A stretch of DNA of 61,358 nucleotides, counting the filler, from Sanchytrium tribonematis (Eukaryota): assembly GCA_018985235.1 (NCBI GenBank). It is 13 parts of 13 records of this genome, joined end to end, with 100 filler letters (N's around TTAATTAATTAA, not from the genome) between each part and the next. Parts side by side here need not be neighbours in the genome. Positions count along the whole stretch, not along the records: positions 51,660 to 54,835 come from JADGIG010000902.1; 12 more parts are not named here. The stretch is one strand, 5' to 3'. Positions 1-61,358 of this stretch are shown one piece after another. The notes under the pieces were generated by a model that was given only the letters and a program-made list of their open reading frames with translations, ran no database searches and was not told the origin of the DNA. The translations under genes and the position numbers were made by a program. Positions within the stretch are counted from its first letter, which is position 1. Every line of letters begins with the position of its first letter.

Positions 1-717
1 ACTTTGGACTAGAAGTGACTTGACGCCTCAGATTCCAAGTTATGATATGCTTCACGAAAGTTGTGACAACGTCCTTGAGAATATTCCGCCTTAATTTGTC
101 GCTTGATTCTAGCATCTAACAAGGATGAGCAAAATTTTCGGAAGAAAATTATGCATTCATTTGGATCTTCGGTGTCAAAATTGCATTTGTGATAAAATTC
201 TTTCAACACATTGACGTATTGCTAATTGTTTGATTGTGACGTTGGGATGGGTGGTTTCAGCTCTAATAAACAAATTGGATTTTAAGCGTTGATAATTCTT
301 TTCAATATTTTAAATTTGCTTAAAAATTGAAGAAGGCAGTCTTAATTTAAATTTTTTGTATAAGCGCTCTTCTGTCCATTCTAGTAAATCTTTGTTAACA
401 CTTGCATGGAATATGCAAAATTGAATTTTATTTCGAATAATAGGATTTTAAATGACAATAAAGGATCTGTTACAATAGCTAATAACTTAATTAATGGTCA
501 CGATCCTTCCAAATATTCCTATTCTTATCATTTGAAAAAAATTAACAAAAAATTAAACAAATATATCTATTTATTTGAGTTTAAAATTGACTTAGAATTA
601 TGCAGTAAAAATCAACTATGCATTTTAGAGCGAAGATTTGGTAGATTTGTACAAACTTACAATATACATTAACTAACAATAGGTGTTTACGTTTGTCATT
701 TCAATAAATATTATTGG

Positions 718-1605
718 ATGATCACCCTGAGAAAATCTGATGGATCTAAACCAGGAAAATCAACATACAGTGCACATAGGGCTGGTCTGGCACATTTATT
801 TAGAGACTTCAATGTTGTAATGGCCCCAGAATTATCAAAATCTACATCGAGAAACTATCTTGGTTTACGTCGAACAGAATTAAAACAGGTGAAGATCCAT
901 CGGTACGCATTCTATTCGAAAATTAGGTCAACATCTTGAACTTCTTCTACTGCAATTCAATTGCGTGCTGGATGGTCAATGCCCGGTGTTCAGGATACAT
1001 ATTTGAGATATGAATCTGCCGGTGATATGTATGTAGGTCTTGTGGTCTCGGGTTTGCCACCAGACTCTGCCAAATTTGCAATCTTACCACCGTTTTTTGA
1101 CACTAGAAATGAAACTGTGAGCAGTCCCATTAATGATTTATTTCCGAATATTCCTTTAAATTAAAAACGTGTCTGTGAATTTACTCTGGCATCATCTTTT
1201 ATTCTCAAATTATTTATTTACTGACCCAAATCTCTCGTCAAATCTCATGGCACTTGTAAAATGTCGTATCGGAAATGAAAGTAATACCATTGCCGCCACC
1301 GGAATCCCCCCGCACATATCTCTACTATCCAAAATGACGTCTTTAAATCGCCAATGACCTACATACCAACTTCTACTTGCTCAGCACATAAATTCCAATA
1401 GCTTTTAATGAAATTCTTAAAAAGAGAAATTCGATTTGCTGGATTGTGGATTTATCATCCAACTGTAAATGAAACTAATGGTATATTAACCAGCATTCTA
1501 AAAACTGAAAATTTAAGTTTTATTATGAAAACTAAAAAGGATAGAGTGTGTCGAATTAATCAGATAAGCTGGAGAACAGCCGCAGAAGACATTAGAGAAC
1601 GTTGA
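718..1605 (+). mobile_element. Degenerate Crypton-like tyrosine-recombinase transposon remnant
   Basis: Fragments across frames: STYSAHRAGLAHLFRD, SIGTHSIRK (HxxR box, ~895-922), LRAGWSMPGVQDTYLRYESAGD...FAILPPFF, and C-terminal RINQISWRT. Broken by stops, frameshifts and an internal deletion. Confidence 0.7.
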
Positions 1606-1867
1606 AGATTGCAGTAAATTTATATCTAAACTTAAGCTGACAGCTAATTTTACATTTAAATTCTAATAGGGACAATTCGTCACAGGAAATAGTCTCAATT
1701 GGCAGAACATATCCCTAAAAAGAATAAGACTTAACACTATTTTATTAAGGATAACAAGTCATTTTGCATTGTAACAAATTCGGATGCTATATTCAACAAG
1801 GTATCAATGTAATTTAAATAGGATGCAACTAACAAGATTTAAAAAGAGAGTCACACGGCCATGAAAG

Positions 1868-2617
1868 TCATTCCATTCGTACAACAGAAAAATGAATGGA
1901 GTGGACTGCATAGATCTTACTGCCATCTTTTTGAGTTTCTAAGAGATACATCAAATGAACATTATTTTGGGCCATATATGACTTAGCATATGGAAGTAGT
2001 GAGTCAAAGTTACCACCAATATTCCAAGAAGCTATTTTCAAGTGTATGGATTGATTGGGGTAATAGAACAAAGGAAATAGATTGCCAAATGCTAATATAT
2101 TAAATAATAATGAATAGCAGTAGATGACTTTAGTAAGAAGCGCAAGATTGAGGAAAGAACAATAATATTGAGATCCTTTTAATGACACTTTAATGGTTGT
2201 TAAAACTGGAGTTATGTCAGTAGACTTGTTAATAATCTTGTTATTGACATTCGACTTAAGATTTTATTCCACATATCATGACTTAAATACTCTCAACAGT
2301 AGTTTCATCAGGAACTCGAATGGAATAAATATTAACAATAATTGACATATTAATGATTCTGGTAGGAGTATGTGGAGTGACTGCTAAAATAGTGCATTGT
2401 GGTTCAATATTAAAAAAGTAGTCTTGTACTTGCTGGCCATTGTAGTACGTGTACTTATTGGCAATTGTCTCCATGACATCATATAATTGTGTATTTGCTG
2501 TTGCATGTCGGATATTCTTGAAGTGATTAATTCAAAATTGATGGGCTTATTTATTTGTAGTTGTGATATTGAGTATACAGGTGCGTTATCAATATTAAAT
2601 TGTTTAATAAATGCCAC
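1868..2617 (-). mobile_element. Degenerate non-LTR retrotransposon fragment (APE endonuclease N-terminus plus upstream ORF remnants)
   Basis: LKIASWNIGG...VHLMYLLETQ matches the EEP-family SWN...LxET motifs; surrounding frames are broken. Confidence 0.5.
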
Positions 2618-3242
2618 TTGCGCGTCTTTGAAAGACGCTAATTGGTTCTAGATTCGATTTCATGGTCATCCCTTCTTCATCATTTTTCATTAATAGTTCT
2701 ACTAGTTCACTCTCTCTTTCCTCAAAATTGATTATCAATTGATTTTTTAATGTGTCAGATACAACGAAATCATATTCATTATCTAATAACCATGATAAAA
2801 TCTGCTACTAGAGTTTAAATATGCACTTCTGGTGGATTCACTGATTATATTTTGCTCTATCTGGGATAGTTCCGCGTCTAAATAATGATATTCCATTATT
2901 TACTTCAAAAAAAAGAGTTTCGGCCCCATCCCAGAAAAATCCTCAATTTTATCAATAATCATAAATATTTTCATATTTGTAGCACTCCATCATCAATTGT
3001 ATTTGCAAAATATCTAACTCATTATTCTCATTTTGGTATTTTATTTTCAATAAACAAGAGCTGGATTGAAATGTGGCCCAGAGTGGCTTCAATATGGGTG
3101 GGATATTATTGGGACGAACTGTGTCAACCAAACACCTTTAGAAATATAATACTCAAAAAATGCATATTGAGTAGAAAGGTTATCAACAAAAACAATTGGT
3201 TCTCTGAATGCATCTGTCAATGATGCAACAGATGCATATTTA

Positions 3243-3342
3243 NNNNNNNNNNNNNNNNNNNNNNNNNNNNNNNNNNNNNNNNNNNNTTAATTAATTAANN
3301 NNNNNNNNNNNNNNNNNNNNNNNNNNNNNNNNNNNNNNNNNN
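3243..3342. other. Artificial contig linker (N-run + TTAATTAATTAA + N-run). Also at 6566-6665, 9885-9984, 13201-13300, 16517-16616, 19817-19916, 41698-41797, 44989-45088, 48277-48376, 51560-51659, 54836-54935, 58105-58204
   Basis: Identical 100-nt spacers with stops in all six frames; genes are cut abruptly at each; flanking contig lengths descend 3223, 3219, 3216, 3216, 3200 ... 3154. Confidence 0.98.
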
Positions 3343-6300
3343 AAGAGACTTAGTGATTAACGATAAACTAACAAAAGAGCAACAACAAGAACTTCAAAAC
3401 GTAGCAAACCAGTTTCTGCCATGTTTTGGTTCTGAGAATAAGACTCGAGTTAGAACAAGACATCACATAAGAACGGATTGCGAACCTGTCAGAGCAGGAA
3501 TCCCAAGATTAAGTCCAAGTGAGATTGAAATCATAAAAGAGGAATGCGAAAAGATGCTAAAGGAAGACAGGATTGAACATTCATGTTCTGACTGGCGCTC
3601 ATCTGTAGTCTTAATTCCGAAGCCAGACGGATCAGTTCGTTTTTGTGTAAACTATAAACTACTCAACAAACAAACAAAGTTCGACGCATATCCTCTACCA
3701 AACTTACAATCTCTATTATCAAAACTTCATGGAGCAAAATTTTTCATTTCACTGGATCTTAAATCCGGATACTGGCAAATTAATCTAGCCGAAAAAGATA
3801 AAGAAAAAACAGCATTTGTTACACCATTTGGACTATTTCAATTTAAAGTTATGCCATTTGGGTTGTCAACCGCTCCAGCCACTTTTCAAAGACTCATGAA
3901 TGAGATCTTTGACAAAATGATTGGCAAAGATCTATTAATTTATTTAGATGATCTATTAATTTATGCATCGACTTTCGAGGAATTAATTGAGAAATTTGTC
4001 AGAGTTCTACAAAAGTTGGAATTGCATGGTCTAACTCTCAGTGCCAAGAAATGCCACTTGGGAATGACAAAAATTAATTTTCTGGGTTTCCAAATTTCCG
4101 CAGAAGGCATTCAGGCTTGTGAGGAAAAGATTAAAGCCGTAAAAGAACTTCCTGCGCCCAGCACAGTCACACAAGTTCGACAATTTTTAGGACTGACTAG
4201 TTTTTATCGATGCTTTATACATCAATATGCCACAATAAGTCAACCACTTCAGAATCTAACCAAAAAGAATGCTATATTTCAATGGTCGACTGAATGTGAA
4301 TCCGCTTACCGTTCCTTACAAAGTGCAATCATCTCTGATAAGGTAACACTGGCACACCCACAATTTGATCAGCCCTTTTATGTGTATACTGATGCCAGCA
4401 AATATGGAGTTGGTGCAGTACTTGCTCAAGATAAAAAGCCAATATGGTTCATATCTCGAACACTTCAAGGTGCAGAGAAAAATTATGATGTTAGGGAAAA
4501 AGAATGCTTAGCAATCCTTTATGCATTAGATAAATTTAGACCATTTTTATATGGTACAAATGTAACAGTGTTTACGGATCATGGTAACTTGAGATGGCTT
4601 TTTGACTCCGAACAATCAGGACGATTAGCAAGATGGATATGTAAATTACAACAATACCACTTGACGATAGCTTACATTCCTGGTCCTCAAAATACGGTTG
4701 CTGATGCTTTAAGTCGATACGGCTACGAACCATCGAGCAATGTTACATTGAACAATATGAAACTAAGAGACAGGAAAACGATTGGCTACAATGAGACTGA
4801 ACCCTCAATGGTCAAAATCGATCCAACGATTAAGTCCACTCTTAAAAACTTCAATTGGCAACTTGAACAAAGTAAGGATCTTGTACTACAAGATCTACTC
4901 AAGAATAAAACAGCCAGTGTGAAAGTAATTAATGATATTATATTCAAGACAAGCAAATTGGGAAAAAAATTATACGTCCCCGAACACTTGGTGGATAGTA
5001 TTTTATCAATTGCACACAAAAGCGAGATATCTGCACACGCTGGTTCCGCTAAATTATCAATTTACTTAAGCGACTACTACTTTCCAAGTAAGCAAAATAG
5101 GATAAGGAAATATGTAAAAAGCTGTGAAACTTGCCTTTTATCTAAGGCACCAGTCATGGAACACCACCATACGACGAGAGTTCCAGCGATGCCTTTAGAA
5201 AGAATCTATATAGATTTCAAAGGTCCCTTGCCTATCAATCCCTTAAATTATCAGGAAGACAGCAAGTATTTACTTACAATACTAGATGATTCATCTAGAT
5301 TCTTAAATGCTGTACCAGTTTCGCATAATGGTGCCATTGACGCACTCAATGCACTTAAAAGACATTGGATACAAATATTTGGTCCACCATCTGAAATTAT
5401 AGCAGATACTATACCTTTCAATTCACAAGAATTTAAAAAGGTTACAGAAGACGAGGGCATAAAATTACAAAATATTGCACCCTACGCACATTTCAGCAAC
5501 GCGGTTGAAAGAAAACACCGTGAACTCGATGTCAAACTTCGAGCATTTAAACATTCTCGGAATTTATCCTGGACAGATTCACTTCATTTAGCATTAGTTT
5601 CAGTGAACAATGCGACAAATTCCGCCACAGGCGAAGCTCCATCCATGTTTTTATTTAAAAGTAAAATCGATCCTTTAAAAAGGATACGAATAACAAAATC
5701 TGACGATATCACAGAACTAAGGCGAAAAGCCAACCAAAAAGCCTATAATAAAAGGCAAAAGCGCTTAAAATCAATTAATTCTAGTAAGACTAGAACTAAA
5801 TATAAAAATGGAGATAAGGTTTATATGACCAATTCCTGGAAAGACGGGAAGCTGGATTACTATTATGTACCAGAACCAGTGTATTTTGTTAAGATGCTGT
5901 CGACAAACATCGCACAGCTTCGAGACAAGTACGATAACCTTTTAAAATGTCATATGGAGCAACTTAAGAAGTTATAAGTGAGCATTGACTGGCAAAAACC
6001 ACGTTCAATCCTGTTTAGGATAGGTATAGGTCTAAAGCAACATGGCAAACACCCTCTGTTCTTTAAATTTAGTTTACCATACCTCAAAATTCGGAATGTC
6101 TATTTAGTGATAGGTTTGATCCCAATCACCCATTAGTAGGCGTCGAATTAGACAAACTACTCAATTCTTAGCTCGAGAAAATTAAAACTCTTGCGAAGAA
6201 CTCATTTTATGGAATATCAATTCCAATCAAGCGCCATTAGGTGCAAATTTATTAAATATTCCCAAAAATGTTGTTAAATAAGCAACAATGTGAAATTTGA

Positions 6301-6565
6301 CCAAGTCATAAACTTTTTGGTCCCAATCAAGGAATTATATATCAACATCGGAATGAATATATATATATTTACCCCAATCAAGTAGAAAATTATAATATTC
6401 CGAACAAATTGACTAAATTATCCCAATCACACGTTTTTTTTGCCAAGTCAATGATGAATTAGACTCAAGGCGAACAATCTAGTGCTACAGCCCTTCAGCG
6501 AGCAATCGAGTGCTACAGCCGAATTTTTGTCGTTTCATGATAGAATGGGGGAAGTCGCTTTATAA
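3343..6565 (+). mobile_element. Ty3/gypsy LTR retrotransposon 1 (5'-truncated): pol, 3' UTR, polypurine tract
   Basis: RT-RNaseH-integrase order; purine-rich AGAATGGGGGAAG at 6542-6554 next to the contig end. Confidence 0.92.
3353..5977 (+). CDS. Gypsy pol polyprotein (RT, RNase H, integrase), uninterrupted, 5'-partial
   Basis: LDLKSGYWQI, MPFGL, YLDD; TDASKYG, EKECLA, TDH, ADALSR; HHCC zinc finger (AHKSEISAHAG...CETC); integrase IDF...D...ERKH. Confidence 0.95.
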   Translation: MINDKLTKEQQQELQNVANQFLPCFGSENKTRVRTRHHIRTDCEPVRAGIPRLSPSEIEIIKEECEKMLKEDRIEHSCSDWRSSVVLIPKPDGSVRFCVNYKLLNKQTKFDAYPLPNLQSLLSKLHGAKFFISLDLKSGYWQINLAEKDKEKTAFVTPFGLFQFKVMPFGLSTAPATFQRLMNEIFDKMIGKDLLIYLDDLLIYASTFEELIEKFVRVLQKLELHGLTLSAKKCHLGMTKINFLGFQISAEGIQACEEKIKAVKELPAPSTVTQVRQFLGLTSFYRCFIHQYATISQPLQNLTKKNAIFQWSTECESAYRSLQSAIISDKVTLAHPQFDQPFYVYTDASKYGVGAVLAQDKKPIWFISRTLQGAEKNYDVREKECLAILYALDKFRPFLYGTNVTVFTDHGNLRWLFDSEQSGRLARWICKLQQYHLTIAYIPGPQNTVADALSRYGYEPSSNVTLNNMKLRDRKTIGYNETEPSMVKIDPTIKSTLKNFNWQLEQSKDLVLQDLLKNKTASVKVINDIIFKTSKLGKKLYVPEHLVDSILSIAHKSEISAHAGSAKLSIYLSDYYFPSKQNRIRKYVKSCETCLLSKAPVMEHHHTTRVPAMPLERIYIDFKGPLPINPLNYQEDSKYLLTILDDSSRFLNAVPVSHNGAIDALNALKRHWIQIFGPPSEIIADTIPFNSQEFKKVTEDEGIKLQNIAPYAHFSNAVERKHRELDVKLRAFKHSRNLSWTDSLHLALVSVNNATNSATGEAPSMFLFKSKIDPLKRIRITKSDDITELRRKANQKAYNKRQKRLKSINSSKTRTKYKNGDKVYMTNSWKDGKLDYYYVPEPVYFVKMLSTNIAQLRDKYDNLLKCHMEQLKKL

Positions 6566-6665
6566 NNNNNNNNNNNNNNNNNNNNNNNNNNNNNNNNNNN
6601 NNNNNNNNNTTAATTAATTAANNNNNNNNNNNNNNNNNNNNNNNNNNNNNNNNNNNNNNNNNNNN

Positions 6666-6806
6666 CCACTTGACTATAGCTTACATTCCTGGCCCTCAAA
6701 ATACGGTTGCTGATGCTTTAAGTCGATACGGCTACGAACCATCGAGCAATGTTACATTGAACAATATGAAACTAAGAGACAGGAAAGCGATTGGCTACAA
6801 TGAGAC
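6666..6806 (+). repeat. 141-nt near-identical copy of 4657-4797 (second copy of element 1 or chimeric junction)
   Basis: Direct match with few substitutions; homology stops abruptly after TGAGAC. Confidence 0.9.
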
Positions 6807-7681
6807 GTGGCAATATCTTATCTACATTTACAGCCCGTATTTATCGAATAATTGGGATTTAACTCTTTTGCCCTTCCTGAAAAATTGTTTTCAAGTGTAT
6901 TTCTGCCCCTGGGGTAGAGATTTGGGAACTAATGAGCTTCAATATTTGAAAAGCAAAATTACTTCTTTGACTCCATTCTGAGTAATTTCTCGTGATATGT
7001 TATGGGTCAATTGGTTCCGAGAAAATTTGTCCCGATTTTCCTCCAAATAATTTTTGATTAGATTCATTTTGCAAATAAAGTCTAAAGTTTCTATTGAAAA
7101 AACATAATTTGCATATAAAGGATTATTTTGTGGGGCTTCGAACTCGGAAGTTATCAAGAAATAGTTTGGAATTATAATTTACATGGAAGTCTAAAAATAG
7201 CTTTAAACTATGCAACTGTGAATGTGCTTACAATGGATAATCTAACTTTTTGGAAATTAATCGGTTACTTATTGAACTGTTTTGTCAGAATTATCATTTT
7301 AGAATTTATACTTGGAACATCATCACAAAAAGAGGCCGTCGAATTATAAATACCAATGTTTTGTTAAGCCAACTAACTGAATTTTACAGCTCTCATTCTG
7401 AAGACAATGATTTGGAGATTTTAGTACTTACAATGAGTTTATTGCCATTTTGTCACCTACTTTGTAAAATATTCTAAGTCTTCGACCAACAAGACACGGT
7501 TCATGAACTTGTATATTTCAAATCATATTTAAACAATCTGCAGTTAAGCAAATCTACTGCAAATGTATCCGCATGAAAGAAGTCTTGCAATATCCCTGTG
7601 TGGAACACATTGGTCCCTCATAATGCCGGAACTTATTGTCGATATGAGATATTGAATTTATCTCGAGTTGTGCAGTCCCAA

Positions 7682-7838
7682 TATGGGAGCTGCATTGACC
7701 CCGAAATATTGGTAATATATGAGAACCAATCACAGCCATTGTCAGAACACGTGATTGGTACAAGAGATTCCCAAAACACATAAATACCGGCTCTCCCCCA
7801 AATAAATATCTTACTTCACTTTAACAAGGTAGCGAGCG
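7682..7838 (+). repeat. 3' part of the 5' LTR of gypsy element 2 (ends ...TTAACA at 7826) followed by PBS-like AGGTAGCGAGCG
   Basis: Homologous to 42269-42413; contains CCAATCA, CATAAATA and AATAAA; the PBS resembles the TGGTAGCG iMet-tRNA type. Confidence 0.7.
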
Positions 7839-9884
7839 AACAAAACAATCAACCAACAAACCAGGAACAACAAATTGAATCTCCGATTCAACAAACACCT
7901 CACGGTACAACGGGAACATTGACATCCCAACCACCAACTCCAACTCCACAGCACCCCAATGAAGCAGCGATTTAACCAATCAATTCGAAAATATAATCAA
8001 GCATTGATTGAAAAGTACAAGAAATGTCACTTTGAAGAGGAGTACACGACCTCAAAGCTATTTTTGCGAAAATTTTGCTCTTCGTTAAATTCAACACAAG
8101 TACGACAACAATTGCAGACAGAATACGCTCGATGACGAATTCAAACTCACAGAGAAGCGTATGAGCTAGCAATTAATTTGGAAGCTGAATTAGAAAATCA
8201 AGACTTATTTGAGGGAGAAAAAGGAAGACGTAAATTTTCCAAGCCTAAGCCGAAATTCTCAAACTTCTCAAGCAGGTTTAAGAAATATGACCGATATAAG
8301 TCTGATCAACAGTTTCATGAGCAAGAAAAGAAGCCTTATTACAAAGGTAAATCTGCAAAAGGAAAACGACCTTTTAAAGGGAAATCTGGATTAAATCAAA
8401 TAAACCAGGATGAATCCTACTCAAACATTCCTTCTTGCAAAGTCTTAGTTCGCATTTTCAATGACCTACATGAAATTTTAATTGACACTGGAGCTACCCA
8501 TAGTTTTATTGATCAAAGTCTGGTGCATAACTTGGGACTAGCAATCAAACGATCTAGATTAAAGTCTGGTGCATAACTTGGGACTAGCAATCAAACGATC
8601 TAGATTATCTAGCACTATATTAGCTGATAGAAGCACGCTAGATATATTAGAATTAGTTAGCATTCCAGTACAGTTTAGCAGCACACCTCACATATTCTGC
8701 TTCAGGGTAGTGCCACAACTTGCTTGTGGAATTATCATTGGAAGAGATATGATGCAGGAACACAGTATCTCAGTGGACATGGCACGTGCGATGGTATGGA
8801 TAAAATCAACACCATTTAGGATGAAGAGATCCGCACAAGAAACTGCAATCCACACAAGCCTTCTGTTATATGCTACAGAGACAAACCATCGAAAACTTGG
8901 TTTTCGATATCAATGTATCAAGAAAAATGTTGCAAATGACTATGACAATCACTCAAATGATATTCCAGTACCAGATTTGAGTGACGAATCAAATAAAGTG
9001 GAAGACATTGTCATAAATGAAAACTTGTCGGTTCAGCAAAAACGGCAAATTCGGAACCTGGTACAGAAATTTCAAGATTTATTCGGGAAAGACACTCCTG
9101 GACGAATGAAAACCAGACATCACATCAGGACAACAACGTCTACACCAATAAGAGCAGGAATTCCTAGACTTAGTCAGGAAGAAATTAAAATAGTCAAAAA
9201 GGAGATTGATGAAATGTTGGCAAATAAGGTAATTGAAAAGTCAAAATCAGACTGGCGTTTTGCTGTAGTGCTAATGCTAAAACCTGATAAGACAGTCCGA
9301 TTTTGCATCAATTTCAAACCCTTGAATAAGGTCACAAAGTTTGATGGTTATCCCTTACCAAACTTGCAAGACTTACTACATAGCCTGGATGGTGCACTCT
9401 ACTTCATATCTTTGGATCTGAAATCAGGATATTGGCAGATCCTATTAGCTGAAGAGGATCGAGAGAAAACGGCCTTTGTCACATCATTCGGATTATTTCA
9501 ATTTTTATGTATGCCATTTGGATTATCCACCGCACCGGCAACATTCCAAAGACTAATGGATGAAATATTTCAAGGAATGATAGGAAAAGTCTTGTTAATT
9601 TACTTGGATGACCTATTGGTCTTCGCCTCAACTTTCCAGTCACTTCTTGAAAAATTAGAAAAAGTATTCGATAGACTTCGAGAATACAGCTTAACTTTAA
9701 AAGATAAAAAGTGCAAATTTGGCATGACTGAAACAACATTTCTAGGATTTAATGTCTGTTCAAATGGTATTAAACCAGAGAAAGCCAAAATCGAAGCCAT
9801 TACTATGCTAAGATCTCCAGAAACAGTCACAGAAATTAGACAGTTCTTAGGACTTACTAGCTTTTTTAGATGTTTTATTCATCA
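7839..9884 (+). mobile_element. Ty3/gypsy element 2: degenerate gag, protease, RT (3'-truncated)
   Basis: LIDTGATHSF protease motif; RT motifs LDLKSGYWQI, MPFGL, YLDD. A 46-nt tandem duplication (8515-8560 / 8561-8606) causes the frameshift between the two ORFs. Confidence 0.9.
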
Positions 9885-9984
9885 NNNNNNNNNNNNNNNN
9901 NNNNNNNNNNNNNNNNNNNNNNNNNNNNTTAATTAATTAANNNNNNNNNNNNNNNNNNNNNNNNNNNNNNNNNNNNNNNNNNNN

Positions 9985-10214
9985 CGCCGAATACTCAAAT
10001 CATTCAAAAATCAAGTGTTCCAGCCCCAAAACCAATGAATTTAGCTACTCTAAATCCGAAACCTGTAAATGCAGTCAAGCCTGTGAACTCATTGAAACCT
10101 ACTAACTTACCAAAGAATAACACTAAGGCCAATATTGGTAAAATACCAGTTGCAAGTCCATTATTACAAAAATCAAATTTAATATTACCTGTAGGATTTC
10201 CCAAGCAAAATTAA
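9985..10214 (+). CDS. C-terminal fragment of a Pro/Lys/Asn-rich protein (5'-partial)
   Basis: Open frame PNTQIIQKSSVPAPKP...GFPKQN ending TAA with AATAAA overlapping the stop. Confidence 0.55.
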
Positions 10215-10245
10215 ATAAAACTCAATTTTATTATTCATGTACAAT

Positions 10246-10440
10246 TTAAGCACTTGCATAACTATTTTGGTCATAATCCCATGCTAATGTGCTATTAGAA
10301 ACACATTTTTGCTTTTTATTTTGTCGACATTGTTTATATTTCTGTTCAAAATGTCGTTTCATGAAATACATGATGATAAATGTGATTAATAAAATATTAG
10401 ATACTATTATACAGAGTAATGTAATGGTTTGATCGGCCAT
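10246..10440 (-). CDS. Small single-pass membrane protein (64 aa)
   Basis: MADQTITLLCIIVSNILLITFIIMYFMKR: hydrophobic helix then basic residues; AATAAT/AATAAA just downstream. Confidence 0.45.
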   Translation of the reverse strand: MADQTITLLCIIVSNILLITFIIMYFMKRHFEQKYKQCRQNKKQKCVSNSTLAWDYDQNSYASA

Positions 10441-10597
10441 CGCGTAGGAAATGGTGAATCCCCTTTTAAGAAATGACAAAGTTGCTAAAATGATGTATTC
10501 ACCAATCAAACATCATAAATTTGATAAATACAAATGCAAAAGGCAGTACTATGGCTGCCGTGATTCATAAATTTGAGATTTTGTTTTTTATTACAGA

Positions 10598-11001
10598 TGG
10601 GGTTAGTTTCTCCAAATCAAATATTTTTGAGTATTTACTTTGGAATGGCTGCTGTTTATTTCTATCAAATGTCAATGTATTTAGAAGCTTATATTCAATT
10701 ATTATCTGGTATATTTAGTGCATCTAATGCATTTAAAGTAGAATTGAAAATGTGCGCATTTGCTGTTTTTACGATTTCCACTTTAAAATTGATTATGCGC
10801 ATTCAAAATATACAATATTTGAACATTTATGAGTGCTGGCAACTGGATGCACCATTGGGGCAGGAATTATTTGGTTATTTAATCAGTATTTTGTATAATA
10901 TGTGCTTGGTCCTAAATTATGCTGATTTTGCATCTGTTATTTTGACACCTACAGTCTATTCACTAGTCATCAATCAACTCATTCAAAAGCAAATACAATA
11001 A
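10598..11001 (+). CDS. Hypothetical membrane protein
   Basis: Hydrophobic ORF from MGLVSPNQ; stop overlaps AATAAA. Confidence 0.4.
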
Positions 11002-11006
11002 ATTTA

Positions 11007-11159
11007 TTAGAATTCAAACCAGTCATTCATTAATTTGCGTATTTGTTGGCGTCTGGATGGTTTCGCGCTGATTAAATGATCTTTTTTGATATGGTTAATA
11101 CATTTCTTCTCAGAAGAAAAGAACATTTTACAATCTTGCCAGTGACACTTGGTACGCAT
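11007..11159 (-). CDS. 50-aa single C2H2 zinc-finger microprotein (absent from the ORF track)
   Basis: MRTKCHWQDCKMFFSSEKKCINHIKKDH...; upstream TGATTGG box, TATATTT 28 nt before ATG; stop inside TAATAAA. Confidence 0.6.
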   Translation of the reverse strand: MRTKCHWQDCKMFFSSEKKCINHIKKDHLISAKPSRRQQIRKLMNDWFEF

Positions 11160-12098
11160 GCGAAGTCGGGAGTCTTGTTGAAATATAATTGGAAAAAGTC
11201 ATTTGTTCGCACCAATCAAGGACCTGTCAAGAGATTAATGAAATGTTTGCCAGCTAATGAACATTAATCAACAGATCATTTAACAAATTAATAAAAATTA
11301 AAGATACTTCTTTTTATTCATCCATCTCGTAACTTCAGGTAATACTGAAAGTTCGACAAATACTTCATGTTTCTTTGTTTTCACAAACTTGAAAATGTGC
11401 TTATCAATACTAACAGCTCTGTTGGGTCCTAACCAGTACTAAACAAATTTACGGAAGATGACTGCCTTAATACATCTAGGGACCAATGGACTGTACATAA
11501 AAACATTTTCTTGAGGAAAATCTTCATCAACGACAGGAATGAGCTTATGGCTGTCATTGTTATACATATAATTAAATTCCTTTTGAGGTAATTAGATTTG
11601 TCATCCGTCTTTGAGGTAAATCGTGTACATGGAAGTTACAAGGGACAAAATTTGGCAAAATTGTCAAAGAAAAATAGATTGTGTCTCAATACAACACATC
11701 CGACTTTGCCACTCACATGTTACCACATTTGTCATCACCATCACCATCTAGTGGATCTGTATTGCTCCTTCTTCGGCTGTCTATCTCCTCTATTTTAAAA
11801 CAATTTCACGTGTTTGTGCCATTAGTTTCTCTTCGCCAAATGATGCAATGCAATCAACTCAATCATAAATGGTAAGTAACATGAAATGATGGATAATATT
11901 GTCGCCCCAGTCTGATTTCGACTGCTGATTGACAACGGCCAGCTGACTCCCAACTTCTAACTTAGATTTCATGATGTTAATATCAAAGATATTTTTGTTG
12001 TACTAGTAGCAACTAATAAATCATTTCCATTCACATCTAATTTTGTTTCAATGCAGGTATTTGTGAAAACTCCAAATTTGGTCTAAAAGTTTTAAAAC

Positions 12099-12569
12099 AT
12101 GTGGAAAACGTGCTGTCGCTCACCGAGAGATGAAAATCATAAAATCAGATCACCTAGTCCATTCACGTCATGTTTACTATGTTTATACATGACTGCATTA
12201 TTCGTGGTGGCTGCTATTTATTATGACCATAATACTTACCGCACTTTAGCACTCATCACCAGTTTAGGGGCATTCTTATGCTCATTAGCTCTCATATACT
12301 ACCGTAGAAAGGCTAAAACTGATAAATCTGAGTTGAAATGGGCTAGAGGATTCTATTTTCTAACATTTGTTTTCACGATTTGTGGCATGATATGGATTAT
12401 TATTTATGAGGAGATCTCATGGCAAGCATTATGGCAAATTGGCCCTATTATGCCTAGTTTCTTTATGGAGTTCTTTCAATTATTCGTGTTTTTCCCTCGT
12501 TATTACAAAAAAATAGCAAATTCTCAAGGTCAAGATTTAGAGCCACTTTCAGAGGAATCCATTGAATAA
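12099..12569 (+). CDS. Hypothetical four-TM membrane protein
   Basis: Four hydrophobic stretches; stop fused to AATAAA. Confidence 0.65.
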   Translation: MWKTCCRSPRDENHKIRSPSPFTSCLLCLYMTALFVVAAIYYDHNTYRTLALITSLGAFLCSLALIYYRRKAKTDKSELKWARGFYFLTFVFTICGMIWIIIYEEISWQALWQIGPIMPSFFMEFFQLFVFFPRYYKKIANSQGQDLEPLSEESIE

Positions 12570-12572
12570 ATT

Positions 12573-13200
12573 CTACTTTATTATTTTTGTATTCTTTGCC
12601 ATGGTTGCCAATGCGTATTTGCTAGTAATTGGTTGGTCCAATTCTTGTTTTATCCATTTTCCAACTTCATAAATCTTTTCTAAACTGATCCCTGTGCTTA
12701 ATCCCAATCCGTGTAGCATATAAAGCACATCTTCAGTGGCTACATTACCAGTAGCACCAGGTGCATACGGACATCCGCCTAGTCCTGCGATTGAAGAATC
12801 TACAGTTGTAATTCCCATCTAAATCAATAATAAATTACATTTAAACTGGCTAGTATATTCGCAAGTGCTTGTCCATATGTATCATGGCAATGAATAGCCA
12901 GTGCATCTGCGGATATCCCATTTTGTAAAACTGCTTTCAACATGGAATTAATGTCGCCTGGTGAAGCCACGCCGATGGTATCTCCCAAACTCACTTCATA
13001 GCATCCCAAATCAATTAATTGTCGAGTCACTTGTGCTACAGCTGACGGGAGGATCTTCCCTTCGTAGGGGCAAGCAACGACGCAACTCACATATCCACGT
13101 ACTTTAATATTATGCTGTTTAGCGAGTTCAATGACTGGTTTAAATCGATCTAAACTAGATGCAATAGTGCAATTAATATTTTTAAGCGTAAATGATTCAC
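12573..13200 (-). CDS. HMGCL: Hydroxymethylglutaryl-CoA lyase, 5'-partial; exons 13200-12839 and 12818-12573
   Basis: KNINCT, RGYVSC, SLGDTIG, HCHDTYGQALAN, DSSIAGLGGCPYAPGATGNVATED. Confidence 0.95.
12819..12838 (-). other. 20-nt spliceosomal intron GTAATTTATTATTGATTTAG (phase 0)
   Basis: Removal joins LASLN to MGITTVD, colinear with the conserved ALQMGVSVVD region of HMG-CoA lyases. Confidence 0.88.
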
Positions 13201-13300
13201 NNNNNNNNNNNNNNNNNNNNNNNNNNNNNNNNNNNNNNNNNNNNTTAATTAATTAANNNNNNNNNNNNNNNNNNNNNNNNNNNNNNNNNNNNNNNNNNNN

Positions 13301-13475
13301 AAGTTTGTACAATATAAACTTCTTGGCCTCGAACAGATTGTTTAATTTCAACATTTGTTTCTTGATTCTTAAATTTATTCGATACAACCAAACCGGCATG
13401 CATCCCTAAGCGAGCGCAAATACGGTTGACTAAATTCGGATGTGAACTACCTGGTAAAATCACTAAATTGCGCAT
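13301..13475 (-). CDS. PRS: Ribose-phosphate pyrophosphokinase, N-terminal fragment
   Basis: GSSHPNL...KFKNQETNVEIKQSVRGQEVYIVQT. Confidence 0.92.
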
Positions 13476-13532
13476 ACTCCTTTGTTAAGGGATACATCAA
13501 CAGAAAATGGAAAATCAAAGATTTTATTGCAA

Positions 13533-14147
13533 TTACAACTTCATGAAAGCAGCAACGTCTACAGATTGTACATGATCTTCAAATTCTTGAATTTTTTCTT
13601 GCAAATCATCGACACTAACTTTATCGTCTTCCACAGTAACATTAATTTGAAGCTTCTTGATTCCAAAACCAACTGGTACAAATTTGTGCTGTTGCGCCCA
13701 AGTCAAGCCATCCATTTGAATGGTGCGAACCATTTTGACCATTTCTTCCAAATCAGTTGTGTCATCCCAAGGTTTGACATCTAAAGTAATCATAGATTTT
13801 GCAATTACTTTCGGTTTCTTTGCTTTTTTAGCCTGATATTCTGCAAGTCTTTGAGCCTTTAATTTTTCTGCTTCCTCGTCAACTTCGTCGTCACTGCCAA
13901 ATAAATCGATGTCATCATCGTCTTCTGGTTTCTTAGGAGAAGCAGATTTTGAAGTTGCTTTGCCACCTGCACCTGCTTTTTTAACATGATTGTACCATCT
14001 TTTCAAATGAGGAAGACCTGGCTCTTTAGTGATAAGCTTTAAAATTTCTTCATCTAATTCACTCTTCTGATAGCCACCGACATATGAATATGCGCTTAGT
14101 AATTGATTCAATACTTTATAAAATGTTTGGTCGTTTACGTTAACCAT
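13533..14147 (-). CDS. EFB1: Translation elongation factor 1-beta (start taken at MVNVND)
   Basis: [58 protein letters not shown]. Confidence 0.97.
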
Positions 14148-14622
14148 TTGCTTTGTTACCCGGAGAAAAGTATACTGACAGGACGAGATCATTGGCCATT
14201 TCCACGTTTTAGATGGAGTTCGGCAAATTGTTTCACAATACGAATTGGAAAATGAGAAACTAAATTGCCAAGTCTTATAGGAAAGGTTAATAAATTTTCT
14301 TAATATACAAATGTTACACAAATTATGACTTGTAGCCCTAATCCTTGTATGAAGATAGTCATTTTCGTCTATAAATATTATTATTCTATACTGCAATCAT
14401 TAACTCGTTGACATTGTGAAAAAGTACCATCAAAGTATTCTCTTTATTATGACGCCAGTATATCGCAATTGTTAACATAACAAGGAGAGTCATACTCATG
14501 TGATCAAATTCTGTAGTGGTATAACACCAATCCCGCAAGATAGGGGTTACCCACGTGCTTTTATCGCAGTGGATTCTGGGTATTTAGGGCGATGGGCCAC
14601 CAGAGCATCAACAAACAGAACA

Positions 14623-15132
14623 ATGGGCGAAGATATTGTGTCATATACAAAGACAGGAAGAGCTTTGACTACAGATGAGGCTGAAAAGAGAAGGCGAAAC
14701 AATGCTGCGAGTGCCAGATTTCGCGCTAAGAAAAAAGCCTTAGAACAAAATTTGCATAGAAATGTAAGAGAGCAGTCTTATAGATCACAGTTTTTAGAAT
14801 CACGTTGTAAAGAACTTGAACATGCGATGCTCAGTTTGATCCAATTTGTTCAATCTAAGGGTATCGACGTTCCTTCTCAATTTTTACCACCTGCTGCTAT
14901 TCCATCACCTATGATGAGCGCACCACCTTCAATGCCTCAAAGTCCTTCATTGTGCTCTTTACCCAGTCCGTTGCCAAATTCTTTGATGACGTCCATACCT
15001 GGATCACCTGAACTTGGAAGTCCGCCTGTATCTACCCCATCTACACCACAGCTACATGTGCATCTTCCACCATTCTTGCATCCTTTTCGAGAGGAAGAAA
15101 CAGATCCATCAAATTTCAGATTAAGTTGTTGA
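14623..15132 (+). CDS. bZIP transcription factor with Pro/Ser-rich tail
   Basis: EKRRRNNAASARFRAKKK followed by a heptad zipper. Confidence 0.88.
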   Translation: MGEDIVSYTKTGRALTTDEAEKRRRNNAASARFRAKKKALEQNLHRNVREQSYRSQFLESRCKELEHAMLSLIQFVQSKGIDVPSQFLPPAAIPSPMMSAPPSMPQSPSLCSLPSPLPNSLMTSIPGSPELGSPPVSTPSTPQLHVHLPPFLHPFREEETDPSNFRLSC

Positions 15133-15168
15133 TATTTAGAGTAAATGTGTTTACGTTATTGTATTTTA

Positions 15169-16413
15169 TTACACTTTGTTTTGGGTCAAAAATGTTGAAT
15201 AAACGTTGTCATATAGCATAAGCATCACCTCATCAAATATTCCTTGAATGTTGCTATTCTCTGTTAAATTAAGTTTCGATTTTTCGCTTACATTCAATTC
15301 CAAATAGGAACCTTTAGAAAGATATTTTTCTTTGAAAATAGCCATCTGCTTGACGTCTTTTTGACTAGCAATTGCTTCGTACTCTTCAACAAATTCAAAC
15401 AATTCAAAACAATATCTGTTTAGGGCAATTCTACCAAGAGCTGGACGATAATTATGATTTGTCCAGCAACGAAGGAAAGAAAAATATTCGTGCAAAAGAC
15501 TGTTAAGAAATAATTTGTGCTTGATTACAAGTACTAAGGAATAAATCAACTTCCAAATTTGCAAATTAATCACAAAACAGAATCGTAATATGGTGTTTTG
15601 ATATGCTAACAAAAATACTAACAATACAATGGAGATAAAGACCTCTGCAAAAATTTCCTGCTTTGAGTATAAAACATTTTTTAATTTACGTGATCGAAAA
15701 AAATATAGGCCTTGAAATACAGTACAAACTAAACAAAATCCATATATAAAATTATTTAAAACTTCATCCCAATAGAAGCTGTAGTTATCCGCAATCAAAG
15801 ACACACCATAAAGTACCACCATTGAAGCGACTGTGCAACAAATCACAAATATGCAAATTCTTGAGTATTTGTAACTGGAAAATTCAATAGCTTTATAGTT
15901 ATAGGTCTTATCAGGTTTGTCGATGTTCCGTGATTTTATTGCGACAAATGGAGAAACATATGTAGAAAAATGAGATTCTGATGAAGTTTTTCTTTGCATA
16001 GTTGAAGAAGGCGCTTTTGGTATGATTTTGGTTGGCGTAAAGCAAATAATTCTATTAGGTTCCAGGTAAGCAAAATTGTTAGCATTATCAACTGTTAATG
16101 TGCATCGAGTCTTCAACAAATAAGTAAATCTAAATGTTTGCAAAATATTCAAGGCACAAATTGGAAATAAGCATAAAAACCTACAGTAATTAAGAGCGTA
16201 CCTTAGTTCTAATTCATCAAAAATCAAATTCGTGAATTCTGCGAGTCCAAGTATTATCATGTAAACATTTGTTACAAAAATCAAACAAGGCTGCCTATAT
16301 TTTATTTCATCAATATTTCTAAAATAGTAAATGAAAAGCAATAAACATGAACAAACACTTAAATACGCAGAAGCACAAACTGCATATAAGAGAACCGCAT
16401 CAGATATACTCAT
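15169..16413 (-). CDS. 7TM-RGS protein (GprK/AtRGS1-like architecture)
   Basis: About seven hydrophobic helices with IKYRQP after TM1; C-terminal RGS-like YCFELFEF...KYLSKGSYLELNVS...EVMLMLYDNVYSTF. Confidence 0.8.
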   Translation of the reverse strand: MSISDAVLLYAVCASAYLSVCSCLLLFIYYFRNIDEIKYRQPCLIFVTNVYMIILGLAEFTNLIFDELELRYALNYCRFLCLFPICALNILQTFRFTYLLKTRCTLTVDNANNFAYLEPNRIICFTPTKIIPKAPSSTMQRKTSSESHFSTYVSPFVAIKSRNIDKPDKTYNYKAIEFSSYKYSRICIFVICCTVASMVVLYGVSLIADNYSFYWDEVLNNFIYGFCLVCTVFQGLYFFRSRKLKNVLYSKQEIFAEVFISIVLLVFLLAYQNTILRFCFVINLQIWKLIYSLVLVIKHKLFLNSLLHEYFSFLRCWTNHNYRPALGRIALNRYCFELFEFVEEYEAIASQKDVKQMAIFKEKYLSKGSYLELNVSEKSKLNLTENSNIQGIFDEVMLMLYDNVYSTFLTQNKV

Positions 16414-16616
16414 TTTGCTTTCACAAAGAGCAAGGTAAATATAATTTAGTTTATTTAATCTTCCTCGTTATATTCAGAGTAGTCTTCAGAATCATCTTGC
16501 TCGAACTCTTCTGAGTNNNNNNNNNNNNNNNNNNNNNNNNNNNNNNNNNNNNNNNNNNNNTTAATTAATTAANNNNNNNNNNNNNNNNNNNNNNNNNNNN
16601 NNNNNNNNNNNNNNNN

Positions 16617-17410
16617 AACCAAATCATAAAATACATGTTATAGGCCACTTCAACAGTAATTTTATCAGTATGGTACTGTTTTAATGCATTAGACTTGAAT
16701 ATTTCTATGAATTTTGCCATGTCTGCATTTAAAAATGATTCACCATAAAATTGATCAATTTGCTTGGGAGACTTTGAAAATAACCAATATTTTACATCTT
16801 CAGCTTGACTTTCTATTCCTCGTTCCATTACTTGCATACTGGGTGCCATTGAAATCCTATGACCTGGAGTTTGAGTTGTATGTAGGAGAAATGAGATAAA
16901 TGCAATTAAACCACTTCCAGCCATATAAGCACATCCAAGTAGTTTCATTCCACTTAAACATGTTGCTATTCCAGTTATCATTAATCCTGCAGCCACTAAT
17001 ACGGCTAATGTCAATCCAATTTTCTTCCAAACTGATCTTTTTTCCAAGTGATGAGAGTGACGATGGAGCTTAATAAGTTCACTATGTTCTAAAAAATTGA
17101 CCATTTGAGATACTTTCTGATCTGATTCAGGTGAATTGTGCGATGTTCTTGCCTCCACGAATGCAACGGCTGCTTGAATTAAATAATCTTCATATTGCTC
17201 TGCATTATACACCATTGTAGGATACTCAGATACATTAATTTCAATTTGAGTTCCTGTTTCCATGTTATACAGATTATTTAAAAATGATTCAATTTGAATT
17301 TTAAAAATATTTCTTCTCCATTTTGTATATTCTGGCCCCAAAATGAATTGAAATTGCCCGAATAACTGTTCAAATTTAGCACATACGCAGTAAATAAATA
17401 TCATCAGCAT
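16617..17410 (-). CDS. Putative secreted/membrane precursor with KR site and paired TM helices, 3'-partial
   Basis: MLMIFIYCVCA leader; LEKR followed by two hydrophobic helices. Confidence 0.6.
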
Positions 17411-17542
17411 CAAGGAGATGACTGTGACAACAAACATTTGACAAAGTGACACAAGATCTTGCTGCCAATGACTCTGAAACAATTTATTGTACAAATATCC
17501 CCTCACAGAATACAACTAAATTAATACTATTTATGAAAACTA

Positions 17543-18310
17543 TTAATATATTGCTTTAATAAGTTTTTTTGCAATTTCCATAACATCAGTTGGTAATTTT
17601 GAGCAAACAAATGAAACTGCTTGTCTACTGGACTGGTCCCCATTCAAGTTTTGTCCTGCTGCGCCATGAATATTAGAATCTCTGAATAAAACACCATGGC
17701 CACGCTTCATATGCTCAAAATAATATGCAGTATCAAGAGAATGTCTTTTTGACACAAAAGCAAGTGGAAAATTAGTAATTTTACCATCTCCCACATTGAC
17801 CCACAACGTGATTGACTCCAAGGGATCTGGATTGCTTCGAAAATCATCGTATAGTTGCATCTCTTCTTCACTCAAATAGTCTCTGAAGTTGCGAATAATT
17901 CCTGCAAAATTAACCATTAACGAGCTAAATTTGTCTGTATGCATTGGTTTACTATAAGCAAATTTTTCCATTTTGAAAACAAATAATCTGGAGCAAAACA
18001 AGTCCAATTGCCATTTCTCCTTTAAAATACCCTCAATTACTCTTGCGCACTTGAATACAAATGGATTAGTGACATCCAATGAATCACTGATACCTTTCAA
18101 TTTATTAATTTCATCACTACCAAGGATTTCATTCACAAACTCAAATCCATCCTCACTCAACGTAAATTGATCGGGTTCTAAAGGGCATTTATACAATTTT
18201 TCAATAGAATTCAAACCTTCCATGACAGGGAGAGGCAATTTATAATCTACATTTGCTTGACATTCTGCGAAAATCATCATTATCCAAAACATTGCATCAA
18301 AGAGTGTCAT
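17543..18310 (-). CDS. Putative secreted CmcJ/NvfI/AsaB-like Fe(II)/2OG oxygenase
   Basis: Hydrophobic leader; HTD, ITLWVNV...NFPLAF, YYFEHM...VLF, IHGA, RQAVSF in the order of the HxD / NVW..PLA / YY..M...LF / H / RxS pattern. Confidence 0.55.
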   Translation of the reverse strand: MTLFDAMFWIMMIFAECQANVDYKLPLPVMEGLNSIEKLYKCPLEPDQFTLSEDGFEFVNEILGSDEINKLKGISDSLDVTNPFVFKCARVIEGILKEKWQLDLFCSRLFVFKMEKFAYSKPMHTDKFSSLMVNFAGIIRNFRDYLSEEEMQLYDDFRSNPDPLESITLWVNVGDGKITNFPLAFVSKRHSLDTAYYFEHMKRGHGVLFRDSNIHGAAGQNLNGDQSSRQAVSFVCSKLPTDVMEIAKKLIKAIY

Positions 18311-18346
18311 TTACTAAAATACAATCTAAAGTAGCACAAATGTAAT

Positions 18347-18992
18347 TATAGTGGGGGATTTAAGATATTTAAAAATATAAATATATATTTATATTCAAAT
18401 ACAAATATAATTAGACCATGAAATAAATTTATTTGTATTTTAAAATAAATATCAAAAATATTTTAGAGATGACGCGATTGAAAATTGACCAATTAAATGA
18501 CGTCTTTTTTTAGTCAATTTTATTTTTTCCAAATAGATTTTCAATATTAAGAGCATCAATTTTTCCCATTTAAACAGTATTATTGTCATTCAAAACTAGT
18601 TTATTGAGAAATGGTAATATAAGAGCCACTTACTGTCAAATTATTTAATATTTGAAAAAATACCCAATTAAACTCCATTTTATTGAGTAACAGAGTGTCT
18701 AAAGACTTTAAAATTTCAACCAATTATTAATTTACTAATACCCTCTTAGAAATCCCTTCTTCAGTAGCCAAAAGTTATACAATAGCAAGGAGATTAAAAA
18801 AATGAAAAAGTAACAAAGATCAGAGAATCTTTAGGTAAATTACTCTTTTGAATGGGCAATTAGAATTAGTAAATATTTATTTTAATAGTAGTAATCCCTG
18901 TTTGAAAATTATATTTGGAGTGATATTTTAATATTTTACAAATATAAATATTTTTTTTTAAAATATAAATATTTTCTAAAATCCCCCACCTT
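18347..18992. mobile_element. MITE-like element
   Basis: Inverted ends GTGGGGGATTT (18351) and AAATCCCCCAC (ending 18989); AT-rich non-coding interior; flanking direct repeat AAATGTAAT at 18338-18346 and 18993-19001. Confidence 0.55.
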
Positions 18993-19080
18993 AAATGTAA
19001 TACAAATGTAATACAATGGTACCACAAGCGTGATTACAAATTGTTTCGCCGAGTACAATAAATGACTTCTTTTAAATGCA

Positions 19081-19392
19081 TTATTGATAAAAATAGAATT
19101 GGAAGTAATGTGTGTCCATATGGGCATTGTTTTGACCCATGTCTTTGAGTAATGTTTCTGTATCACTCCAAATTATAATGTACGACACAATTTTCAAAAG
19201 AACACGGCCATTTTTTAAAGAATATATGTAAGAATTTTTAAATAAAACACCATGGCCACATTCCATATCCTCAATATAATATGCAGTATCAATGACAATA
19301 AAATGGAATCCAAAGTAAATTAATTCTTCAAAATCAAAGAAACCAATTTCTGTGACATCATGATGCAAATTTTGATGATCATCAAACATCAC
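19081..19392 (-). pseudogene. Degenerate paralog of 17543..18310
   Basis: DTAYYIEDMECGHGVLFKNS aligns with DTAYYFEHMKRGHGVLFRDS; most of the gene is missing. Confidence 0.6.
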
Positions 19393-19505
19393 AAAGTAGT
19401 TTCTTTACAACATTGATGCAAACACTTGCACAAAATGTTATCTTTACAAGTTACACATATATTAGAAACATTATTTATTTATCTATCCAACACTTATTCA
19501 CCAAT

Positions 19506-19816
19506 TCATTGCAACTCCTGCTCTTTTGCCTCAAGTGATCGCACTATTGTTAATATATTTTGTGGCAATTTTAAACATGAAAATGCTACTGAATGTCTAT
19601 GTTCTGGACTTTCTTTCTTTCTCAATCCCAGTGAGCCATGTAAAACGGAATTATCAAAAATGATAGCTTGCCCAAATGCCATATCTTTGAAGTAATATGC
19701 GCTATTTCCCGACTTAAATCTCGAGTTTGTTTTAGGGACCAAAGCCAATGGGAAATTCTCGATATTTCCATTCGTCGTACTGATCCACATCGTAATAGAA
19801 TCAATACGCTTGTTCT
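19506..19816 (-). CDS. Third paralog of the CmcJ/NvfI-like family, 5'-partial
   Basis: DSITMWIS...NFPLALV, YYFKDM, LHGS, RHSVAFSC. Confidence 0.7.
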
Positions 19817-19916
19817 NNNNNNNNNNNNNNNNNNNNNNNNNNNNNNNNNNNNNNNNNNNNTTAATTAATTAANNNNNNNNNNNNNNNNNNNNNNNNNNNN
19901 NNNNNNNNNNNNNNNN

Positions 19917-19996
19917 CAAATATCCACGCAGTTTTATTGCCAAAGAAAGTCAAGGGAGCTGGAAAAGGACCAGCTGATGAAAGCCAAGAATATTAA
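19917..19996 (+). CDS. H2A: Histone H2A C-terminus with H2A.X-type SQEY motif, 5'-partial (absent from the ORF track)
   Basis: NIHAVLLPKKVKGAGKGPADESQEY-stop, stop inside TAATAAA. Confidence 0.9.
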
Positions 19997-20000
19997 TAAA

Positions 20001-20978
20001 CTATTTTACTGAATTTAGTAGTTTCTTCCGTAGTTCATTGCCTGGTCGTATCTTTCTCACAAATAATGATGTCGAACCTTTTAAATGTGGCTCATAATCA
20101 TTTAATCCCAAGAAACACGGCGAATATCCAATTCGTGAGTAATCCGTGTGCTCACTCTTACAATCCAGCCACACCGTTCTTAGCCAGTCTTGATCATATA
20201 GAAATCTGTCATCTTTAAAGGGAGAATCTAACAACAAAGTAGCATAAAATGCTTCATCAGGAATAATATAATTTGTATCAAAGAAATGGATCCACTCATC
20301 CAACCAATGTTTCTGTGACTTCATATAATCAATAAATGCCTTGCTTAATATGCTCCATTGCGGTCCTTTAAAGAGTGGGGCATTATTTGGCGTATCAGAG
20401 TATTTCTTACATTCAGCATCTAAACACCGTGCTGAGCTTCTGGAACATGCTTGCATCGTAGGACTCCCTTCTTTACAAGTAGGTATCAAACTACCATATC
20501 CAGGATCATTGCTCAGCACGATACTGTCACGCAGGGGTATTTTCAACAAATCCAATTCAATTTCTAAAAAAGGTTTCATTACAAATGAATGCCCATCCAA
20601 ATAAACCAAATGATCATAATCCATATCCATCATAGCCAATTCTAATTGTGCCCTACACATTGAGAAACTACCCCATTGCACGTCAAATCGAGTTTTAGTT
20701 TGAATAATATCAGGATATTTAGATTCAAAGTGTTTTATGGATTCGGATGGTGCTTTTAAATCAAAATGTACCATGTAAACATGTTCCTTGGTATATATTT
20801 GATCTAATAATTCCATTAATCCGACTATAGATTCTTCATCATGCGCTAATAATCCAAATGCTAATTTATACGTTTTCTTGACATGTAATTGACTCGTAGA
20901 TATTGAAATAGGTGGTATATCTGTATTATACTTTAATATAGAGAGATATCCAATCATGAAATAAACTATTCGAATCAT
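20001..20978 (-). CDS. GT14 core-2/I-branching or xylosyltransferase-like glycosyltransferase
   Basis: N-terminal anchor; LAFGLLAH, YMVHFD, VQWGSFS, YLDGHSF, GPQWSILS, IPDEAFYATL, FVRK. Confidence 0.85.
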   Translation of the reverse strand: MIRIVYFMIGYLSILKYNTDIPPISISTSQLHVKKTYKLAFGLLAHDEESIVGLMELLDQIYTKEHVYMVHFDLKAPSESIKHFESKYPDIIQTKTRFDVQWGSFSMCRAQLELAMMDMDYDHLVYLDGHSFVMKPFLEIELDLLKIPLRDSIVLSNDPGYGSLIPTCKEGSPTMQACSRSSARCLDAECKKYSDTPNNAPLFKGPQWSILSKAFIDYMKSQKHWLDEWIHFFDTNYIIPDEAFYATLLLDSPFKDDRFLYDQDWLRTVWLDCKSEHTDYSRIGYSPCFLGLNDYEPHLKGSTSLFVRKIRPGNELRKKLLNSVK

Positions 20979-21219
20979 GAATTGAAATAAAGCCACTTAC
21001 GACGCTAGTTTTCAATTCAAGTTTAATTAGAAAGAAACATACGTTGGGGAACTGAATTGATACGAATTTGCAAGCCTTGCTTCTGCTAAATAAAAGTACT
21101 TAAATTAAAGATACGCGAATCCTTCAATTCTGGGTTAATTTACATAGGCTTGCCCACCAATCATTTTAATATCCCAAGTCATTTTAACTCTATAAAAGAG
21201 CCAACAAAATAATTTATTA

Positions 21220-21579
21220 ATGTTTTACTTGATTCTTTCAGCACATAAAATCTCTATAAATGGCAAATGCGGTCTCCGAAATGGACTCACGAAATGCCCT
21301 GGTGTTCAATATTGTAGTATAGTTGGATATTGTGGTACTGGTGTTGAATTTAAAAATGGATGTCAACCCCATTTTAGTGCTACTGGATTATGTAAAAATA
21401 TCCCCAAAACACCAGTTTGTGGATTAAATCACAATCGCAAAGTATGCGCGCGTGGTATGTGGTGTAGTTCAGATGGTTTTTGTGGGAATACAATGAAGTT
21501 CAGAAGAAATTGCCTATATGCATTCAGTTATCCTGGTATTTGTAAAGAGCCACAAGGCAGTGGAGGAATTGGTGAATAA
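21220..21579 (+). CDS. Secreted protein with two CBM18/hevein-like domains (6-Cys variant)
   Basis: GKCG...C...YCSIVGYCG...GCQPHFS and VCG...WCSSDGFCG. Confidence 0.85.
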   Translation: MFYLILSAHKISINGKCGLRNGLTKCPGVQYCSIVGYCGTGVEFKNGCQPHFSATGLCKNIPKTPVCGLNHNRKVCARGMWCSSDGFCGNTMKFRRNCLYAFSYPGICKEPQGSGGIGE

Positions 21580-21613
21580 ATTTTTAACAATTGACAAAAC
21601 AGAAATTTTATTA

Positions 21614-23216
21614 TTAGTAGTAAATGCTCTTCAATTGTTCCAATATCTCGTTGATGGTAATTCTGTCTTTAGGTTTCTGCTGCCACGCATTATTAATAAT
21701 AAAGTATAAATTGGGTTCGAATTGCTGTTGAGTAAATGGACGTTCTCCTTTCAATATTCGTTTTTCAATATCATTCTTCTCCAATTTCTCCCATGGTATT
21801 TTACCTGTCGCCATTTCCCCCAAAACAATTGCAAATGAAAAAATATCTGCAAATGGATACAAATTAAGGCGCCCAACCAAATTTTCATTAAATAACCAAT
21901 ATTCTGGTGATTTCCAATTGACAATACTCATTTGTTTACTTAATCTCGTTGTGGTGCTGATAATTTTAACCATTCTAAAGTTAATCAATTTGGGAGAAAA
22001 TTGAGAATCCAATATAATATTGGCTGATTTGACATCGTTGTGCGCAATCCCATTATTATGCATATATGCTAAACCATTAGCAACTCCAATTTGGATTTGT
22101 TGTTTTTGTTGTGAGTACTTTGGGATCATTTTCAAAATTGGGAAATGTGTGTAGCCAATCATACAATGAAAAGTTGTCAATATATTCCATGACAAGTGCC
22201 AAATCCCCAATGATTGAAGTAACTCCAAAATATTTGCAAATATAATCACATTTGCATAATAACTCCAATAATTTAATTTTTTTCTTATGATGACCTGTCA
22301 ATTTATCCGTGTGTGTCTTTAAATTCACAAATAACAGCAATTTTCTTTCCCTGCCATTCTCCTAAATAAACAAAACTATATGTGCCTTCACCCAGTTGTT
22401 TGTCTTTAAATACATCGACGTTGTTAATGTAGTCAAATTCCCTTACACCTACAGCTTTAAATTCATGATTCACATCTGCAAAAGTGTTTGAGATTTTGAT
22501 TGGACTGGGAATAATGTACCAATAATGTTTTAAATTGGTGTCTATTTCATTGACTTGTACTAATTTATCATTTTCTACTTTTAAATAGTATCCAATTGAG
22601 TTTGAAATGGAAAAATATCCATTATTTTCCACTTTGATGCACCATTCCTCATTTTTATCTACTTTTAAAAGATCACTTTCTTGGTAAAGTTTGTAAATAT
22701 CTGAACTATTATTCAGTCTACTAAAATGTATCATTGTGGCCTGATTCCCAATTGTCCAACCAGATGAAACGCAATTTCCAAATCCATTTGTTACAAAACA
22801 TAAACAACCTTGATTTGGGACACTGCTATGAGAGGCTAATTGAAAAATATTGGCCAAATTGTCAATCACTTCATTAGCTATGGGATCAGTGGCAGCAAGG
22901 TATTCATTATGACTTAATAATGAAAATGCGTATTTGACGTAATCCCTGGTTCTGGAAGTTTTGAATTGGTAAGTTTCCCTTTTATTGTTTCTGTATTCAA
23001 GACCTAAATTTGTTATACTAGGTACTCTGACTTGAAAATCAAATCTATGGGTGTATAGAGGTTTGGAAATCTATATTTCAACATTTCCTTTGATGTGGGA
23101 GATTCTTCAATGAAAATATGATATGATTGAAACAATGGATCCATCGGATCAGCAATACTGAGTAAGGCATGCTTTAGAAGACCATTTGTGATGGGACTTA
23201 TTGGTAATTGATCCAT
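21614..23216 (-). pseudogene. TKL-type protein kinase with N-terminal beta-trefoil-like region, disrupted
   Basis: LGEGTYSFVYLGEWQG, HNDVKSANII, WKSPE, DIFSFAIVLGE. Frameshifts include one at the VAxK lysine; DFG reads NFR; in-frame stops upstream. Confidence 0.8.
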
Positions 23217-23363
23217 TTCTAAAGAAAATAGTTTCAAGCGTCTCCGCGTCACCTTGGAGTGAGTGACTCTAACCTGACGTGTCAGGCTCTAAGGTGACGT
23301 GGATAGGCTTAGAGGTCTTAACGTTTACATGACGCTTACTTTAATTAATTCCAATTCATTTAT

Positions 23364-24359
23364 TTAATTATTTGGATCACAAAATCCATAATCTAATTGA
23401 CATCCTTTTGATTTTGCACAACTATCTGCCTTGTCTCCACAAATACTGTTCTTTCCACAACACAAATTTGTAGTATCATCTCCAACACACTCTTTTCTGA
23501 TTCCATTTCCATTATCTGTGGGCCCACAAGCTTCTCCTAATTTCACATATTGCGTTAATAAATTCAATCCACAAAGTCCGAAAGGCTTTTGACAACCAGT
23601 TCCACAATGCTGTGCATCAAATCCACAATAACCATCTGGTGAACAGCATTTCTCAGCGCGCATGACTATAGGGCATGATTTGTTGTTAAACGGAGTGCCA
23701 CATCTGCCATATAATTCACCTTTACACTCTCCAAATAGGGGATCGCATCCATTTGCATCTGTTCTGCAGATATCGAAAGAATCTCCGCACACCCCTAAAG
23801 ATTTAGAGCAGCACATACCTATTCGGCATTTTGCATTAAATCCATTTGGACCACATTTCTGGAAATATCCCACTCCAGCAACACATCCACTCTCAGACCA
23901 GGTTGGTTGACAACTATTTGCATTACAATGTGCATCCGTATCCCCACAATAGCCATATTTAGAACAGCATAATCCATTTGCACATTTATTGCCATTTAAT
24001 GGACCACATTTCTCACCATTCCCTACAATTTTAGCAACATTACATTGACCATATTGGGATTGACAATCTGATGCATTACAATGTGCATCTGTATTGCCAC
24101 AATAACCATATTTGGAACAACATAATCCGGGTTTGCATTTATTGTTTTTGGGATCTAATGCGGCTAATCCACATTTACCACCATTGTCAATACCAGTAGC
24201 ATTGGTGGCATCACATGGACCATATTGGGATTGACATCCAGTGCCACACCATTCTTTACCGATGCCACACCAATTAAATTGGGAACAGCAACCAATGGCA
24301 CATTTGGGTTTATTAGGACCACAATTTTGAGAGAATACGAGTAGGGATAAGTAGAACAT
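23364..24359 (-). CDS. Secreted lectin-like protein of six CBM18 (hevein) domains, no catalytic domain
   Basis: Six CG...C...CC[SG]...CG...C...C...C units after the MFYLSLLVFS leader. Confidence 0.93.
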   Translation of the reverse strand: MFYLSLLVFSQNCGPNKPKCAIGCCSQFNWCGIGKEWCGTGCQSQYGPCDATNATGIDNGGKCGLAALDPKNNKCKPGLCCSKYGYCGNTDAHCNASDCQSQYGQCNVAKIVGNGEKCGPLNGNKCANGLCCSKYGYCGDTDAHCNANSCQPTWSESGCVAGVGYFQKCGPNGFNAKCRIGMCCSKSLGVCGDSFDICRTDANGCDPLFGECKGELYGRCGTPFNNKSCPIVMRAEKCCSPDGYCGFDAQHCGTGCQKPFGLCGLNLLTQYVKLGEACGPTDNGNGIRKECVGDDTTNLCCGKNSICGDKADSCAKSKGCQLDYGFCDPNN

Positions 24360-24865
24360 GTGGAATGGGGCGTGTGCTGTTTAAAAAGAGTCAAAGGGGA
24401 TAAGTTGGTAAATGTTATTGGTGGGAAATGATGTGATTGGGAGGCGATTTGTTTGAAAAGATGCACAGATCATTTAGATGTTGACTATTTGTTACAACAA
24501 TTTATTGGAAATGACGGGGATATCATTGAATGACAACTTTGCAGAATATGAATAACACGTCGCAATTCGCAAACAGTGTCTTAAATTACCAAATGCTCTT
24601 TCAAATCATCCAAGCTGATTCAATAGATTGCCCTATCGTATTCCAATTAGCCAGAGATTTAAACATTCAATTTAATGATCCATCATGTAATACTGAATGA
24701 CAATCTAATTGCAGTAAATCACTTTCATTTCGATCCAATATCGTGAAAATTTAATTTTGAATTTATGAATTTAGATGAGACCATTCATAGAATAAATGGC
24801 CAATATTGATACAAGTACAAATAAATGATGACTGTAATGAGTTGCATTTGCAGTTCATAATATAT

Positions 24866-25480
24866 TTATTCAAATTTAACGACTGGTCTTTTATTTCTAG
24901 TCGGCCTTTGAGGAAGGAATGGTTTTTTAATATGTTGTTCAATAGGTTCTTTTGTTGCTTTTCTTTTCTTTGATGGTGGTTCTTCTGATCCAAATTTAAT
25001 TAACGCAATATCCAAATTAAATGTCTTCATAATATCTATTAAGTTCCTCACTGCATTCACTTCAAATTGAGCATTATCTTCTTCAGATTGAGCATTATCC
25101 ACTTCAGACTGAGCTGTATCAATCTGTTTGGCTGTATTAAAGACTTGTAATAGAATTATGGCGAGCAAATCAATTTTTTCACCAACTTGTAATTCAATTT
25201 GACTCCCATGTTTATATGAAATTGTCAATTTATCATTCTTGTCGATATTTTTGGATAATAAGTCAATTATTTCTGGTTCCTTCATACCAGTGATTTTGTG
25301 ACGCTCCTTATTAAGATAGAAATAGTCCCATTCAGTCTGACTAACAGGTTTATCTTTTGTTATTTGACAGAAATAGTAAATGTTTTCAATCAAATCATTG
25401 CTATTCTTGATTTCAATGGATAAATCTATTTTGCCATCATCCCAAAGAGCAGCAAATAATAGGAGTAGATTGAACAACAT
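24866..25480 (-). CDS. Putative secreted protein with C-terminal NLS-like motif
   Basis: MLFNLLLLFA leader; 7-aa repeats AQSEVDN/AQSEEDN/AQFEVNA; PPSKKRK. Confidence 0.7.
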   Translation of the reverse strand: MLFNLLLLFAALWDDGKIDLSIEIKNSNDLIENIYYFCQITKDKPVSQTEWDYFYLNKERHKITGMKEPEIIDLLSKNIDKNDKLTISYKHGSQIELQVGEKIDLLAIILLQVFNTAKQIDTAQSEVDNAQSEEDNAQFEVNAVRNLIDIMKTFNLDIALIKFGSEEPPSKKRKATKEPIEQHIKKPFLPQRPTRNKRPVVKFE

Positions 25481-25799
25481 GACAAAAGAGAAGTCATGTC
25501 ATTTTATGGGCCCCTCTCAGATCACGAGTTGTTATTTTGTCCAATCATGTCCTTGAAATGACATTGGATGGTAGTACAACATTGAAATATCGCATGAGCT
25601 CACTGGTTTTGTGTGTATTTTGCAATGAAAGTAGAGGTGCGTGTACTCAGTTAATCTGTTTCACTCCTACTCTATTTGAGAAGTCTCAAAATGAGGCACG
25701 TGCAGATCACAGGATTGAATATTGCGCAATTAATGACGTCATTTGATACACGTGTTTCTTCATGTCCATTTCTATCAATTCTTTCCCCATTTGAATTTA

Positions 25800-26723
25800 A
25801 TGCTCATATTGTATTTATTAATTGCCATTTCTGTCAAATCACTTGCCATTGTGAGTAAATCCCTATTTATTGGTGCAAATGCATTACAATCTGGATCATT
25901 CTCATCTAGTCGTATATCCAGTGCATCTACCAGTATGAGAATAAGAGATACATCCCATGTAGACATACCACATTCTGATGCATTTATTTTACCAATTGAA
26001 GGTAGAAAATTATCATCCAGAAAAAGAAGGAAACTAGAGGCACAAGGGATTAATCCATTTGATGAATCTACATTTAATAATAGACTGAGTGATGCAGAGA
26101 TTGAATTGGCGCGTGATTTGGAATTAATCAAGGAAATTCAACAATATACACGAAATATTGTATTCAATAATTGGAATCGCGTAAGAAATCAAATTTTTAA
26201 TTTATATGCGAATTCAGATGGATATATTGAAGATGTATATACAGGTAAATTACATTTAATTACAAATTCATTGTCTATTGAGCATATCGTACCAAAAAGT
26301 GTTGTGATTAGAGATTCTGAAATAAGTAATGATTTGCATAATTTGATACCTGTGAATGCACATTTGAATGAGAGACGGAAGAACTGGCCATTCGCAGAAC
26401 CATCTAAAAGATTTAAATGGACTGGAAATCAAGAATCTTGTGTGGTTAATGAAGAAATGTATGTCAGAACTGAAATTAGAGGCATGATTTCCAGGGCTGT
26501 CATTTATGTATTAGTGGTATATGGGGATAGGTTATTGGCAAATAGAATCAAGGGAAATGAAGTAGGAGATTTAAATATGTTTGTGAGATGGTGTAAAGAC
26601 TATAAAGTGAGTGAATTAGAAAAATGGAGAAATGATGAAATTGAGAAAATACAGGGAAATAGAAATGTATTTGTGGATCATCCAGAGTTGTGTGATTTGG
26701 TATTGAGACTGTATAATGTGTAA
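25800..26723 (+). CDS. Secreted endonuclease I (EndA/NucM-like His-Me finger nuclease)
   Basis: SIEHIVPKS, NDLHNLIPV...NERRKNWPF, RGMISRAVIY, EKWRNDEIEKIQGNRNVFVDHPE; leader MLILYLLIAISVKS. Confidence 0.9.
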   Translation: MLILYLLIAISVKSLAIVSKSLFIGANALQSGSFSSSRISSASTSMRIRDTSHVDIPHSDAFILPIEGRKLSSRKRRKLEAQGINPFDESTFNNRLSDAEIELARDLELIKEIQQYTRNIVFNNWNRVRNQIFNLYANSDGYIEDVYTGKLHLITNSLSIEHIVPKSVVIRDSEISNDLHNLIPVNAHLNERRKNWPFAEPSKRFKWTGNQESCVVNEEMYVRTEIRGMISRAVIYVLVVYGDRLLANRIKGNEVGDLNMFVRWCKDYKVSELEKWRNDEIEKIQGNRNVFVDHPELCDLVLRLYNV

Positions 26724-26729
26724 ATAAAT

Positions 26730-27538
26730 TTATTGGATTTGTTTAACACATTTAAATCGATCTGGAACATGGCGTGCATTTGCTTGTTGTTGAGAAGGAT
26801 CTGAATTTGTTGTATTTGTGCTATTGGATGTTTGATTGCGGTGTTGTGTGTCTTCTTCTTTATGATGGTCTGGTTCATGAGATTCCTCAGTGTTTTCTGG
26901 ATAATGTTGACGAGACTTGCTCGCTTGTTCTTTTGCTGTTTCTGTGTGACTTTTGTGATTTGGATCTGATGCATGTTGTTCGTCTGTGTTTCCTTCTTTT
27001 TGATCTCCCTCATTTCCTTGTTCGCCACTACCCCAGCCAGCTGGCGTCACGATATAATTACCCGGATCACTTGGACCTTTAGCAGCACATTTTTGGTATA
27101 CAGCTAATAAAGGCGATTCCATTTCGGGTTCCATTTGCATTTTTACTCCAGACATGTAAATAGCACATTTATCGTTGCAAGCTTCATAGTCAATTTTCAG
27201 ATTTGGGTCTGCACAATAAACACCATTTTCAGCGTAGCAAGCTTTGTCAACATTGTGAAGCCATGGGCTGTGGAGTTCTGACGGTGTGCATTTTGTATGG
27301 AAATCATCGTATTCTTCTTTGCAATCACCACACATTGCAACTATCCATGGTGTATTTGAGCGCCAACTTAAGTCGATTCGGGTTTGACAACTTATAAATG
27401 ATTCTACAGATGATTCACAAGTATTGGAAATGGAACTCATTTGGGTATGACAACTGGTTCGCTTTAAAACTAGGGAAACCCAATCACAGCGTTGTGAGAT
27501 AAACTGCAAGGTAAATGCCAATATATTTAATATAACAT
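26730..27538 (-). CDS. Putative secreted Cys-rich protein with low-complexity tail; 1-nt indel right after ATG
   Basis: ATG TTA TAT TAA becomes MLYLNILAFT if one T is added; many Cys. Confidence 0.6.
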
Positions 27539-27630
27539 TGGCGAATCAAATTAAGAGATGTTAGTCTGCAAGCTAGATCATTTAACAAATCGGTTTTGAA
27601 TTATTTCTACAATTTCTCCTTGCAACTTTC

Positions 27631-28203
27631 ATGTCCCTCTTAATTGCAGACGCATCCACGCAATCATTAATTCCACAATATACTACCAAATCTACCCAAA
27701 TAGAGATGATAAATCGATTAAATCAAATCCAATTATCCAAATATGATGAAATCAAAGTGATTTGTGAATCTGATTTAGATATTCTTTATTTGCTATTTAA
27801 TCATTTAAATAAAGGTGGTAAATTATATTATAGTGATCCAGATACATTATTATTAACAGGATGTATAGATGTGAGTGAAAATAGTGAAAATGGGCTATTT
27901 TATGGATTGGTGCCAGAATATGATTTGGAAATGGAAGAACAATTATTAGAAGAAGAAGATAAAATTAAACCAACTAAAAATAAAGAAGTGAAAAGACAGC
28001 CATGTGCAAATTGTACTTGTGGATTAAAAGAAGAATTAGAAGGTGTTAAAATTGAAACTTCTGAGATTTCTAAGAGTGGCTGTGGCAATTGTAGTTTGGG
28101 AGATGCATTTAGATGTGCTAGTTGTCCATATTTAGGAATGCCTGCATTTAAACCAGGTGAAAATGTCAAATTGACTGGAATGTTTGCTCAAGATGATTTG
28201 TGA
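27631..28203 (+). CDS. DRE2: Fe-S cluster assembly protein Dre2/anamorsin
   Basis: [10 protein letters not shown] and [29 protein letters not shown]. Confidence 0.96.
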
Positions 28204-28394
28204 AGATAATAATAAAATTAGTTATCATTGTTTCTCCTCACACGACTTCATAACTTCAAGAAAGCACAAGGTAAATTAATTAAATACATCTCACGTCTAA
28301 CCGGTTGCAAGATTTTACAAGCTATTAAATTAAATTTGTGTAATGTTGATTGGTGCGTGTGGCGTTAAAAGGATTCTTTCAATTTTTCGACTAC

Positions 28395-28877
28395 ATGTTT
28401 TTCGTTACATTCTCTTTAGCATCTCCAATTGGTGATATCATTTGTCCTAAAACTGGATCAACAGTGTGTGGTGGATTGAATGGAAAGCAAAAGGAATATC
28501 CCAATAATTGTCAAGCAAACTATGCAGGAGCAACTGTATTTTTAAGACGAAATTGTCTAGAATCTAAAAACAATGAGATTGTTTGTCCACTAGTGACTGC
28601 AAAAGATTCCAGAACTTGTGGTAAAGTCAAAAACAGACCACAACTGTTTGACAGTCTTTGTTTAGCATTGAAAAGTAAAGCGACTATTGTGAAGGACGAT
28701 GATTGTAAAACAGATCCAATTGATTGCCATGTTAAATGGGGTCCCGTATGTGGTACGTTAAATGGTAAAAGGCAAACATTTCAAAACAATTGCAATGCAG
28801 AAAAGCAAGGTGCAATCAAAATCAAACAGGGTCCTTGCCCATTATTCATGACAAAGCAGCAAAACATATTTAAGTAA
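28395..28877 (+). CDS. Secreted Kazal-type protease inhibitor with three four-Cys domains
   Basis: C....VCG...YPNNC...C and two similar units; leader MFFVTFSLA. Confidence 0.85.
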   Translation: MFFVTFSLASPIGDIICPKTGSTVCGGLNGKQKEYPNNCQANYAGATVFLRRNCLESKNNEIVCPLVTAKDSRTCGKVKNRPQLFDSLCLALKSKATIVKDDDCKTDPIDCHVKWGPVCGTLNGKRQTFQNNCNAEKQGAIKIKQGPCPLFMTKQQNIFK

Positions 28878-29015
28878 ATCAATTCACTTTTGTCCATATA
28901 CTCGTGGATGTGTTTATTGCATCAAAATTGCATCAAATGGCACACATTTTTATCACATGTCAATTAAATCACATCATCGCCAATTTATAAGCAGATAATC
29001 CTTCCGTCTCTTAAC

Positions 29016-29782
29016 ATGCTAATTCTGTTTACTTTGTCGTGTATGGCATTCAAGAAAACGTCGTATCAAATGATAAAAAATCAAGTCAATAAATTTCAAA
29101 CAGCCATGAAAGAAGTTGGATGTCCAATTACTCAGTATGAACTTAAATTAATGGATTATCAAGTTACTTCAGAATGCATGAATTGGGTCACTCAAATATT
29201 CAATCAAGCAAAATTAGCCAATCCAAAATATTGTGCAAATGCATTGAAAAAAAGGGAATCATGTACAAATGGCCCATGTGTGCAAAATCAAGTAAATGAA
29301 GCATTAGCTTGTGCACATACAGGTAATCCTGACATCAACCCAATTAGCAAATCATCCAGATTCAAAATATTATCTAAAATTAAATCAACCATTTCTTCTC
29401 CTTTTCGCGTACTAAAATCCAGATTAGCAGTATTATCCGATCAATGGATGCATTGTGAGCCACTTTATCATATCACAATGCTTATTGGATTCATTTTATT
29501 AATGGGCGTCATTGTATTACCATTTGGTGCTATTTCTGCCTTGATTAATGCCATTTTGTATGTAATATTGGCATCAATGTATGCAGGTGTTTATCTCTTA
29601 TTTGGTAAATTCATATTTCAATGGGAAGATGTGAATCAGAGATTATGGGCAAAAAAGAAAAAGGAATTCAAAATCCATTCATGGTGATAGTCAATGTTGC
29701 GTATGCAGCATATTCTAATTACGAGAGAGATGATGATGAAGAAGGGGGGCCATTACCTCCAGATTATTATAAATTTGGATAA
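29016..29782 (+). CDS. Secreted/membrane protein with KR site and two C-terminal TM helices; C-terminus probably continues in the -1 frame to 29782
   Basis: MLILFTLSCMA leader, LKKRESC, TM pair; the alternative frame gives GIQNPFMVIV...PPDYYKFG-stop. Confidence 0.6.
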
Positions 29783-29819
29783 GTAAATTTAATTTAAAAA
29801 TTTAAATATATTGCAATAT

Positions 29820-30681
29820 TTAAGCTGGACAATCTCGTCCATATTCACTCGCACATTTGCGACCCTCATAATTTGCAACAGATTCGCAAATACCTGAGAC
29901 AGGGGAATCTAAATTACAATAATGGCTATTTGCACAACGTGCGATGGTCATGGTATCCTGATTTTCACAATTCATAAGACCACATTCATAATCATAATAA
30001 TAACCTCCATTTAAACAGTATTTTTTTTCGCTTGGAGTAAGAATTGGTAGAGTGAAGTTCTTGTCTTGACATTTGCCTGATAAACTATATTTATCATTGC
30101 AAACTTGTTTATCATTATAAGGATCTTTACCGCAAATTCCCTTTTTATTTCCTAAAAATGTTTGATAATTGTTCAAATAACAATTTGGAAAATCCTTGTC
30201 TATACATTGAATTGATTTGCCATCCATTATTCCGCATTCTTGTTCAACGCAATTTCCACTTGCATTGTCCCAATCTGGACCTTCATCCTTGCTACAAAAT
30301 TTATTGGATTTGCAATAAATGGGAACGAATGCCATAGGATCGTAGCAATCTTCCAATTGATTAGGCTTGGTAATAGGTGGCATATCTGTAGGCTTCTTAT
30401 CTGTAGGTGGCATATCTGCAGGCGTCTTATCTGTTGCAACACAATTTTCAAATTGGACTTCATTGGAGAATCTGCACGTTTGCCCTTCTCGAATCACAAA
30501 CGTATTTATGACACGCCCCTCTTGCACTATATCTTCTAATGCAATCTGGTTCTCGCAATGGTAAGTTTTTATTCTCACATTCGTAGTTACTGTTACATGC
30601 AGAACCAGTCTTGCATCTTGGTAAGCCTTTACCACATTTAATAGTAGCAGCCATGATAGAATGAAGTAGAATGTAAATCAT
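29820..30681 (-). CDS. Cys-rich secreted protein with TDKxPxDMPP repeats; one frameshift near 30495
   Basis: Leader MIYILLHSIMA in one frame continues as IREGQTCR... in another. Confidence 0.65.
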
Positions 30682-30902
30682 ATGACCATGCGAGGGTATC
30701 TGGGTTCAAATAGTGGATTGTAGAATCAATAAGGCCATATGATTGGTTCAAGTAGAATACTATAATTTGATTGGCACTTGCTCATTTTGACAAGCAGTTT
30801 GCTGCACGGGTCATGTTTTTCATTTAATAATTGCATTCAATTTGTATTTCATCAGCCATTGGGGATCACAAAAAATAAATTGCAAACCCCTTTTTTGAAA
30901 CA

Positions 30903-32009
30903 ATGACATTTCCGTTAGAATTGCAATTGAAATGCATTCCCCTTTCTAAATGCTTTTTAATTAATAAAGAATTAACAGAAATATATTTACGTCATAAATA
31001 TAAGACAGCATCAGCAGATTCCCTCAAATTATTTCCCAAATCATCCATTTTTAATTATAATGAATATTTGCAAATTTTGAAATATGTGAGTATTAATGAC
31101 AATATTGACTATGCACTCTATCCAAATCTAAAGCAAATCGATGCAGTTGGCTATAGTCAGAAATCATTTCATCGAATGGCTTCAAATTGCCCATTAATTG
31201 AAATATTGATGATTGAAAAACAATGCGCCTTTAATTTCAGTTTATTTATCCATTTAAAGCACTTAAAATCATTAGAAATTGCATTTATCGATAATCAAAT
31301 GAAAGTATTTAATCAATTACCCAATTTAACAGAATTAACTATTCATCGGAATGAATGCAATGCTTCTTTTCAAGATCTAATCAAGAATTATGCAGAGATT
31401 CCTCCATTGAAATACATTACCACATTAATCATCCATAAAATCAATCAAATTTCAATTCATGCACTTGCAAATATATTTGTAAATTGCAAAAAATTAATTG
31501 CAAATCAAATTGTTTTTGAAACAAATGAGATTTCATATTCTAATTTCACCAATTTACAAGAATTGAGTAGTCCATGTCCATTTATTATCCCAGAACACAT
31601 TCAAAGTGTCATTTGTGATATGAGAAATCCATCAGAATTGAGTCATATGTCTAAAATATTACCATCTGAAATTAAATGCAATAAAATCAGATATATTCAT
31701 GAAATCGGGTCATTTCCGCATCACATTCCACTCATTTATCAAGAAATGAAAAATAGTAAGCAGCAAATCATGATAGAATCCGCAAATAGGTACATTGTTT
31801 GCAATTTTGATTTAAAATCAACGAAATCTGAATTATTGAAGAAATATCCGACTATATTGAGACAATCGGGGTCGTTATATGTGTATTGTACTTCAGATCC
31901 CACTCAACAATTTGTATCTCGAATGATGATTACGATGATGAAAAGAATAGCAAATGGCGAAACGCAATTTCAAGAAGGATTTGAAAGTAGAACTGAGATT
32001 CTACAATGA
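30903..32009 (+). CDS. F-box-like/RNI-type leucine-rich repeat protein
   Basis: FPLELQ start; LxxLxxLxI repeats (LKHLKSLEI, LPNLTELTI). Confidence 0.6.
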   Translation: MTFPLELQLKCIPLSKCFLINKELTEIYLRHKYKTASADSLKLFPKSSIFNYNEYLQILKYVSINDNIDYALYPNLKQIDAVGYSQKSFHRMASNCPLIEILMIEKQCAFNFSLFIHLKHLKSLEIAFIDNQMKVFNQLPNLTELTIHRNECNASFQDLIKNYAEIPPLKYITTLIIHKINQISIHALANIFVNCKKLIANQIVFETNEISYSNFTNLQELSSPCPFIIPEHIQSVICDMRNPSELSHMSKILPSEIKCNKIRYIHEIGSFPHHIPLIYQEMKNSKQQIMIESANRYIVCNFDLKSTKSELLKKYPTILRQSGSLYVYCTSDPTQQFVSRMMITMMKRIANGETQFQEGFESRTEILQ

Positions 32010-32131
32010 GTTCATGGACAAGTTGAATAAATTGGATTCGCTACTTAATCATGGATGTGATTGGTTCATTTTGATTGGATTTTGAAAATTGAAAAAATGA
32101 TTTTAAAACATCGCTCTATTTTTTACAAATA

Positions 32132-33163
32132 ATGGAAATTCCAAATGAGAAAAGACAGGATGATTTGAGACAACAAATTATGGCTATTCAACTTGACAAG
32201 ACACTAAGCCAGCAAGAAAAAGCCATTAAAATGCAGCAATTGATGATGCCCACTCAAATTACTCCAAAAAAGAAAATCAAGCATAAATTAATGTATAAAA
32301 ATGAGTATGGATGTCAACACTATACTAGAAATTGTTTATTATTAGCAGAATGTTGTAAAGAATATGTCGTGTGTCGACTTTGTCATGATGAAGAAAATGA
32401 TCATGAAATGGACAGATTTATAGTGAAAATGGTCAAATGTATGCATTGTGATGTAGAGCAACCCTTTAGTGATAAATGCAATACATGTGAAATGGTATTT
32501 GGCCATTATAAATGTGATATTTGCCACATGTTAGAAAATAGAGATTTGGATATTTTTCATTGCGATGCGTGTGGGATTTGTAGACGTGGTAAATCAGAAG
32601 ATTTCTACCACTGTGATACCTGTAATACATGCATGATTAAAGATGCACAGTATAAACACACTTGTTTAGAATCCACGATGCATTCAGATTGTCCCATTTG
32701 TAATGAATTCTTATTTTCTTCTTTAAAACCTGCTTGCTTGTTGCAATGTGGTCATTCCATCCATAATGAGTGTTTAGAACACTATTTACACAATAATTAC
32801 CAATGTCCGCTTTGTTTAAAGTCATTAGCAGATATGACTGAATTCTTTGAGAGAATGAGTGTGATGGTGAATGAGCATCAAATGCCAGATGAGTACAAGC
32901 ACTATAAAGCAGATGTGCTTTGTAATGATTGCCATTCTAAAAATATCATGAAATATCATTTTGTAGGGCATTTATGTGGAAATTGCAATTCATGGAATAC
33001 GCGAGTAATGACCACGTGGAAAGATGAAGATGAGGAAACATCAGATACAAATGATTATGAGGCAGATGAAGATGAGGAAAATGAAGAAATAAATGAGGAA
33101 AGGCAAGGACAAATCATAATAACCAGTGGTGACGAGTTTGAAACTGAAAGTGATTCTGAATAA
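32132..33163 (+). CDS. RCHY1: CHY zinc finger and RING E3 ligase (Pirh2/RCHY1-like)
   Basis: GCQHYTRNC...CRLCHDE, CPICNEFLF...CGHSIH...CPLC, LCNDC...CGNCNSWNT. Confidence 0.95.
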   Translation: MEIPNEKRQDDLRQQIMAIQLDKTLSQQEKAIKMQQLMMPTQITPKKKIKHKLMYKNEYGCQHYTRNCLLLAECCKEYVVCRLCHDEENDHEMDRFIVKMVKCMHCDVEQPFSDKCNTCEMVFGHYKCDICHMLENRDLDIFHCDACGICRRGKSEDFYHCDTCNTCMIKDAQYKHTCLESTMHSDCPICNEFLFSSLKPACLLQCGHSIHNECLEHYLHNNYQCPLCLKSLADMTEFFERMSVMVNEHQMPDEYKHYKADVLCNDCHSKNIMKYHFVGHLCGNCNSWNTRVMTTWKDEDEETSDTNDYEADEDEENEEINEERQGQIIITSGDEFETESDSE

Positions 33164-33168
33164 ATGCA

Positions 33169-33504
33169 TCATTTTATTATAACAGGTGCTTTTATAGCAG
33201 CAGATGGTTCATATTCATCACCAATGACAACACATTCATGTGCATCATTCTTGGATTTAACAGAATTCTCTTTTTTGGCACAAATGGCTTTAGCGTGTTC
33301 ATCAATGTAAATATATGATACAGATTCAAATGCTTCCATAGCTTCAAGATTACTATATTGTGATTTTAAATTACATCCCACATCGCCATCAAATAACGCA
33401 CAAATAAAATCATGATTTTTAGATTGTACGATTTGCATATTGGATGGTTTTAATGGGTATTCTGGTGGGATGGATAATGCTGAGACTATAATGTAGTTGA
33501 TCAT
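33169..33504 (-). CDS. Small secreted four-Cys protein, family A copy 1
   Basis: DFICAL...VGC...YIYIDE...AICA...CVVIG shared with four neighbours. Confidence 0.75.
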   Translation of the reverse strand: MINYIIVSALSIPPEYPLKPSNMQIVQSKNHDFICALFDGDVGCNLKSQYSNLEAMEAFESVSYIYIDEHAKAICAKKENSVKSKNDAHECVVIGDEYEPSAAIKAPVIIK

Positions 33505-33704
33505 GGCATTCAATGATCTGCTGGCACATATTTAAATGAATTTATGCCGAATTCATTTCATTAAGCCAATGAGTGAGCTCACAGAATCTTAGTCATTTAA
33601 GTCATTAAATTATATGATACATAGAATTAGTTTCCGTTTCATACGCAATTAGATGATAATCTACATCGTCGTCCACGTTTTCTCAAAAATATGCTACATG
33701 AAAC

Positions 33705-34578
33705 ATGAATGAATTCTTGGGAATGTTGAGTATCTTTACTTCTTCATTCTCAGCATCAACTGGTGCATTATTTAGTAAATTGGCATCTCAATATATCCAT
33801 CTATATGATCTACTCATTATTAGATTCACTGGTCAATTGTTTATCATTTCAATTATTTCAGTTGTTTTGGATATCAACGTATTTAAACAGCCATATATCA
33901 AGCAGCAAGTCAGTCGTGGATGTCTTGGCACCATCACATTTGCATCTACACTATATTCTAATGCAAATATGGAATTATCAAGTTCTGCCATGATTCGATA
34001 TTTAGGACCATTTATCACCATGATACTCGCTAAAACCTATTTAAAAGAAGAAATTAGTAAATTAAAATACATCGGAATGTGTATTGGCTTTATGGCCGTC
34101 TTGCTAATTGCAAAACCATTTCAAGAAACACATTCAAATTATCCAAATCGATCATTAGCTATTATAGCCAATTTTATAGCTGCAATATCAGCAGGCATCT
34201 CCACTATATTGACTAAAGAGATAGTCAAATACACCCATATTGCCAGTTTAATGTTTTATTTTGCATTTACCAGTTTAATCATCACATTTCCCCTTTTATT
34301 TCTCCCACATTCATCCGTATCCATGGATTCTAGTGGTATTTATGCCATTTTAATGATGATTTGCTATTTTCATGGCTCAATTATTTGGTAATACGGGTAT
34401 TAAACAAGTTCCTGCAAGTGTCAGCACATTAATTCAAAGATCTGATATGATATTTGGTGTATTTTATGGCGTAGTCATATTTAAAGAATCATTAGATATA
34501 TATTCTATTGTTGGATGTACTATGATATTAGTTGTGAATGGTTTATTGGCATTTGAACAATATAAATTGCAAAAATAA
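33705..34578 (+). CDS. EamA/DMT-family transporter with a 1-nt frameshift at ~34370
   Basis: About ten TM helices over two ORFs; YLGPFITMILAKTYLKE and YGVVIFKESLDIYSIVG. Confidence 0.85.
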
Positions 34579-34580
34579 AT

Positions 34581-34898
34581 TTATTGAAATATAATATTTG
34601 GTATTTCTTGCTTTGTAGTCCATATTTTTGGTGCTTTGTTTGTAACTGCATTTGTAAAATGATCACCAATTTCAACACATAATGTCGTATTGGAATAATT
34701 TCCATTATTTTTGATGCCACAAATGGATTTTGATGTTTCATCAATGAAAATATCATCTACTTTCCCCATTTTTGGTAATAGTCTTAAATATCTGCCAGAT
34801 AAGATCAAATTGCATCCAACATTTCCATTATTGTATAATCCGCATTTGAAATCACTCTTTTTTGATAAATATAATTTATAAAGTGGTGGAGAACTCAT
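34581..34898 (-). CDS. Family A copy 2 (no obvious leader)
   Basis: SDFKCGLYNNGNVGC, IFIDETSKSICG, CVEIG. Confidence 0.7.
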   Translation of the reverse strand: MSSPPLYKLYLSKKSDFKCGLYNNGNVGCNLILSGRYLRLLPKMGKVDDIFIDETSKSICGIKNNGNYSNTTLCVEIGDHFTNAVTNKAPKIWTTKQEIPNIIFQ

Positions 34899-35067
34899 TG
34901 ATAATGCGTATAACTTTAAATAGATGTATTTACGTCAATAAAATACCAGCCAATCACAGATCCTTCAGAAACTTGCATCCATACACAAATGCAAGCCAAT
35001 ACTTGCCAAATGATTCTGCACGGAGGATTACTTTTTTAGAAATGTAAACATCGCCATGAATTTGCAT

Positions 35068-35490
35068 TTATTGATTTGAAATCTTTTCTTTTTCAGAAGT
35101 CACTTCTAAAAATCCAGATGCCACAACAGTTGCTTCTTTATCAGTCACTTTCATCTCAAATATAGATCCGATCACAATACACTTTCGAGTGATATCCGAA
35201 TATAATTTTTTACCTGATTTATCTTTAATAGGTTTGTTCACCACAGTACAAACGGATTTCGTATCTTCTTCCACATAAATGGATTCTAAATGATCATCTG
35301 TCAATTTCATTTCATAATATTCCAAGTGCATTGTTGAAATCACTTTGCATTTCACTTTTGGTTTATGTAAAATACAAGTGAAATTACTTTGTTGCGATAC
35401 CACCAATTGTTGGAAATCCAATTCATTCAGATTTGTATCCATTGATTTTTGGTTCGTTGCAATGGCAGATAATGGAAGATGAAAGAACAT
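35068..35490 (-). CDS. Family A copy 3
   Basis: MFFHLPLSA leader; SNFTCIL, SIYVEEDTKSVC, CIVIGS. Confidence 0.75.
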   Translation of the reverse strand: MFFHLPLSAIATNQKSMDTNLNELDFQQLVVSQQSNFTCILHKPKVKCKVISTMHLEYYEMKLTDDHLESIYVEEDTKSVCTVVNKPIKDKSGKKLYSDITRKCIVIGSIFEMKVTDKEATVVASGFLEVTSEKEKISNQ

Positions 35491-35695
35491 GTTTAATCGA
35501 GAAACGTGGTTGATTTTTAAACAAGAAAGCAAGCAATTTTATTTAAAAGAGCCAATCAAAACATTTGGCAAACACTGATAATATGGGTAAATCCAATCAT
35601 GGTTTACACAGAATGGATTATCCAATAACCCAAATATTTGTTTGGTGTTGACCAAATGGAATAAAGAATTTAAAAATTTAAATGTTAAAATTGAT

Positions 35696-36061
35696 TTAAT
35701 GAGTATTTGTTTTAATAGCGTGCTTCGAAATCACAGTTGGAGTCTTTCTAGCATCTTTTGCTTCAAATTTGGATCCAATATTGACGCATTTCACTTCTTT
35801 CTCGAAATATTTGCCATTTAATACGGTTGCTTCTTCCAATGCACAAATAGATTGTTTGTCTTCATCAATATAAATAGATTTCACATATTGAAATCTCATT
35901 TCTGTCCAATTTGTGTCCTGATTTGAAGCACAAAATACTATTTCTGTTTTGTGTAAAAAGCATTTAAAATCACTCTTTGTAGAAGCAACTATTCCTTTTG
36001 AATCTTGGGCTACTAATGGTGATGCGAATAATATTGAGTGGTAGATCATGATGGATGACAT
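35696..36061 (-). CDS. Family A copy 4
   Basis: MIYHSILFASP; SDFKCFL, SIYIDEDKQSICA, CVNIGS. Confidence 0.75.
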   Translation of the reverse strand: MSSIMIYHSILFASPLVAQDSKGIVASTKSDFKCFLHKTEIVFCASNQDTNWTEMRFQYVKSIYIDEDKQSICALEEATVLNGKYFEKEVKCVNIGSKFEAKDARKTPTVISKHAIKTNTH

Positions 36062-36623
36062 GGCTTCCTTTTTAATTCAAAATCGTCATCATTGTAATCC
36101 AATGAAATCACTGCTAGGTTCTTTTAGCCAATCAAATAGACTGTAATATCTTTTTAATAAGTCTAATCCAATTAAGGATTATAAAATGTCTTGGCCACTC
36201 AGACTCAAATTCAGAAATTGCCCGTTAATCTCAATGAACCTGAGAAAACGAATTTGACTGCATACTTTTGCATATTTTGATGCGATCAGCACTATCAAAC
36301 CCACATTGAAATATCTATAATAAAATAATATCAATTCTTTATTTTACTCTTGCGTCTTAAATGAATTTCACCGTGTCTACGAGTATCGAGTAAATCAAAT
36401 TCATATCCAAGATAGACACATTTTTCGGCTGTTATATGGTATCTTACCTTGTTTTGAGTTTCATCGTAATTATAAAATGCGCAAATGGTTCGTTTATTTT
36501 CCCCTTTAAAGAATATTCTTTGGACACCTTGTCATTGTCCAATAAATGGATTGACTTGCTTGCTTGTTAATCGAGTTTACCACTAGTACGCAATGACAAA
36601 TTTCCATAAAATATTTATTCAAA

Positions 36624-36962
36624 TCAACTAATTGATTTCAAAATTGCTTTTGTTTTCGTATCACTTTGTTGAAAAGTAGATCCAATTGGAACACATTTCT
36701 CGTATGTAACTTGTTGTACATTCGGTTCAAATGTCTCAAATACACAAATAGATCGTGTAACTTCGTTGATATAAATAGAAGTCACATGTGAGAATTGAGT
36801 CATTTGATACAATTTTCCAGGATTAGTACTTGAACCACATTTTACAATTTGTTGTATTGGATACAATCCGCAAATAAATTCACTGTTTTTTGATGCTTTG
36901 ATAGTTCTTCCGTACTTTGTGACCCCTAATGGTGATGCGAATAATGACAAGTAGAAAATCAT
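36624..36962 (-). CDS. Family A copy 5
   Basis: MIFYLSLFASP; SEFICGL, SIYINEVTRSICV, CVPIGS. Confidence 0.75.
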   Translation of the reverse strand: MIFYLSLFASPLGVTKYGRTIKASKNSEFICGLYPIQQIVKCGSSTNPGKLYQMTQFSHVTSIYINEVTRSICVFETFEPNVQQVTYEKCVPIGSTFQQSDTKTKAILKSIS

Positions 36963-37287
36963 AATAATGAGAGTGAGATCCTCTTCTTTTATGGTAATTT
37001 ATAATTTGTTTGATTGGATCAAATTCAATGTATTGTGTTTGCAAATTATTGATTCCAATCGAGAGACTGGTAAATGGCTTGCATTCATTTGAAAATTATA
37101 TGATTTCATGATGGTTTGGATCGTATCCTGATGAAATATTTGAATAAAACATTAATAGAATATTGTCATTTCTCTATTTCCATAAATACAAACGTGATTC
37201 GCAATTCGTTTCAAAAAACAATTCAATTTACAAATCTATCTGATTGGCTACAAATCACTTTAAAACCAATTCCCCCATTGTTCGACA

Positions 37288-38220
37288 ATGCAATGGCTCA
37301 TCCAACTCGCTCTCATGATCATTATCCCATATGTCATCAAATGGATATCCAATTTAAGAAATAAACCCATCAAAACCAAACAACAATACAGAATCCAACA
37401 ATTTAAACAATCCAAATCCCATTCCAAATTACCCTATTTACTATTGTTAATTGGATTATCCGTATTCGGATATTTGATAATCAATCCACATGAATCTAAT
37501 TTCACTAAATTGCAAATCAAATCCAATTCTAAAACATATCAAATTAGAAATGCATTGCGACACTATTTGCAAGATCAAACACCGTCTAGTCCTGAATTTG
37601 ATTTAAATGCATTTGAACCAGTGAGTCTTGTGAATGCTAAGAATGAATATGATACGATGAAAGTATGGTATGAATTCATCAAGAATAGATCTAAAAAACA
37701 ATTATACGATCGATTTGGAGATGCGATTTATTGTGATTATTGCAAAGATGAATTGGATTATGCGTTTATTTACGCCCCACACGTCTTTAAATGTTATTTG
37801 GGCATGTTTTTATTGATTGGATTAATTAGCATGTCCTTTATCAAAGCACAATGGCGATTTCCTGCTTCTATCTTTCTCATGAGTATGATGGGATGCGAAT
37901 TATCTTTGATTTTTAGTGGGTCTGATTTATTAGAGCAATTGGATTATAAATATCATCATGAACAAGCTGATTATATCAGACATGTCATGTTCTTTATTTT
38001 ATTAGTGGCCATGTTGATTAAGAATAAACCTGATTTGAAGCGTGAAGATGAGGAGATGTTACATTGTGATGCCCTACAATCGATTGCTTTGAAGCAATTT
38101 AAAGTGGTTAAAGCATTGCAATTACAACAGCAAGTGGATGAGGGAGTGAGTATGGGACCCATGACACCTATTAAAAGACATTTATTGCGAGAAATGAATG
38201 TAGAAGAAATGGTTGAATAA
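37288..38220 (+). CDS. Membrane protein with degenerate J-domain-like region (no HPD) and CxxC
   Basis: NFTKLQI...IRNALR, YEFIKN...LYDRFG, CDYC; several TM helices. Confidence 0.6.
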   Translation: MQWLIQLALMIIIPYVIKWISNLRNKPIKTKQQYRIQQFKQSKSHSKLPYLLLLIGLSVFGYLIINPHESNFTKLQIKSNSKTYQIRNALRHYLQDQTPSSPEFDLNAFEPVSLVNAKNEYDTMKVWYEFIKNRSKKQLYDRFGDAIYCDYCKDELDYAFIYAPHVFKCYLGMFLLIGLISMSFIKAQWRFPASIFLMSMMGCELSLIFSGSDLLEQLDYKYHHEQADYIRHVMFFILLVAMLIKNKPDLKREDEEMLHCDALQSIALKQFKVVKALQLQQQVDEGVSMGPMTPIKRHLLREMNVEEMVE

Positions 38221-38231
38221 ATACGTGATTT

Positions 38232-39233
38232 TTAATTCTCTTGGGCTAATTGTTCTAATAACATTTCTAGTTCCCTTAATAATAGTTGCTCGTCTTTTTC
38301 TGTTAATACGTCTACATGCTCAGTCAATTTCTGCATCCATTGATGATTTAATGCTTGACTTGCAGTTAATCTTTCATTTGGATTTGTTTTAGTCAATTGC
38401 CATACGAAATCAACCATATCATCTTGATTTAATTGAGCCAACTTTGATTTCCTATATTTTGGTGATTTTCGATTAAATAAATGCGATAAGCTGTAAAATC
38501 TATCGGTTTCTGAATGTGGGTCGAATTCAACTATTTTTGAAAGTTCTAGAATTAAAACACCCACCATAGCACCCAGTTGATACATATCTGCTTGAATTGG
38601 ATGGTATTGAGTGTAATCATTTTGCATTTCTGGTGACATGTACAAATATGTTCCAATAGATCCTCGTCTACTTTTACTTTTGATCATGTTTTCCAAATCA
38701 CCCAATACAGCATGCCATTCATCATTTACATTTTCCAAGAATATATTCTCTGGTTTAATATCCAAATGGGCAATTCCTCGTAAATGAATATGCTTTAATC
38801 CTCTTAATATTTGTTGAATCACAATTCCAATAAAATTGATTTTTACATGATTATCTGCTGATATTGTATGAATACGCGTATGTAGATCCATTGGATAATA
38901 ATTCATAATGATCTGATGACAATCCATCTCTTCAATGGCATCTGGTGGCGTCATCATCTCAAATCCACCATATTCACCAGAAATGATATTCGGATGTTTG
39001 TATTTCAATTTACCAAACATTTTCATCCAATTTACTTCTATTTTGACATGTTTTTGCAAATCTTTATCATTTTTAGTGATGCAAATCAGTTTAATTGCAT
39101 TTGAATCATGTTTATAAACAGTAGTGATTTTAACGCCAGTATCAGTCAATTTTATTTGATTGGTTCTTGGTATGAATGTCAATTGATTCATGGGAATTTT
39201 AAATTGTGAGAATACAAAGCATGTCAACAACAT
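38232..39233 (-). CDS. Atypical Ser/Thr kinase with signal-like leader, copy 1
   Basis: AIK, HLDIKPEN, DLE, GTYLYMSPE, DMYQLG; leader MLLTCFVFS. Confidence 0.88.
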   Translation of the reverse strand: MLLTCFVFSQFKIPMNQLTFIPRTNQIKLTDTGVKITTVYKHDSNAIKLICITKNDKDLQKHVKIEVNWMKMFGKLKYKHPNIISGEYGGFEMMTPPDAIEEMDCHQIIMNYYPMDLHTRIHTISADNHVKINFIGIVIQQILRGLKHIHLRGIAHLDIKPENIFLENVNDEWHAVLGDLENMIKSKSRRGSIGTYLYMSPEMQNDYTQYHPIQADMYQLGAMVGVLILELSKIVEFDPHSETDRFYSLSHLFNRKSPKYRKSKLAQLNQDDMVDFVWQLTKTNPNERLTASQALNHQWMQKLTEHVDVLTEKDEQLLLRELEMLLEQLAQEN

Positions 39234-39314
39234 TGGGGAAATTTGTAAATTTGAGGAGAAATGCGTGATTGGATCGTGATTGGATATCATTTATTTGTGA
39301 TTGAACAATAGAAA

Positions 39315-40364
39315 TCAGAGGGATTTACCACGTGGTATTTGTTTAGCAGATTTGTTGGGTATGTAATCCTGTAATTGGATATCTATATTTTCAACATCCT
39401 TTAACCATGGATCTTTTAATGCATCTGATGCAGAATAACCGATTAAACTGTTCCACTTACTCCTAGTCAATCGGCGTATTAGTCTTATCATCAAATGAAA
39501 TGATTTTGGTAATTGTCTAAATGCATCTTTCTTCAATTTGCTAAAAGACTCAATTTGATGCGCTTTTGATACAGTATCAGATTCAAATCTAGTTTTAGTA
39601 AATAATTCAAGAGTCAAAACACCCAAAGTGGCACCCAATTGATATAAATCAGCTCTTTTTGTGTTATAAGATTTATATTTGTATTTCATTTGCGGCGGAA
39701 TGTAAATTGATGTACCACGTGGTTCATTTAATCTTTTCTGATCCGTCATGGTTTCTAAATCACCCAGTACCACAACCATTTGATTCTCGATCAAGTGAAT
39801 GAATACATTCTCTGGTTTTACATCCAAATGTGCCTTGCCCTTTGAATGAAGATATTCCAATCCTTTTAATACCCGATAAGTGACTATTTTCATTATTTTC
39901 AAGTATTCCGCTTCATATAAGATATTCAACTCTGATTTTGCTTCAGTTGATTCTTGAATTTGGATCTTTAATTCAAAAACTCTATAAAATTCGTTTAAAA
40001 ATGAAGTTAAATCATACTCGTAATAGGGCATAATAATTTGATAACAATTTAATTTATACTCTATTTCGTCATGTATTCGAATGATGTTAGTCTCCATCCC
40101 TCCAAATTCACCCTTTATGATATGATCATGTTGGAAAGTTTTCATCATCTTAATTTCATGCTGCACTATAGGTACCAATATTTCATTGTTAATGCAAATG
40201 AGTTTGACTGCTTTGATGTCACTTAAATCACTTTTTGTTTTGTAAATAGTCGTAATATGTACTTCATCATTTCCAGTATCTCTTTTTTGTTCTGCTATTG
40301 GTTTGGGGTCTAATTTACTCAATGGAATGGTGAATTGGGCAAATATCAACCATGAAATCAACAT
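39315..40364 (-). CDS. Atypical Ser/Thr kinase with signal-like leader, copy 2
   Basis: AVK, HLDVKPEN, DLE, GTSIYIPPQ, DLYQLG; leader MLISWLIFA. Confidence 0.88.
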   Translation of the reverse strand: MLISWLIFAQFTIPLSKLDPKPIAEQKRDTGNDEVHITTIYKTKSDLSDIKAVKLICINNEILVPIVQHEIKMMKTFQHDHIIKGEFGGMETNIIRIHDEIEYKLNCYQIIMPYYEYDLTSFLNEFYRVFELKIQIQESTEAKSELNILYEAEYLKIMKIVTYRVLKGLEYLHSKGKAHLDVKPENVFIHLIENQMVVVLGDLETMTDQKRLNEPRGTSIYIPPQMKYKYKSYNTKRADLYQLGATLGVLTLELFTKTRFESDTVSKAHQIESFSKLKKDAFRQLPKSFHLMIRLIRRLTRSKWNSLIGYSASDALKDPWLKDVENIDIQLQDYIPNKSAKQIPRGKSL

Positions 40365-40468
40365 GACAATAGGGGATTCATTGTGATTTTGAGTGACATC
40401 ATTAGGGGAAAATGTGATCATCATGTGAATGGGAGTGAAACAGATTGAAAATAGTCAATTTTATTGAT

Positions 40469-41506
40469 TCAAGTAGTTCTTTGTGATTCAATCATGTTAA
40501 TTATATAATAAGCTAGTTCTGGTAATTTGACATTGGTGATCCATGGATGTTTTAATGCTTGTGCTGCTGTCCATCTATCAGATTCACTGGTTCTAGTGAG
40601 TCTATAAATAAAATCAATCATCAATGGGTCCATTTTTAAGAAATAATTTTTAAATGTAGACGGATTAAAATATTTTGAATCACCCGGTAAATGATTTAAT
40701 ATAAATGAACTAGTCCCATCTTTATTCACTACATACATATTATGACCAAATAATTGTAATACTGCCATTCCCAAAGCAGCACCCAATTGGAACATGTCCA
40801 ATTTCTGAGTATTATATACAGGGAATTGATCCTTTAAATTTCCATATGAATCAAACATTTGGGGTGGTAAATAGTCAGGAGTACCTACAATATCATCTGA
40901 ATATGATTTAAATGTCATGTGTTCATAATCAATTAATATAAAATGTAATTTATGATCTTTCTTTTTCACTAAAATATTATCAAATTTCACATCTCTATGG
41001 GCGATTTGATGTGCATGTAAATGATTTAATGCTCTTAATATTTGAGTCATTGCATCTTTCATATTCTGTATAAAAAGCAGTTTAAAATTTGATTCTCTTT
41101 GAATTGTTGTAATATAATCAATTAAATCAGATGGATAGAAATTCATTGATATTTCATAACAATCCACTAAATAAAAACGAGTAAACTTGAATTGAACTTG
41201 TTGTCTCTTTCCCTCAAATGTGCCATGAATTAAATTCACATGATGAAGTGGATAATGTCTAAAATGATTTATCCAAAATATCTCAGATGTGATCATTTTT
41301 TTGAATATATTATGATTCGGATCAATACAATTCAATTTATAGGCTTTAGAATAGTCTTTAGATCTGAAAATAGCTGTTATTTTAAAATCATCATGATGCT
41401 CAATAATTTGCTGATTTCTAAATACTAGATTCTCTAAGAAATAAGATGGTGTTGGTGCGTCATCTGTATTTAATATAGAATATACAAATAGAGTGATGAT
41501 GAACAT
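40469..41506 (-). CDS. Atypical Ser/Thr kinase with signal-like leader, copy 3
   Basis: AYK, HRDVKFDN, DYE, GTPDYLPPQ, DMFQLG; leader MFIITLFVYS. Confidence 0.88.
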   Translation of the reverse strand: MFIITLFVYSILNTDDAPTPSYFLENLVFRNQQIIEHHDDFKITAIFRSKDYSKAYKLNCIDPNHNIFKKMITSEIFWINHFRHYPLHHVNLIHGTFEGKRQQVQFKFTRFYLVDCYEISMNFYPSDLIDYITTIQRESNFKLLFIQNMKDAMTQILRALNHLHAHQIAHRDVKFDNILVKKKDHKLHFILIDYEHMTFKSYSDDIVGTPDYLPPQMFDSYGNLKDQFPVYNTQKLDMFQLGAALGMAVLQLFGHNMYVVNKDGTSSFILNHLPGDSKYFNPSTFKNYFLKMDPLMIDFIYRLTRTSESDRWTAAQALKHPWITNVKLPELAYYIINMIESQRTT

Positions 41507-42268
41507 GTTAGAAGGGATGACAATGATTTGATTTTGGGGATATTTGTGTGACCACATGGTTGCACGGAGATGTCCCTTTTACTTTAGAGCAACACAATCT
41601 ATTCCAATTTTATTTATTAATGTATTGCATAGTAGTTCCTGTAATCCACAAATGATTGATTTTATATGGAAATTAACTAGAAATAAACCTGAAGATCNNN
41701 NNNNNNNNNNNNNNNNNNNNNNNNNNNNNNNNNNNNNNNNNTTAATTAATTAANNNNNNNNNNNNNNNNNNNNNNNNNNNNNNNNNNNNNNNNNNNNGAT
41801 ATTTTTGGAGGGCGTTAAATGTTATATTGGATAAATTTTAAACAAATTACTATAATATTCGAATTGGCTTTTCAAAAAACTAATATAGCACGTGGCACCG
41901 ACGAACACCACGAATATGATCGTGTGGTATCAGCGTTTTGAGGAACTTATCGTGAGGCATTGGAAAAAGTTGATGTCCATGAATTGAAAAAAATTCGTAT
42001 TTTCAAGTCATTTGATGACTTCGGTAAGGTGACGTATCGCATGGTACAAGATACTCCGTTTTAAAGATGTGGCTGATTTCTAGCCGATCGAGAATAAAAT
42101 TGGCTCAGAGGCCTTTCAAAATTATTCGGTGCGAATGGAAAAAAATCGTAGCCATCCGCTTAACCGTTTGATTGCTAAACGAAAACAAATGATTTATTTA
42201 AATTGGTTTTAATGCAGCTTTCTAGTATGCTTTTCCCAAATAAAACAATTCGTCTTTTAACTTGAGAC

Positions 42269-42413
42269 TATGGGTGCTACATTGACCCCAAAATATCGGT
42301 GATATATGAGAAACAATCACAGCCATCATCAGAACACGTAATTGGTACAAGAGGCTCCCAAAACAGATAAATAGCGGCTCTCCTCCAAATAAATACCTTA
42401 CTTCACTTTAACA
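42269..42413 (+). repeat. Truncated solo-LTR fragment of the element-2 family
   Basis: Colinear with 7682-7826, ending at TTAACA, no PBS after it. Confidence 0.75.
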
Positions 42414-42569
42414 AGATGTTTATCACTCAATTTCACACTAGAATTATCTTCTGAAGGAATATAAATTAAATCAAACATGTTCTCAAGCGTCTAATCGTAC
42501 ACCGCTCCAGCTTGCTGCATAAGCCGCTCATATTGAGCCAGAAATGTATAAAGATTTGTATTTATCGTG

Positions 42570-42964
42570 AAATGTGGAATGCAATTGATAAGTAATTGAA
42601 AGTACATTCAAGTTCCATGGGATCATCATTGGTAATGGGTGTTGAAACCATAACCTCCAAACCACCGGGCAGTATCTTGGGTACTAAATTTGTATTAATT
42701 CGTCGACACAGTGATTGCTGTGAGCCAGAATCTAAGAAAACCCCACTTTTTTCAATTTTATCAAATCCAGATAAAAACCCCGAATATTAAATTCATTTTC
42801 AAGAGACTGTATTGAAGTTGCTGTACAGGTCTCAGACTGGTAAGTTTGTCTTCACTTGTACCGTTGTCTGCGGCTTCCTGCATCTCATGTTCTTGCATTA
42901 GCTTTAATTTGATAGTTTGAATTTCAGGGGATTCTTCGAATTTAGGAGGCGCCATGTTATTCAT
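42570..42964 (-). pseudogene. Possible retroelement gag/protease remnant
   Basis: Minus-strand GVFLDSGSQQSL retropepsin-like motif in broken frames. Confidence 0.4.
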
Positions 42965-43253
42965 TGTAAATAATTTATTTATTTACTCGTCTCCCAGACA
43001 GACACCCGTTGTCTATTTATAGCTCGTAGAATTATCTATTTGATTATTCTTCTGCCAAGAAACGGTCCTTCTATGCACTCCATTGGTCAATGAAACAGTC
43101 ACCAAAACAGCAATTTTGAAGCATTCTAAATGGTCGCGTTTTAGAATTAACTCCAGAGTCGAGTTTGGATTGAGTTGAAGGGGAATTCAAACATTTCGTT
43201 TTATTACACATTTGAAGATTGAATCTAAATAAAATTCATTATTTTTTCATACA

Positions 43254-44780
43254 ATGTTGTTCCTCCTACTAGCTGCTTTTAAAAGCATTCAAAATGAAAA
43301 ACAATACAGCTCAGACTGGTACAATAACTACTTATAAAATGGATGACGAAGAATTTCAAGATCACATGCGTATTCCAATAGCTGCATTCAATTACATTTT
43401 AAATGCAATAAAATCGAACCGGACGCTACAAATAGACGCAAAAAAAAGCATTATGTATCTTTATTTGTCATATTGCGACGGGAGAAAATTATAGACCACT
43501 TGGGCAGCAATTTGGTTAACTCGTGGTTTTTTTTGCAAAAATGTGCTAAAAATGTGCTAAAAATGGCAAATTTGATCCAAAGCAAGTCGGCATTTGAAAT
43601 TAGTGTAGATCTTAGCCAGTCAGCAGTCATTTAGACTCAGACATGTTGTTCATAACGTGGTTGCTGCCATGGATGGCACATTCATCAAAATTAGCCAACC
43701 AGTCAAATTCGGGGAAAGATACTGGAATGGATACAACAAAGGATTTGGCGTCAATGTCTTGACTTTAACAGCCGTTTCCTTTTCATAAATGCAGGATTTT
43801 CTAGCACTGTAAATGATAGCAGCATCTTTAAAAGCACTAATTTGTACGAAGCAACTTAAAAATGATCAAACAGTATTTAATATTGATAACATAATTTTAG
43901 TAGATAGCTCATTTGAACAAAAACCATATTTTTTAAAAACGGGTCGGCGGTTCAGCCAGTAGCGTGGTAGAGCAAACAGTTGGCCAATTTAAAGGCAAAT
44001 TTTGTCTTTTTTACAAACAAATAGAAGCAGATATAAAACATGTACCATTGGGCCTGTACGCATCCCAATCCAGATCAAATTTCCCCTTGTTTGGGCTCGA
44101 AACATGACGGATTGAAACAAGTTGTACGAGTTTCAAACTAAGATTGAATCGGAAACAAAGGGTCTGATCCGGAGATTGCAATTAATAAATTTTCAATTTC
44201 AATCTCGATTGCACTAAAACAACATGGGGAACAACAAATTTACTGAAGCAGAAATTGTAACATTTTGCACTGTAATGCGTGATTTCTCTGTAGATAACAC
44301 CGTAGATGTAACAGATCCTATGTGGAGATCTAGTGAAGAGAATTGGGATAAAATTTATGATCTATTAGTAGAGGCAGATGCCAATTGGGACTGGGTGGGC
44401 AAGCAATTAAAAGTAAAATGGAAGAATTTATTAACTGACTTTGGTAAAGTTAAAAAACAGAATGCAACAACTGGTGAGACCCGTAGAACAATGCCCGTAA
44501 TGGCAATTTTAAAAGAATTAATCCCCTGTGACTCCTTTAGTAACAATTAACGCAGTAGATTCTGTATCAACACCTGTATCTTCTGCAGCGGACTTTGCTC
44601 CTAAACCTAAGAAGAAATTGGACAGCTATTTTAAACACGTTGAGTCCAGGAGTCAAGTCAGAAAAGGAATTAGAAATTGAAAAGCAAAAGAATAAGGTGG
44701 AATTGTTCAAGTCATTTACTGGTAGATCATCCAAAGAGGTAAAAGAGATGTTAGATATCTATAAAAGTTTTGAAATGTAA
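43254..44780 (+). mobile_element. Degenerate PIF/Harbinger transposon: DDE transposase (~43254-44050) plus Myb/SANT-like gene (44224-44780)
   Basis: VVAAMDGTFIKISQP, VNDSSIF, ILVDSSF, VEQTVGQFK; WDKI...QLKVKWKNL Myb/SANT helices; many stops and frameshifts; no TIRs found. Confidence 0.8.
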
Positions 44781-45088
44781 TAAATTAAATTTCATTTTCT
44801 AGTCCTTTATCAATTAGAAAGTTATGAACAATACATGCTGACATAACCACCCATTTAATCTTTTCTGTGTCTTCACGAATTCGAGATTGAAAATACAAGA
44901 ATCTGTTTGTTAAAATACCAAAAATACACTCAATGCAAGTCCTTCCTGATTCAATGCTAAATTCTCTATACTCATGTAAAAATCTTCGNNNNNNNNNNNN
45001 NNNNNNNNNNNNNNNNNNNNNNNNNNNNNNNNTTAATTAATTAANNNNNNNNNNNNNNNNNNNNNNNNNNNNNNNNNNNNNNNNNNNN

Positions 45089-45302
45089 AAAGACAAAAAC
45101 GGTTACAAAAGTGCCACTTGATATTCCTGACTCTAAAATTGATGATGGTGATGTATGGACTACTGTAAATGAAATTCAGTATAATAAGCATGGTAAACGA
45201 GTATTTTACTATATGCGTGCAAATTGTGCCTCAAATATGCCATTTAAACCATCTACAGACAATGCAAAGAAAATGGCTGCGTGCATCGATTCTTATAAAT
45301 AA
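45089..45302 (+). CDS. Family B secreted protein copy 1, 5'-partial
   Basis: KVPLDIPDS...YNKHGKRVFYYMRANC...CIDSYK. Confidence 0.85.
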
Positions 45303-45463
45303 ATCACCATATGAAAACTATGCTCAATTTCCTTTGTAAATCTTGAATTAATGATTGACCATTCAAATTATTGGCAAGCTTTAATTTAAAAAACTTGCAA
45401 AATAAACTGATTGGTGCAATTTTGAGAATCAACTCTATTTAAACTCAAGGACTCCAATGTATT

Positions 45464-45856
45464 ATGTTGTTTCTTTCACTCGTGTTATCCACTGAAGTTT
45501 CTGTTTGTTGGAGTTGGGCATATTATTATTACACCCATAATCAATTGGCTTATGCTGATTATTATGGATGGATTTCCAATTGTTGTGTTTATGGTACGCA
45601 ACCATCTCATTTACTTGGTGGAATTTACAAGAAATCAACCAAAAAAGTGAAAAAAGTTACAAAAGTACCTCTCAATATTCCAGATTCTAGAGTAGATGAT
45701 AGTGATAATTGGGTATCTGTCAATGAAATCACATACAATAAGCATGGTAAGCGAGTATTTTATTATATGCGTGCTAATTGTGCGGCTCAATTGCCATTGC
45801 AACCAACGAGTGATGCTGCTTCTAAAATGACAGCCTGTCTTGACTCTTACCAGTAA
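45464..45856 (+). CDS. Family B copy 2
   Basis: MLFLSLVLS; CWSWAYYYY, WISNCCVYGTQP, IPDS, YMRANC, CLDSY. Confidence 0.88.
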   Translation: MLFLSLVLSTEVSVCWSWAYYYYTHNQLAYADYYGWISNCCVYGTQPSHLLGGIYKKSTKKVKKVTKVPLNIPDSRVDDSDNWVSVNEITYNKHGKRVFYYMRANCAAQLPLQPTSDAASKMTACLDSYQ

Positions 45857-46023
45857 ATATGAAATGAATTTTACCATTTAGCTCAAAAATCCTTGGGTCT
45901 CTTGTTGTACCAATCTGGTATAAGCAAGAATTAATTTGCAAACAGGAAAGCAAAACAATCCTTTATTTGATTGGTACCATTTCCAGTCACGAATCTACTT
46001 AAACCCCACCCACTTTTATTGAT

Positions 46024-46419
46024 ATGTTGCTCATCCAAGTTGTTTTATCTACAGCTGTCAGTGTTTGTTGGAAATGGGGGTATTATTATTTGAATAAAGG
46101 CTGGTTAAATTCATCCACGTATTACCCATGGATTGCAGATTGTTGTGTATTTGGATCACAACCAAATAGTTGGATAGATGGTACCAAAACAAGCAACGGT
46201 AAAAAACACCATGTAAAACCCAAAACAATTCCACTCCAAATTCCTGATTCTACAATCAGAGACACGGATTTGGCTGTATTATCATCCGGGATTGAATACA
46301 ATATACATGACAAACGAGTTTTCAAATATATGCGTGTTGCATGTATCCAACAAGTAGGAGACGCGCGTCCTAAAAATGTGGATGACTATTACAATAATTG
46401 TATTGATAGTTATACATGA
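46024..46419 (+). CDS. Family B copy 3
   Basis: Same motif set; leader MLLIQVVLS. Confidence 0.88.
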   Translation: MLLIQVVLSTAVSVCWKWGYYYLNKGWLNSSTYYPWIADCCVFGSQPNSWIDGTKTSNGKKHHVKPKTIPLQIPDSTIRDTDLAVLSSGIEYNIHDKRVFKYMRVACIQQVGDARPKNVDDYYNNCIDSYT

Positions 46420-46610
46420 ATAAAAATGTATGAATTGTGATCTTTGACTTGGGTTGCTTACTCTGCTTGCTAAATTGATTTTCAATACCACTCAAATTCA
46501 TTCAATTTAACAAAATGAAACTTGCACCAATTGATTCACTGCTAAATTTTACAAGCCATTTCGACAAGTATATTGAGATCTATTTAAGCGTGTCTGTCCC
46601 ATCCATTTAA

Positions 46611-47159
46611 ATGTTGTTCATTCAAATGATTCATTCTGCCACAGTTGCAACTTGTTGGGCGTGGGCGTATTATTATTACTACCACGGCAAATTATCAGCA
46701 GCCAATTATTATACCTGGATTGCAGATTGTTGTGTGTATGGCACACAGCCAGATCATTGGGAAGACGGTGTAGATGGCGGAGATGACAAGGGAAATAAAC
46801 ACCCACCTACCAAATTCACTAAAATCCCATTGGATATTCCAGATTCAGCTGTTTATGATGATGGCAATATTATTTCTGTTCAGACTCAAGAGTACAATTC
46901 ACATAATGTTCGAATTTATAAATATATGCGAGTAGATTGTTTGACTGCAGTCGCTCATACCAACTCAACGGATGTAGAAGGGGATTATTCACATTGTATC
47001 AATAGTTATAAGCCAGATAAACCTAGTGCAAAAGATAAAAATGATCATAAAGGGGGTAAAAAGGGAGACAAGAAGGGTGGCAAGAAAGACGGTGCGAAAA
47101 AAGGAAGCAAAAAGAATAACAAGTGGAAAAAAGCAGGCAATAAAAAGGGAAACAATTAG
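46611..47159 (+). CDS. Family B copy 4, with Lys/Gly-rich tail
   Basis: Same motifs plus KGGKKGDKKGGKK tail. Confidence 0.88.
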   Translation: MLFIQMIHSATVATCWAWAYYYYYHGKLSAANYYTWIADCCVYGTQPDHWEDGVDGGDDKGNKHPPTKFTKIPLDIPDSAVYDDGNIISVQTQEYNSHNVRIYKYMRVDCLTAVAHTNSTDVEGDYSHCINSYKPDKPSAKDKNDHKGGKKGDKKGGKKDGAKKGSKKNNKWKKAGNKKGNN

Positions 47160-47395
47160 TAAATATGATTTGAAATTGTAAAACTCTGCCATTTCCAATT
47201 ATTTCCTAATGAAATAATTACCTTGGGGGTATTGCCATTCCCACTTTGTTGTTTAGCCATGACAATTTTACACGATTTTATATTACAAAGTTTCATTTGC
47301 AATCCATTTGATTGGCCTTGCACCAACAAAATACGTGCTAATTAAATGAAATTGCGCTAATAAAATCTATTTAAACTTGATCCTCCCCACTACTT

Positions 47396-47797
47396 ATGTT
47401 GTTTATTCAATTTGTACTCTCTGCTTCTGTAAATGTGTGTTGGACTTGGGCTTATTACTATTACCAAAAAGGTCAATTAACTTCTGATAATTATTATAGT
47501 TGGATTGCCAATTGTTGTGTTTATGGGACTCAACCATCGACTTATAGCAATGGCAGGTATGTGAGAACGAATAGTTTATCATTTTATCCATTAAGGCCTT
47601 CTAAAATTCCATTAAATATTCCGGATACCAAAGTAGATGATGGAGACCCAATTGTATCTGTGAATGAAATTAAATACAATAAGAATAACAAGCGTATTTA
47701 CAAGTATATGCGAGAGAATTGTGCGGCTAAATTGCCAAAGAAACCAGATAGTAATAATGAAAGACGGTTGACAAAATGTTTGGATTCTTACGAATAA
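47396..47797 (+). CDS. Family B copy 5
   Basis: Same motifs; leader MLFIQFVLS. Confidence 0.88.
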   Translation: MLFIQFVLSASVNVCWTWAYYYYQKGQLTSDNYYSWIANCCVYGTQPSTYSNGRYVRTNSLSFYPLRPSKIPLNIPDTKVDDGDPIVSVNEIKYNKNNKRIYKYMRENCAAKLPKKPDSNNERRLTKCLDSYE

Positions 47798-48104
47798 ATA
47801 TGAGTTTAATTTCAACTTTTTTGCACGGATTAAATCTTATACTTTGTCAATTCTGACTCAGAATTTTTGAGAGACTCTTTCAAGTCTTTTTCAACCAACA
47901 AATTAAAGTTTACACTCAAATTTGGTTTATCGATGAGTAAAAACAAGAATATATATAATAATGATTAAAGGACCAAGTTTCATAGCGTGAATTATTAGTA
48001 ATTTCGAAACATGTTACAATAATTTATGAGGAATATGAAATTGGTAAAGTATTAATTTTTGTTCAAACTATTCTCAGTGGTCACGCCAATTATTGCTAAT
48101 GACT

Positions 48105-48276
48105 CTATTGCCTTGGTAACTTTGCCATTCCAACTTTGTGTTCTTGCCCAACATGTTTACACGTATCTATATTACAAAGTTTCACCTGCAAACAATTTGA
48201 TTGGTCTTGCACCAACAAAACACGTGCTAATGAAATACAAACAAGCTAATGAAATCTATTTAAAACTCCATCTCCT
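48105..48276 (+). promoter_or_regulatory. Duplicated promoter, implying a sixth family B copy beyond the contig end
   Basis: Homologous to ~47215-47390 (TATTACAAAGTTTCA, TTTGATTGG, CACCAACAAAA, TCTATTTAAA). Confidence 0.75.
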
Positions 48277-48376
48277 NNNNNNNNNNNNNNNNNNNNNNNN
48301 NNNNNNNNNNNNNNNNNNNNTTAATTAATTAANNNNNNNNNNNNNNNNNNNNNNNNNNNNNNNNNNNNNNNNNNNN

Positions 48377-49850
48377 ACCATTTCAGGAGTATTTTACAAC
48401 AAAATATCTATTTTATGCAGTGGTCCTGCAATTGATTCTATTCAACTCATCGGTTTGAATATTAATGGAACTATAATTAATGGTACTTTACCCTCAAAAG
48501 CTAGATCCCTTCAAATTTCATACAATTCAAAATTGGCATGTAATTTCCCAAGTGGAAATTTCCTGAATGTAGTGAATTTAGATTTGAGCCATAATGCGTT
48601 ATATGGTGATATTTTATCCATGTCTCCCAAGTTCACATCCGCCAATGTAGAATATAACCAATTAAGTGGCACATTACCCCAATTTTCTACAGCTCTACAA
48701 ACTTTGATTTTGAATAACAATCAATTTACCGGAGATTTTAAATTGTATAGTGCTACCCGGTTATCTGTGTTTGAAGCCAATAACAACCTTTTAAGTGGTT
48801 CTGTAAATAATATCACAGATTCATTAACTACTTTTTGTGTAGATGGTAATTTATTAACTGGCAATATTGACAATATCCCAAATCAAATCGTTTATTATTC
48901 AGCCAGTCATAATCAATTATCTGGTAAATTAACAGCCAATTGGCCATTCACATTAACCACTTTGAATTTAAATGGAAATCAATTTAATGGAACATTTCCA
49001 ATCAGTTTAATGCGACAAGTGCAATCATTAATGATTCAAAATAATCAATTTAGTGGGTGTTTGAATAATACATTTGCGTGTTTTAATTGTCAATTAAATG
49101 ATAATCAGTTTCAAGGGTCTGTTGTGTTTCAAAAACCAAGTAATTTGACATTACAGAATAATTTTATCACCAATGTAACAATTGTGGATAAATCTAGTTT
49201 ATTAAATTGTCAATTAGATAATAATCCAATGTTGGGTACCATTGGGGGTAAAACATTTGCAAATTCATGTTCTATTAATGGAATATTTATGGATACAGGA
49301 TATCATTGTGGGAAAGCATATACGCGATTGTATAATACAATAACAAGTGAGAGTACTTCTAGTACGACAACAGCGAAAAAGACTAGTTTAAGTGCAATAG
49401 AGACAACAATAAACACCAATCTACCAAGCAGATCATTGGATACAACAGAAAGTCGTCTAGAAACCTTGACAACTAGCAATTTAGAGTCACAAGAAATAAT
49501 TGCAGAGTCAATTACAGATGTATTTACAATTCAAACACGTTGTTCTTAATAATTTAGGACCCATTTTTGTTAGTAAATTGACTAAAACAGTCGATAATCA
49601 AGTATCACGTAGCACATTGTATCAAAAAGTAATTTCAAACACTGTTTCATTAAAATTGAAAACAGATTTTACATCTACAAGCAGTATTGAGAAATGGAAT
49701 GGTTCAATCAACGAGTTCAAATTGAAATATGAGACCAGTCAAGTTGCTAGATTGGGATTCAGCTTAATATTTATTGGGTTTATACTGGCGAAAATGCCAT
49801 TGAAAAAGACATTGAAGAAGAATCATAGAAGTGAAAGTATGGAACAATAA
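48377..49850 (+). CDS. Extracellular LRR protein with S/T-rich stalk and C-terminal TM; 5'-partial, frameshift near 49535
   Basis: LxxNxLSGxLP repeats; Thr/Ser stalk; RLGFSLIFIGFILAKMP anchor. Confidence 0.8.
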
Positions 49851-49935
49851 ATAGATGGATGTGATCAATTGGACAATGAGTATGTCTCTCGATTCAATTC
49901 AACTGCTTAAATTACCCACTTTACCCATCTTCTTG

Positions 49936-51559
49936 ATGCTACTGACGCTGCTGCTCAATTTCTCAGTATCAATAGACTGTCCAATAGTCTTGAAACTAGC
50001 TACGCAGATGCATTTTAAGCAGAAGTTCCCGACAACCTACCAGCAACTGGAGAAAGACTGCTGTTTGGATTCTGGAATAGTTTGTCAAGATGGACGCGTT
50101 ACACAGATGCGATGGACAGATTCTACCGGGTATTATTCTCCAGAGCCCACAATTAAAGAGCCAAACACGACCATTTACTCATTTCCTTCGAGTCTTGAAG
50201 TTTTGGATATGGACCAGTTTTTTGGGGGCACTATCAACGAATTGCCAGTGAATATGACATATTTAAGATTGGTTACATCTTATGTCACGTTGAATGTGAG
50301 TGCAATGTCTCAGAAATTGACATATGCATATTTGGATTTTGTAAACTGCATTCAAGACGCAATTTGGGGGGACAGTCTTTCTACAGTTGATATAGAATCA
50401 TCCAATATGATAGACTTTCCAAAGCTACCTGCTTCGGTAAAAGATTTGAAAATGTGGAGGAATAGATTTACAAAAAAGACATCAAAATACCTGATTGGCC
50501 TGTAGCTCTAAATAGGCTTACTTTGGTTGGTTGTTATTTTACGAGCGTGTCTCCAGAATTACCAGATAATCTGAGCTATCTTGAAATCAGAGAAACAAAC
50601 CTTGGTGGTGATTTAATTTTGAAAAATGTTATAAGCGTTTTTCTACGATACACTAATTTCGCAAATATATATGCTTGGACTATACCGCTTGGGTGTACTA
50701 TTGTAAATCATCCGAGTTTGAACATGTCGAGTGTAGCGAATATGACTACTTCGAATTGTTACATCAGTCAACCTAAAACAGCGCCAAAAGATTGTGCCCA
50801 AATTGTCAAAATGGCCGAATTATTACATATTCCAACTGCTTCACCTGGTGAATTTGAACTACTGAAAGCAAATTGTTGCGAATTCAGATATTTTACTTGT
50901 ACCGGAAATCATGTTGTTGGCGTTTGCTTGGCTGAATTGAGTCTATATGGTACTTTAGATGTATCTTTGCTTCCAGCTACTGTTACGTTATTTGAAATAT
51001 TTGGAAATCACGTTAACAAAGTCATTGGGCAATTTCAAACTACCAATTTGCAGCAAATGTACATGGATTATAATGAGATAAGTGGACCCTTATTTGAAAT
51101 TCCCTCAACTTTGACTACCTTATTTATTGGTAAAAACTTCTTAAATGGGACCATAGACTTGTCAAATGCGAGAAATTTGAAACTTTTGGGAATTGGAGAT
51201 AATTATTTTGAAGGTGCCTTGAATATCAGTGGATTGAGTCTATCATTACTTCAATATTGAAATCGGATATGACTATTACTACCTAAATGGTACATTTGGC
51301 CCACTTGGATTGCCTCCTCATCCACACAGTTTATGGTAATTTCCCACAAATCCCCTTGAATATGACTCAGATTACAATTAGCAATTGCTTTATGGGTGGA
51401 GATCTGCCTGTGTTTCCACCTACTTTGAGCGTATTGTCGTTAAATAGAGCAATGTGGGCTATTACCAATGTTTATTTGACGGGTAATTTGACTTTGAATG
51501 CGCCATCCATTGTCCAGATTGCCAGTAATCAAATTACAAGTGTGAATATAAATGATGCA
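49936..51559 (+). pseudogene. Multi-module LRR protein with DC...CC...C caps, several frameshifts, 3'-partial
   Basis: Leader MLLTLLLNFS; caps DCPIVLKLA...DCC and DCAQIVKMA...NCC; frames break at ~50475, ~51243 and ~51320. Confidence 0.75.
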
Positions 51560-51659
51560 NNNNNNNNNNNNNNNNNNNNNNNNNNNNNNNNNNNNNNNNN
51601 NNNTTAATTAATTAANNNNNNNNNNNNNNNNNNNNNNNNNNNNNNNNNNNNNNNNNNNN

Positions 51660-52378
51660 TCACCCCGATAAATTACCAAATCATCCATTCCCCTATTCAA
51701 TTCGACCAAAAAATCAACAATGCACACAACCATGACCAAAATACTAGTACATATACACCAACTTTGTAATAGAAATCCTCCCAAATAATTACAAATGAAA
51801 ATAAAGGAAGCAGATATTAAAATCATTGGAAATGTCACAAATGCAATATTTTTTAGTGTTTTTTGCTTTTTATTGTTGCGATATAATGGATTCTTATTAA
51901 TCATTTTATAAATATGGTATCCCACATATCCTGTTAAATTAGAGCATAAAATATCGGTCACGTATATGCCAAAATTTGCAATAAAATCCCAATATGGATT
52001 TAAATATAATAATCTCATATTTAATGTGGTACATGATAAAATGACTAGACCTACAAAGTAAATACGAATGATATAATGTAAACATGTGTAATTTCTGAGA
52101 ATGGCATAACTAGACGTGATGACTAGCTGTGAATCAAGTGCAATAAAGAATAATATTGTGTATATCCAATGATTTGATGATTTTAATGCGCTAATGGCAT
52201 AAAATAGCGCGATTAAAAGCGTCATTGAAAATAATGACATATTAAAGCGTGTAGGGCCACAGACGTAGATACAAACCAGTATAATGAGGGTTGAATGCAT
52301 AGATAACATGCTTGAAAAGGATTGATTGAATGAAATGAGAAATTGTTGAGTATTGGACCAATTTAAAACACTAGACAT
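51660..52378 (-). CDS. Multi-pass (about 7 TM) membrane protein, 3'-partial
   Basis: Successive hydrophobic helices; basic loop NNKKQKTLK. Confidence 0.6.
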
Positions 52379-52673
52379 TCAAGTGGCTTGTCGGGCCATT
52401 ATTTGTGGGCTATCATTAATAATTTGATTAAAATAGACTCTTAATCAACTTTTATGATGGCGGCACGATGCCAACATGTGCAAATCTCCGATCTTTGCAA
52501 TATTGTGATCAAACGTATAGTCATCTCCCCAATCAGACGATGAAAAAATACACTCCCTGAGTCGTGATTGATCATGACGATCCAATCAGGAGGTATCATT
52601 TGCCCATTTTACCAGACACATGCGCTCTAAATGTTATATAATGAGTCATTTGCATTCTTAATTGAAACTTGAA

Positions 52674-53000
52674 ATGTTAGACTTGCCATTCCATGATAGA
52701 AATAACAGAGAGATTAGAACACCACGCCCATTCAGGATGATTGAAGTAAAGGATTATGATGAATACGTTGAATTGCAACAGAGCTATGAGCAATTATGCT
52801 GTTTAATGATAGATGAGCATCCTAGTAAAATTGATGAATTGGAATTGCAAGAAATGCAGGAAATGGAAAAGTCCTTGATTGAATTTACCAAGGAGAATGC
52901 GAGTTTATATCCAGAATTGTCGATGAGTGATCTCTATGAGATGATTGAGTATTACAAAAACACAATATTGCGTATTTTGACTGAGAATCAACCAATATAG
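52674..53000 (+). CDS. Hypothetical acidic helical protein
   Basis: 108-aa ORF with upstream CCAATCA and TATATAA. Confidence 0.55.
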   Translation: MLDLPFHDRNNREIRTPRPFRMIEVKDYDEYVELQQSYEQLCCLMIDEHPSKIDELELQEMQEMEKSLIEFTKENASLYPELSMSDLYEMIEYYKNTILRILTENQPI

Positions 53001-53001
53001 T

Positions 53002-53879
53002 TTATTCCATATTTTCCAATAAATAATTGGCAGCTAATTCCTCATTTCGATCACAAGCTAAATACGCCTCAATACAGGCTTCTCTACTGAATCCTAAATT
53101 CATTAATGACTGTATTTTTTGACCATCCTCTTGACTTAATTCAATTTGCACTTCTAAATGAAATAAAAAGGACCTCGAGGTTCTCCCTGATTTTGCATTT
53201 GTTGCAAATATTGCATGATTTGTTGACCCATTTGAGGATTAGCAGCCATTAATTGCTGTAATACTTCTGGATTTGACTGAATTAATCCTAATAATTGCTC
53301 CATTTGAGTTTGTTCATTGGCATCCAAACTGATTTCATTCATTTCTGGTTGTTCTTGCACTTCTTGTGGAGGTGGCAATGGGTTCAATTGTTCTACTTCA
53401 CCTTGTGACTCTAATTGACCACTTAATAAATACTCAATGGCTCTATCTGGATGATTAAATGCTTTTCGCATGGCTTTTTGAATATCTTGCTCATTAAATC
53501 CCATTTCTTTCATTTCTTTGGTGGCTTTCTGCAATGCATCACCAGATAATACATTCGTATTTGTAGTTGGTGTATCTGGGTGTTTTTTGGTTGGAGAATT
53601 GGGTTCTGAATTAATTGGGGATTTTGGTGTTTTTGAGACTGGTTTTGGCTGTGCTTGTGGGGCAGATTTAGATTGGCTGATCATATAGACAATATGATGC
53701 TCTGGTTGATATAAATCACTCATTAATTGAGAATCCTCTAAAATTTTACCTTGATAAATACATTTGATTTGTTCTGGAGCACATTTCTCGTGTTCACTTA
53801 AATAAGTTTTGATCTCGCTAACAGATTTCGCAGTGCATTTGGTTGTTACGTTTTTCAGATTTTTGAGCGTGACCTCCAT
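53002..53879 (-). CDS. RAD23: UV excision repair protein Rad23 (UBL-UBA-STI1-UBA); exons 53879-53174 and 53153-53002
   Basis: [12 protein letters not shown]...[12 protein letters not shown]1 EMGF...[12 protein letters not shown]; spliced UBA2 [30 protein letters not shown]. Confidence 0.95.
53154..53173 (-). other. 20-nt spliceosomal intron GTCCTTTTTATTTCATTTAG (phase 1)
   Basis: Removal restores the frame into UBA2 (CGA G|AA GTG); spliced CDS is 858 nt. Confidence 0.85.
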
Positions 53880-53926
53880 GTGTTGCAAAAAATTGCGAAT
53901 TTCGAATTTTGCCAACTTGTTTTAAA

Positions 53927-54835
53927 ATGGGCTCCGATTTTGATTACTCTGATTTACAAAAACAAACATTAAAATTCATTCATAAACACCATCCCAGTAA
54001 TTTCAAGCCAGCAGTAGATGTCTTTAAATCATTCAAAGATTATTTATTAAGCCATAAAATCACTTTAACCAGTTTATTGCATCTTAGACAAGTCTGTTAT
54101 CAATTATTAGTGTATTTAATATGTAAACCATTTCCACATCGGTCCTATATGAATGTTTTCAATTATTTTTCAAAAGTATCTTCATTTAAACGCATTTCTG
54201 AGAAGGATTTGCAATTTTATACTTCTAAATCCAGTCAAAGAAGGAATGGAGAGACTGTTATTGATAAAGCAATGCGATTAGAAATGGAAATGAAATGCAA
54301 TCAACTAGAATTGAAAGAAAATATCATTGAAACTAAAGCAACCCAAGTAGGCACCAAAGAGCCCATAAAGGTAGCATCAAATGAAACTCCAAAAATCACT
54401 TGTGAATTACTACAAATGAAATACACTGAGCAGAATCAAAACCAAGAGATGGGAGACTCAAGAATGAACATTAACAATTTGATAGAAGCAATAGAAGTCG
54501 AAAATGATGAAAACGAGCCTAAAAATGGAACTAATGGTAATTTGGAAATTGAGATGCCTCAGGATATGGAAATTGAGAAACAAGAAACGCCGTCAGAGGG
54601 ATCTGAGTCTAATATACAGGTGTTAAGAAATAGAGTTATTTCTAGTGAATCTGATGAAATGTCTACAGAATCAAAAGCATCCGGAATGACTGAGAAAAGT
54701 TCAATTTCTTCTCAATCATCTTCTATTCATTTTTCAAACACACAGCAAGATTCAATTGATTATTTGTCAAAAGTAAAAGAGATTGTCAAAGATTTATTAT
54801 CCAAATACCCACACAGATCCATGACCATTCAAAAA
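53927..54835 (+). CDS. Hypothetical protein, 3'-partial
   Basis: Open frame of over 300 codons with acidic low-complexity middle. Confidence 0.65.
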
Positions 54836-54935
54836 NNNNNNNNNNNNNNNNNNNNNNNNNNNNNNNNNNNNNNNNNNNNTTAATTAATTAANNNNNNNNN
54901 NNNNNNNNNNNNNNNNNNNNNNNNNNNNNNNNNNN

Positions 54936-57900
54936 TACAGATTGAGGATCAACCAATGAATGCATTTATAGATTCAGGATCATCGATAAGTATTATCGAT
55001 AAAGACACAATGAAGGATTATGGTCTATTAGACCATTCGGAAGATTGCTATAAGGCATTTTCTTCTATTAATAACCACAAAGTAGTGGCGGAAAAGAAAT
55101 TAAGGATTGGAATTCAATTAGGTAATGTGACTATTACAACTACATTATATGTACTAAATAATTCCAAATTTAAATTGCTTCTTGGAATGAATTTTCCAAT
55201 GCAAGTAGATAGTATTAGTTTTAAAAACATGAATGTCATGTACAAGGGTATAAAATTTCCCTTAAGACAGAATTTACTAAATGATCATATTAATGTTGTT
55301 TCTGAAGATTCTATTGATGGAGAGATTCCATTTTTCGATGATTTTGATGGTGGATTAGATGCCAAAAAAATTTGGTATGGAAGAAAATCGATCAACCATA
55401 TGCAATATACTTAAGAGTCATAAAGGGGTTTTTGATGGAAAACTCGGTGCGGATGTACCCATTGAGCATGAAATTAAGATCAGTGATGTTCCAAAGTCAT
55501 TTAAACCATATAATGCCTCACATAAAGAGAGAGGTATAATTGAAAAAGAAATTCAAAAGATGTTAGATTTAGACGTAATTGAGAGAAGTCCAGCGTCTCC
55601 ATATAGTGCACCGGTAGTGCTCGTTTCAAAAGCCAATACAACAGAAATGAGATTTTGTGTTGATTATAGAGCATTAACTAAAAACTCAGAATCAGATTCA
55701 TACCCACTACCAAAGATAGATGTAATTTTAAAGGAATTCCACGGAAAGAAATATTTTACAAAAATAGATTTAAGAAAAGGATATTGGCAAATACCAATGA
55801 AAAAAGAGGATATCATAAAAACAGGATTCATTACACACATGGGTCATTTTGTGTATAAAAACATGCCATTTGGACTTATGAATTCAGGCAAAACGTTTCA
55901 AAAGATTATGGATCTAGTATTTTCCGATTACCTTAATCATGAGGTTTTCTGCTACCAGGATGATATATTAATTACCTCGGATACAGAAGAGAGACATCTA
56001 GAAATGATTAACAATGTATTCGACTTGTTAGAAAAATATAATTTAAAGGCATATTGCAACAAGTGTACTTTTATGTTTACGAGTGCGACTTATTTGGGAT
56101 TTTATTTGGGTGGTCAAGTTGTCAAACCAGATCCAGAGAGTCAAGCCGATTTTAGATTTTGATTCGCCAACAAACATTAAGCAAATGCAAAGATTTTTAG
56201 ATATGGTAGTTACTATCGAGGTTCTGTTCAAAAATTTGCTATCATTGCTCAGCCAATGTATAAGTTACTTCGCAAAAGAGAGAAATTTTTGTGGGGAAAA
56301 GAACAGAATGAGTCATTTGAAAAGATCAAAGAGTTGATCAAATATCCCATCTTGCTTAAACACGCAGATTTCGAGAAACCATTTACAATAGAAGTGGATG
56401 CATGTGACCATGGAGTTGCAGCAATATTAAAACAAGACGGACATATTATAGCTTTAGCTTCAAGATTGCTAAAAAATAATGAATTGAGATGGCCAGTTAG
56501 AGAAAAAGAGCTATATTCAATTGTTTTCGCATGTACAAAATTTAGATTTTTCATTGATGCAAAGAACGACACTATTTTAAAAACAGATCACTTAAGTTTG
56601 AGTTATTTAAAGACAATGAAGATTAGTGCGAAAATTAGTCGATGGGTAATGTTCTTAATGGAATTCAATTTAAACGTATTTTATGTACAAGGATCTCAAA
56701 ACAAGGATGCAGATCTATTAAGTAGACTAAATGACAAACTAGAAGATGTTTGTGCAGCGTTCACCAGAGGACAGAAACGAAAGGAAGCCATTGATTACAA
56801 GGCTGAATCAGGAAGTATTGAATCAGATGCAGACAATTATTCCATAGAAAACAGGTCATTCGAAAATCAAACAAATGATGCTGAATTGACAGTAGATGAA
56901 ATCAAATCAATGCACGAAGAAATGTCACATATTGGCATTGACAAAATTTACAAGTACCTAAGAGAAAGAGGATATCCAGTCACGAAAAAGAATTGTGGAG
57001 ATGCAATTAGAGACTGTGTTGTATGCCAGTCATCAAAGAAGACTGCAAGACATATCAAGAAAGTGGTCCAGGATGTGGATTATGGACTTTATCCTATGCA
57101 TACAGTTGCAATGGATGTAGTTGGTAAATTACCAACAATAGAAACAGATGGACAAGAATATTCATATCTATTAGTTATAGTAGATATTTTTACTCGATGG
57201 TGTGAAGTAATACCATTAAATGGACTAACTGGTCCCGAGACAATGAACAAATTTAAAAATGAATGGATCTCAAGATATGGACGACCACAAATGCTTTTGT
57301 TAGACAATGAAACTAACTTTACAGCAAACAAATTCAAAGCGTATTTAGATAAGGAGAATATTGAATATCATTTTACATCTCCAGGATATAAACCCGGAAA
57401 CGGTTCTGTGGAGAGATTAAATTTGACCATATTAGATTACGTCAGAGCAAATATCATTGATGACAACTGGTTAGAATCACTAAACAAAATATTGCCAGTA
57501 CTAAGATTTTCATATCATAGGTCTATTGATACAAGCCCTTATGAATTATTATTTGGGCTCAAAGCTGAGTGGGGAAGTAAAACTGTCTTAAATAGACATA
57601 ACCACTTACTTACAAGATGGAATGACATTAACAATAATGCTTCCTTAGAAAATTATGTGAATCGAGAAGTAACAAGAAAAAGACTGGAATCTAAAAAGCC
57701 AGCAATTCCAATTCAATTAAATGATATGGTATTAGTACCAAATCCAGATGATAAAACTAAAATTGATAAAGAATTTGTAGGACCATATAGGGTTGTAGAG
57801 ATTTTGCCCTACGGAAATATACTAACTGATAACGGAGGCCGATTCAATCAAAACCAAGTTAAAAGAATACAAGATAAAATTACAAGTGGAGATGTAGAAA

Positions 57901-58104
57901 ACATTAACGCTTTATACGAACTACCGATGACAAAATCTGGTGGGAGTGTCGCATCCAACACGTTATATCAAAGCGTGATTGGATGTAATTTAGATCAAAA
58001 TGATCTAATTGATCTAGTCAATTCAAGACAAGATCCAAGTCCTCTAATAAGGCTTGGATCCCAATCAGATGATGGCGCATGCTTAACTAAACAAAGCATG
58101 CGCT
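54936..58104 (+). mobile_element. Ty3/gypsy element 3: protease-RT-RNaseH-integrase with frameshifts, PPT and start of the 3' LTR at 57947
   Basis: FIDSGSS, IDLRKGYWQI, YQDD, VDACDHG, EKEL, ADLLSR, HEEMSH...CVVC, integrase D-D-E, GPY; TGGTGGGAG then TGTCGC. Confidence 0.93.
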
Positions 58105-58204
58105 NNNNNNNNNNNNNNNNNNNNNNNNNNNNNNNNNNNNNNNNNNNNTTAATTAATTAANNNNNNNNNNNNNNNNNNNNNNNNNNNNNNNNNNNNNNNN
58201 NNNN

Positions 58205-58725
58205 AAATGATTTGTCCTTCTACATACTCTAAAAGCATCAAAATCAGATTACACAACAATTTACAAATTACCACTGAATTATTGAAAAGAGCAGAAATGA
58301 TGGGTATTGATTTCATCACAATCCATGGCCGTACTAGATCTGAAATGACCAAAGTCCCAGTACGCATTCACGATATGAAAATCTTGAATGAAACCGTGCA
58401 AATCCCCGTTATTGCCAATGGAGATGTATTTTCTCTCCAAGATGCTCAAAATATGATTAAATCTACCCATTGCAGAGGTGTATCTGTAGCACGTGGACTA
58501 TTAATGAATCCTGAATTATTTACAGGTGCCTCTCAAACCAGCTGGAATTGCATTCACAAATATTTAGATTTAGGTGTCTCGTATGGCACTCATCCATTTA
58601 TTATCTCACATCATTTGAGTTATATGATGGAATCTCTATTGAGGCGAGTATTCCGAGTATCATTGATTTTATTGAAGAAAAGAGTGAAGTGTGAATTTAT
58701 TGAGGTTAATTTCTGTGTCCTTTAG
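58205..58725 (+). CDS. DUS4: tRNA-dihydrouridine synthase (Dus4-like), 5'-partial, C-terminus frameshifted
   Basis: SIKIR, ITIHGRT, IPVIANGD, GVSVARGLLMNPELF, HHLSYMME. Confidence 0.85.
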
Positions 58726-59008
58726 AGTGACGCTTTTTGCAGCGTTTAAGTGCATCTCCTCTTTTACCACGACATGGGTTAACCGGAAGTCCCAAGTTAC
58801 CACCGTGACAATATTCTCTCTTCTTATCCCAAGTCCCACCCTCTCTTGTACAATTTTCCTCTGAGTTTCCACAATCACCAGTACCAGTTAACATACAATG
58901 TGGAATGCAGTGATTGTCTTTCCATTGGCCTTGTTTTTCCTCACAACTTTCTCTTGTTTTTGGACCATGACCAAGTGCAAAAATACTGATGCTTAATAAA
59001 AACAACAT
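58706..59008 (-). CDS. Small secreted Cys-rich protein with two CxxxxGxW...C units and a basic tail
   Basis: MLFLLSISIFA; CEEKQGQW, CTREGGTW. Confidence 0.7.
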   Translation of the reverse strand: MLFLLSISIFALGHGPKTRESCEEKQGQWKDNHCIPHCMLTGTGDCGNSEENCTREGGTWDKKREYCHGGNLGLPVNPCRGKRGDALKRCKKRHSKGHRN

Positions 59009-59357
59009 GTACGATGTGGGTCCATTTTGGTATTTATTTTTTAATTAATAATGCAAGGTTTGCATCGACCAGTAATGCGCATCACATAATTTGCAAGCAC
59101 TTGCTGCAAAACAGTTTGAAATGGATTGTCAAATCAATAATTTTTGATACAAATGTCCACAACTTTATTTTTACTTATAAGCGTGCTCTGTTATGTATTG
59201 TGAAATAGAAAGGAACCCGTACAAAAAATCTTTTTCAATAAAATATTTCAATGAGTTGATTGGTTCAAAATTTGCCATTTAGAAGATTCTAATGTTTGAT
59301 CCAGTAAATTCGCGACATTTCAATTTATAAACCCTGGTGTCACTTTCTTGTTTACAA

Positions 59358-60499
59358 ATGTTGTTGGTACCATCGCTTTTTGCGTTGACGGATTGTGAGA
59401 ATTTGAAACAATTTGCAATCCATTTAAATATGCCACAAATTCAACCAGATTTGATGAAAGATGTCATTAACAAATGTTGTACAGAATATATCAATGGAGT
59501 AACGTGTGACTTGGGAGTTATTACAAGTGTAGAATGGTCATATTTGGGGTTAAATGGCACCATTGATACAACTTTTTTACCTTATCAATTGATTCATTTG
59601 AATCTAGAACAGAATCAATTAAATGGAACTCTGCCACAGACAGGATATCCCGTCACTTTAGAGAGTATCAATGTGGCCACAAATCAATTTAGTGGGAAAA
59701 TACCTCGATTCCACAATGGTTTGGTTAGCATGACACTCGAAAATAATTACTTTACTAGTTTTGATACATTACCAGTCACTTTGACTCTCTTCTATGCAAA
59801 TTTCAATCAGTTAAATCAAAGTTTCCCAGAAAATTTGCCAAAGGATATAATTCGATTCTCAGCTCAAAGCAATCGACTAAATGGTACAATAAGCAATTTG
59901 CCTGCAACTTTGACTTCTCTAAATTTAGCATACAATTTTATGAGTGGTGTCATTCCAAATCTTCCTGCTGGTTTTTTGTATTTAGTGGTACATTACAATC
60001 AATTCATAGGATTGACATATCCACTTCCGGACTCACTTAAAAATATGGTCCTGAGCTATAATTTTATTGTGGGTTCTATTATATTTCCACCAAATATAGG
60101 AGGATTTCTTGCAAATTCAAATTATTTTTATGGCAATTTGCCGCAATTTTCATTGTCTTTGGAATATTGAATGAAACCGCTTCAACTAGAACGTATTTCA
60201 TTGCAGCCACTAGAAATATAAAACGAACAACAGAAATGACAACATTTACAAAAACGGCAAATTATCCATTTTCCAACACCATTTCTGACTTGACAGAAGC
60301 AGAGACAGAACCAACCGAGTCTGTCATTAAAATCCCACTTTATGAAGTCAATTTTACGCAATTCACTATGAATTTGACCATATTATCATTTGCAAGATCA
60401 CTTGCTTCCATGTTTATACTTGCATTTGTTATTGCTAAGACGCCTTGGAGGAAATCAGCTAAAAGAGATACATCATCAATGTCCATGTCAATAAATTAA
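59358..60499 (+). CDS. LRR protein (DC...CC cap, LRRs, S/T stalk, TM), interrupted at 60170
   Basis: MLLVPSLFA; DCENLKQFA...KCC...WSYLGLNGTI; second ORF supplies the stalk and RSLASMFILAFVIAKTP anchor. Confidence 0.75.
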
Positions 60500-60520
60500 A
60501 CTCGATATTTTTTGATACAA

Positions 60521-61358
60521 ATGTCCACCCGTGAATTTCTGCTCTTTGGCGTGCTCTGTTATGTATTGTACATTACAAAACCATCTATATCTGACTTGGA
60601 AATGTATTGTCAAGGCTATCCCATTAATATCCATATTGCACAATTCATGATTTGCAATTCTAAATTAATTATTGGAGTTGCAAATCAAATTAAAGTCATT
60701 CATAATGTACCCTATTTACATAATATTGAATATTATATGCCATTATTAGATTATTCATCCTCATTTGCATCCCATTACTTTAAAAATCAACCATTAAATG
60801 CATTTTCAAATCTTGATTTATTAGAAATGCCATGGCGCCATTTTGTTGAATATTATTACTATGAAATGGATCATATATTCAAGAATATGGCACATTCTAT
60901 CTATCAATTCATTTATCAGCCTAAATGGTATGAAATACTCGTATTTGTGAATCAATTTGAATGGGAATCTGTCATAAAAGATTTAATTTGGATTGCATTC
61001 ATTATCATCAGTTTACATTCAATCCAACTAGTTATCAACAAACAAATGACCATTCCATTAATATTATTTAATTTACTAGTATTTTCTATCCCATTTCATT
61101 CCCCATTAAATCATTTCACTCATTTCAATTTTATTCATTTTATCAATCATTTGTCGTATTTATGGCAAATTAAATCATTTAACAGGTATTTATACATGAT
61201 ATACTTTGTAAGTATCTATTCAAGTGTCTATATATCCCATACAACACCAATGATTGGTACTTTTGGAATGGAAATGTTTTTAATGGGATTTGAAAATAAT
61301 GATTTATTAGATGGATTAATCAGATTATTATGGACTGTGGTGATTAAATATTGGAGTA
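60521..61358 (+). CDS. Membrane protein with rhomboid-like C-terminal region, 3'-partial (absent from the ORF track)
   Basis: Open frame from ATG 60521 to the window end; FTHFNFIHFINH, then TM helices and PMIGTFG. Confidence 0.55.
   Translation, partial: MSTREFLLFGVLCYVLYITKPSISDLEMYCQGYPINIHIAQFMICNSKLIIGVANQIKVIHNVPYLHNIEYYMPLLDYSSSFASHYFKNQPLNAFSNLDLLEMPWRHFVEYYYYEMDHIFKNMAHSIYQFIYQPKWYEILVFVNQFEWESVIKDLIWIAFIIISLHSIQLVINKQMTIPLILFNLLVFSIPFHSPLNHFTHFNFIHFINHLSYLWQIKSFNRYLYMIYFVSIYSSVYISHTTPMIGTFGMEMFLMGFENNDLLDGLIRLLWTVVIKYWS

Follow-up and report, generated by a model that had tools for sequence, protein, structure and literature searches.

A putative 20-nucleotide spliceosomal intron in the HMG-CoA lyase gene of a sanchytrid-clade fungus

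The window analysed here is a stretch of 61,358 nucleotides of DNA with a GC content of ~33%, composed of a string of parts (mostly 3.2 kb, one of 21.8 kb) with N spacers between them, and it carries eukaryotic genes, secreted families and retrotransposon pieces. One of its genes, on the minus strand, encodes HMG-CoA lyase (HMGCL) and is divided into two exons. The upstream exon (12839..13200), which has lost its 5' part at the contig end, matches positions 105-222 of the human chain (E 5e-43) and positions 99-209 of Pfam PF00682; a contig of run X1 extends past 13200, where this exon stops. The last exon (12573..12818) matches positions 224-296 of the human chain (E 3e-24) and positions 211-259 of the Pfam family, and contains the GLGGCPY motif and the stop codon. 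Between the two lies a GT-AG insert of 20 nt (12819..12838), phase 0 and ending in ATTTAG, which shifts the reading frame and carries an in-frame stop. Its 15th base, an A at 12824 in the context TTGAT and sixth from the 3' end (position -6), is a putative branch point.

This insert had been described in an earlier note as an intron whose exact removal leaves no gap against homologues, and its coordinates, length and sequence are as claimed there, the strand being minus. As in a spliceosomal intron, the ends are GT...AG and removal restores the conserved frame. Residues 1-119 of the upstream exon correspond to positions 105-222 of the human HMGCL chain, the next exon starts from 224, and Asn120 fills position 223, so that the join is in phase 0 and gapless; the HMGL-like positions of Pfam, 99-209 and 211-259, are also contiguous across it. 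When the 43 nearby GT/GC-AG pairs were scored with a profile built from 64 full-length homologues, the pair given in the earlier note was the best with 331 bits, the next one reaching 317 and the unspliced sequence 212. Homology sets the length of the intron at 20 nt but leaves a range of about six positions for its place (scores from d-2 to d+3 lie within 1.3 bits); with a probability of GT..AG of 0.003 per placement, the chance of finding such ends is ~0.02 for the window alone, relatives not yet counted.

The relatives of this gene also place the host. The top of the HMG-CoA lyase search is common to the window exon, five ORFs and the sanchytrid Amoeboradix gromovi, and in a tree of 30 sequences (29 of them fetched homologues, with P0121 and P0241 left out as near-copies) the window exon groups with four ORFs and A. 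gromovi in a single clade (support 100/98). The HMG-CoA lyase exon is 77% identical to that of A. gromovi, and the EF1-beta of the window 79%, while EF1-beta has at most 58% full-length identity to other named fungi among the matches listed. Judging by these sequences, the host is a sanchytrid-clade fungus distinct from A. gromovi, from a group of the alga-parasitising type, and the placement among fungi in the earlier note is upheld. The HMG-CoA lyases of the clade (P0121-P0125, P0130) all lack three residues near the N-terminus that the other aligned homologues have, and this deletion would be a convenient means of recognizing further sanchytrid-like contigs.

Five of the six clade proteins listed in the search, representing four lineages (P0121 is a shorter P0122), end or leave homology exactly at the intron codon, and the next residue is Val, which forces GT at that place. 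The sixth, from A. gromovi, reads through without insert. Two tails behind the break were decoded by trying all possible intron lengths and keeping those that end in AG and lead into an open frame matching the family profile: P0123 gave 22 nt (16.8 bits) and P0130 gave 19 nt (18.4 bits), and none of 300 shuffled tails equalled the score in either case. Both lengths are back-translated from protein and not read from DNA; the protein letters force a GT start, a T-N-G end and an A at -6. The tails of P0121/2, P0125 and P0244-6 do not extend far enough to be decoded.

These breaks bear on one alternative, namely that the 20 bases are an artefact of assembly or sequencing. The window is indeed built of short contigs and differs from X1 by at least one single-base indel; the X1 contig, with a depth of 111, has 0 differences over the insert, but X1 is DNA and may be the window's own source, so that it is not independent support. 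Four other lineages, however, break at the same HMGCL codon with GT, as do two more distant eukaryotic contigs that have a donor there, and we consider an artefact barely conceivable.

Outside the clade, 2 of 80 metagenome loci break at the HMGCL intron codon with AG|GT: one of them, L074, yields a 44-nt intron at that codon, and the other, L075, stops before any acceptor. The remaining 78 loci continue across the site without break. Among these 80 loci no clade member could be placed, and none exceeded 68% identity. In the hemichordate Ptychodera, the isoform P0228 skips 42 residues starting at the intron codon, as an exon boundary would allow, and the human HMGCL gene presumably has an exon boundary at the same codon, after c.750. 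The insert thus occupies a position common to introns of homologous genes, which from these comparisons looks ancient, and the simplest history would be that of an old HMGCL intron that became shorter within the clade and disappeared from A. gromovi.

Removal by means other than the spliceosome has to be weighed against this history, either by a cut of the Ire1/HAC1 type or by ribosomal frameshifting or bypass. The HAC1 introns of filamentous fungi are 20 nt long, a length with which the insert coincides, and Ire1-type introns have CNG-CNG hairpin loops at both cuts. At HMGCL such hairpin loops were not found and the CNG-CNG motif is present at neither junction; the 60-nt region folds no better than its shuffles (z -0.85), the ends are GT-AG, and the length and sequence differ among relatives, yet the position matches that of the 44-nt intron of L074. 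We regard this alternative as highly improbable.

Very probably, as far as sequence comparison can tell, the 20 bases are instead an ancestral U2-type intron of the HMG-CoA lyase gene, reduced to 19-22 bases in the sanchytrid clade, and their removal by a normal spliceosome is predicted. The spliceosomal part of the earlier reading is very likely right, given the exact phase-0 join and the same break in four lineages; the distinct micro-intron splicing system that it proposed is not borne out, normal U2-type splicing being the most likely reading.

A second gene of the window points in the same direction. RAD23, on the minus strand, has a first exon (53174..53879) with domain matches to the ubiquitin-like and the first UBA domain, and a second exon (53002..53153) with the second UBA domain (Pfam UBA, E 5.7e-14). 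Between them we place, from profile scores and relatives, a candidate 20-nt GT-AG intron (53154..53173), phase 1, which also ends in ATTTAG and has an A at -6 (53159). In a codon-model scan this site and that of HMGCL were among the strongest two-sided joins. The 20-nt option scores 41.8 bits, a tandem acceptor giving 23 nt 39.2, and a 44-nt option 8.9. In all four RAD23 relatives found, A. gromovi included, a stop comes 2-16 residues after the Gly near the intron place, and each of these has one UBA match only; a C-terminal UBA-type motif is present in 78 of the 104 mid-length matches of a representative search, which contained no further clade member above E 1e-30 except two multi-repeat proteins. 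The tail of the RAD23 relative P0243 fits 13, 19 or 22 nt about equally and does not fix the length. The donor, GTCCTT, is a poor fit to U1. The case for RAD23 appears weaker than that for HMGCL, as Gly permits a GT donor but does not force it.

A further possibility is that the HMGCL insert is a relic, rarely or no longer spliced, with the enzyme truncated or dead. Short introns of microsporidia, as described in excerpts of the respective papers, are poorly spliced (median 25% in Vavraia, PMC4435813; <20% in Encephalitozoon cuniculi, PMC6349667), and apparent pseudogenes are present in the window. Against this, the HMGCL exon that follows the stop has an open frame and is well conserved (E 3e-24), the decoded exon starts of P0123 and P0130 still match the family profile, and in RAD23 the second UBA domain is intact behind its intron. 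Moreover the GLGGCPY exon sits behind the stop, so that an intact enzyme needs splicing. A relic of this kind is therefore quite improbable, and total loss of HMGCL splicing seems unlikely from sequence conservation; a low splicing efficiency, by analogy with microsporidia, is possible.

With a spliced ancestral intron as the preferred reading, its dimensions can be compared across relatives. The earlier note had proposed a fixed length, and in this genome both delimited introns have 20 nt, a number too small to judge it. Across the relatives this does not hold: one and the same HMGCL intron has 19, 20 or 22 nt, which is not a population where nearly all introns have one or two lengths. As these sequences indicate, the intron class is narrow (19-22 nt), sparse and not of fixed length across species. 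The A is at base 15 of 20 in both window introns, HMGCL and RAD23, and at -6 in 4/4 delimited introns, which represent two independent loci only (three are homologous) in A/T-rich sequence; the 22-nt intron of P0123 has a second candidate A at -10. The distance from donor to A varies, being 14, 15 and 17 bases in the 19-, 20- and 22-nt introns. The A six bases from the 3' end, which was also part of the earlier description, thus recurs in a small and non-independent sample; as a branch point it is a lead and not a result.

A mechanism compatible with these features can be proposed. The donor GT would be read by U1/U6; U2 would pair with the U-rich stretch, bulging the A at -6; the 3' site would be the YAG five bases past this A, with no room for a pyrimidine tract, and the lariat loop would measure ~15 bases. 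Length changes would be confined to the spacer between donor and branch A. In a reduced parasite genome, a bias towards deletions probably wore down the few introns that survived until they approached a functional floor, while others, such as the HMGCL intron in A. gromovi, would have disappeared altogether. An Rfam search of the 61-kb window gave no match, a result that concerns the window and says nothing about the genome.

Several systems of tiny introns, as described in parts of the papers cited here, offer terms of comparison. Stentor coeruleus has ~8,800 introns of 15-16 nt, near-fixed in length and with a stringent GUA start (PMC9505925), in which the A at position 10 of 15 is the sixth base from the 3' end (PMC9505925). 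The introns considered here are like them in being GT-AG and U-rich, without pyrimidine tract and with an A sixth from the 3' end; unlike those of this free-living ciliate, they are few, of 19-22 nt and with variable donor. The introns of the Bigelowiella nucleomorph (18-21 nt) and of Mikrocytos (16-17 nt; PMC10245619) also belong to reduced genomes and fall in a narrow size band, which in the nucleomorph overlaps 19-22 nt; however, introns are numerous in the nucleomorph and have a conserved sequence in Mikrocytos, whereas here they are few and weak in motifs, and the lineages are unrelated. Myxobolids and dicyemids (Dicyema), with median lengths of 22-27 nt (PMC13644364), are likewise parasites with ancestral positions kept, shrunken introns and reduced signals; they are animals, and their conserved A lies farther from the AG in longer introns, while here it stays at -6 in introns of 19, 20 and 22 nt (n=4). 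Introns of E. cuniculi and other microsporidia measure ~25 nt and those of Rozella ~30 nt (PMC6349667), and those of Trichomonas 23-25 nt (PMC12316389). These are also intron-poor or reduced parasites, microsporidia and Rozella being Holomycota, but their introns are longer than 19-22 nt, and the motifs of E. cuniculi and Trichomonas are stronger. As sanchytrids form a fungal branch of their own, their introns probably became short independently of those of microsporidia and Rozella.

Tiny introns are therefore already known as a kind, and it is for the sanchytrids that we found no report. In the excerpted text of the sanchytrid genome paper (PMC8371127) the word 'intron' is found in a reference title only, and nine of its supplements yielded annotation text alone; PMC10459994 mentions introns in a reference only. 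A literature search, with subscription journals mostly outside its coverage and some sources available in part, found no description of sanchytrid introns or spliceosome. The chances seem evenly balanced that sanchytrids have, clade-wide, the shortest spliceosomal introns of fungi (~19-22 nt), reached independently of microsporidia and with the A in the Stentor position, sixth from the 3' end; 'shortest in fungi' is put forward as a hypothesis.

If true, this would point to a minimal geometry reached by convergence, with a spliceosome that is still largely normal, and would give a further, independent example of introns shortened to the extreme, from a part of the fungal tree close to Blastocladiomycota, for comparison with ciliates, nucleomorphs, mikrocytids and myxozoans. 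The HMGCL insert is close to the smallest size known and bears on the limit of the smallest spliceable intron; one intron would provide a natural series of 19, 20, 22 and 44 nt, plus a loss. The public sanchytrid proteomes would moreover be truncated at every intron. The earlier note had called such introns invisible to default gene finders, which is half right: as stated in part of PMC8371127, the public proteins were called by TransDecoder on genomic contigs, which models no intron of any size. The RAD23 protein of A. gromovi is labelled complete, yet it is without the last domain, and gene-content comparisons built on sanchytrid proteomes may need to be re-checked.

Introns are sparse in this genome's window. 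The yield is of 2-3 in ~34 kb of ORF cover, that is <0.1 per kb, by scans that are blind to in-frame, UTR and first-codon introns; a density of 1.3 per kb is given for Allomyces in part of PMC8476143. The third candidate, a 19-nt GT-AG stretch with an ATTTAG end (49539..49557, plus strand), lies in a lineage-specific LRR-like gene and could be a plain frameshift. A plain ORF-joining scan returned hundreds of GT-AG pairs attributable to chance, whose lengths showed no peak among the matches listed, and a loose motif scan of the window found 134 look-alike stretches, 13 of them joining long frames, so that the micro-intron motif alone is not diagnostic.

Other frame breaks were considered as introns and rejected. 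In the EamA gene (33705-34578, plus strand) the break at 34367 is one extra base in a T run, absent from X1; either an assembly error or an allelic difference accounts for it, and hence not every frame break in the window is an intron. For the break at ~58645 in a dihydrouridine synthase gene (58205-58690, plus strand), no GT-AG explanation was found; the encoded protein presumably lacks about a dozen residues. The breaks at 50460, 51250 and 60165 in LRR-like genes were examined and not accepted. A degenerate kinase gene (21614-23070, minus strand) has two frameshifts (~22335 and 22110), also present in the X1 contig; neither was retained as an intron, and excision of a 19-nt GT-AG stretch at 22317-22335 would take out the position of the kinase Lys. 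The X1 contig skips 21934-22055 in this gene, which is likely a pseudogene with two forms.

More generally, between 19917 and 39900 about 190 substitutions, together with several indels, separate the X1 contigs from the window, which suggests that the run contains alleles, strains or paralogues. Hevein-type chitin-binding repeat proteins and a secreted protein of the Endonuclease I family are encoded at 21196-24380 and 25737-26723. Tandem lineage-specific families occupy 33169-37000, 45443-47797, 38232-41578, 48377-51559 and 59358-60499, and comprise small secreted proteins without Pfam match, three divergent kinases and LRR-like proteins with frame breaks. Pieces of Ty3/gypsy-like retrotransposon pol, recognized by eye from translations, are found at 3343-6565, 8136-9884 and 54936-58104.

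Follow-up and report, generated by a model that had tools for sequence, protein, structure and literature searches.

The FIKK kinases of Plasmodium are exported and expanded in number and, with the glycine triad missing, they are nevertheless active; they carry an F-I-K-K motif in subdomain II. In the case of Toxoplasma, the kinase WNG1 has no glycine loop and bears a glutamate in place of the DFG glycine, a glutamate that is required; the enzyme is active, with a Km(ATP) of 520 µM, and phosphorylates the parasite's own secreted proteins in the vacuole (PMC6442604). A third group, the ROPK families, is described as lineage-specific and fast-diverging; its members bear signal peptides, lie partly in tandem arrays and share two cysteines that are conserved together (PMC3682881). 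Outside these parasites, CRN8 of Phytophthora infestans is presented as a secreted, modular kinase with an N-terminal translocation domain (PMC3426532), and in two microsporidia kinase families are reported to have expanded among the proteins predicted to be exposed to the host (PMC5423893). Since these microsporidian expansions are already on record, the general idea of such kinases is not new for fungal-type parasites. Here we describe a kinase family of Sanchytrium tribonematis, one of the sanchytrids, whose rhizoid penetrates the algal wall (PMC8371127).

The window, that is, the whole stretch of DNA analysed (61,358 nucleotides), holds three paralogous reading frames in tandem at 38232-41506, as claimed in a preliminary description of the sequence; all are intact and on the minus strand. 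Gene 1 (38232..39233, 333 residues from the inferred start), gene 2 (39315..40364, 349 residues) and gene 3 (40469..41506, 345 residues) score 95, 63 and 78 bits, respectively, all above the Pfam Pkinase cut-off of 31.7, and the other two paralogs are 33-38% identical to gene 1. The starts are inferred because each gene also has an in-frame ATG 51-60 bases upstream (at 39290 for gene 1, at 40421 and 40424 for gene 2 and at 41557 for gene 3), which would give a leader of 27-29 residues.

A profile search retrieved 11 further members, all from Sanchytrium tribonematis, and the family thus comprises at least 14 members known from this single species. The 14 fall in one clade with support 100/97 in a tree built without any WNG sequence; their pairwise identity is 22-45% (median 27%) and all match PF00069. 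The three window proteins do not match the kinase-like ROPK profile PF14531, which is weakly matched by 3 of the 14 members (best E 1.5e-5), nor the fungal FunK1 profile PF17667 (Pkinase_fungal), weakly matched by 4 of 14 (best E 2.9e-6 versus 1.3e-33 for Pkinase). The tree shows a monophyletic family, and tree, fold matches and Pfam profiles give no assignment to a known cytosolic one. The proposal of an independently evolved effector kinase family in a fungal-type parasite therefore stands as regards monophyly and independent expansion, while the effector role stays a matter of probability; we regard the family as real, apparently unreported, lineage-specific and, by prediction, secreted. 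The matches listed from viral and prokaryotic scans (at least 80 loci each) are all generic kinases, of which the best scores 127 bits with the family profile. None of 163 viral or prokaryotic segments among these matches combined the cysteine pattern with D-x-E/D, so that no sign of a horizontal source appears among them. No microsporidian protein is among the named matches of word-indexed protein searches, which recovered 2 of 3 and 2 of 14 of their own queries and whose silence on Amoeboradix and other fungi is therefore weak; an exhaustive protein search gave mostly multi-domain proteins among the best 150 matches listed. One weak metagenome locus (24%, E 2e-6), with no long reading frame on the matching strand, was dropped.

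We propose, with a probability of roughly 0.5, that this monophyletic family of at least 14 Ser/Thr-type kinases is likely exported by means of miniature leaders, carries a predicted disulfide clamp and probably phosphorylates its substrates at the interface between the rhizoid and the ATP-rich algal cell. Fast divergence and gain of copies suggest many different substrates, probably of the host, and we put the presence of host proteins among them at about even odds. As a counterpoint, a disulfide is less in keeping with action in the host cytosol than in oxidising surroundings. In animals, Fam20C and VLK are kinases that act on the organism's own secreted proteins, and the sanchytrid kinases might likewise be exported and active and have as substrates the secreted or wall proteins of the parasite, either within the lumen of the ER/Golgi or where parasite and host meet. 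The evidence from leaders, predicted disulfide and catalytic residues fits this equally. Small proteins with leaders are numerous in the window, some of them Ser/Thr-rich, and the closest analogue, WNG1, has proteins of the parasite as its substrates (PMC6442604). Of luminal housekeeping kinases, however, one would expect only a few, and these conserved, whereas at least 14 copies of 22-45% identity are found here, with further near copies in other contigs, and the three window proteins end without an ER-retention motif and lack a long membrane anchor. We consider such a role rather unlikely, albeit the most serious competitor of host-directed export.

Whether in host or parasite, phosphorylation of substrates depends on the catalytic centre. 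The GxGxxG motif, reported as missing, is found in none of the 14 members (first 110 residues of each), and the alignment places threonine at the third glycine position in 11 of them. To call the DFG motif lacking is an overstatement, since the aspartate is kept and only the glycine is replaced by an acid: genes 1, 2 and 3 read DLE (38691..38699, minus strand, in gene 1), DLE and DYE, as described, and the glycine position holds ten Glu, three Asp and one Gly across the family. In the same way, APE does read SPE, PPQ and PPQ in the three genes, but the change is minor, with the glutamate kept in 11 of 14 members and SPE common among the ordinary kinases aligned; in gene 2, which has glutamine for this glutamate, the partner arginine is also absent and both sides of the Glu-Arg bridge are lost. 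The residues described as retained are indeed so: the β3 lysine, the αC glutamate, the lysine and asparagine of the catalytic loop and the Mg-binding aspartate are invariant, and the catalytic aspartate is present in 13 of 14. The HxDxKxxN signature and the G-T ahead of the P+1 loop (Gly and Thr each in 13 of 14) mark Ser/Thr kinases. Judging from these residues, most members are probably active. The acid at the DFG glycine site may aid Mg2+ binding, as in WNG1, and the enzyme would then be active but bind ATP weakly; the mostly non-RD catalytic loops (arginine in 3 of 14) suggest activity without phosphorylation of the activation loop.

Pseudokinases usually lose catalytic residues unevenly. 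Were the proteins secreted only to bind partners of host or parasite, with no phosphotransfer, be it as pseudokinases or as scaffolds that bind ATP, in the manner of ROP5 or BPK1, the missing glycine loop and DFG glycine, the replacement of most hinge glutamates (proline in 9 of 14) and the single member with glutamate for the catalytic aspartate would be accounted for, and ROPK families are described as combining active and dead members (PMC3682881). The constancy of the catalytic set at a median identity of 27% argues against it, and we hold this reading improbable for the family.

The preliminary description named ROPK and FIKK kinases as models. The closest analogue is instead WNG: both are secreted-type parasite kinases with no glycine loop, an acid at the DFG glycine (13 of 14 here) and the other catalytic residues kept, and the valine that replaces the VAIK alanine in WNG is found in 5 of 14 sanchytrid members. 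There are differences as well. Only 1 of 14 has the basic residue two positions after the lysine that in WNG1 pairs with the D-x-E glutamate; WNG has a helical lid in place of β1, for which our model predicts a strand at residues 26-29, ahead of β2 (pLDDT >90), from an alignment in which 80 of 94 rows are non-family kinases and may bias it; the sanchytrid family belongs to another kingdom and has leaders of 8-10 residues; and it has an invariant β3-β5 cysteine pair, while the word "disulfide" is absent from the main text of the WNG paper (PMC6442604). With ROPK the family shares lineage specificity, fast divergence, signal peptides (here predicted ones), tandem arrangement and a co-conserved cysteine pair, but the ROPK disulfide is described in the C-lobe (WC motif, helix F) and both sanchytrid cysteines are in the N-lobe (PMC3682881). 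Moreover, the sanchytrid proteins have no long N-terminal extension, the domain beginning about 15 residues past the leader, and unlike FIKK kinases they have neither a long variable N-terminal region nor, in any of the 14, the F-I-K-K motif. CRN8 is similar as a secreted kinase (in the sanchytrid case by prediction) of a parasite with a photosynthetic host, in its case a filamentous parasite, but where it is described as modular the sanchytrid protein is a bare kinase domain with a tiny leader (PMC3426532). The microsporidian case, as reported, is alike in that kinases bearing targeting signals have expanded in a parasite that is reduced and of fungal type (PMC5423893).

A short hydrophobic leader, as noted at the outset for the three genes, opens all 14 members and measures 8-10 residues. 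It has 9 residues ending V-F-S in gene 1 (39207..39233), 9 ending I-F-A in gene 2 (40338..40364) and 10 ending V-Y-S in gene 3 (41477..41506), all on the minus strand, and is predicted to be a miniature signal peptide. Typical signal peptides average about 22 residues (PMC2447879), and a charged n-region with a length near this value is the classical norm (PMC2447879, PMC12141369); the family leaders are less than half as long and have no charged n-region. A hydrophobic core with small residues at -3 and -1 is present in 14 of 14 under a hand-made rule, written after the leaders were seen, which in the window is also passed by 5 of 5 controls with extracellular domains and 0 of 10 intracellular ones; among 264 other kinases 4 pass, as do 2 of 129 methionine positions inside proteins. 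The leader methionine is the first of the predicted reading frame in 8 of the 11 members outside the window. The controls include a chitin-binding (hevein) repeat protein (23364..24359, minus strand), whose leader, likewise of this type, has 10 residues, and, on the plus strand, a second chitin-binding protein (21220..21579, 8 residues), an Endonuclease I family protein (25800..26723, 9 residues by the rule used) and a Kazal-like protein with a Pfam score just below the cut-off (28395..28877, 9 residues); leaders of this type also mark the LRR class. The occurrence of the leader in 5 of 5 extracellular-domain and 0 of 10 intracellular proteins suggests that miniature signal peptides are in use in this organism. 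Searches of the literature on very short signal peptides turned up neither a precedent nor a stated lower limit. From this sequence evidence, the kinases are probably secreted; the leader would send the chain into the ER, and cleavage would follow the small residue that ends it (position 8-10).

The two N-lobe cysteines pointed out in all three window proteins, where they are the only ones of the mature chain, are likewise a family trait. In gene 1, Cys51 (39081..39083) lies three residues after the β3 lysine and Cys105 (38919..38921) in β5, five residues ahead of the gatekeeper methionine; the equivalents are at 40194-40196 and 40044-40046 in gene 2 and at 41327-41329 and 41159-41161 in gene 3, all on the minus strand. 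The pair is invariant in the 14 members and occurs together in 0 of 80 other aligned kinases, which, at a median identity of 27%, places it beyond chance; a looser pattern also matched 5 of 275 other proteins. The model of gene 1, from the 94-row alignment, has pLDDT 90.5 and pTM 0.85 (37.9 pLDDT for the single-sequence prediction) and puts Cys51 in strand 45-53 (β3) and Cys105 in strand 103-111 (β5). The alignment sets them at PKA Asp75 and Asn115, which we take to be cross-strand neighbours in the β3/β5 register, and the disulfide suggested earlier is thus expected from the model, as a bond across the strands. It would stiffen an N-lobe with a glycine-free β1-β2 hairpin and a lengthened β4-β5 hairpin. 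The fold is that of a bilobed ePK (best match 2y7j_A, Z 25.2, rmsd 2.9 Å, 255 residues aligned); the 50 fold matches listed, all tied ordinary kinases, include no WNG or ROP structure. The idea that these are intracellular parasite kinases, with membrane-binding or incidental hydrophobic starts and cysteines acting as metal ligands or a redox switch, is the least probable of all, for although the leaders are far below canonical length and the nearest ordinary kinases are cytosolic, of CAMK and CDK type, leaders of this kind are found on chitin-binding, Kazal-like, endonuclease and LRR proteins but on no intracellular control, the whole family preserves the leader length and the small residue at its end, and only two cysteine columns are conserved, both in the N-lobe, with no third or fourth metal-ligand column.

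If host-directed export of active kinases is correct, the family represents a second independent origin of active glycine-loop-free, D-x-E kinases. What looked like a peculiarity of Toxoplasma would then be a solution that secreted kinases of parasites can reach more than once, and sanchytrids would have their first effector candidates. Of greater weight, perhaps, are the miniature leaders: if real, they would show that eukaryotic signal peptides work at shorter lengths than known so far, and the sanchytrid secretome would be undercounted by standard predictors and by gene calls that take the first ATG. The fullest version, in which sanchytrids export their whole secretome with n-region-free signal peptides of 8-10 residues, far short of the textbook length, and in which at least a dozen kinases, with independently acquired WNG-like chemistry (D-x-E and no glycine loop) and a novel disulfide clamp in the N-lobe, enter algal cells as effectors, is put forward only tentatively.

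In the rows listed, gene 3 differs from two near copies at 17 codons, with 6 synonymous and 11 non-synonymous changes and no stop, too few for a reading of selection. Finally, beyond gene 3 and with no kinase frame upstream of it, a small piece of another paralog in inverted orientation (helix αH region; 41652..41697, plus strand), 81% identical to gene 3 over 31 nt, ends together with the contiguous sequence.

The three kinase genes, numbered 1 to 3 (38232–39233, 39315–40364 and 40469–41506), form a head-to-tail array on the minus strand. They occupy the right end of the contiguous piece 19917–41697 in a window with a GC content of ~0.33, whose pieces are parted by 100-base N gaps. Their reading frames are intact, each scores above the Pfam Pkinase cut-off, and their motifs match the preliminary description, which had noted the loss of GxGxxG, an altered DFG and APE, and a retained catalytic Lys. 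Further along, a short inverted fragment of a fourth paralog (41652–41697) has no kinase frame upstream. On the plus strand, 37288–38220 encodes a multi-pass membrane protein whose stop lies 11 bases from that of gene 1; one of its motifs recalls the end of a J-domain, and it has no Pfam match. In the contigs of sequencing run X1, the segment 36850–38363 occurs in two haplotype-like versions at depths of ~43–48 and 70, which suggests heterozygosity or a second strain.

The array belongs to a larger family. From the best 150 matches of an exhaustive profile search, 21 proteins were chosen by length and a single match, and the family marks are present in 11 of them; the kinases of the array bring the family to at least 14 members, with identities of 22–45% (median 27%). 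All 11 named relatives are labelled Sanchytrium tribonematis and are probably paralogs from one genome. Together with the resemblance of the window's RAD23 to an Amoeboradix gromovi protein, these labels point to a sanchytrid as the origin of the window, most simply S. tribonematis itself. The tandem arrangement recurs, since two of them adjoin on one contig, judging by their names. Because the X1 contigs show extra copies nearly matching the 3′ end of gene 3, as well as other paralogs over short stretches only, 14 is a lower bound. A separate kinase with a Tyr-kinase-like profile, at 21614–22734 on the minus strand in two open reading frames (intron or break), lies outside the family. The phylogeny proposed as a check, a tree of 60 rows (the 14 members and 46 of 80 single-domain kinases), gathers the family into one clade with support of 100/97, the bootstrap being not fully settled, and leaves it without supported attachment to any named kinase group; it does not resolve the genes of the window array as mutual closest relatives. 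The claim of an independently evolved effector kinase family is thus supported as regards the independent family, whose role as effectors is putative. In the same tree, the ENA protein record P0119 is a long-branched sister of the family (98/86); it may come from a related fungus and represent an intermediate step. Its leader is short and hydrophobic and its DFG intact, but it lacks the cysteine pair, a combination that would be consistent with export having evolved first and the other changes later.

In the active site, the β3 Lys, αC Glu, catalytic-loop His, Lys and Asn, Mg-binding Asp, and helix F Asp and Gly are invariant (14/14), and the catalytic Asp is retained in 13 members. GxGxxG is found in none of the 14, and the position of the DFG Gly is occupied by Glu in ten, Asp in three and Gly in one; D-x-E/D occurs in 6 of 171 non-family matches. 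The APE Glu is kept in 11/14 and its partner Arg in 13/14, gene 2 lacking both, while an Arg precedes the catalytic Asp in three members only and the hinge Glu is replaced by Pro in nine of the 14. According to part of the published work on Toxoplasma WNG1, a secreted kinase, the glycine loop is lost, a Glu that is required for activity replaces the DFG Gly, and the Km(ATP) is 520 µM (PMC6442604). The Sanchytrium family likewise pairs loss of the glycine loop with an acidic residue for the DFG Gly, but the basic partner that this Glu has in WNG1 is present in 1/14 members, and therefore the solution is akin to that of WNG1, not identical. A fold model built on a 94-row alignment (14 members and 80 other kinases) has a pLDDT of 90.5 and a pTM of 0.85, with strands at residues 26–29, 34–42, 45–53, 86–94 and 103–111 of the 333-residue gene 1 protein and a long β4–β5 hairpin; fold searches returned ordinary kinases tied at Z 22.2–25.2. 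Whereas WNG has a helical lid, the model keeps a glycine-free β1–β2 hairpin, though the 80 ordinary kinases aligned with the family may have biased this feature. Despite its probable WNG-like working, the family should not be filed as WNG, several of whose features are absent or doubtful in it. The interest of the finding would lie in the convergence with WNG and in the miniature leaders.

The two N-lobe cysteines noted as conserved in the window proteins prove to be present in 14/14 members and, by alignment, occur as a pair in 0/80 other kinases, and theirs are the sole cysteine columns filled in more than three members; a looser text pattern for the pair is found in 5/275 other proteins and 1/163 segments of fetched loci. 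Cys51 (gene 1 numbering) lies three residues past the β3 Lys and Cys105 five ahead of the gatekeeper, equivalent to Asp75 and Asn115 of PKA. Given the antiparallel β3/β5 register, in which we take Ala70 of PKA to be opposite Met120 and Lys72 opposite Met118, they would be directly adjacent across the two strands, at a non-hydrogen-bonded position. Cross-strand disulfides form at such positions, and we infer one between Cys51 and Cys105. In ROPK, a coccidian family of secreted kinases, the disulfide is located in the C-lobe, as part of the source describes (PMC3682881), and therefore the predicted N-lobe disulfide of the present family would be a separate invention.

Typical eukaryotic signal peptides average ~22 residues and carry a charged n-region, according to parts of two sources (PMC2447879, PMC12141369), whereas the family leaders have 8–10 residues and no n-region. 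A rule written after inspection (residues 2–7 apolar, a small residue at one of positions 8–11, and a small or aliphatic one two positions ahead of it) holds for 14/14 members and for all five extracellular-type Pfam proteins of the window (two chitin-binding, Endonuclease I, Kazal-like and LRR), against 0/10 intracellular controls, 4/264 other kinases and 2/129 internal Met positions. The three residues ahead of the predicted cut are identical in kinase gene 1 and in the hevein protein that starts at 24359, and the hevein chain would then start Gln-x-Cys-Gly, as mature hevein domains do. Around 12 more window frames without Pfam matches open with the same leader type. Leaders of 8–11 residues without n-region start on the plus strand at 21220, 25800, 28395, 29016, 45464, 46024, 46611, 47396 and 59358, and on the minus strand at 24359, 25480, 33504, 35490, 36049, 36962 and 59008, a pattern suggestive of a miniature signal peptide used across the genome. 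Speaking against the short leader, all three window kinases have an in-frame ATG 51–60 bases upstream; upstream exons may also exist. However, the leader Met is the first of the predicted frame in 8/11 other members, the upstream ATG of gene 1 is 25 bases from the gene 2 stop and overlaps an AATAAA, and a second X1 locus matches the upstream DNA of gene 3 to eight bases into the ATG region, then reads on as a different 11-residue hydrophobic leader (loose end at 41499, our own reading).

A TATA-like word stands ~25–35 bases before the ATG at 21220, 24359, 29016, 45464, 46024, 46611, 47396 and 59358. Out-of-frame ATGs also precede the start of several leader-bearing genes by 5–25 bases, and both features suggest very short 5′ UTRs. 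Four small tandem paralogs at 45464–47797 (plus strand), with a short leader, Cys, a Tyr run, a Lys/Gly-rich tail and no Pfam match, are candidate secreted or wall proteins. At 48620–51260 and 59358–60170 (plus strand) lie several short LRR-like proteins that have leaders and Cys-rich N-terminal caps and resemble an extracellular LRR family that has expanded.

The sanchytrids, a group of zoosporic fungi, attach to algal cells as cysts and pierce the wall by means of a short rhizoid, as the genome paper describes (PMC8371127). Most likely, the kinase chain would enter the ER through its miniature leader, form the N-lobe disulfide there and leave the parasite at the rhizoid. Host ATP at this site would sustain a Ser/Thr kinase of low affinity and constitutive activity. 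Both export and catalytic activity appear likely. As for the substrates, fast divergence and copy number tilt to host proteins, while the disulfide and, by analogy, the WNG1 precedent would tilt to the interface or lumen.

Plasmodium has secreted divergent kinase families. Parts of the respective sources describe others in coccidia (PMC3682881), one in oomycetes (PMC3426532) and, as predictions, some in microsporidia (PMC5423893). The Sanchytrium family is real and apparently unreported: 'kinase', 'signal peptide' and 'effector' are absent from the main text of the genome paper (PMC8371127), and three member contig names and 'signal peptide' from eight of nine supplements checked, the main supplementary PDF lying outside this set. 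The literature listed for Sanchytrium, or for sanchytrids and kinases, showed nothing on this family, and the passages considered of a survey that charts expanded families across early-diverging fungi (PMC8778642) mention no such family.

Elsewhere in the window, RAD23 shows 55% identity to an Amoeboradix gromovi protein, and retrotransposon reverse transcriptase and integrase frames were recognized by eye on other stitched pieces, at 3554–5977, 8749–9936 and 54956–58160.

Follow-up and report, generated by a model that had tools for sequence, protein, structure and literature searches.

The Rad23 gene of the sanchytrid Sanchytrium tribonematis is very probably interrupted by a real U2-type spliceosomal intron of 20 nt (53154–53173, minus strand), an assignment made at the level of the DNA, from which splicing itself is predicted. 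It likely belongs to a sparsely distributed group of sanchytrid introns, predicted to be 19–22 nt long. The window, the whole stretch of 61,358 nt analyzed here (assembly GCA_018985235.1), consists of 13 pieces joined via N spacers and has a G+C content of ~33%. Rad23 exon 1 (53174–53879, minus strand, 706 nt) encodes, as judged from translation and Pfam, the ubiquitin-like domain (PF00240, E 1.4e-08), the first UBA domain (UBA1; PF00627, E 8.1e-09), and a Q-rich linker. It is followed by the intron, which reads GTCCTTTTTATTTCATTTAG on the minus strand, has GT and AG ends, lies in phase 1 on translation, and is 60% T. The acceptor TAG is an in-frame stop, and without excision the protein has 241 residues and ends at this codon, after the ubiquitin-like domain, UBA1, and the linker. 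Excision of the 20 nt gives a Rad23 of 285 residues to which the missing UBA2 is attached. Exon 2 (53002–53153, minus strand) comprises the UBA2 domain (PF00627, E 9.9e-14) and the stop codon, and its UBA matches UBA2 of RAD23A/B and yeast Rad23 in eight PDB sequences (best E 4.4e-10). The stretch has the GT...AG ends of a U2-type intron, and its excision restores a conserved protein; the earlier note's claim of a 20-nt intron at this site is upheld at the level of the DNA.

We give very little credence to the reading that sanchytrid Rad23 truly ends at the TAG, with the UBA2 sequence left over as a relic or belonging to a frame of its own. All five database Rad23 proteins of the clade do lack UBA2, but the Amoeboradix gromovi proteins are genomic ORF calls predicted without introns (PMC8371127), and we infer that those of the other clade members are intron-blind calls as well; proteins called in this way read into introns. 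Exon 2, moreover, encodes an intact UBA and lacks a Met close to where it begins. Its one allelic variant, at 53035, falls on the last base of a Leu codon and is silent when read in the exon 2 frame. In a profile search with 149 hits, the Rad23 UBA1 motif was present in 75, and 58 of these 75 have a terminal UBA2; some of the other 17 are fragments or have UBA2 farther from the C terminus.

An assembly slip had to be considered, given that plain frameshifts occur elsewhere in the window and that one extra T also joins the two Rad23 frames. In this very unlikely case, one base would be missing from a T5 run, through a slip or a decaying frameshift, and the gene would be intronless. A DNA contig from run X1 (depth 77) that covers 51918–54698 differs from the window by 28 substitutions and 13 gap letters over 2.8 kb, but the gaps all lie at 52442 and 54370, there are no indels within Rad23, and the silent variant at 53035 is the only difference in the gene. 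Because X1 may come from the same sample as the window, a slip is ruled out for this assembly only. Comparison of the piece at 51660–54835 with X1 shows a second allele that is ~1% different in the flanks, the insertions being of 12 nt at 54370 and of 1 nt at 52442. The protein sequence also speaks against a slip: the frameshifted reading places four hydrophobic residues among the eight that precede UBA2 and the spliced reading places none, and more than three are found in 0 of the 58 full-length Rad23 proteins. Finally, a slip is at odds with the behavior of the four close Rad23 relatives, all of which stop in the same region, and it leaves the second intron described below unexplained.

The Sanchytriomycota are algal parasites and the sister group of the Blastocladiomycota, with genomes of 10.5–11.2 Mb and ~35% G+C (PMC8371127). 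Among named organisms, the sanchytrid A. gromovi is nearest in both genes considered here, with 55% identity in Rad23 and 76% in HMG-CoA lyase. In all four close Rad23 relatives (48–57% identity), UBA2 is absent and the protein ends near the same linker site. Their tails have a Gly at the end of the linker followed by 2 to 15 residues, as predicted for read-through of a G/GT junction, the Gly having been chosen post hoc within a variable linker. In one of these proteins (P0002, 57% identity), the tail contains FISFR, a word that also appears when the Rad23 intron of the window is read one frame over (rough chance ~3e-4); the 3' part of the intron would therefore be conserved and its length different by one base.

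The second intron interrupts the HMG-CoA lyase gene on a separate piece of the joined window (12819–12838, minus strand), so that the earlier note's observation of the same 20-nt length on a different contig stands. It is a GT-AG intron in phase 0 with an A at position −6 (12824), and it separates the 3' part of exon 1 (12839–13200, minus strand, Pfam HMGL-like 99–209), whose 5' part lies beyond the end of the piece, from exon 2 (12573–12818, minus strand, HMGL-like profile positions 211–259). The lyase barrel is complete only after excision. The A. gromovi lyase (P0008) is a full intronless ORF of 310 residues that aligns without gaps to the two exons of the window and to the human enzyme. 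The remaining four of the five close lyase relatives are broken at the identical codon, each with a Val (GTN) there; the chance of a Val at the break is 0.059 per relative, the relatives not being independent. The position of the break is therefore common to orthologues of both genes, at the exact codon in four of five lyases and in the same linker in four of four Rad23 proteins, where the exact site is less sure. In a lyase tree (21 rows, all cut at the end of exon 1, with bootstrap values not fully settled), the six clade sequences group at 100/99. Loss of the intron in A. gromovi is the simplest reading, though a weak one given the internal support of 81/73. The human HMGCL gene may also be interrupted at this codon, following Gln250, in which case the lyase intron would be ancestral; the literature searched gave no confirmation, and no conclusion here depends on it. 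Five clade lyases (P0006–P0010) also lack the same three residues close to the N-terminal substrate loop, a deletion that can serve as a marker for sanchytrid-like metagenome sequences.

Intron lengths in the relatives were back-translated from eight protein tails rather than read as DNA, and they represent two intron positions only, so the counts from relatives are not independent. The corresponding DNA was sought in metagenome, viral, and prokaryote genome contigs, and none was found there. Two lyase tails decode into exon 2 only via GT-AG excision, of 22 nt in P0007 and 19 nt in P0010, and each score was reached by 1 of 300 random tails. For the Rad23 relative P0002, the score was matched by 41 of 300 random tails and is not significant; a 31-nt intron scores 17 and a 19-nt intron 15, and the tail itself permits 19 or 22 nt. 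A length of 20 nt in P0003 requires that the stop of this protein serve as the acceptor, in which case the A is at −5 rather than −6, and P0004, P0005, P0006, and P0009 stop too early for any length. The lengths overall are 20, 20, 22, 19, and probably 19 nt. The earlier note had proposed a ruler of exactly 20 nt, which is not supported in that form because the orthologous lyase introns of P0007 and P0010 decode to 22 and 19 nt. Since the lengths differ modulo 3, one conserved frameshift could not bridge the relatives. This bears on programmed ribosomal frameshifting, which could in principle yield full-length Rad23 without splicing at the CCT TTT TA run found at the Rad23 break; with 19, 20, and 22 nt in relatives, however, it would demand shifts in differing directions, and the lyase break cannot accommodate 6–7 extra residues relative to the intronless orthologue. 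We regard its probability as close to nil.

With the Rad23 and lyase stretches read as introns, their donors can be compared. Both are weak within the intron. Scored against the consensus CAG/GTAAGT, the Rad23 donor has 5 of 9 matches and the lyase donor 6 of 9; the Rad23 exon side contributes AG/GT, which contradicts the description of this donor as "only GT" in the earlier note. The two are alike only at +1, +2, and in the T at +5 and +6, and they do not fit a strong 5' site of 5 bits or more. A G at +5 is generally almost universal among fungal donors. Here it is ruled out for 7 of 10 donors and allowed by the other 3, the ten representing only the two intron positions, and +3 is variable. 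It is hardly credible that a degenerate intron of the minor (U12) type interrupts Rad23. The donor there, GTCCTTT, has a loose similarity to the U12 donor GTATCCTT, but two core bases of the U12 donor consensus (RTATCCTT) are missing, nothing like the TCCTTAAC branch is present, and the lyase donor is unlike that of Rad23. Furthermore, six minor-spliceosome proteins, searched for by KO identifiers, gave 0 rows among those listed for A. gromovi.

At the 3' end of the U2-type intron preferred here, an A occupies position −6 in both window introns and in both relatives with a significant length (P0007 and P0010), and this position is free in P0002. The A is probably the branch point, spaced constantly and closely from the AG; the distance is consistent with a constrained A at −6 in this small sample. 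The predicted branch-point A of Rad23 is at 53159 (minus strand), the sixth base counting back from the 3' end of the intron, and was chosen because its position matches that in the lyase intron and is forced in P0007 and P0010. The TnATTTAG sequence is not supported as an invariant signal: the decoding of P0010 requires a G at −4, and the window contains 28 copies of the octamer, with 27.4 expected from 30 order-3 Markov simulations. At this chance-level frequency, it was rejected as a stand-alone signal. Spans of the form GT..TnATTTAG with lengths of 19 and 20 nt occur four times each, compared with ~1.3 expected for each, a modest and post hoc excess. From the proposal of a degenerate donor with a fused branch and acceptor there survive the weak intronic donor and the probable A at −6, but not a fixed octamer.

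Length and acceptor do not suffice to define these introns. The 40 long open frames of the window (36,159 nt) contain 478 GT..AG spans of 18–23 nt, 7 of which fit T-n-A-Y-n-TAG; six of these are G-richer, and the remaining span closely mimics the real introns. This look-alike (41167–41186, minus strand), a 20-nt GT..TTTATTTAG within an intact kinase frame, is predicted to be unspliced, which means that further features must matter and that the signals proposed here are incomplete; the length ruler plus acceptor suggested earlier is not supported as a sufficient rule. Spans of 13–60 nt with GT..AG ends that join frames number 154 in the window, and homology supports only two. The statement that just two introns can be supported agrees with this count, but it takes no account of an unproven third candidate of 19 nt with an A at −6 (49539–49557, plus strand), which would connect an LRR/Ser-Thr-rich frame to a membrane-anchor tail. 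For this junction, no bridging paralogue was found at E 0.01 among 184 candidates, and the paralogue within the window aligns downstream of the junction only. A scan for 5'-proximal tiny introns gave two matches, both upstream of EF-1beta and both implausible. The EF-1beta gene itself (13536–14207, minus strand) appears to be intronless.

Other breaks in the window were read as frameshifts, whether assembly errors or real lesions. Tiny introns were considered at a kinase (~22300), EamA (~34370), and Dus (~58650) and at three LRR breaks (~50460, 51260, and 60170) and were rejected, no fitting GT..AG being present. The protein kinase gene (21614–23070, minus strand) has at least two frameshifts, one of them at the catalytic-lysine motif; a 19-nt GT..AAG span at 22317–22335 joins its frames yet would remove that motif. 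The EamA transporter (~34370, plus strand) is frameshifted ahead of the last helices, and the frame of the tRNA dihydrouridine synthase gene Dus (58640–58690, plus strand) shifts within a short tandem repeat close to the 3' end, where residues seem to be missing, either through a collapsed repeat or a real lesion. The window also contains expanded secreted LRR genes (48377–51607 and 59331–60499, plus strand), some with a Ser/Thr stalk and a membrane tail and several frameshifted, and three Ty3/gypsy-like pol regions (3299–5977, 8136–9884, and 54936–58104, plus strand) with reverse transcriptase, RNase H, and integrase recognized by inspection, two of them frameshifted. Secreted Cys-rich proteins with chitin-binding (hevein-like) repeats, again by inspection, are encoded at 21196–21579 (plus) and 23364–24380 (minus). 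Three tandem arrays are lineage-specific and secreted: (i) three kinases with signal-peptide-like starts (38232–41578, minus strand), (ii) four Tyr/Cys-motif paralogues (45443–47797, plus strand), and (iii) five short Cys-motif paralogues (33169–36998, minus strand). All three arrays are candidates for host-directed proteins.

It is unlikely, but worth weighing, that the Rad23 intron is real and mostly retained, or cut at an acceptor 3 nt downstream, so that the main Rad23 form lacks UBA2 or is one residue shorter. Short introns of the microsporidian Encephalitozoon cuniculi are spliced poorly, 30 of 37 at under 50% (PMC3629993), and in Rad23 the TAG acceptor is followed by a tandem AAG (53151–53153, minus strand) that makes an in-frame alternative of 23 nt possible; P0002 likewise permits 19 or 22 nt. 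Against retention, the lyase barrel would remain incomplete, and against the 23-nt form, no earlier AG separates the TAG from the presumed branch A, and the TAG obeys the YAG rule for acceptors. This alternative bears on efficiency and leaves the existence of the intron untouched.

The major spliceosome is documented for the nearest named relative only. The A. gromovi annotation (Supplementary Data 1 of PMC8371127) includes, among the rows listed, Prp8, Brr2, SF3B1, U2AF1, U2AF2, BBP, U1-70K, a U1A/U2B''-type protein, Luc7, Prp40, Prp16, and Prp22. The four U1-associated entries (U1-70K, the U1A/U2B''-type protein, Luc7, and Prp40) run counter to the suggestion of independence from U1. In the recommended check for U1 snRNP and U2AF components, U1-70K, U2AF1, and U2AF2 were found and U1-C was not. 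A text search by identifier found no U1-C, Slu7, or Prp18 among those rows, and such missing rows, those of the minor spliceosome included, serve as leads only, the annotation being automatic and made on fast-evolving intron-blind ORFs. Since U1-C was not found, U1 function may be weakened. The A. gromovi BBP/SF1 is split into two adjacent ORFs (NODE_116 p11 and p12), possibly with a tiny unrecognised intron between them. An Rfam search of the window returned no family and no snRNA.

These parts suggest how such introns might be processed. The major spliceosome would recognize the whole intron across its short length, by intron definition, with weak pairing of U1 to the donor assisted in Rad23 by the exonic AG. 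U2 might pair with the U-rich body so that the A at −6 is bulged and branching occurs there, and the AG five bases past the branch A would be chosen mostly by position. With such near-positional choice, Slu7 and Prp18 would be unnecessary. Yeast can dispense with both where the branch lies close to the acceptor, and a minimum distance is believed to be imposed by Prp18, the shortest observed being 7 nt (PMC10711555). By the convention of that source, an A at −6 corresponds to 5 nt, below its observed minimum. The narrow range of lengths could reflect a deletion bias from above and a steric floor from below, with no exact 20-nt ruler. We tentatively propose, as an idea that could well fail in one part or another, that sanchytrids have a largely intact major spliceosome minus Slu7 and Prp18, with rare introns of 19–22 nt that lack +5G and have an A fixed at −6. 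These would be the shortest introns of any true fungus and would depart from the rule by which a genome poor in introns evolves a strong splice-site consensus.

The 40 frames of 150 or more codons, which amount to 36 kb, contain 2–3 introns, or ~0.06–0.08 per kb; this estimate is soft because expanded gene families and retroelements abound in the window. Values of 1.30 per kb for Allomyces and 3.93 for chytrids have been reported, by a different method (PMC8476143). That intron-blind calls reach ~92% BUSCO completeness (PMC8371127) also suggests a low intron density. According to Irimia and Roy, intron-poor genomes have strong donors, and genomes rich in short introns have weak ones, the intron-poor, strong-consensus type being set at under 0.15 introns per gene (2008, PMC2483917). 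The apparent pairing of a low intron number with weak donors and constant branch spacing departs from this pattern. No description of spliceosomal introns in sanchytrids was found in the literature searched, which included PMC10459994 and PMC8371127 with part of its supplements. The inferred 19–22 nt appear shorter than any fungal intron found reported, and introns of this kind seem to have been overlooked in sanchytrids. Tiny introns as such are known, and what is apparently new within that literature is the sanchytrid lineage, the size in true fungi, and the mix of few introns with weak donors. If the assignment is correct, it would add one more independent origin, this time in the lineage sister to the Blastocladiomycota, and, within the same literature, a new minimum size for true fungi. 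It would also provide a tiny-intron spliceosome near enough to that of yeast for part-by-part comparison and a direct test of short branch-to-acceptor distance against loss of Slu7 and Prp18. Because sanchytrid proteomes were called without introns, truncated proteins such as a UBA2-less Rad23 are present in public databases, and they may distort claims of gene loss for the phylum.

Introns this short are otherwise found in a few protists, nucleomorphs, and parasitic animals, and the comparisons that follow draw on the available portions of the cited reports. Stentor coeruleus has ~8,800 introns of 15–16 nt with a conserved GUA and a branch A at position 10 or 11 (PMC9505925). As in Stentor and other heterotrichs, the predicted sanchytrid introns combine GT-AG ends with an A/U-rich body, a weak branch consensus, an A sixth from the 3' end, and retention of U2AF, but they are 19–22 nt long, apparently rare, variable at +3, and found in a fungus (PMC9505925). 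Introns of 18–21 nt in chlorarachniophyte nucleomorphs, of 20–33 nt in Paramecium, in the same size class in dicyemids (PMC10245619; PMC2483917; PMC3629993), and with medians of 22–27 nt in myxobolid myxozoans (PMC13644364) are similar in size and have a donor close to GT(A). These groups are intron-rich and are described with no clear fixed branch signature (PMC10245619; PMC2483917; PMC13644364), whereas in sanchytrids the density looks low and the A at −6 recurs. Rozella allomycis is also a holomycotan parasite but is intron-rich (2.53 per kb) and of another lineage (PMC8476143). Mikrocytos mackini, a parasite with a few hundred introns of 16–17 nt, resembles sanchytrids in its narrow range of tiny introns but is rhizarian, with highly conserved intron sequences and a spliceosome of 17–19 proteins in mikrocytids (PMC10245619). 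The fungal relative E. cuniculi, with introns of 22–76 nt and strict donor and branch motifs (PMC3629993; PMC2483917; PMC6349667), is likewise intron-poor, with short introns and a branch near the AG (TAAYTT). It differs in that no U1 snRNA is identified in those accounts and in having ~30 spliceosomal proteins (PMC3629993; PMC2483917), whereas the sanchytrid donors are weak and the A. gromovi annotation contains U1 proteins as well as U2AF.
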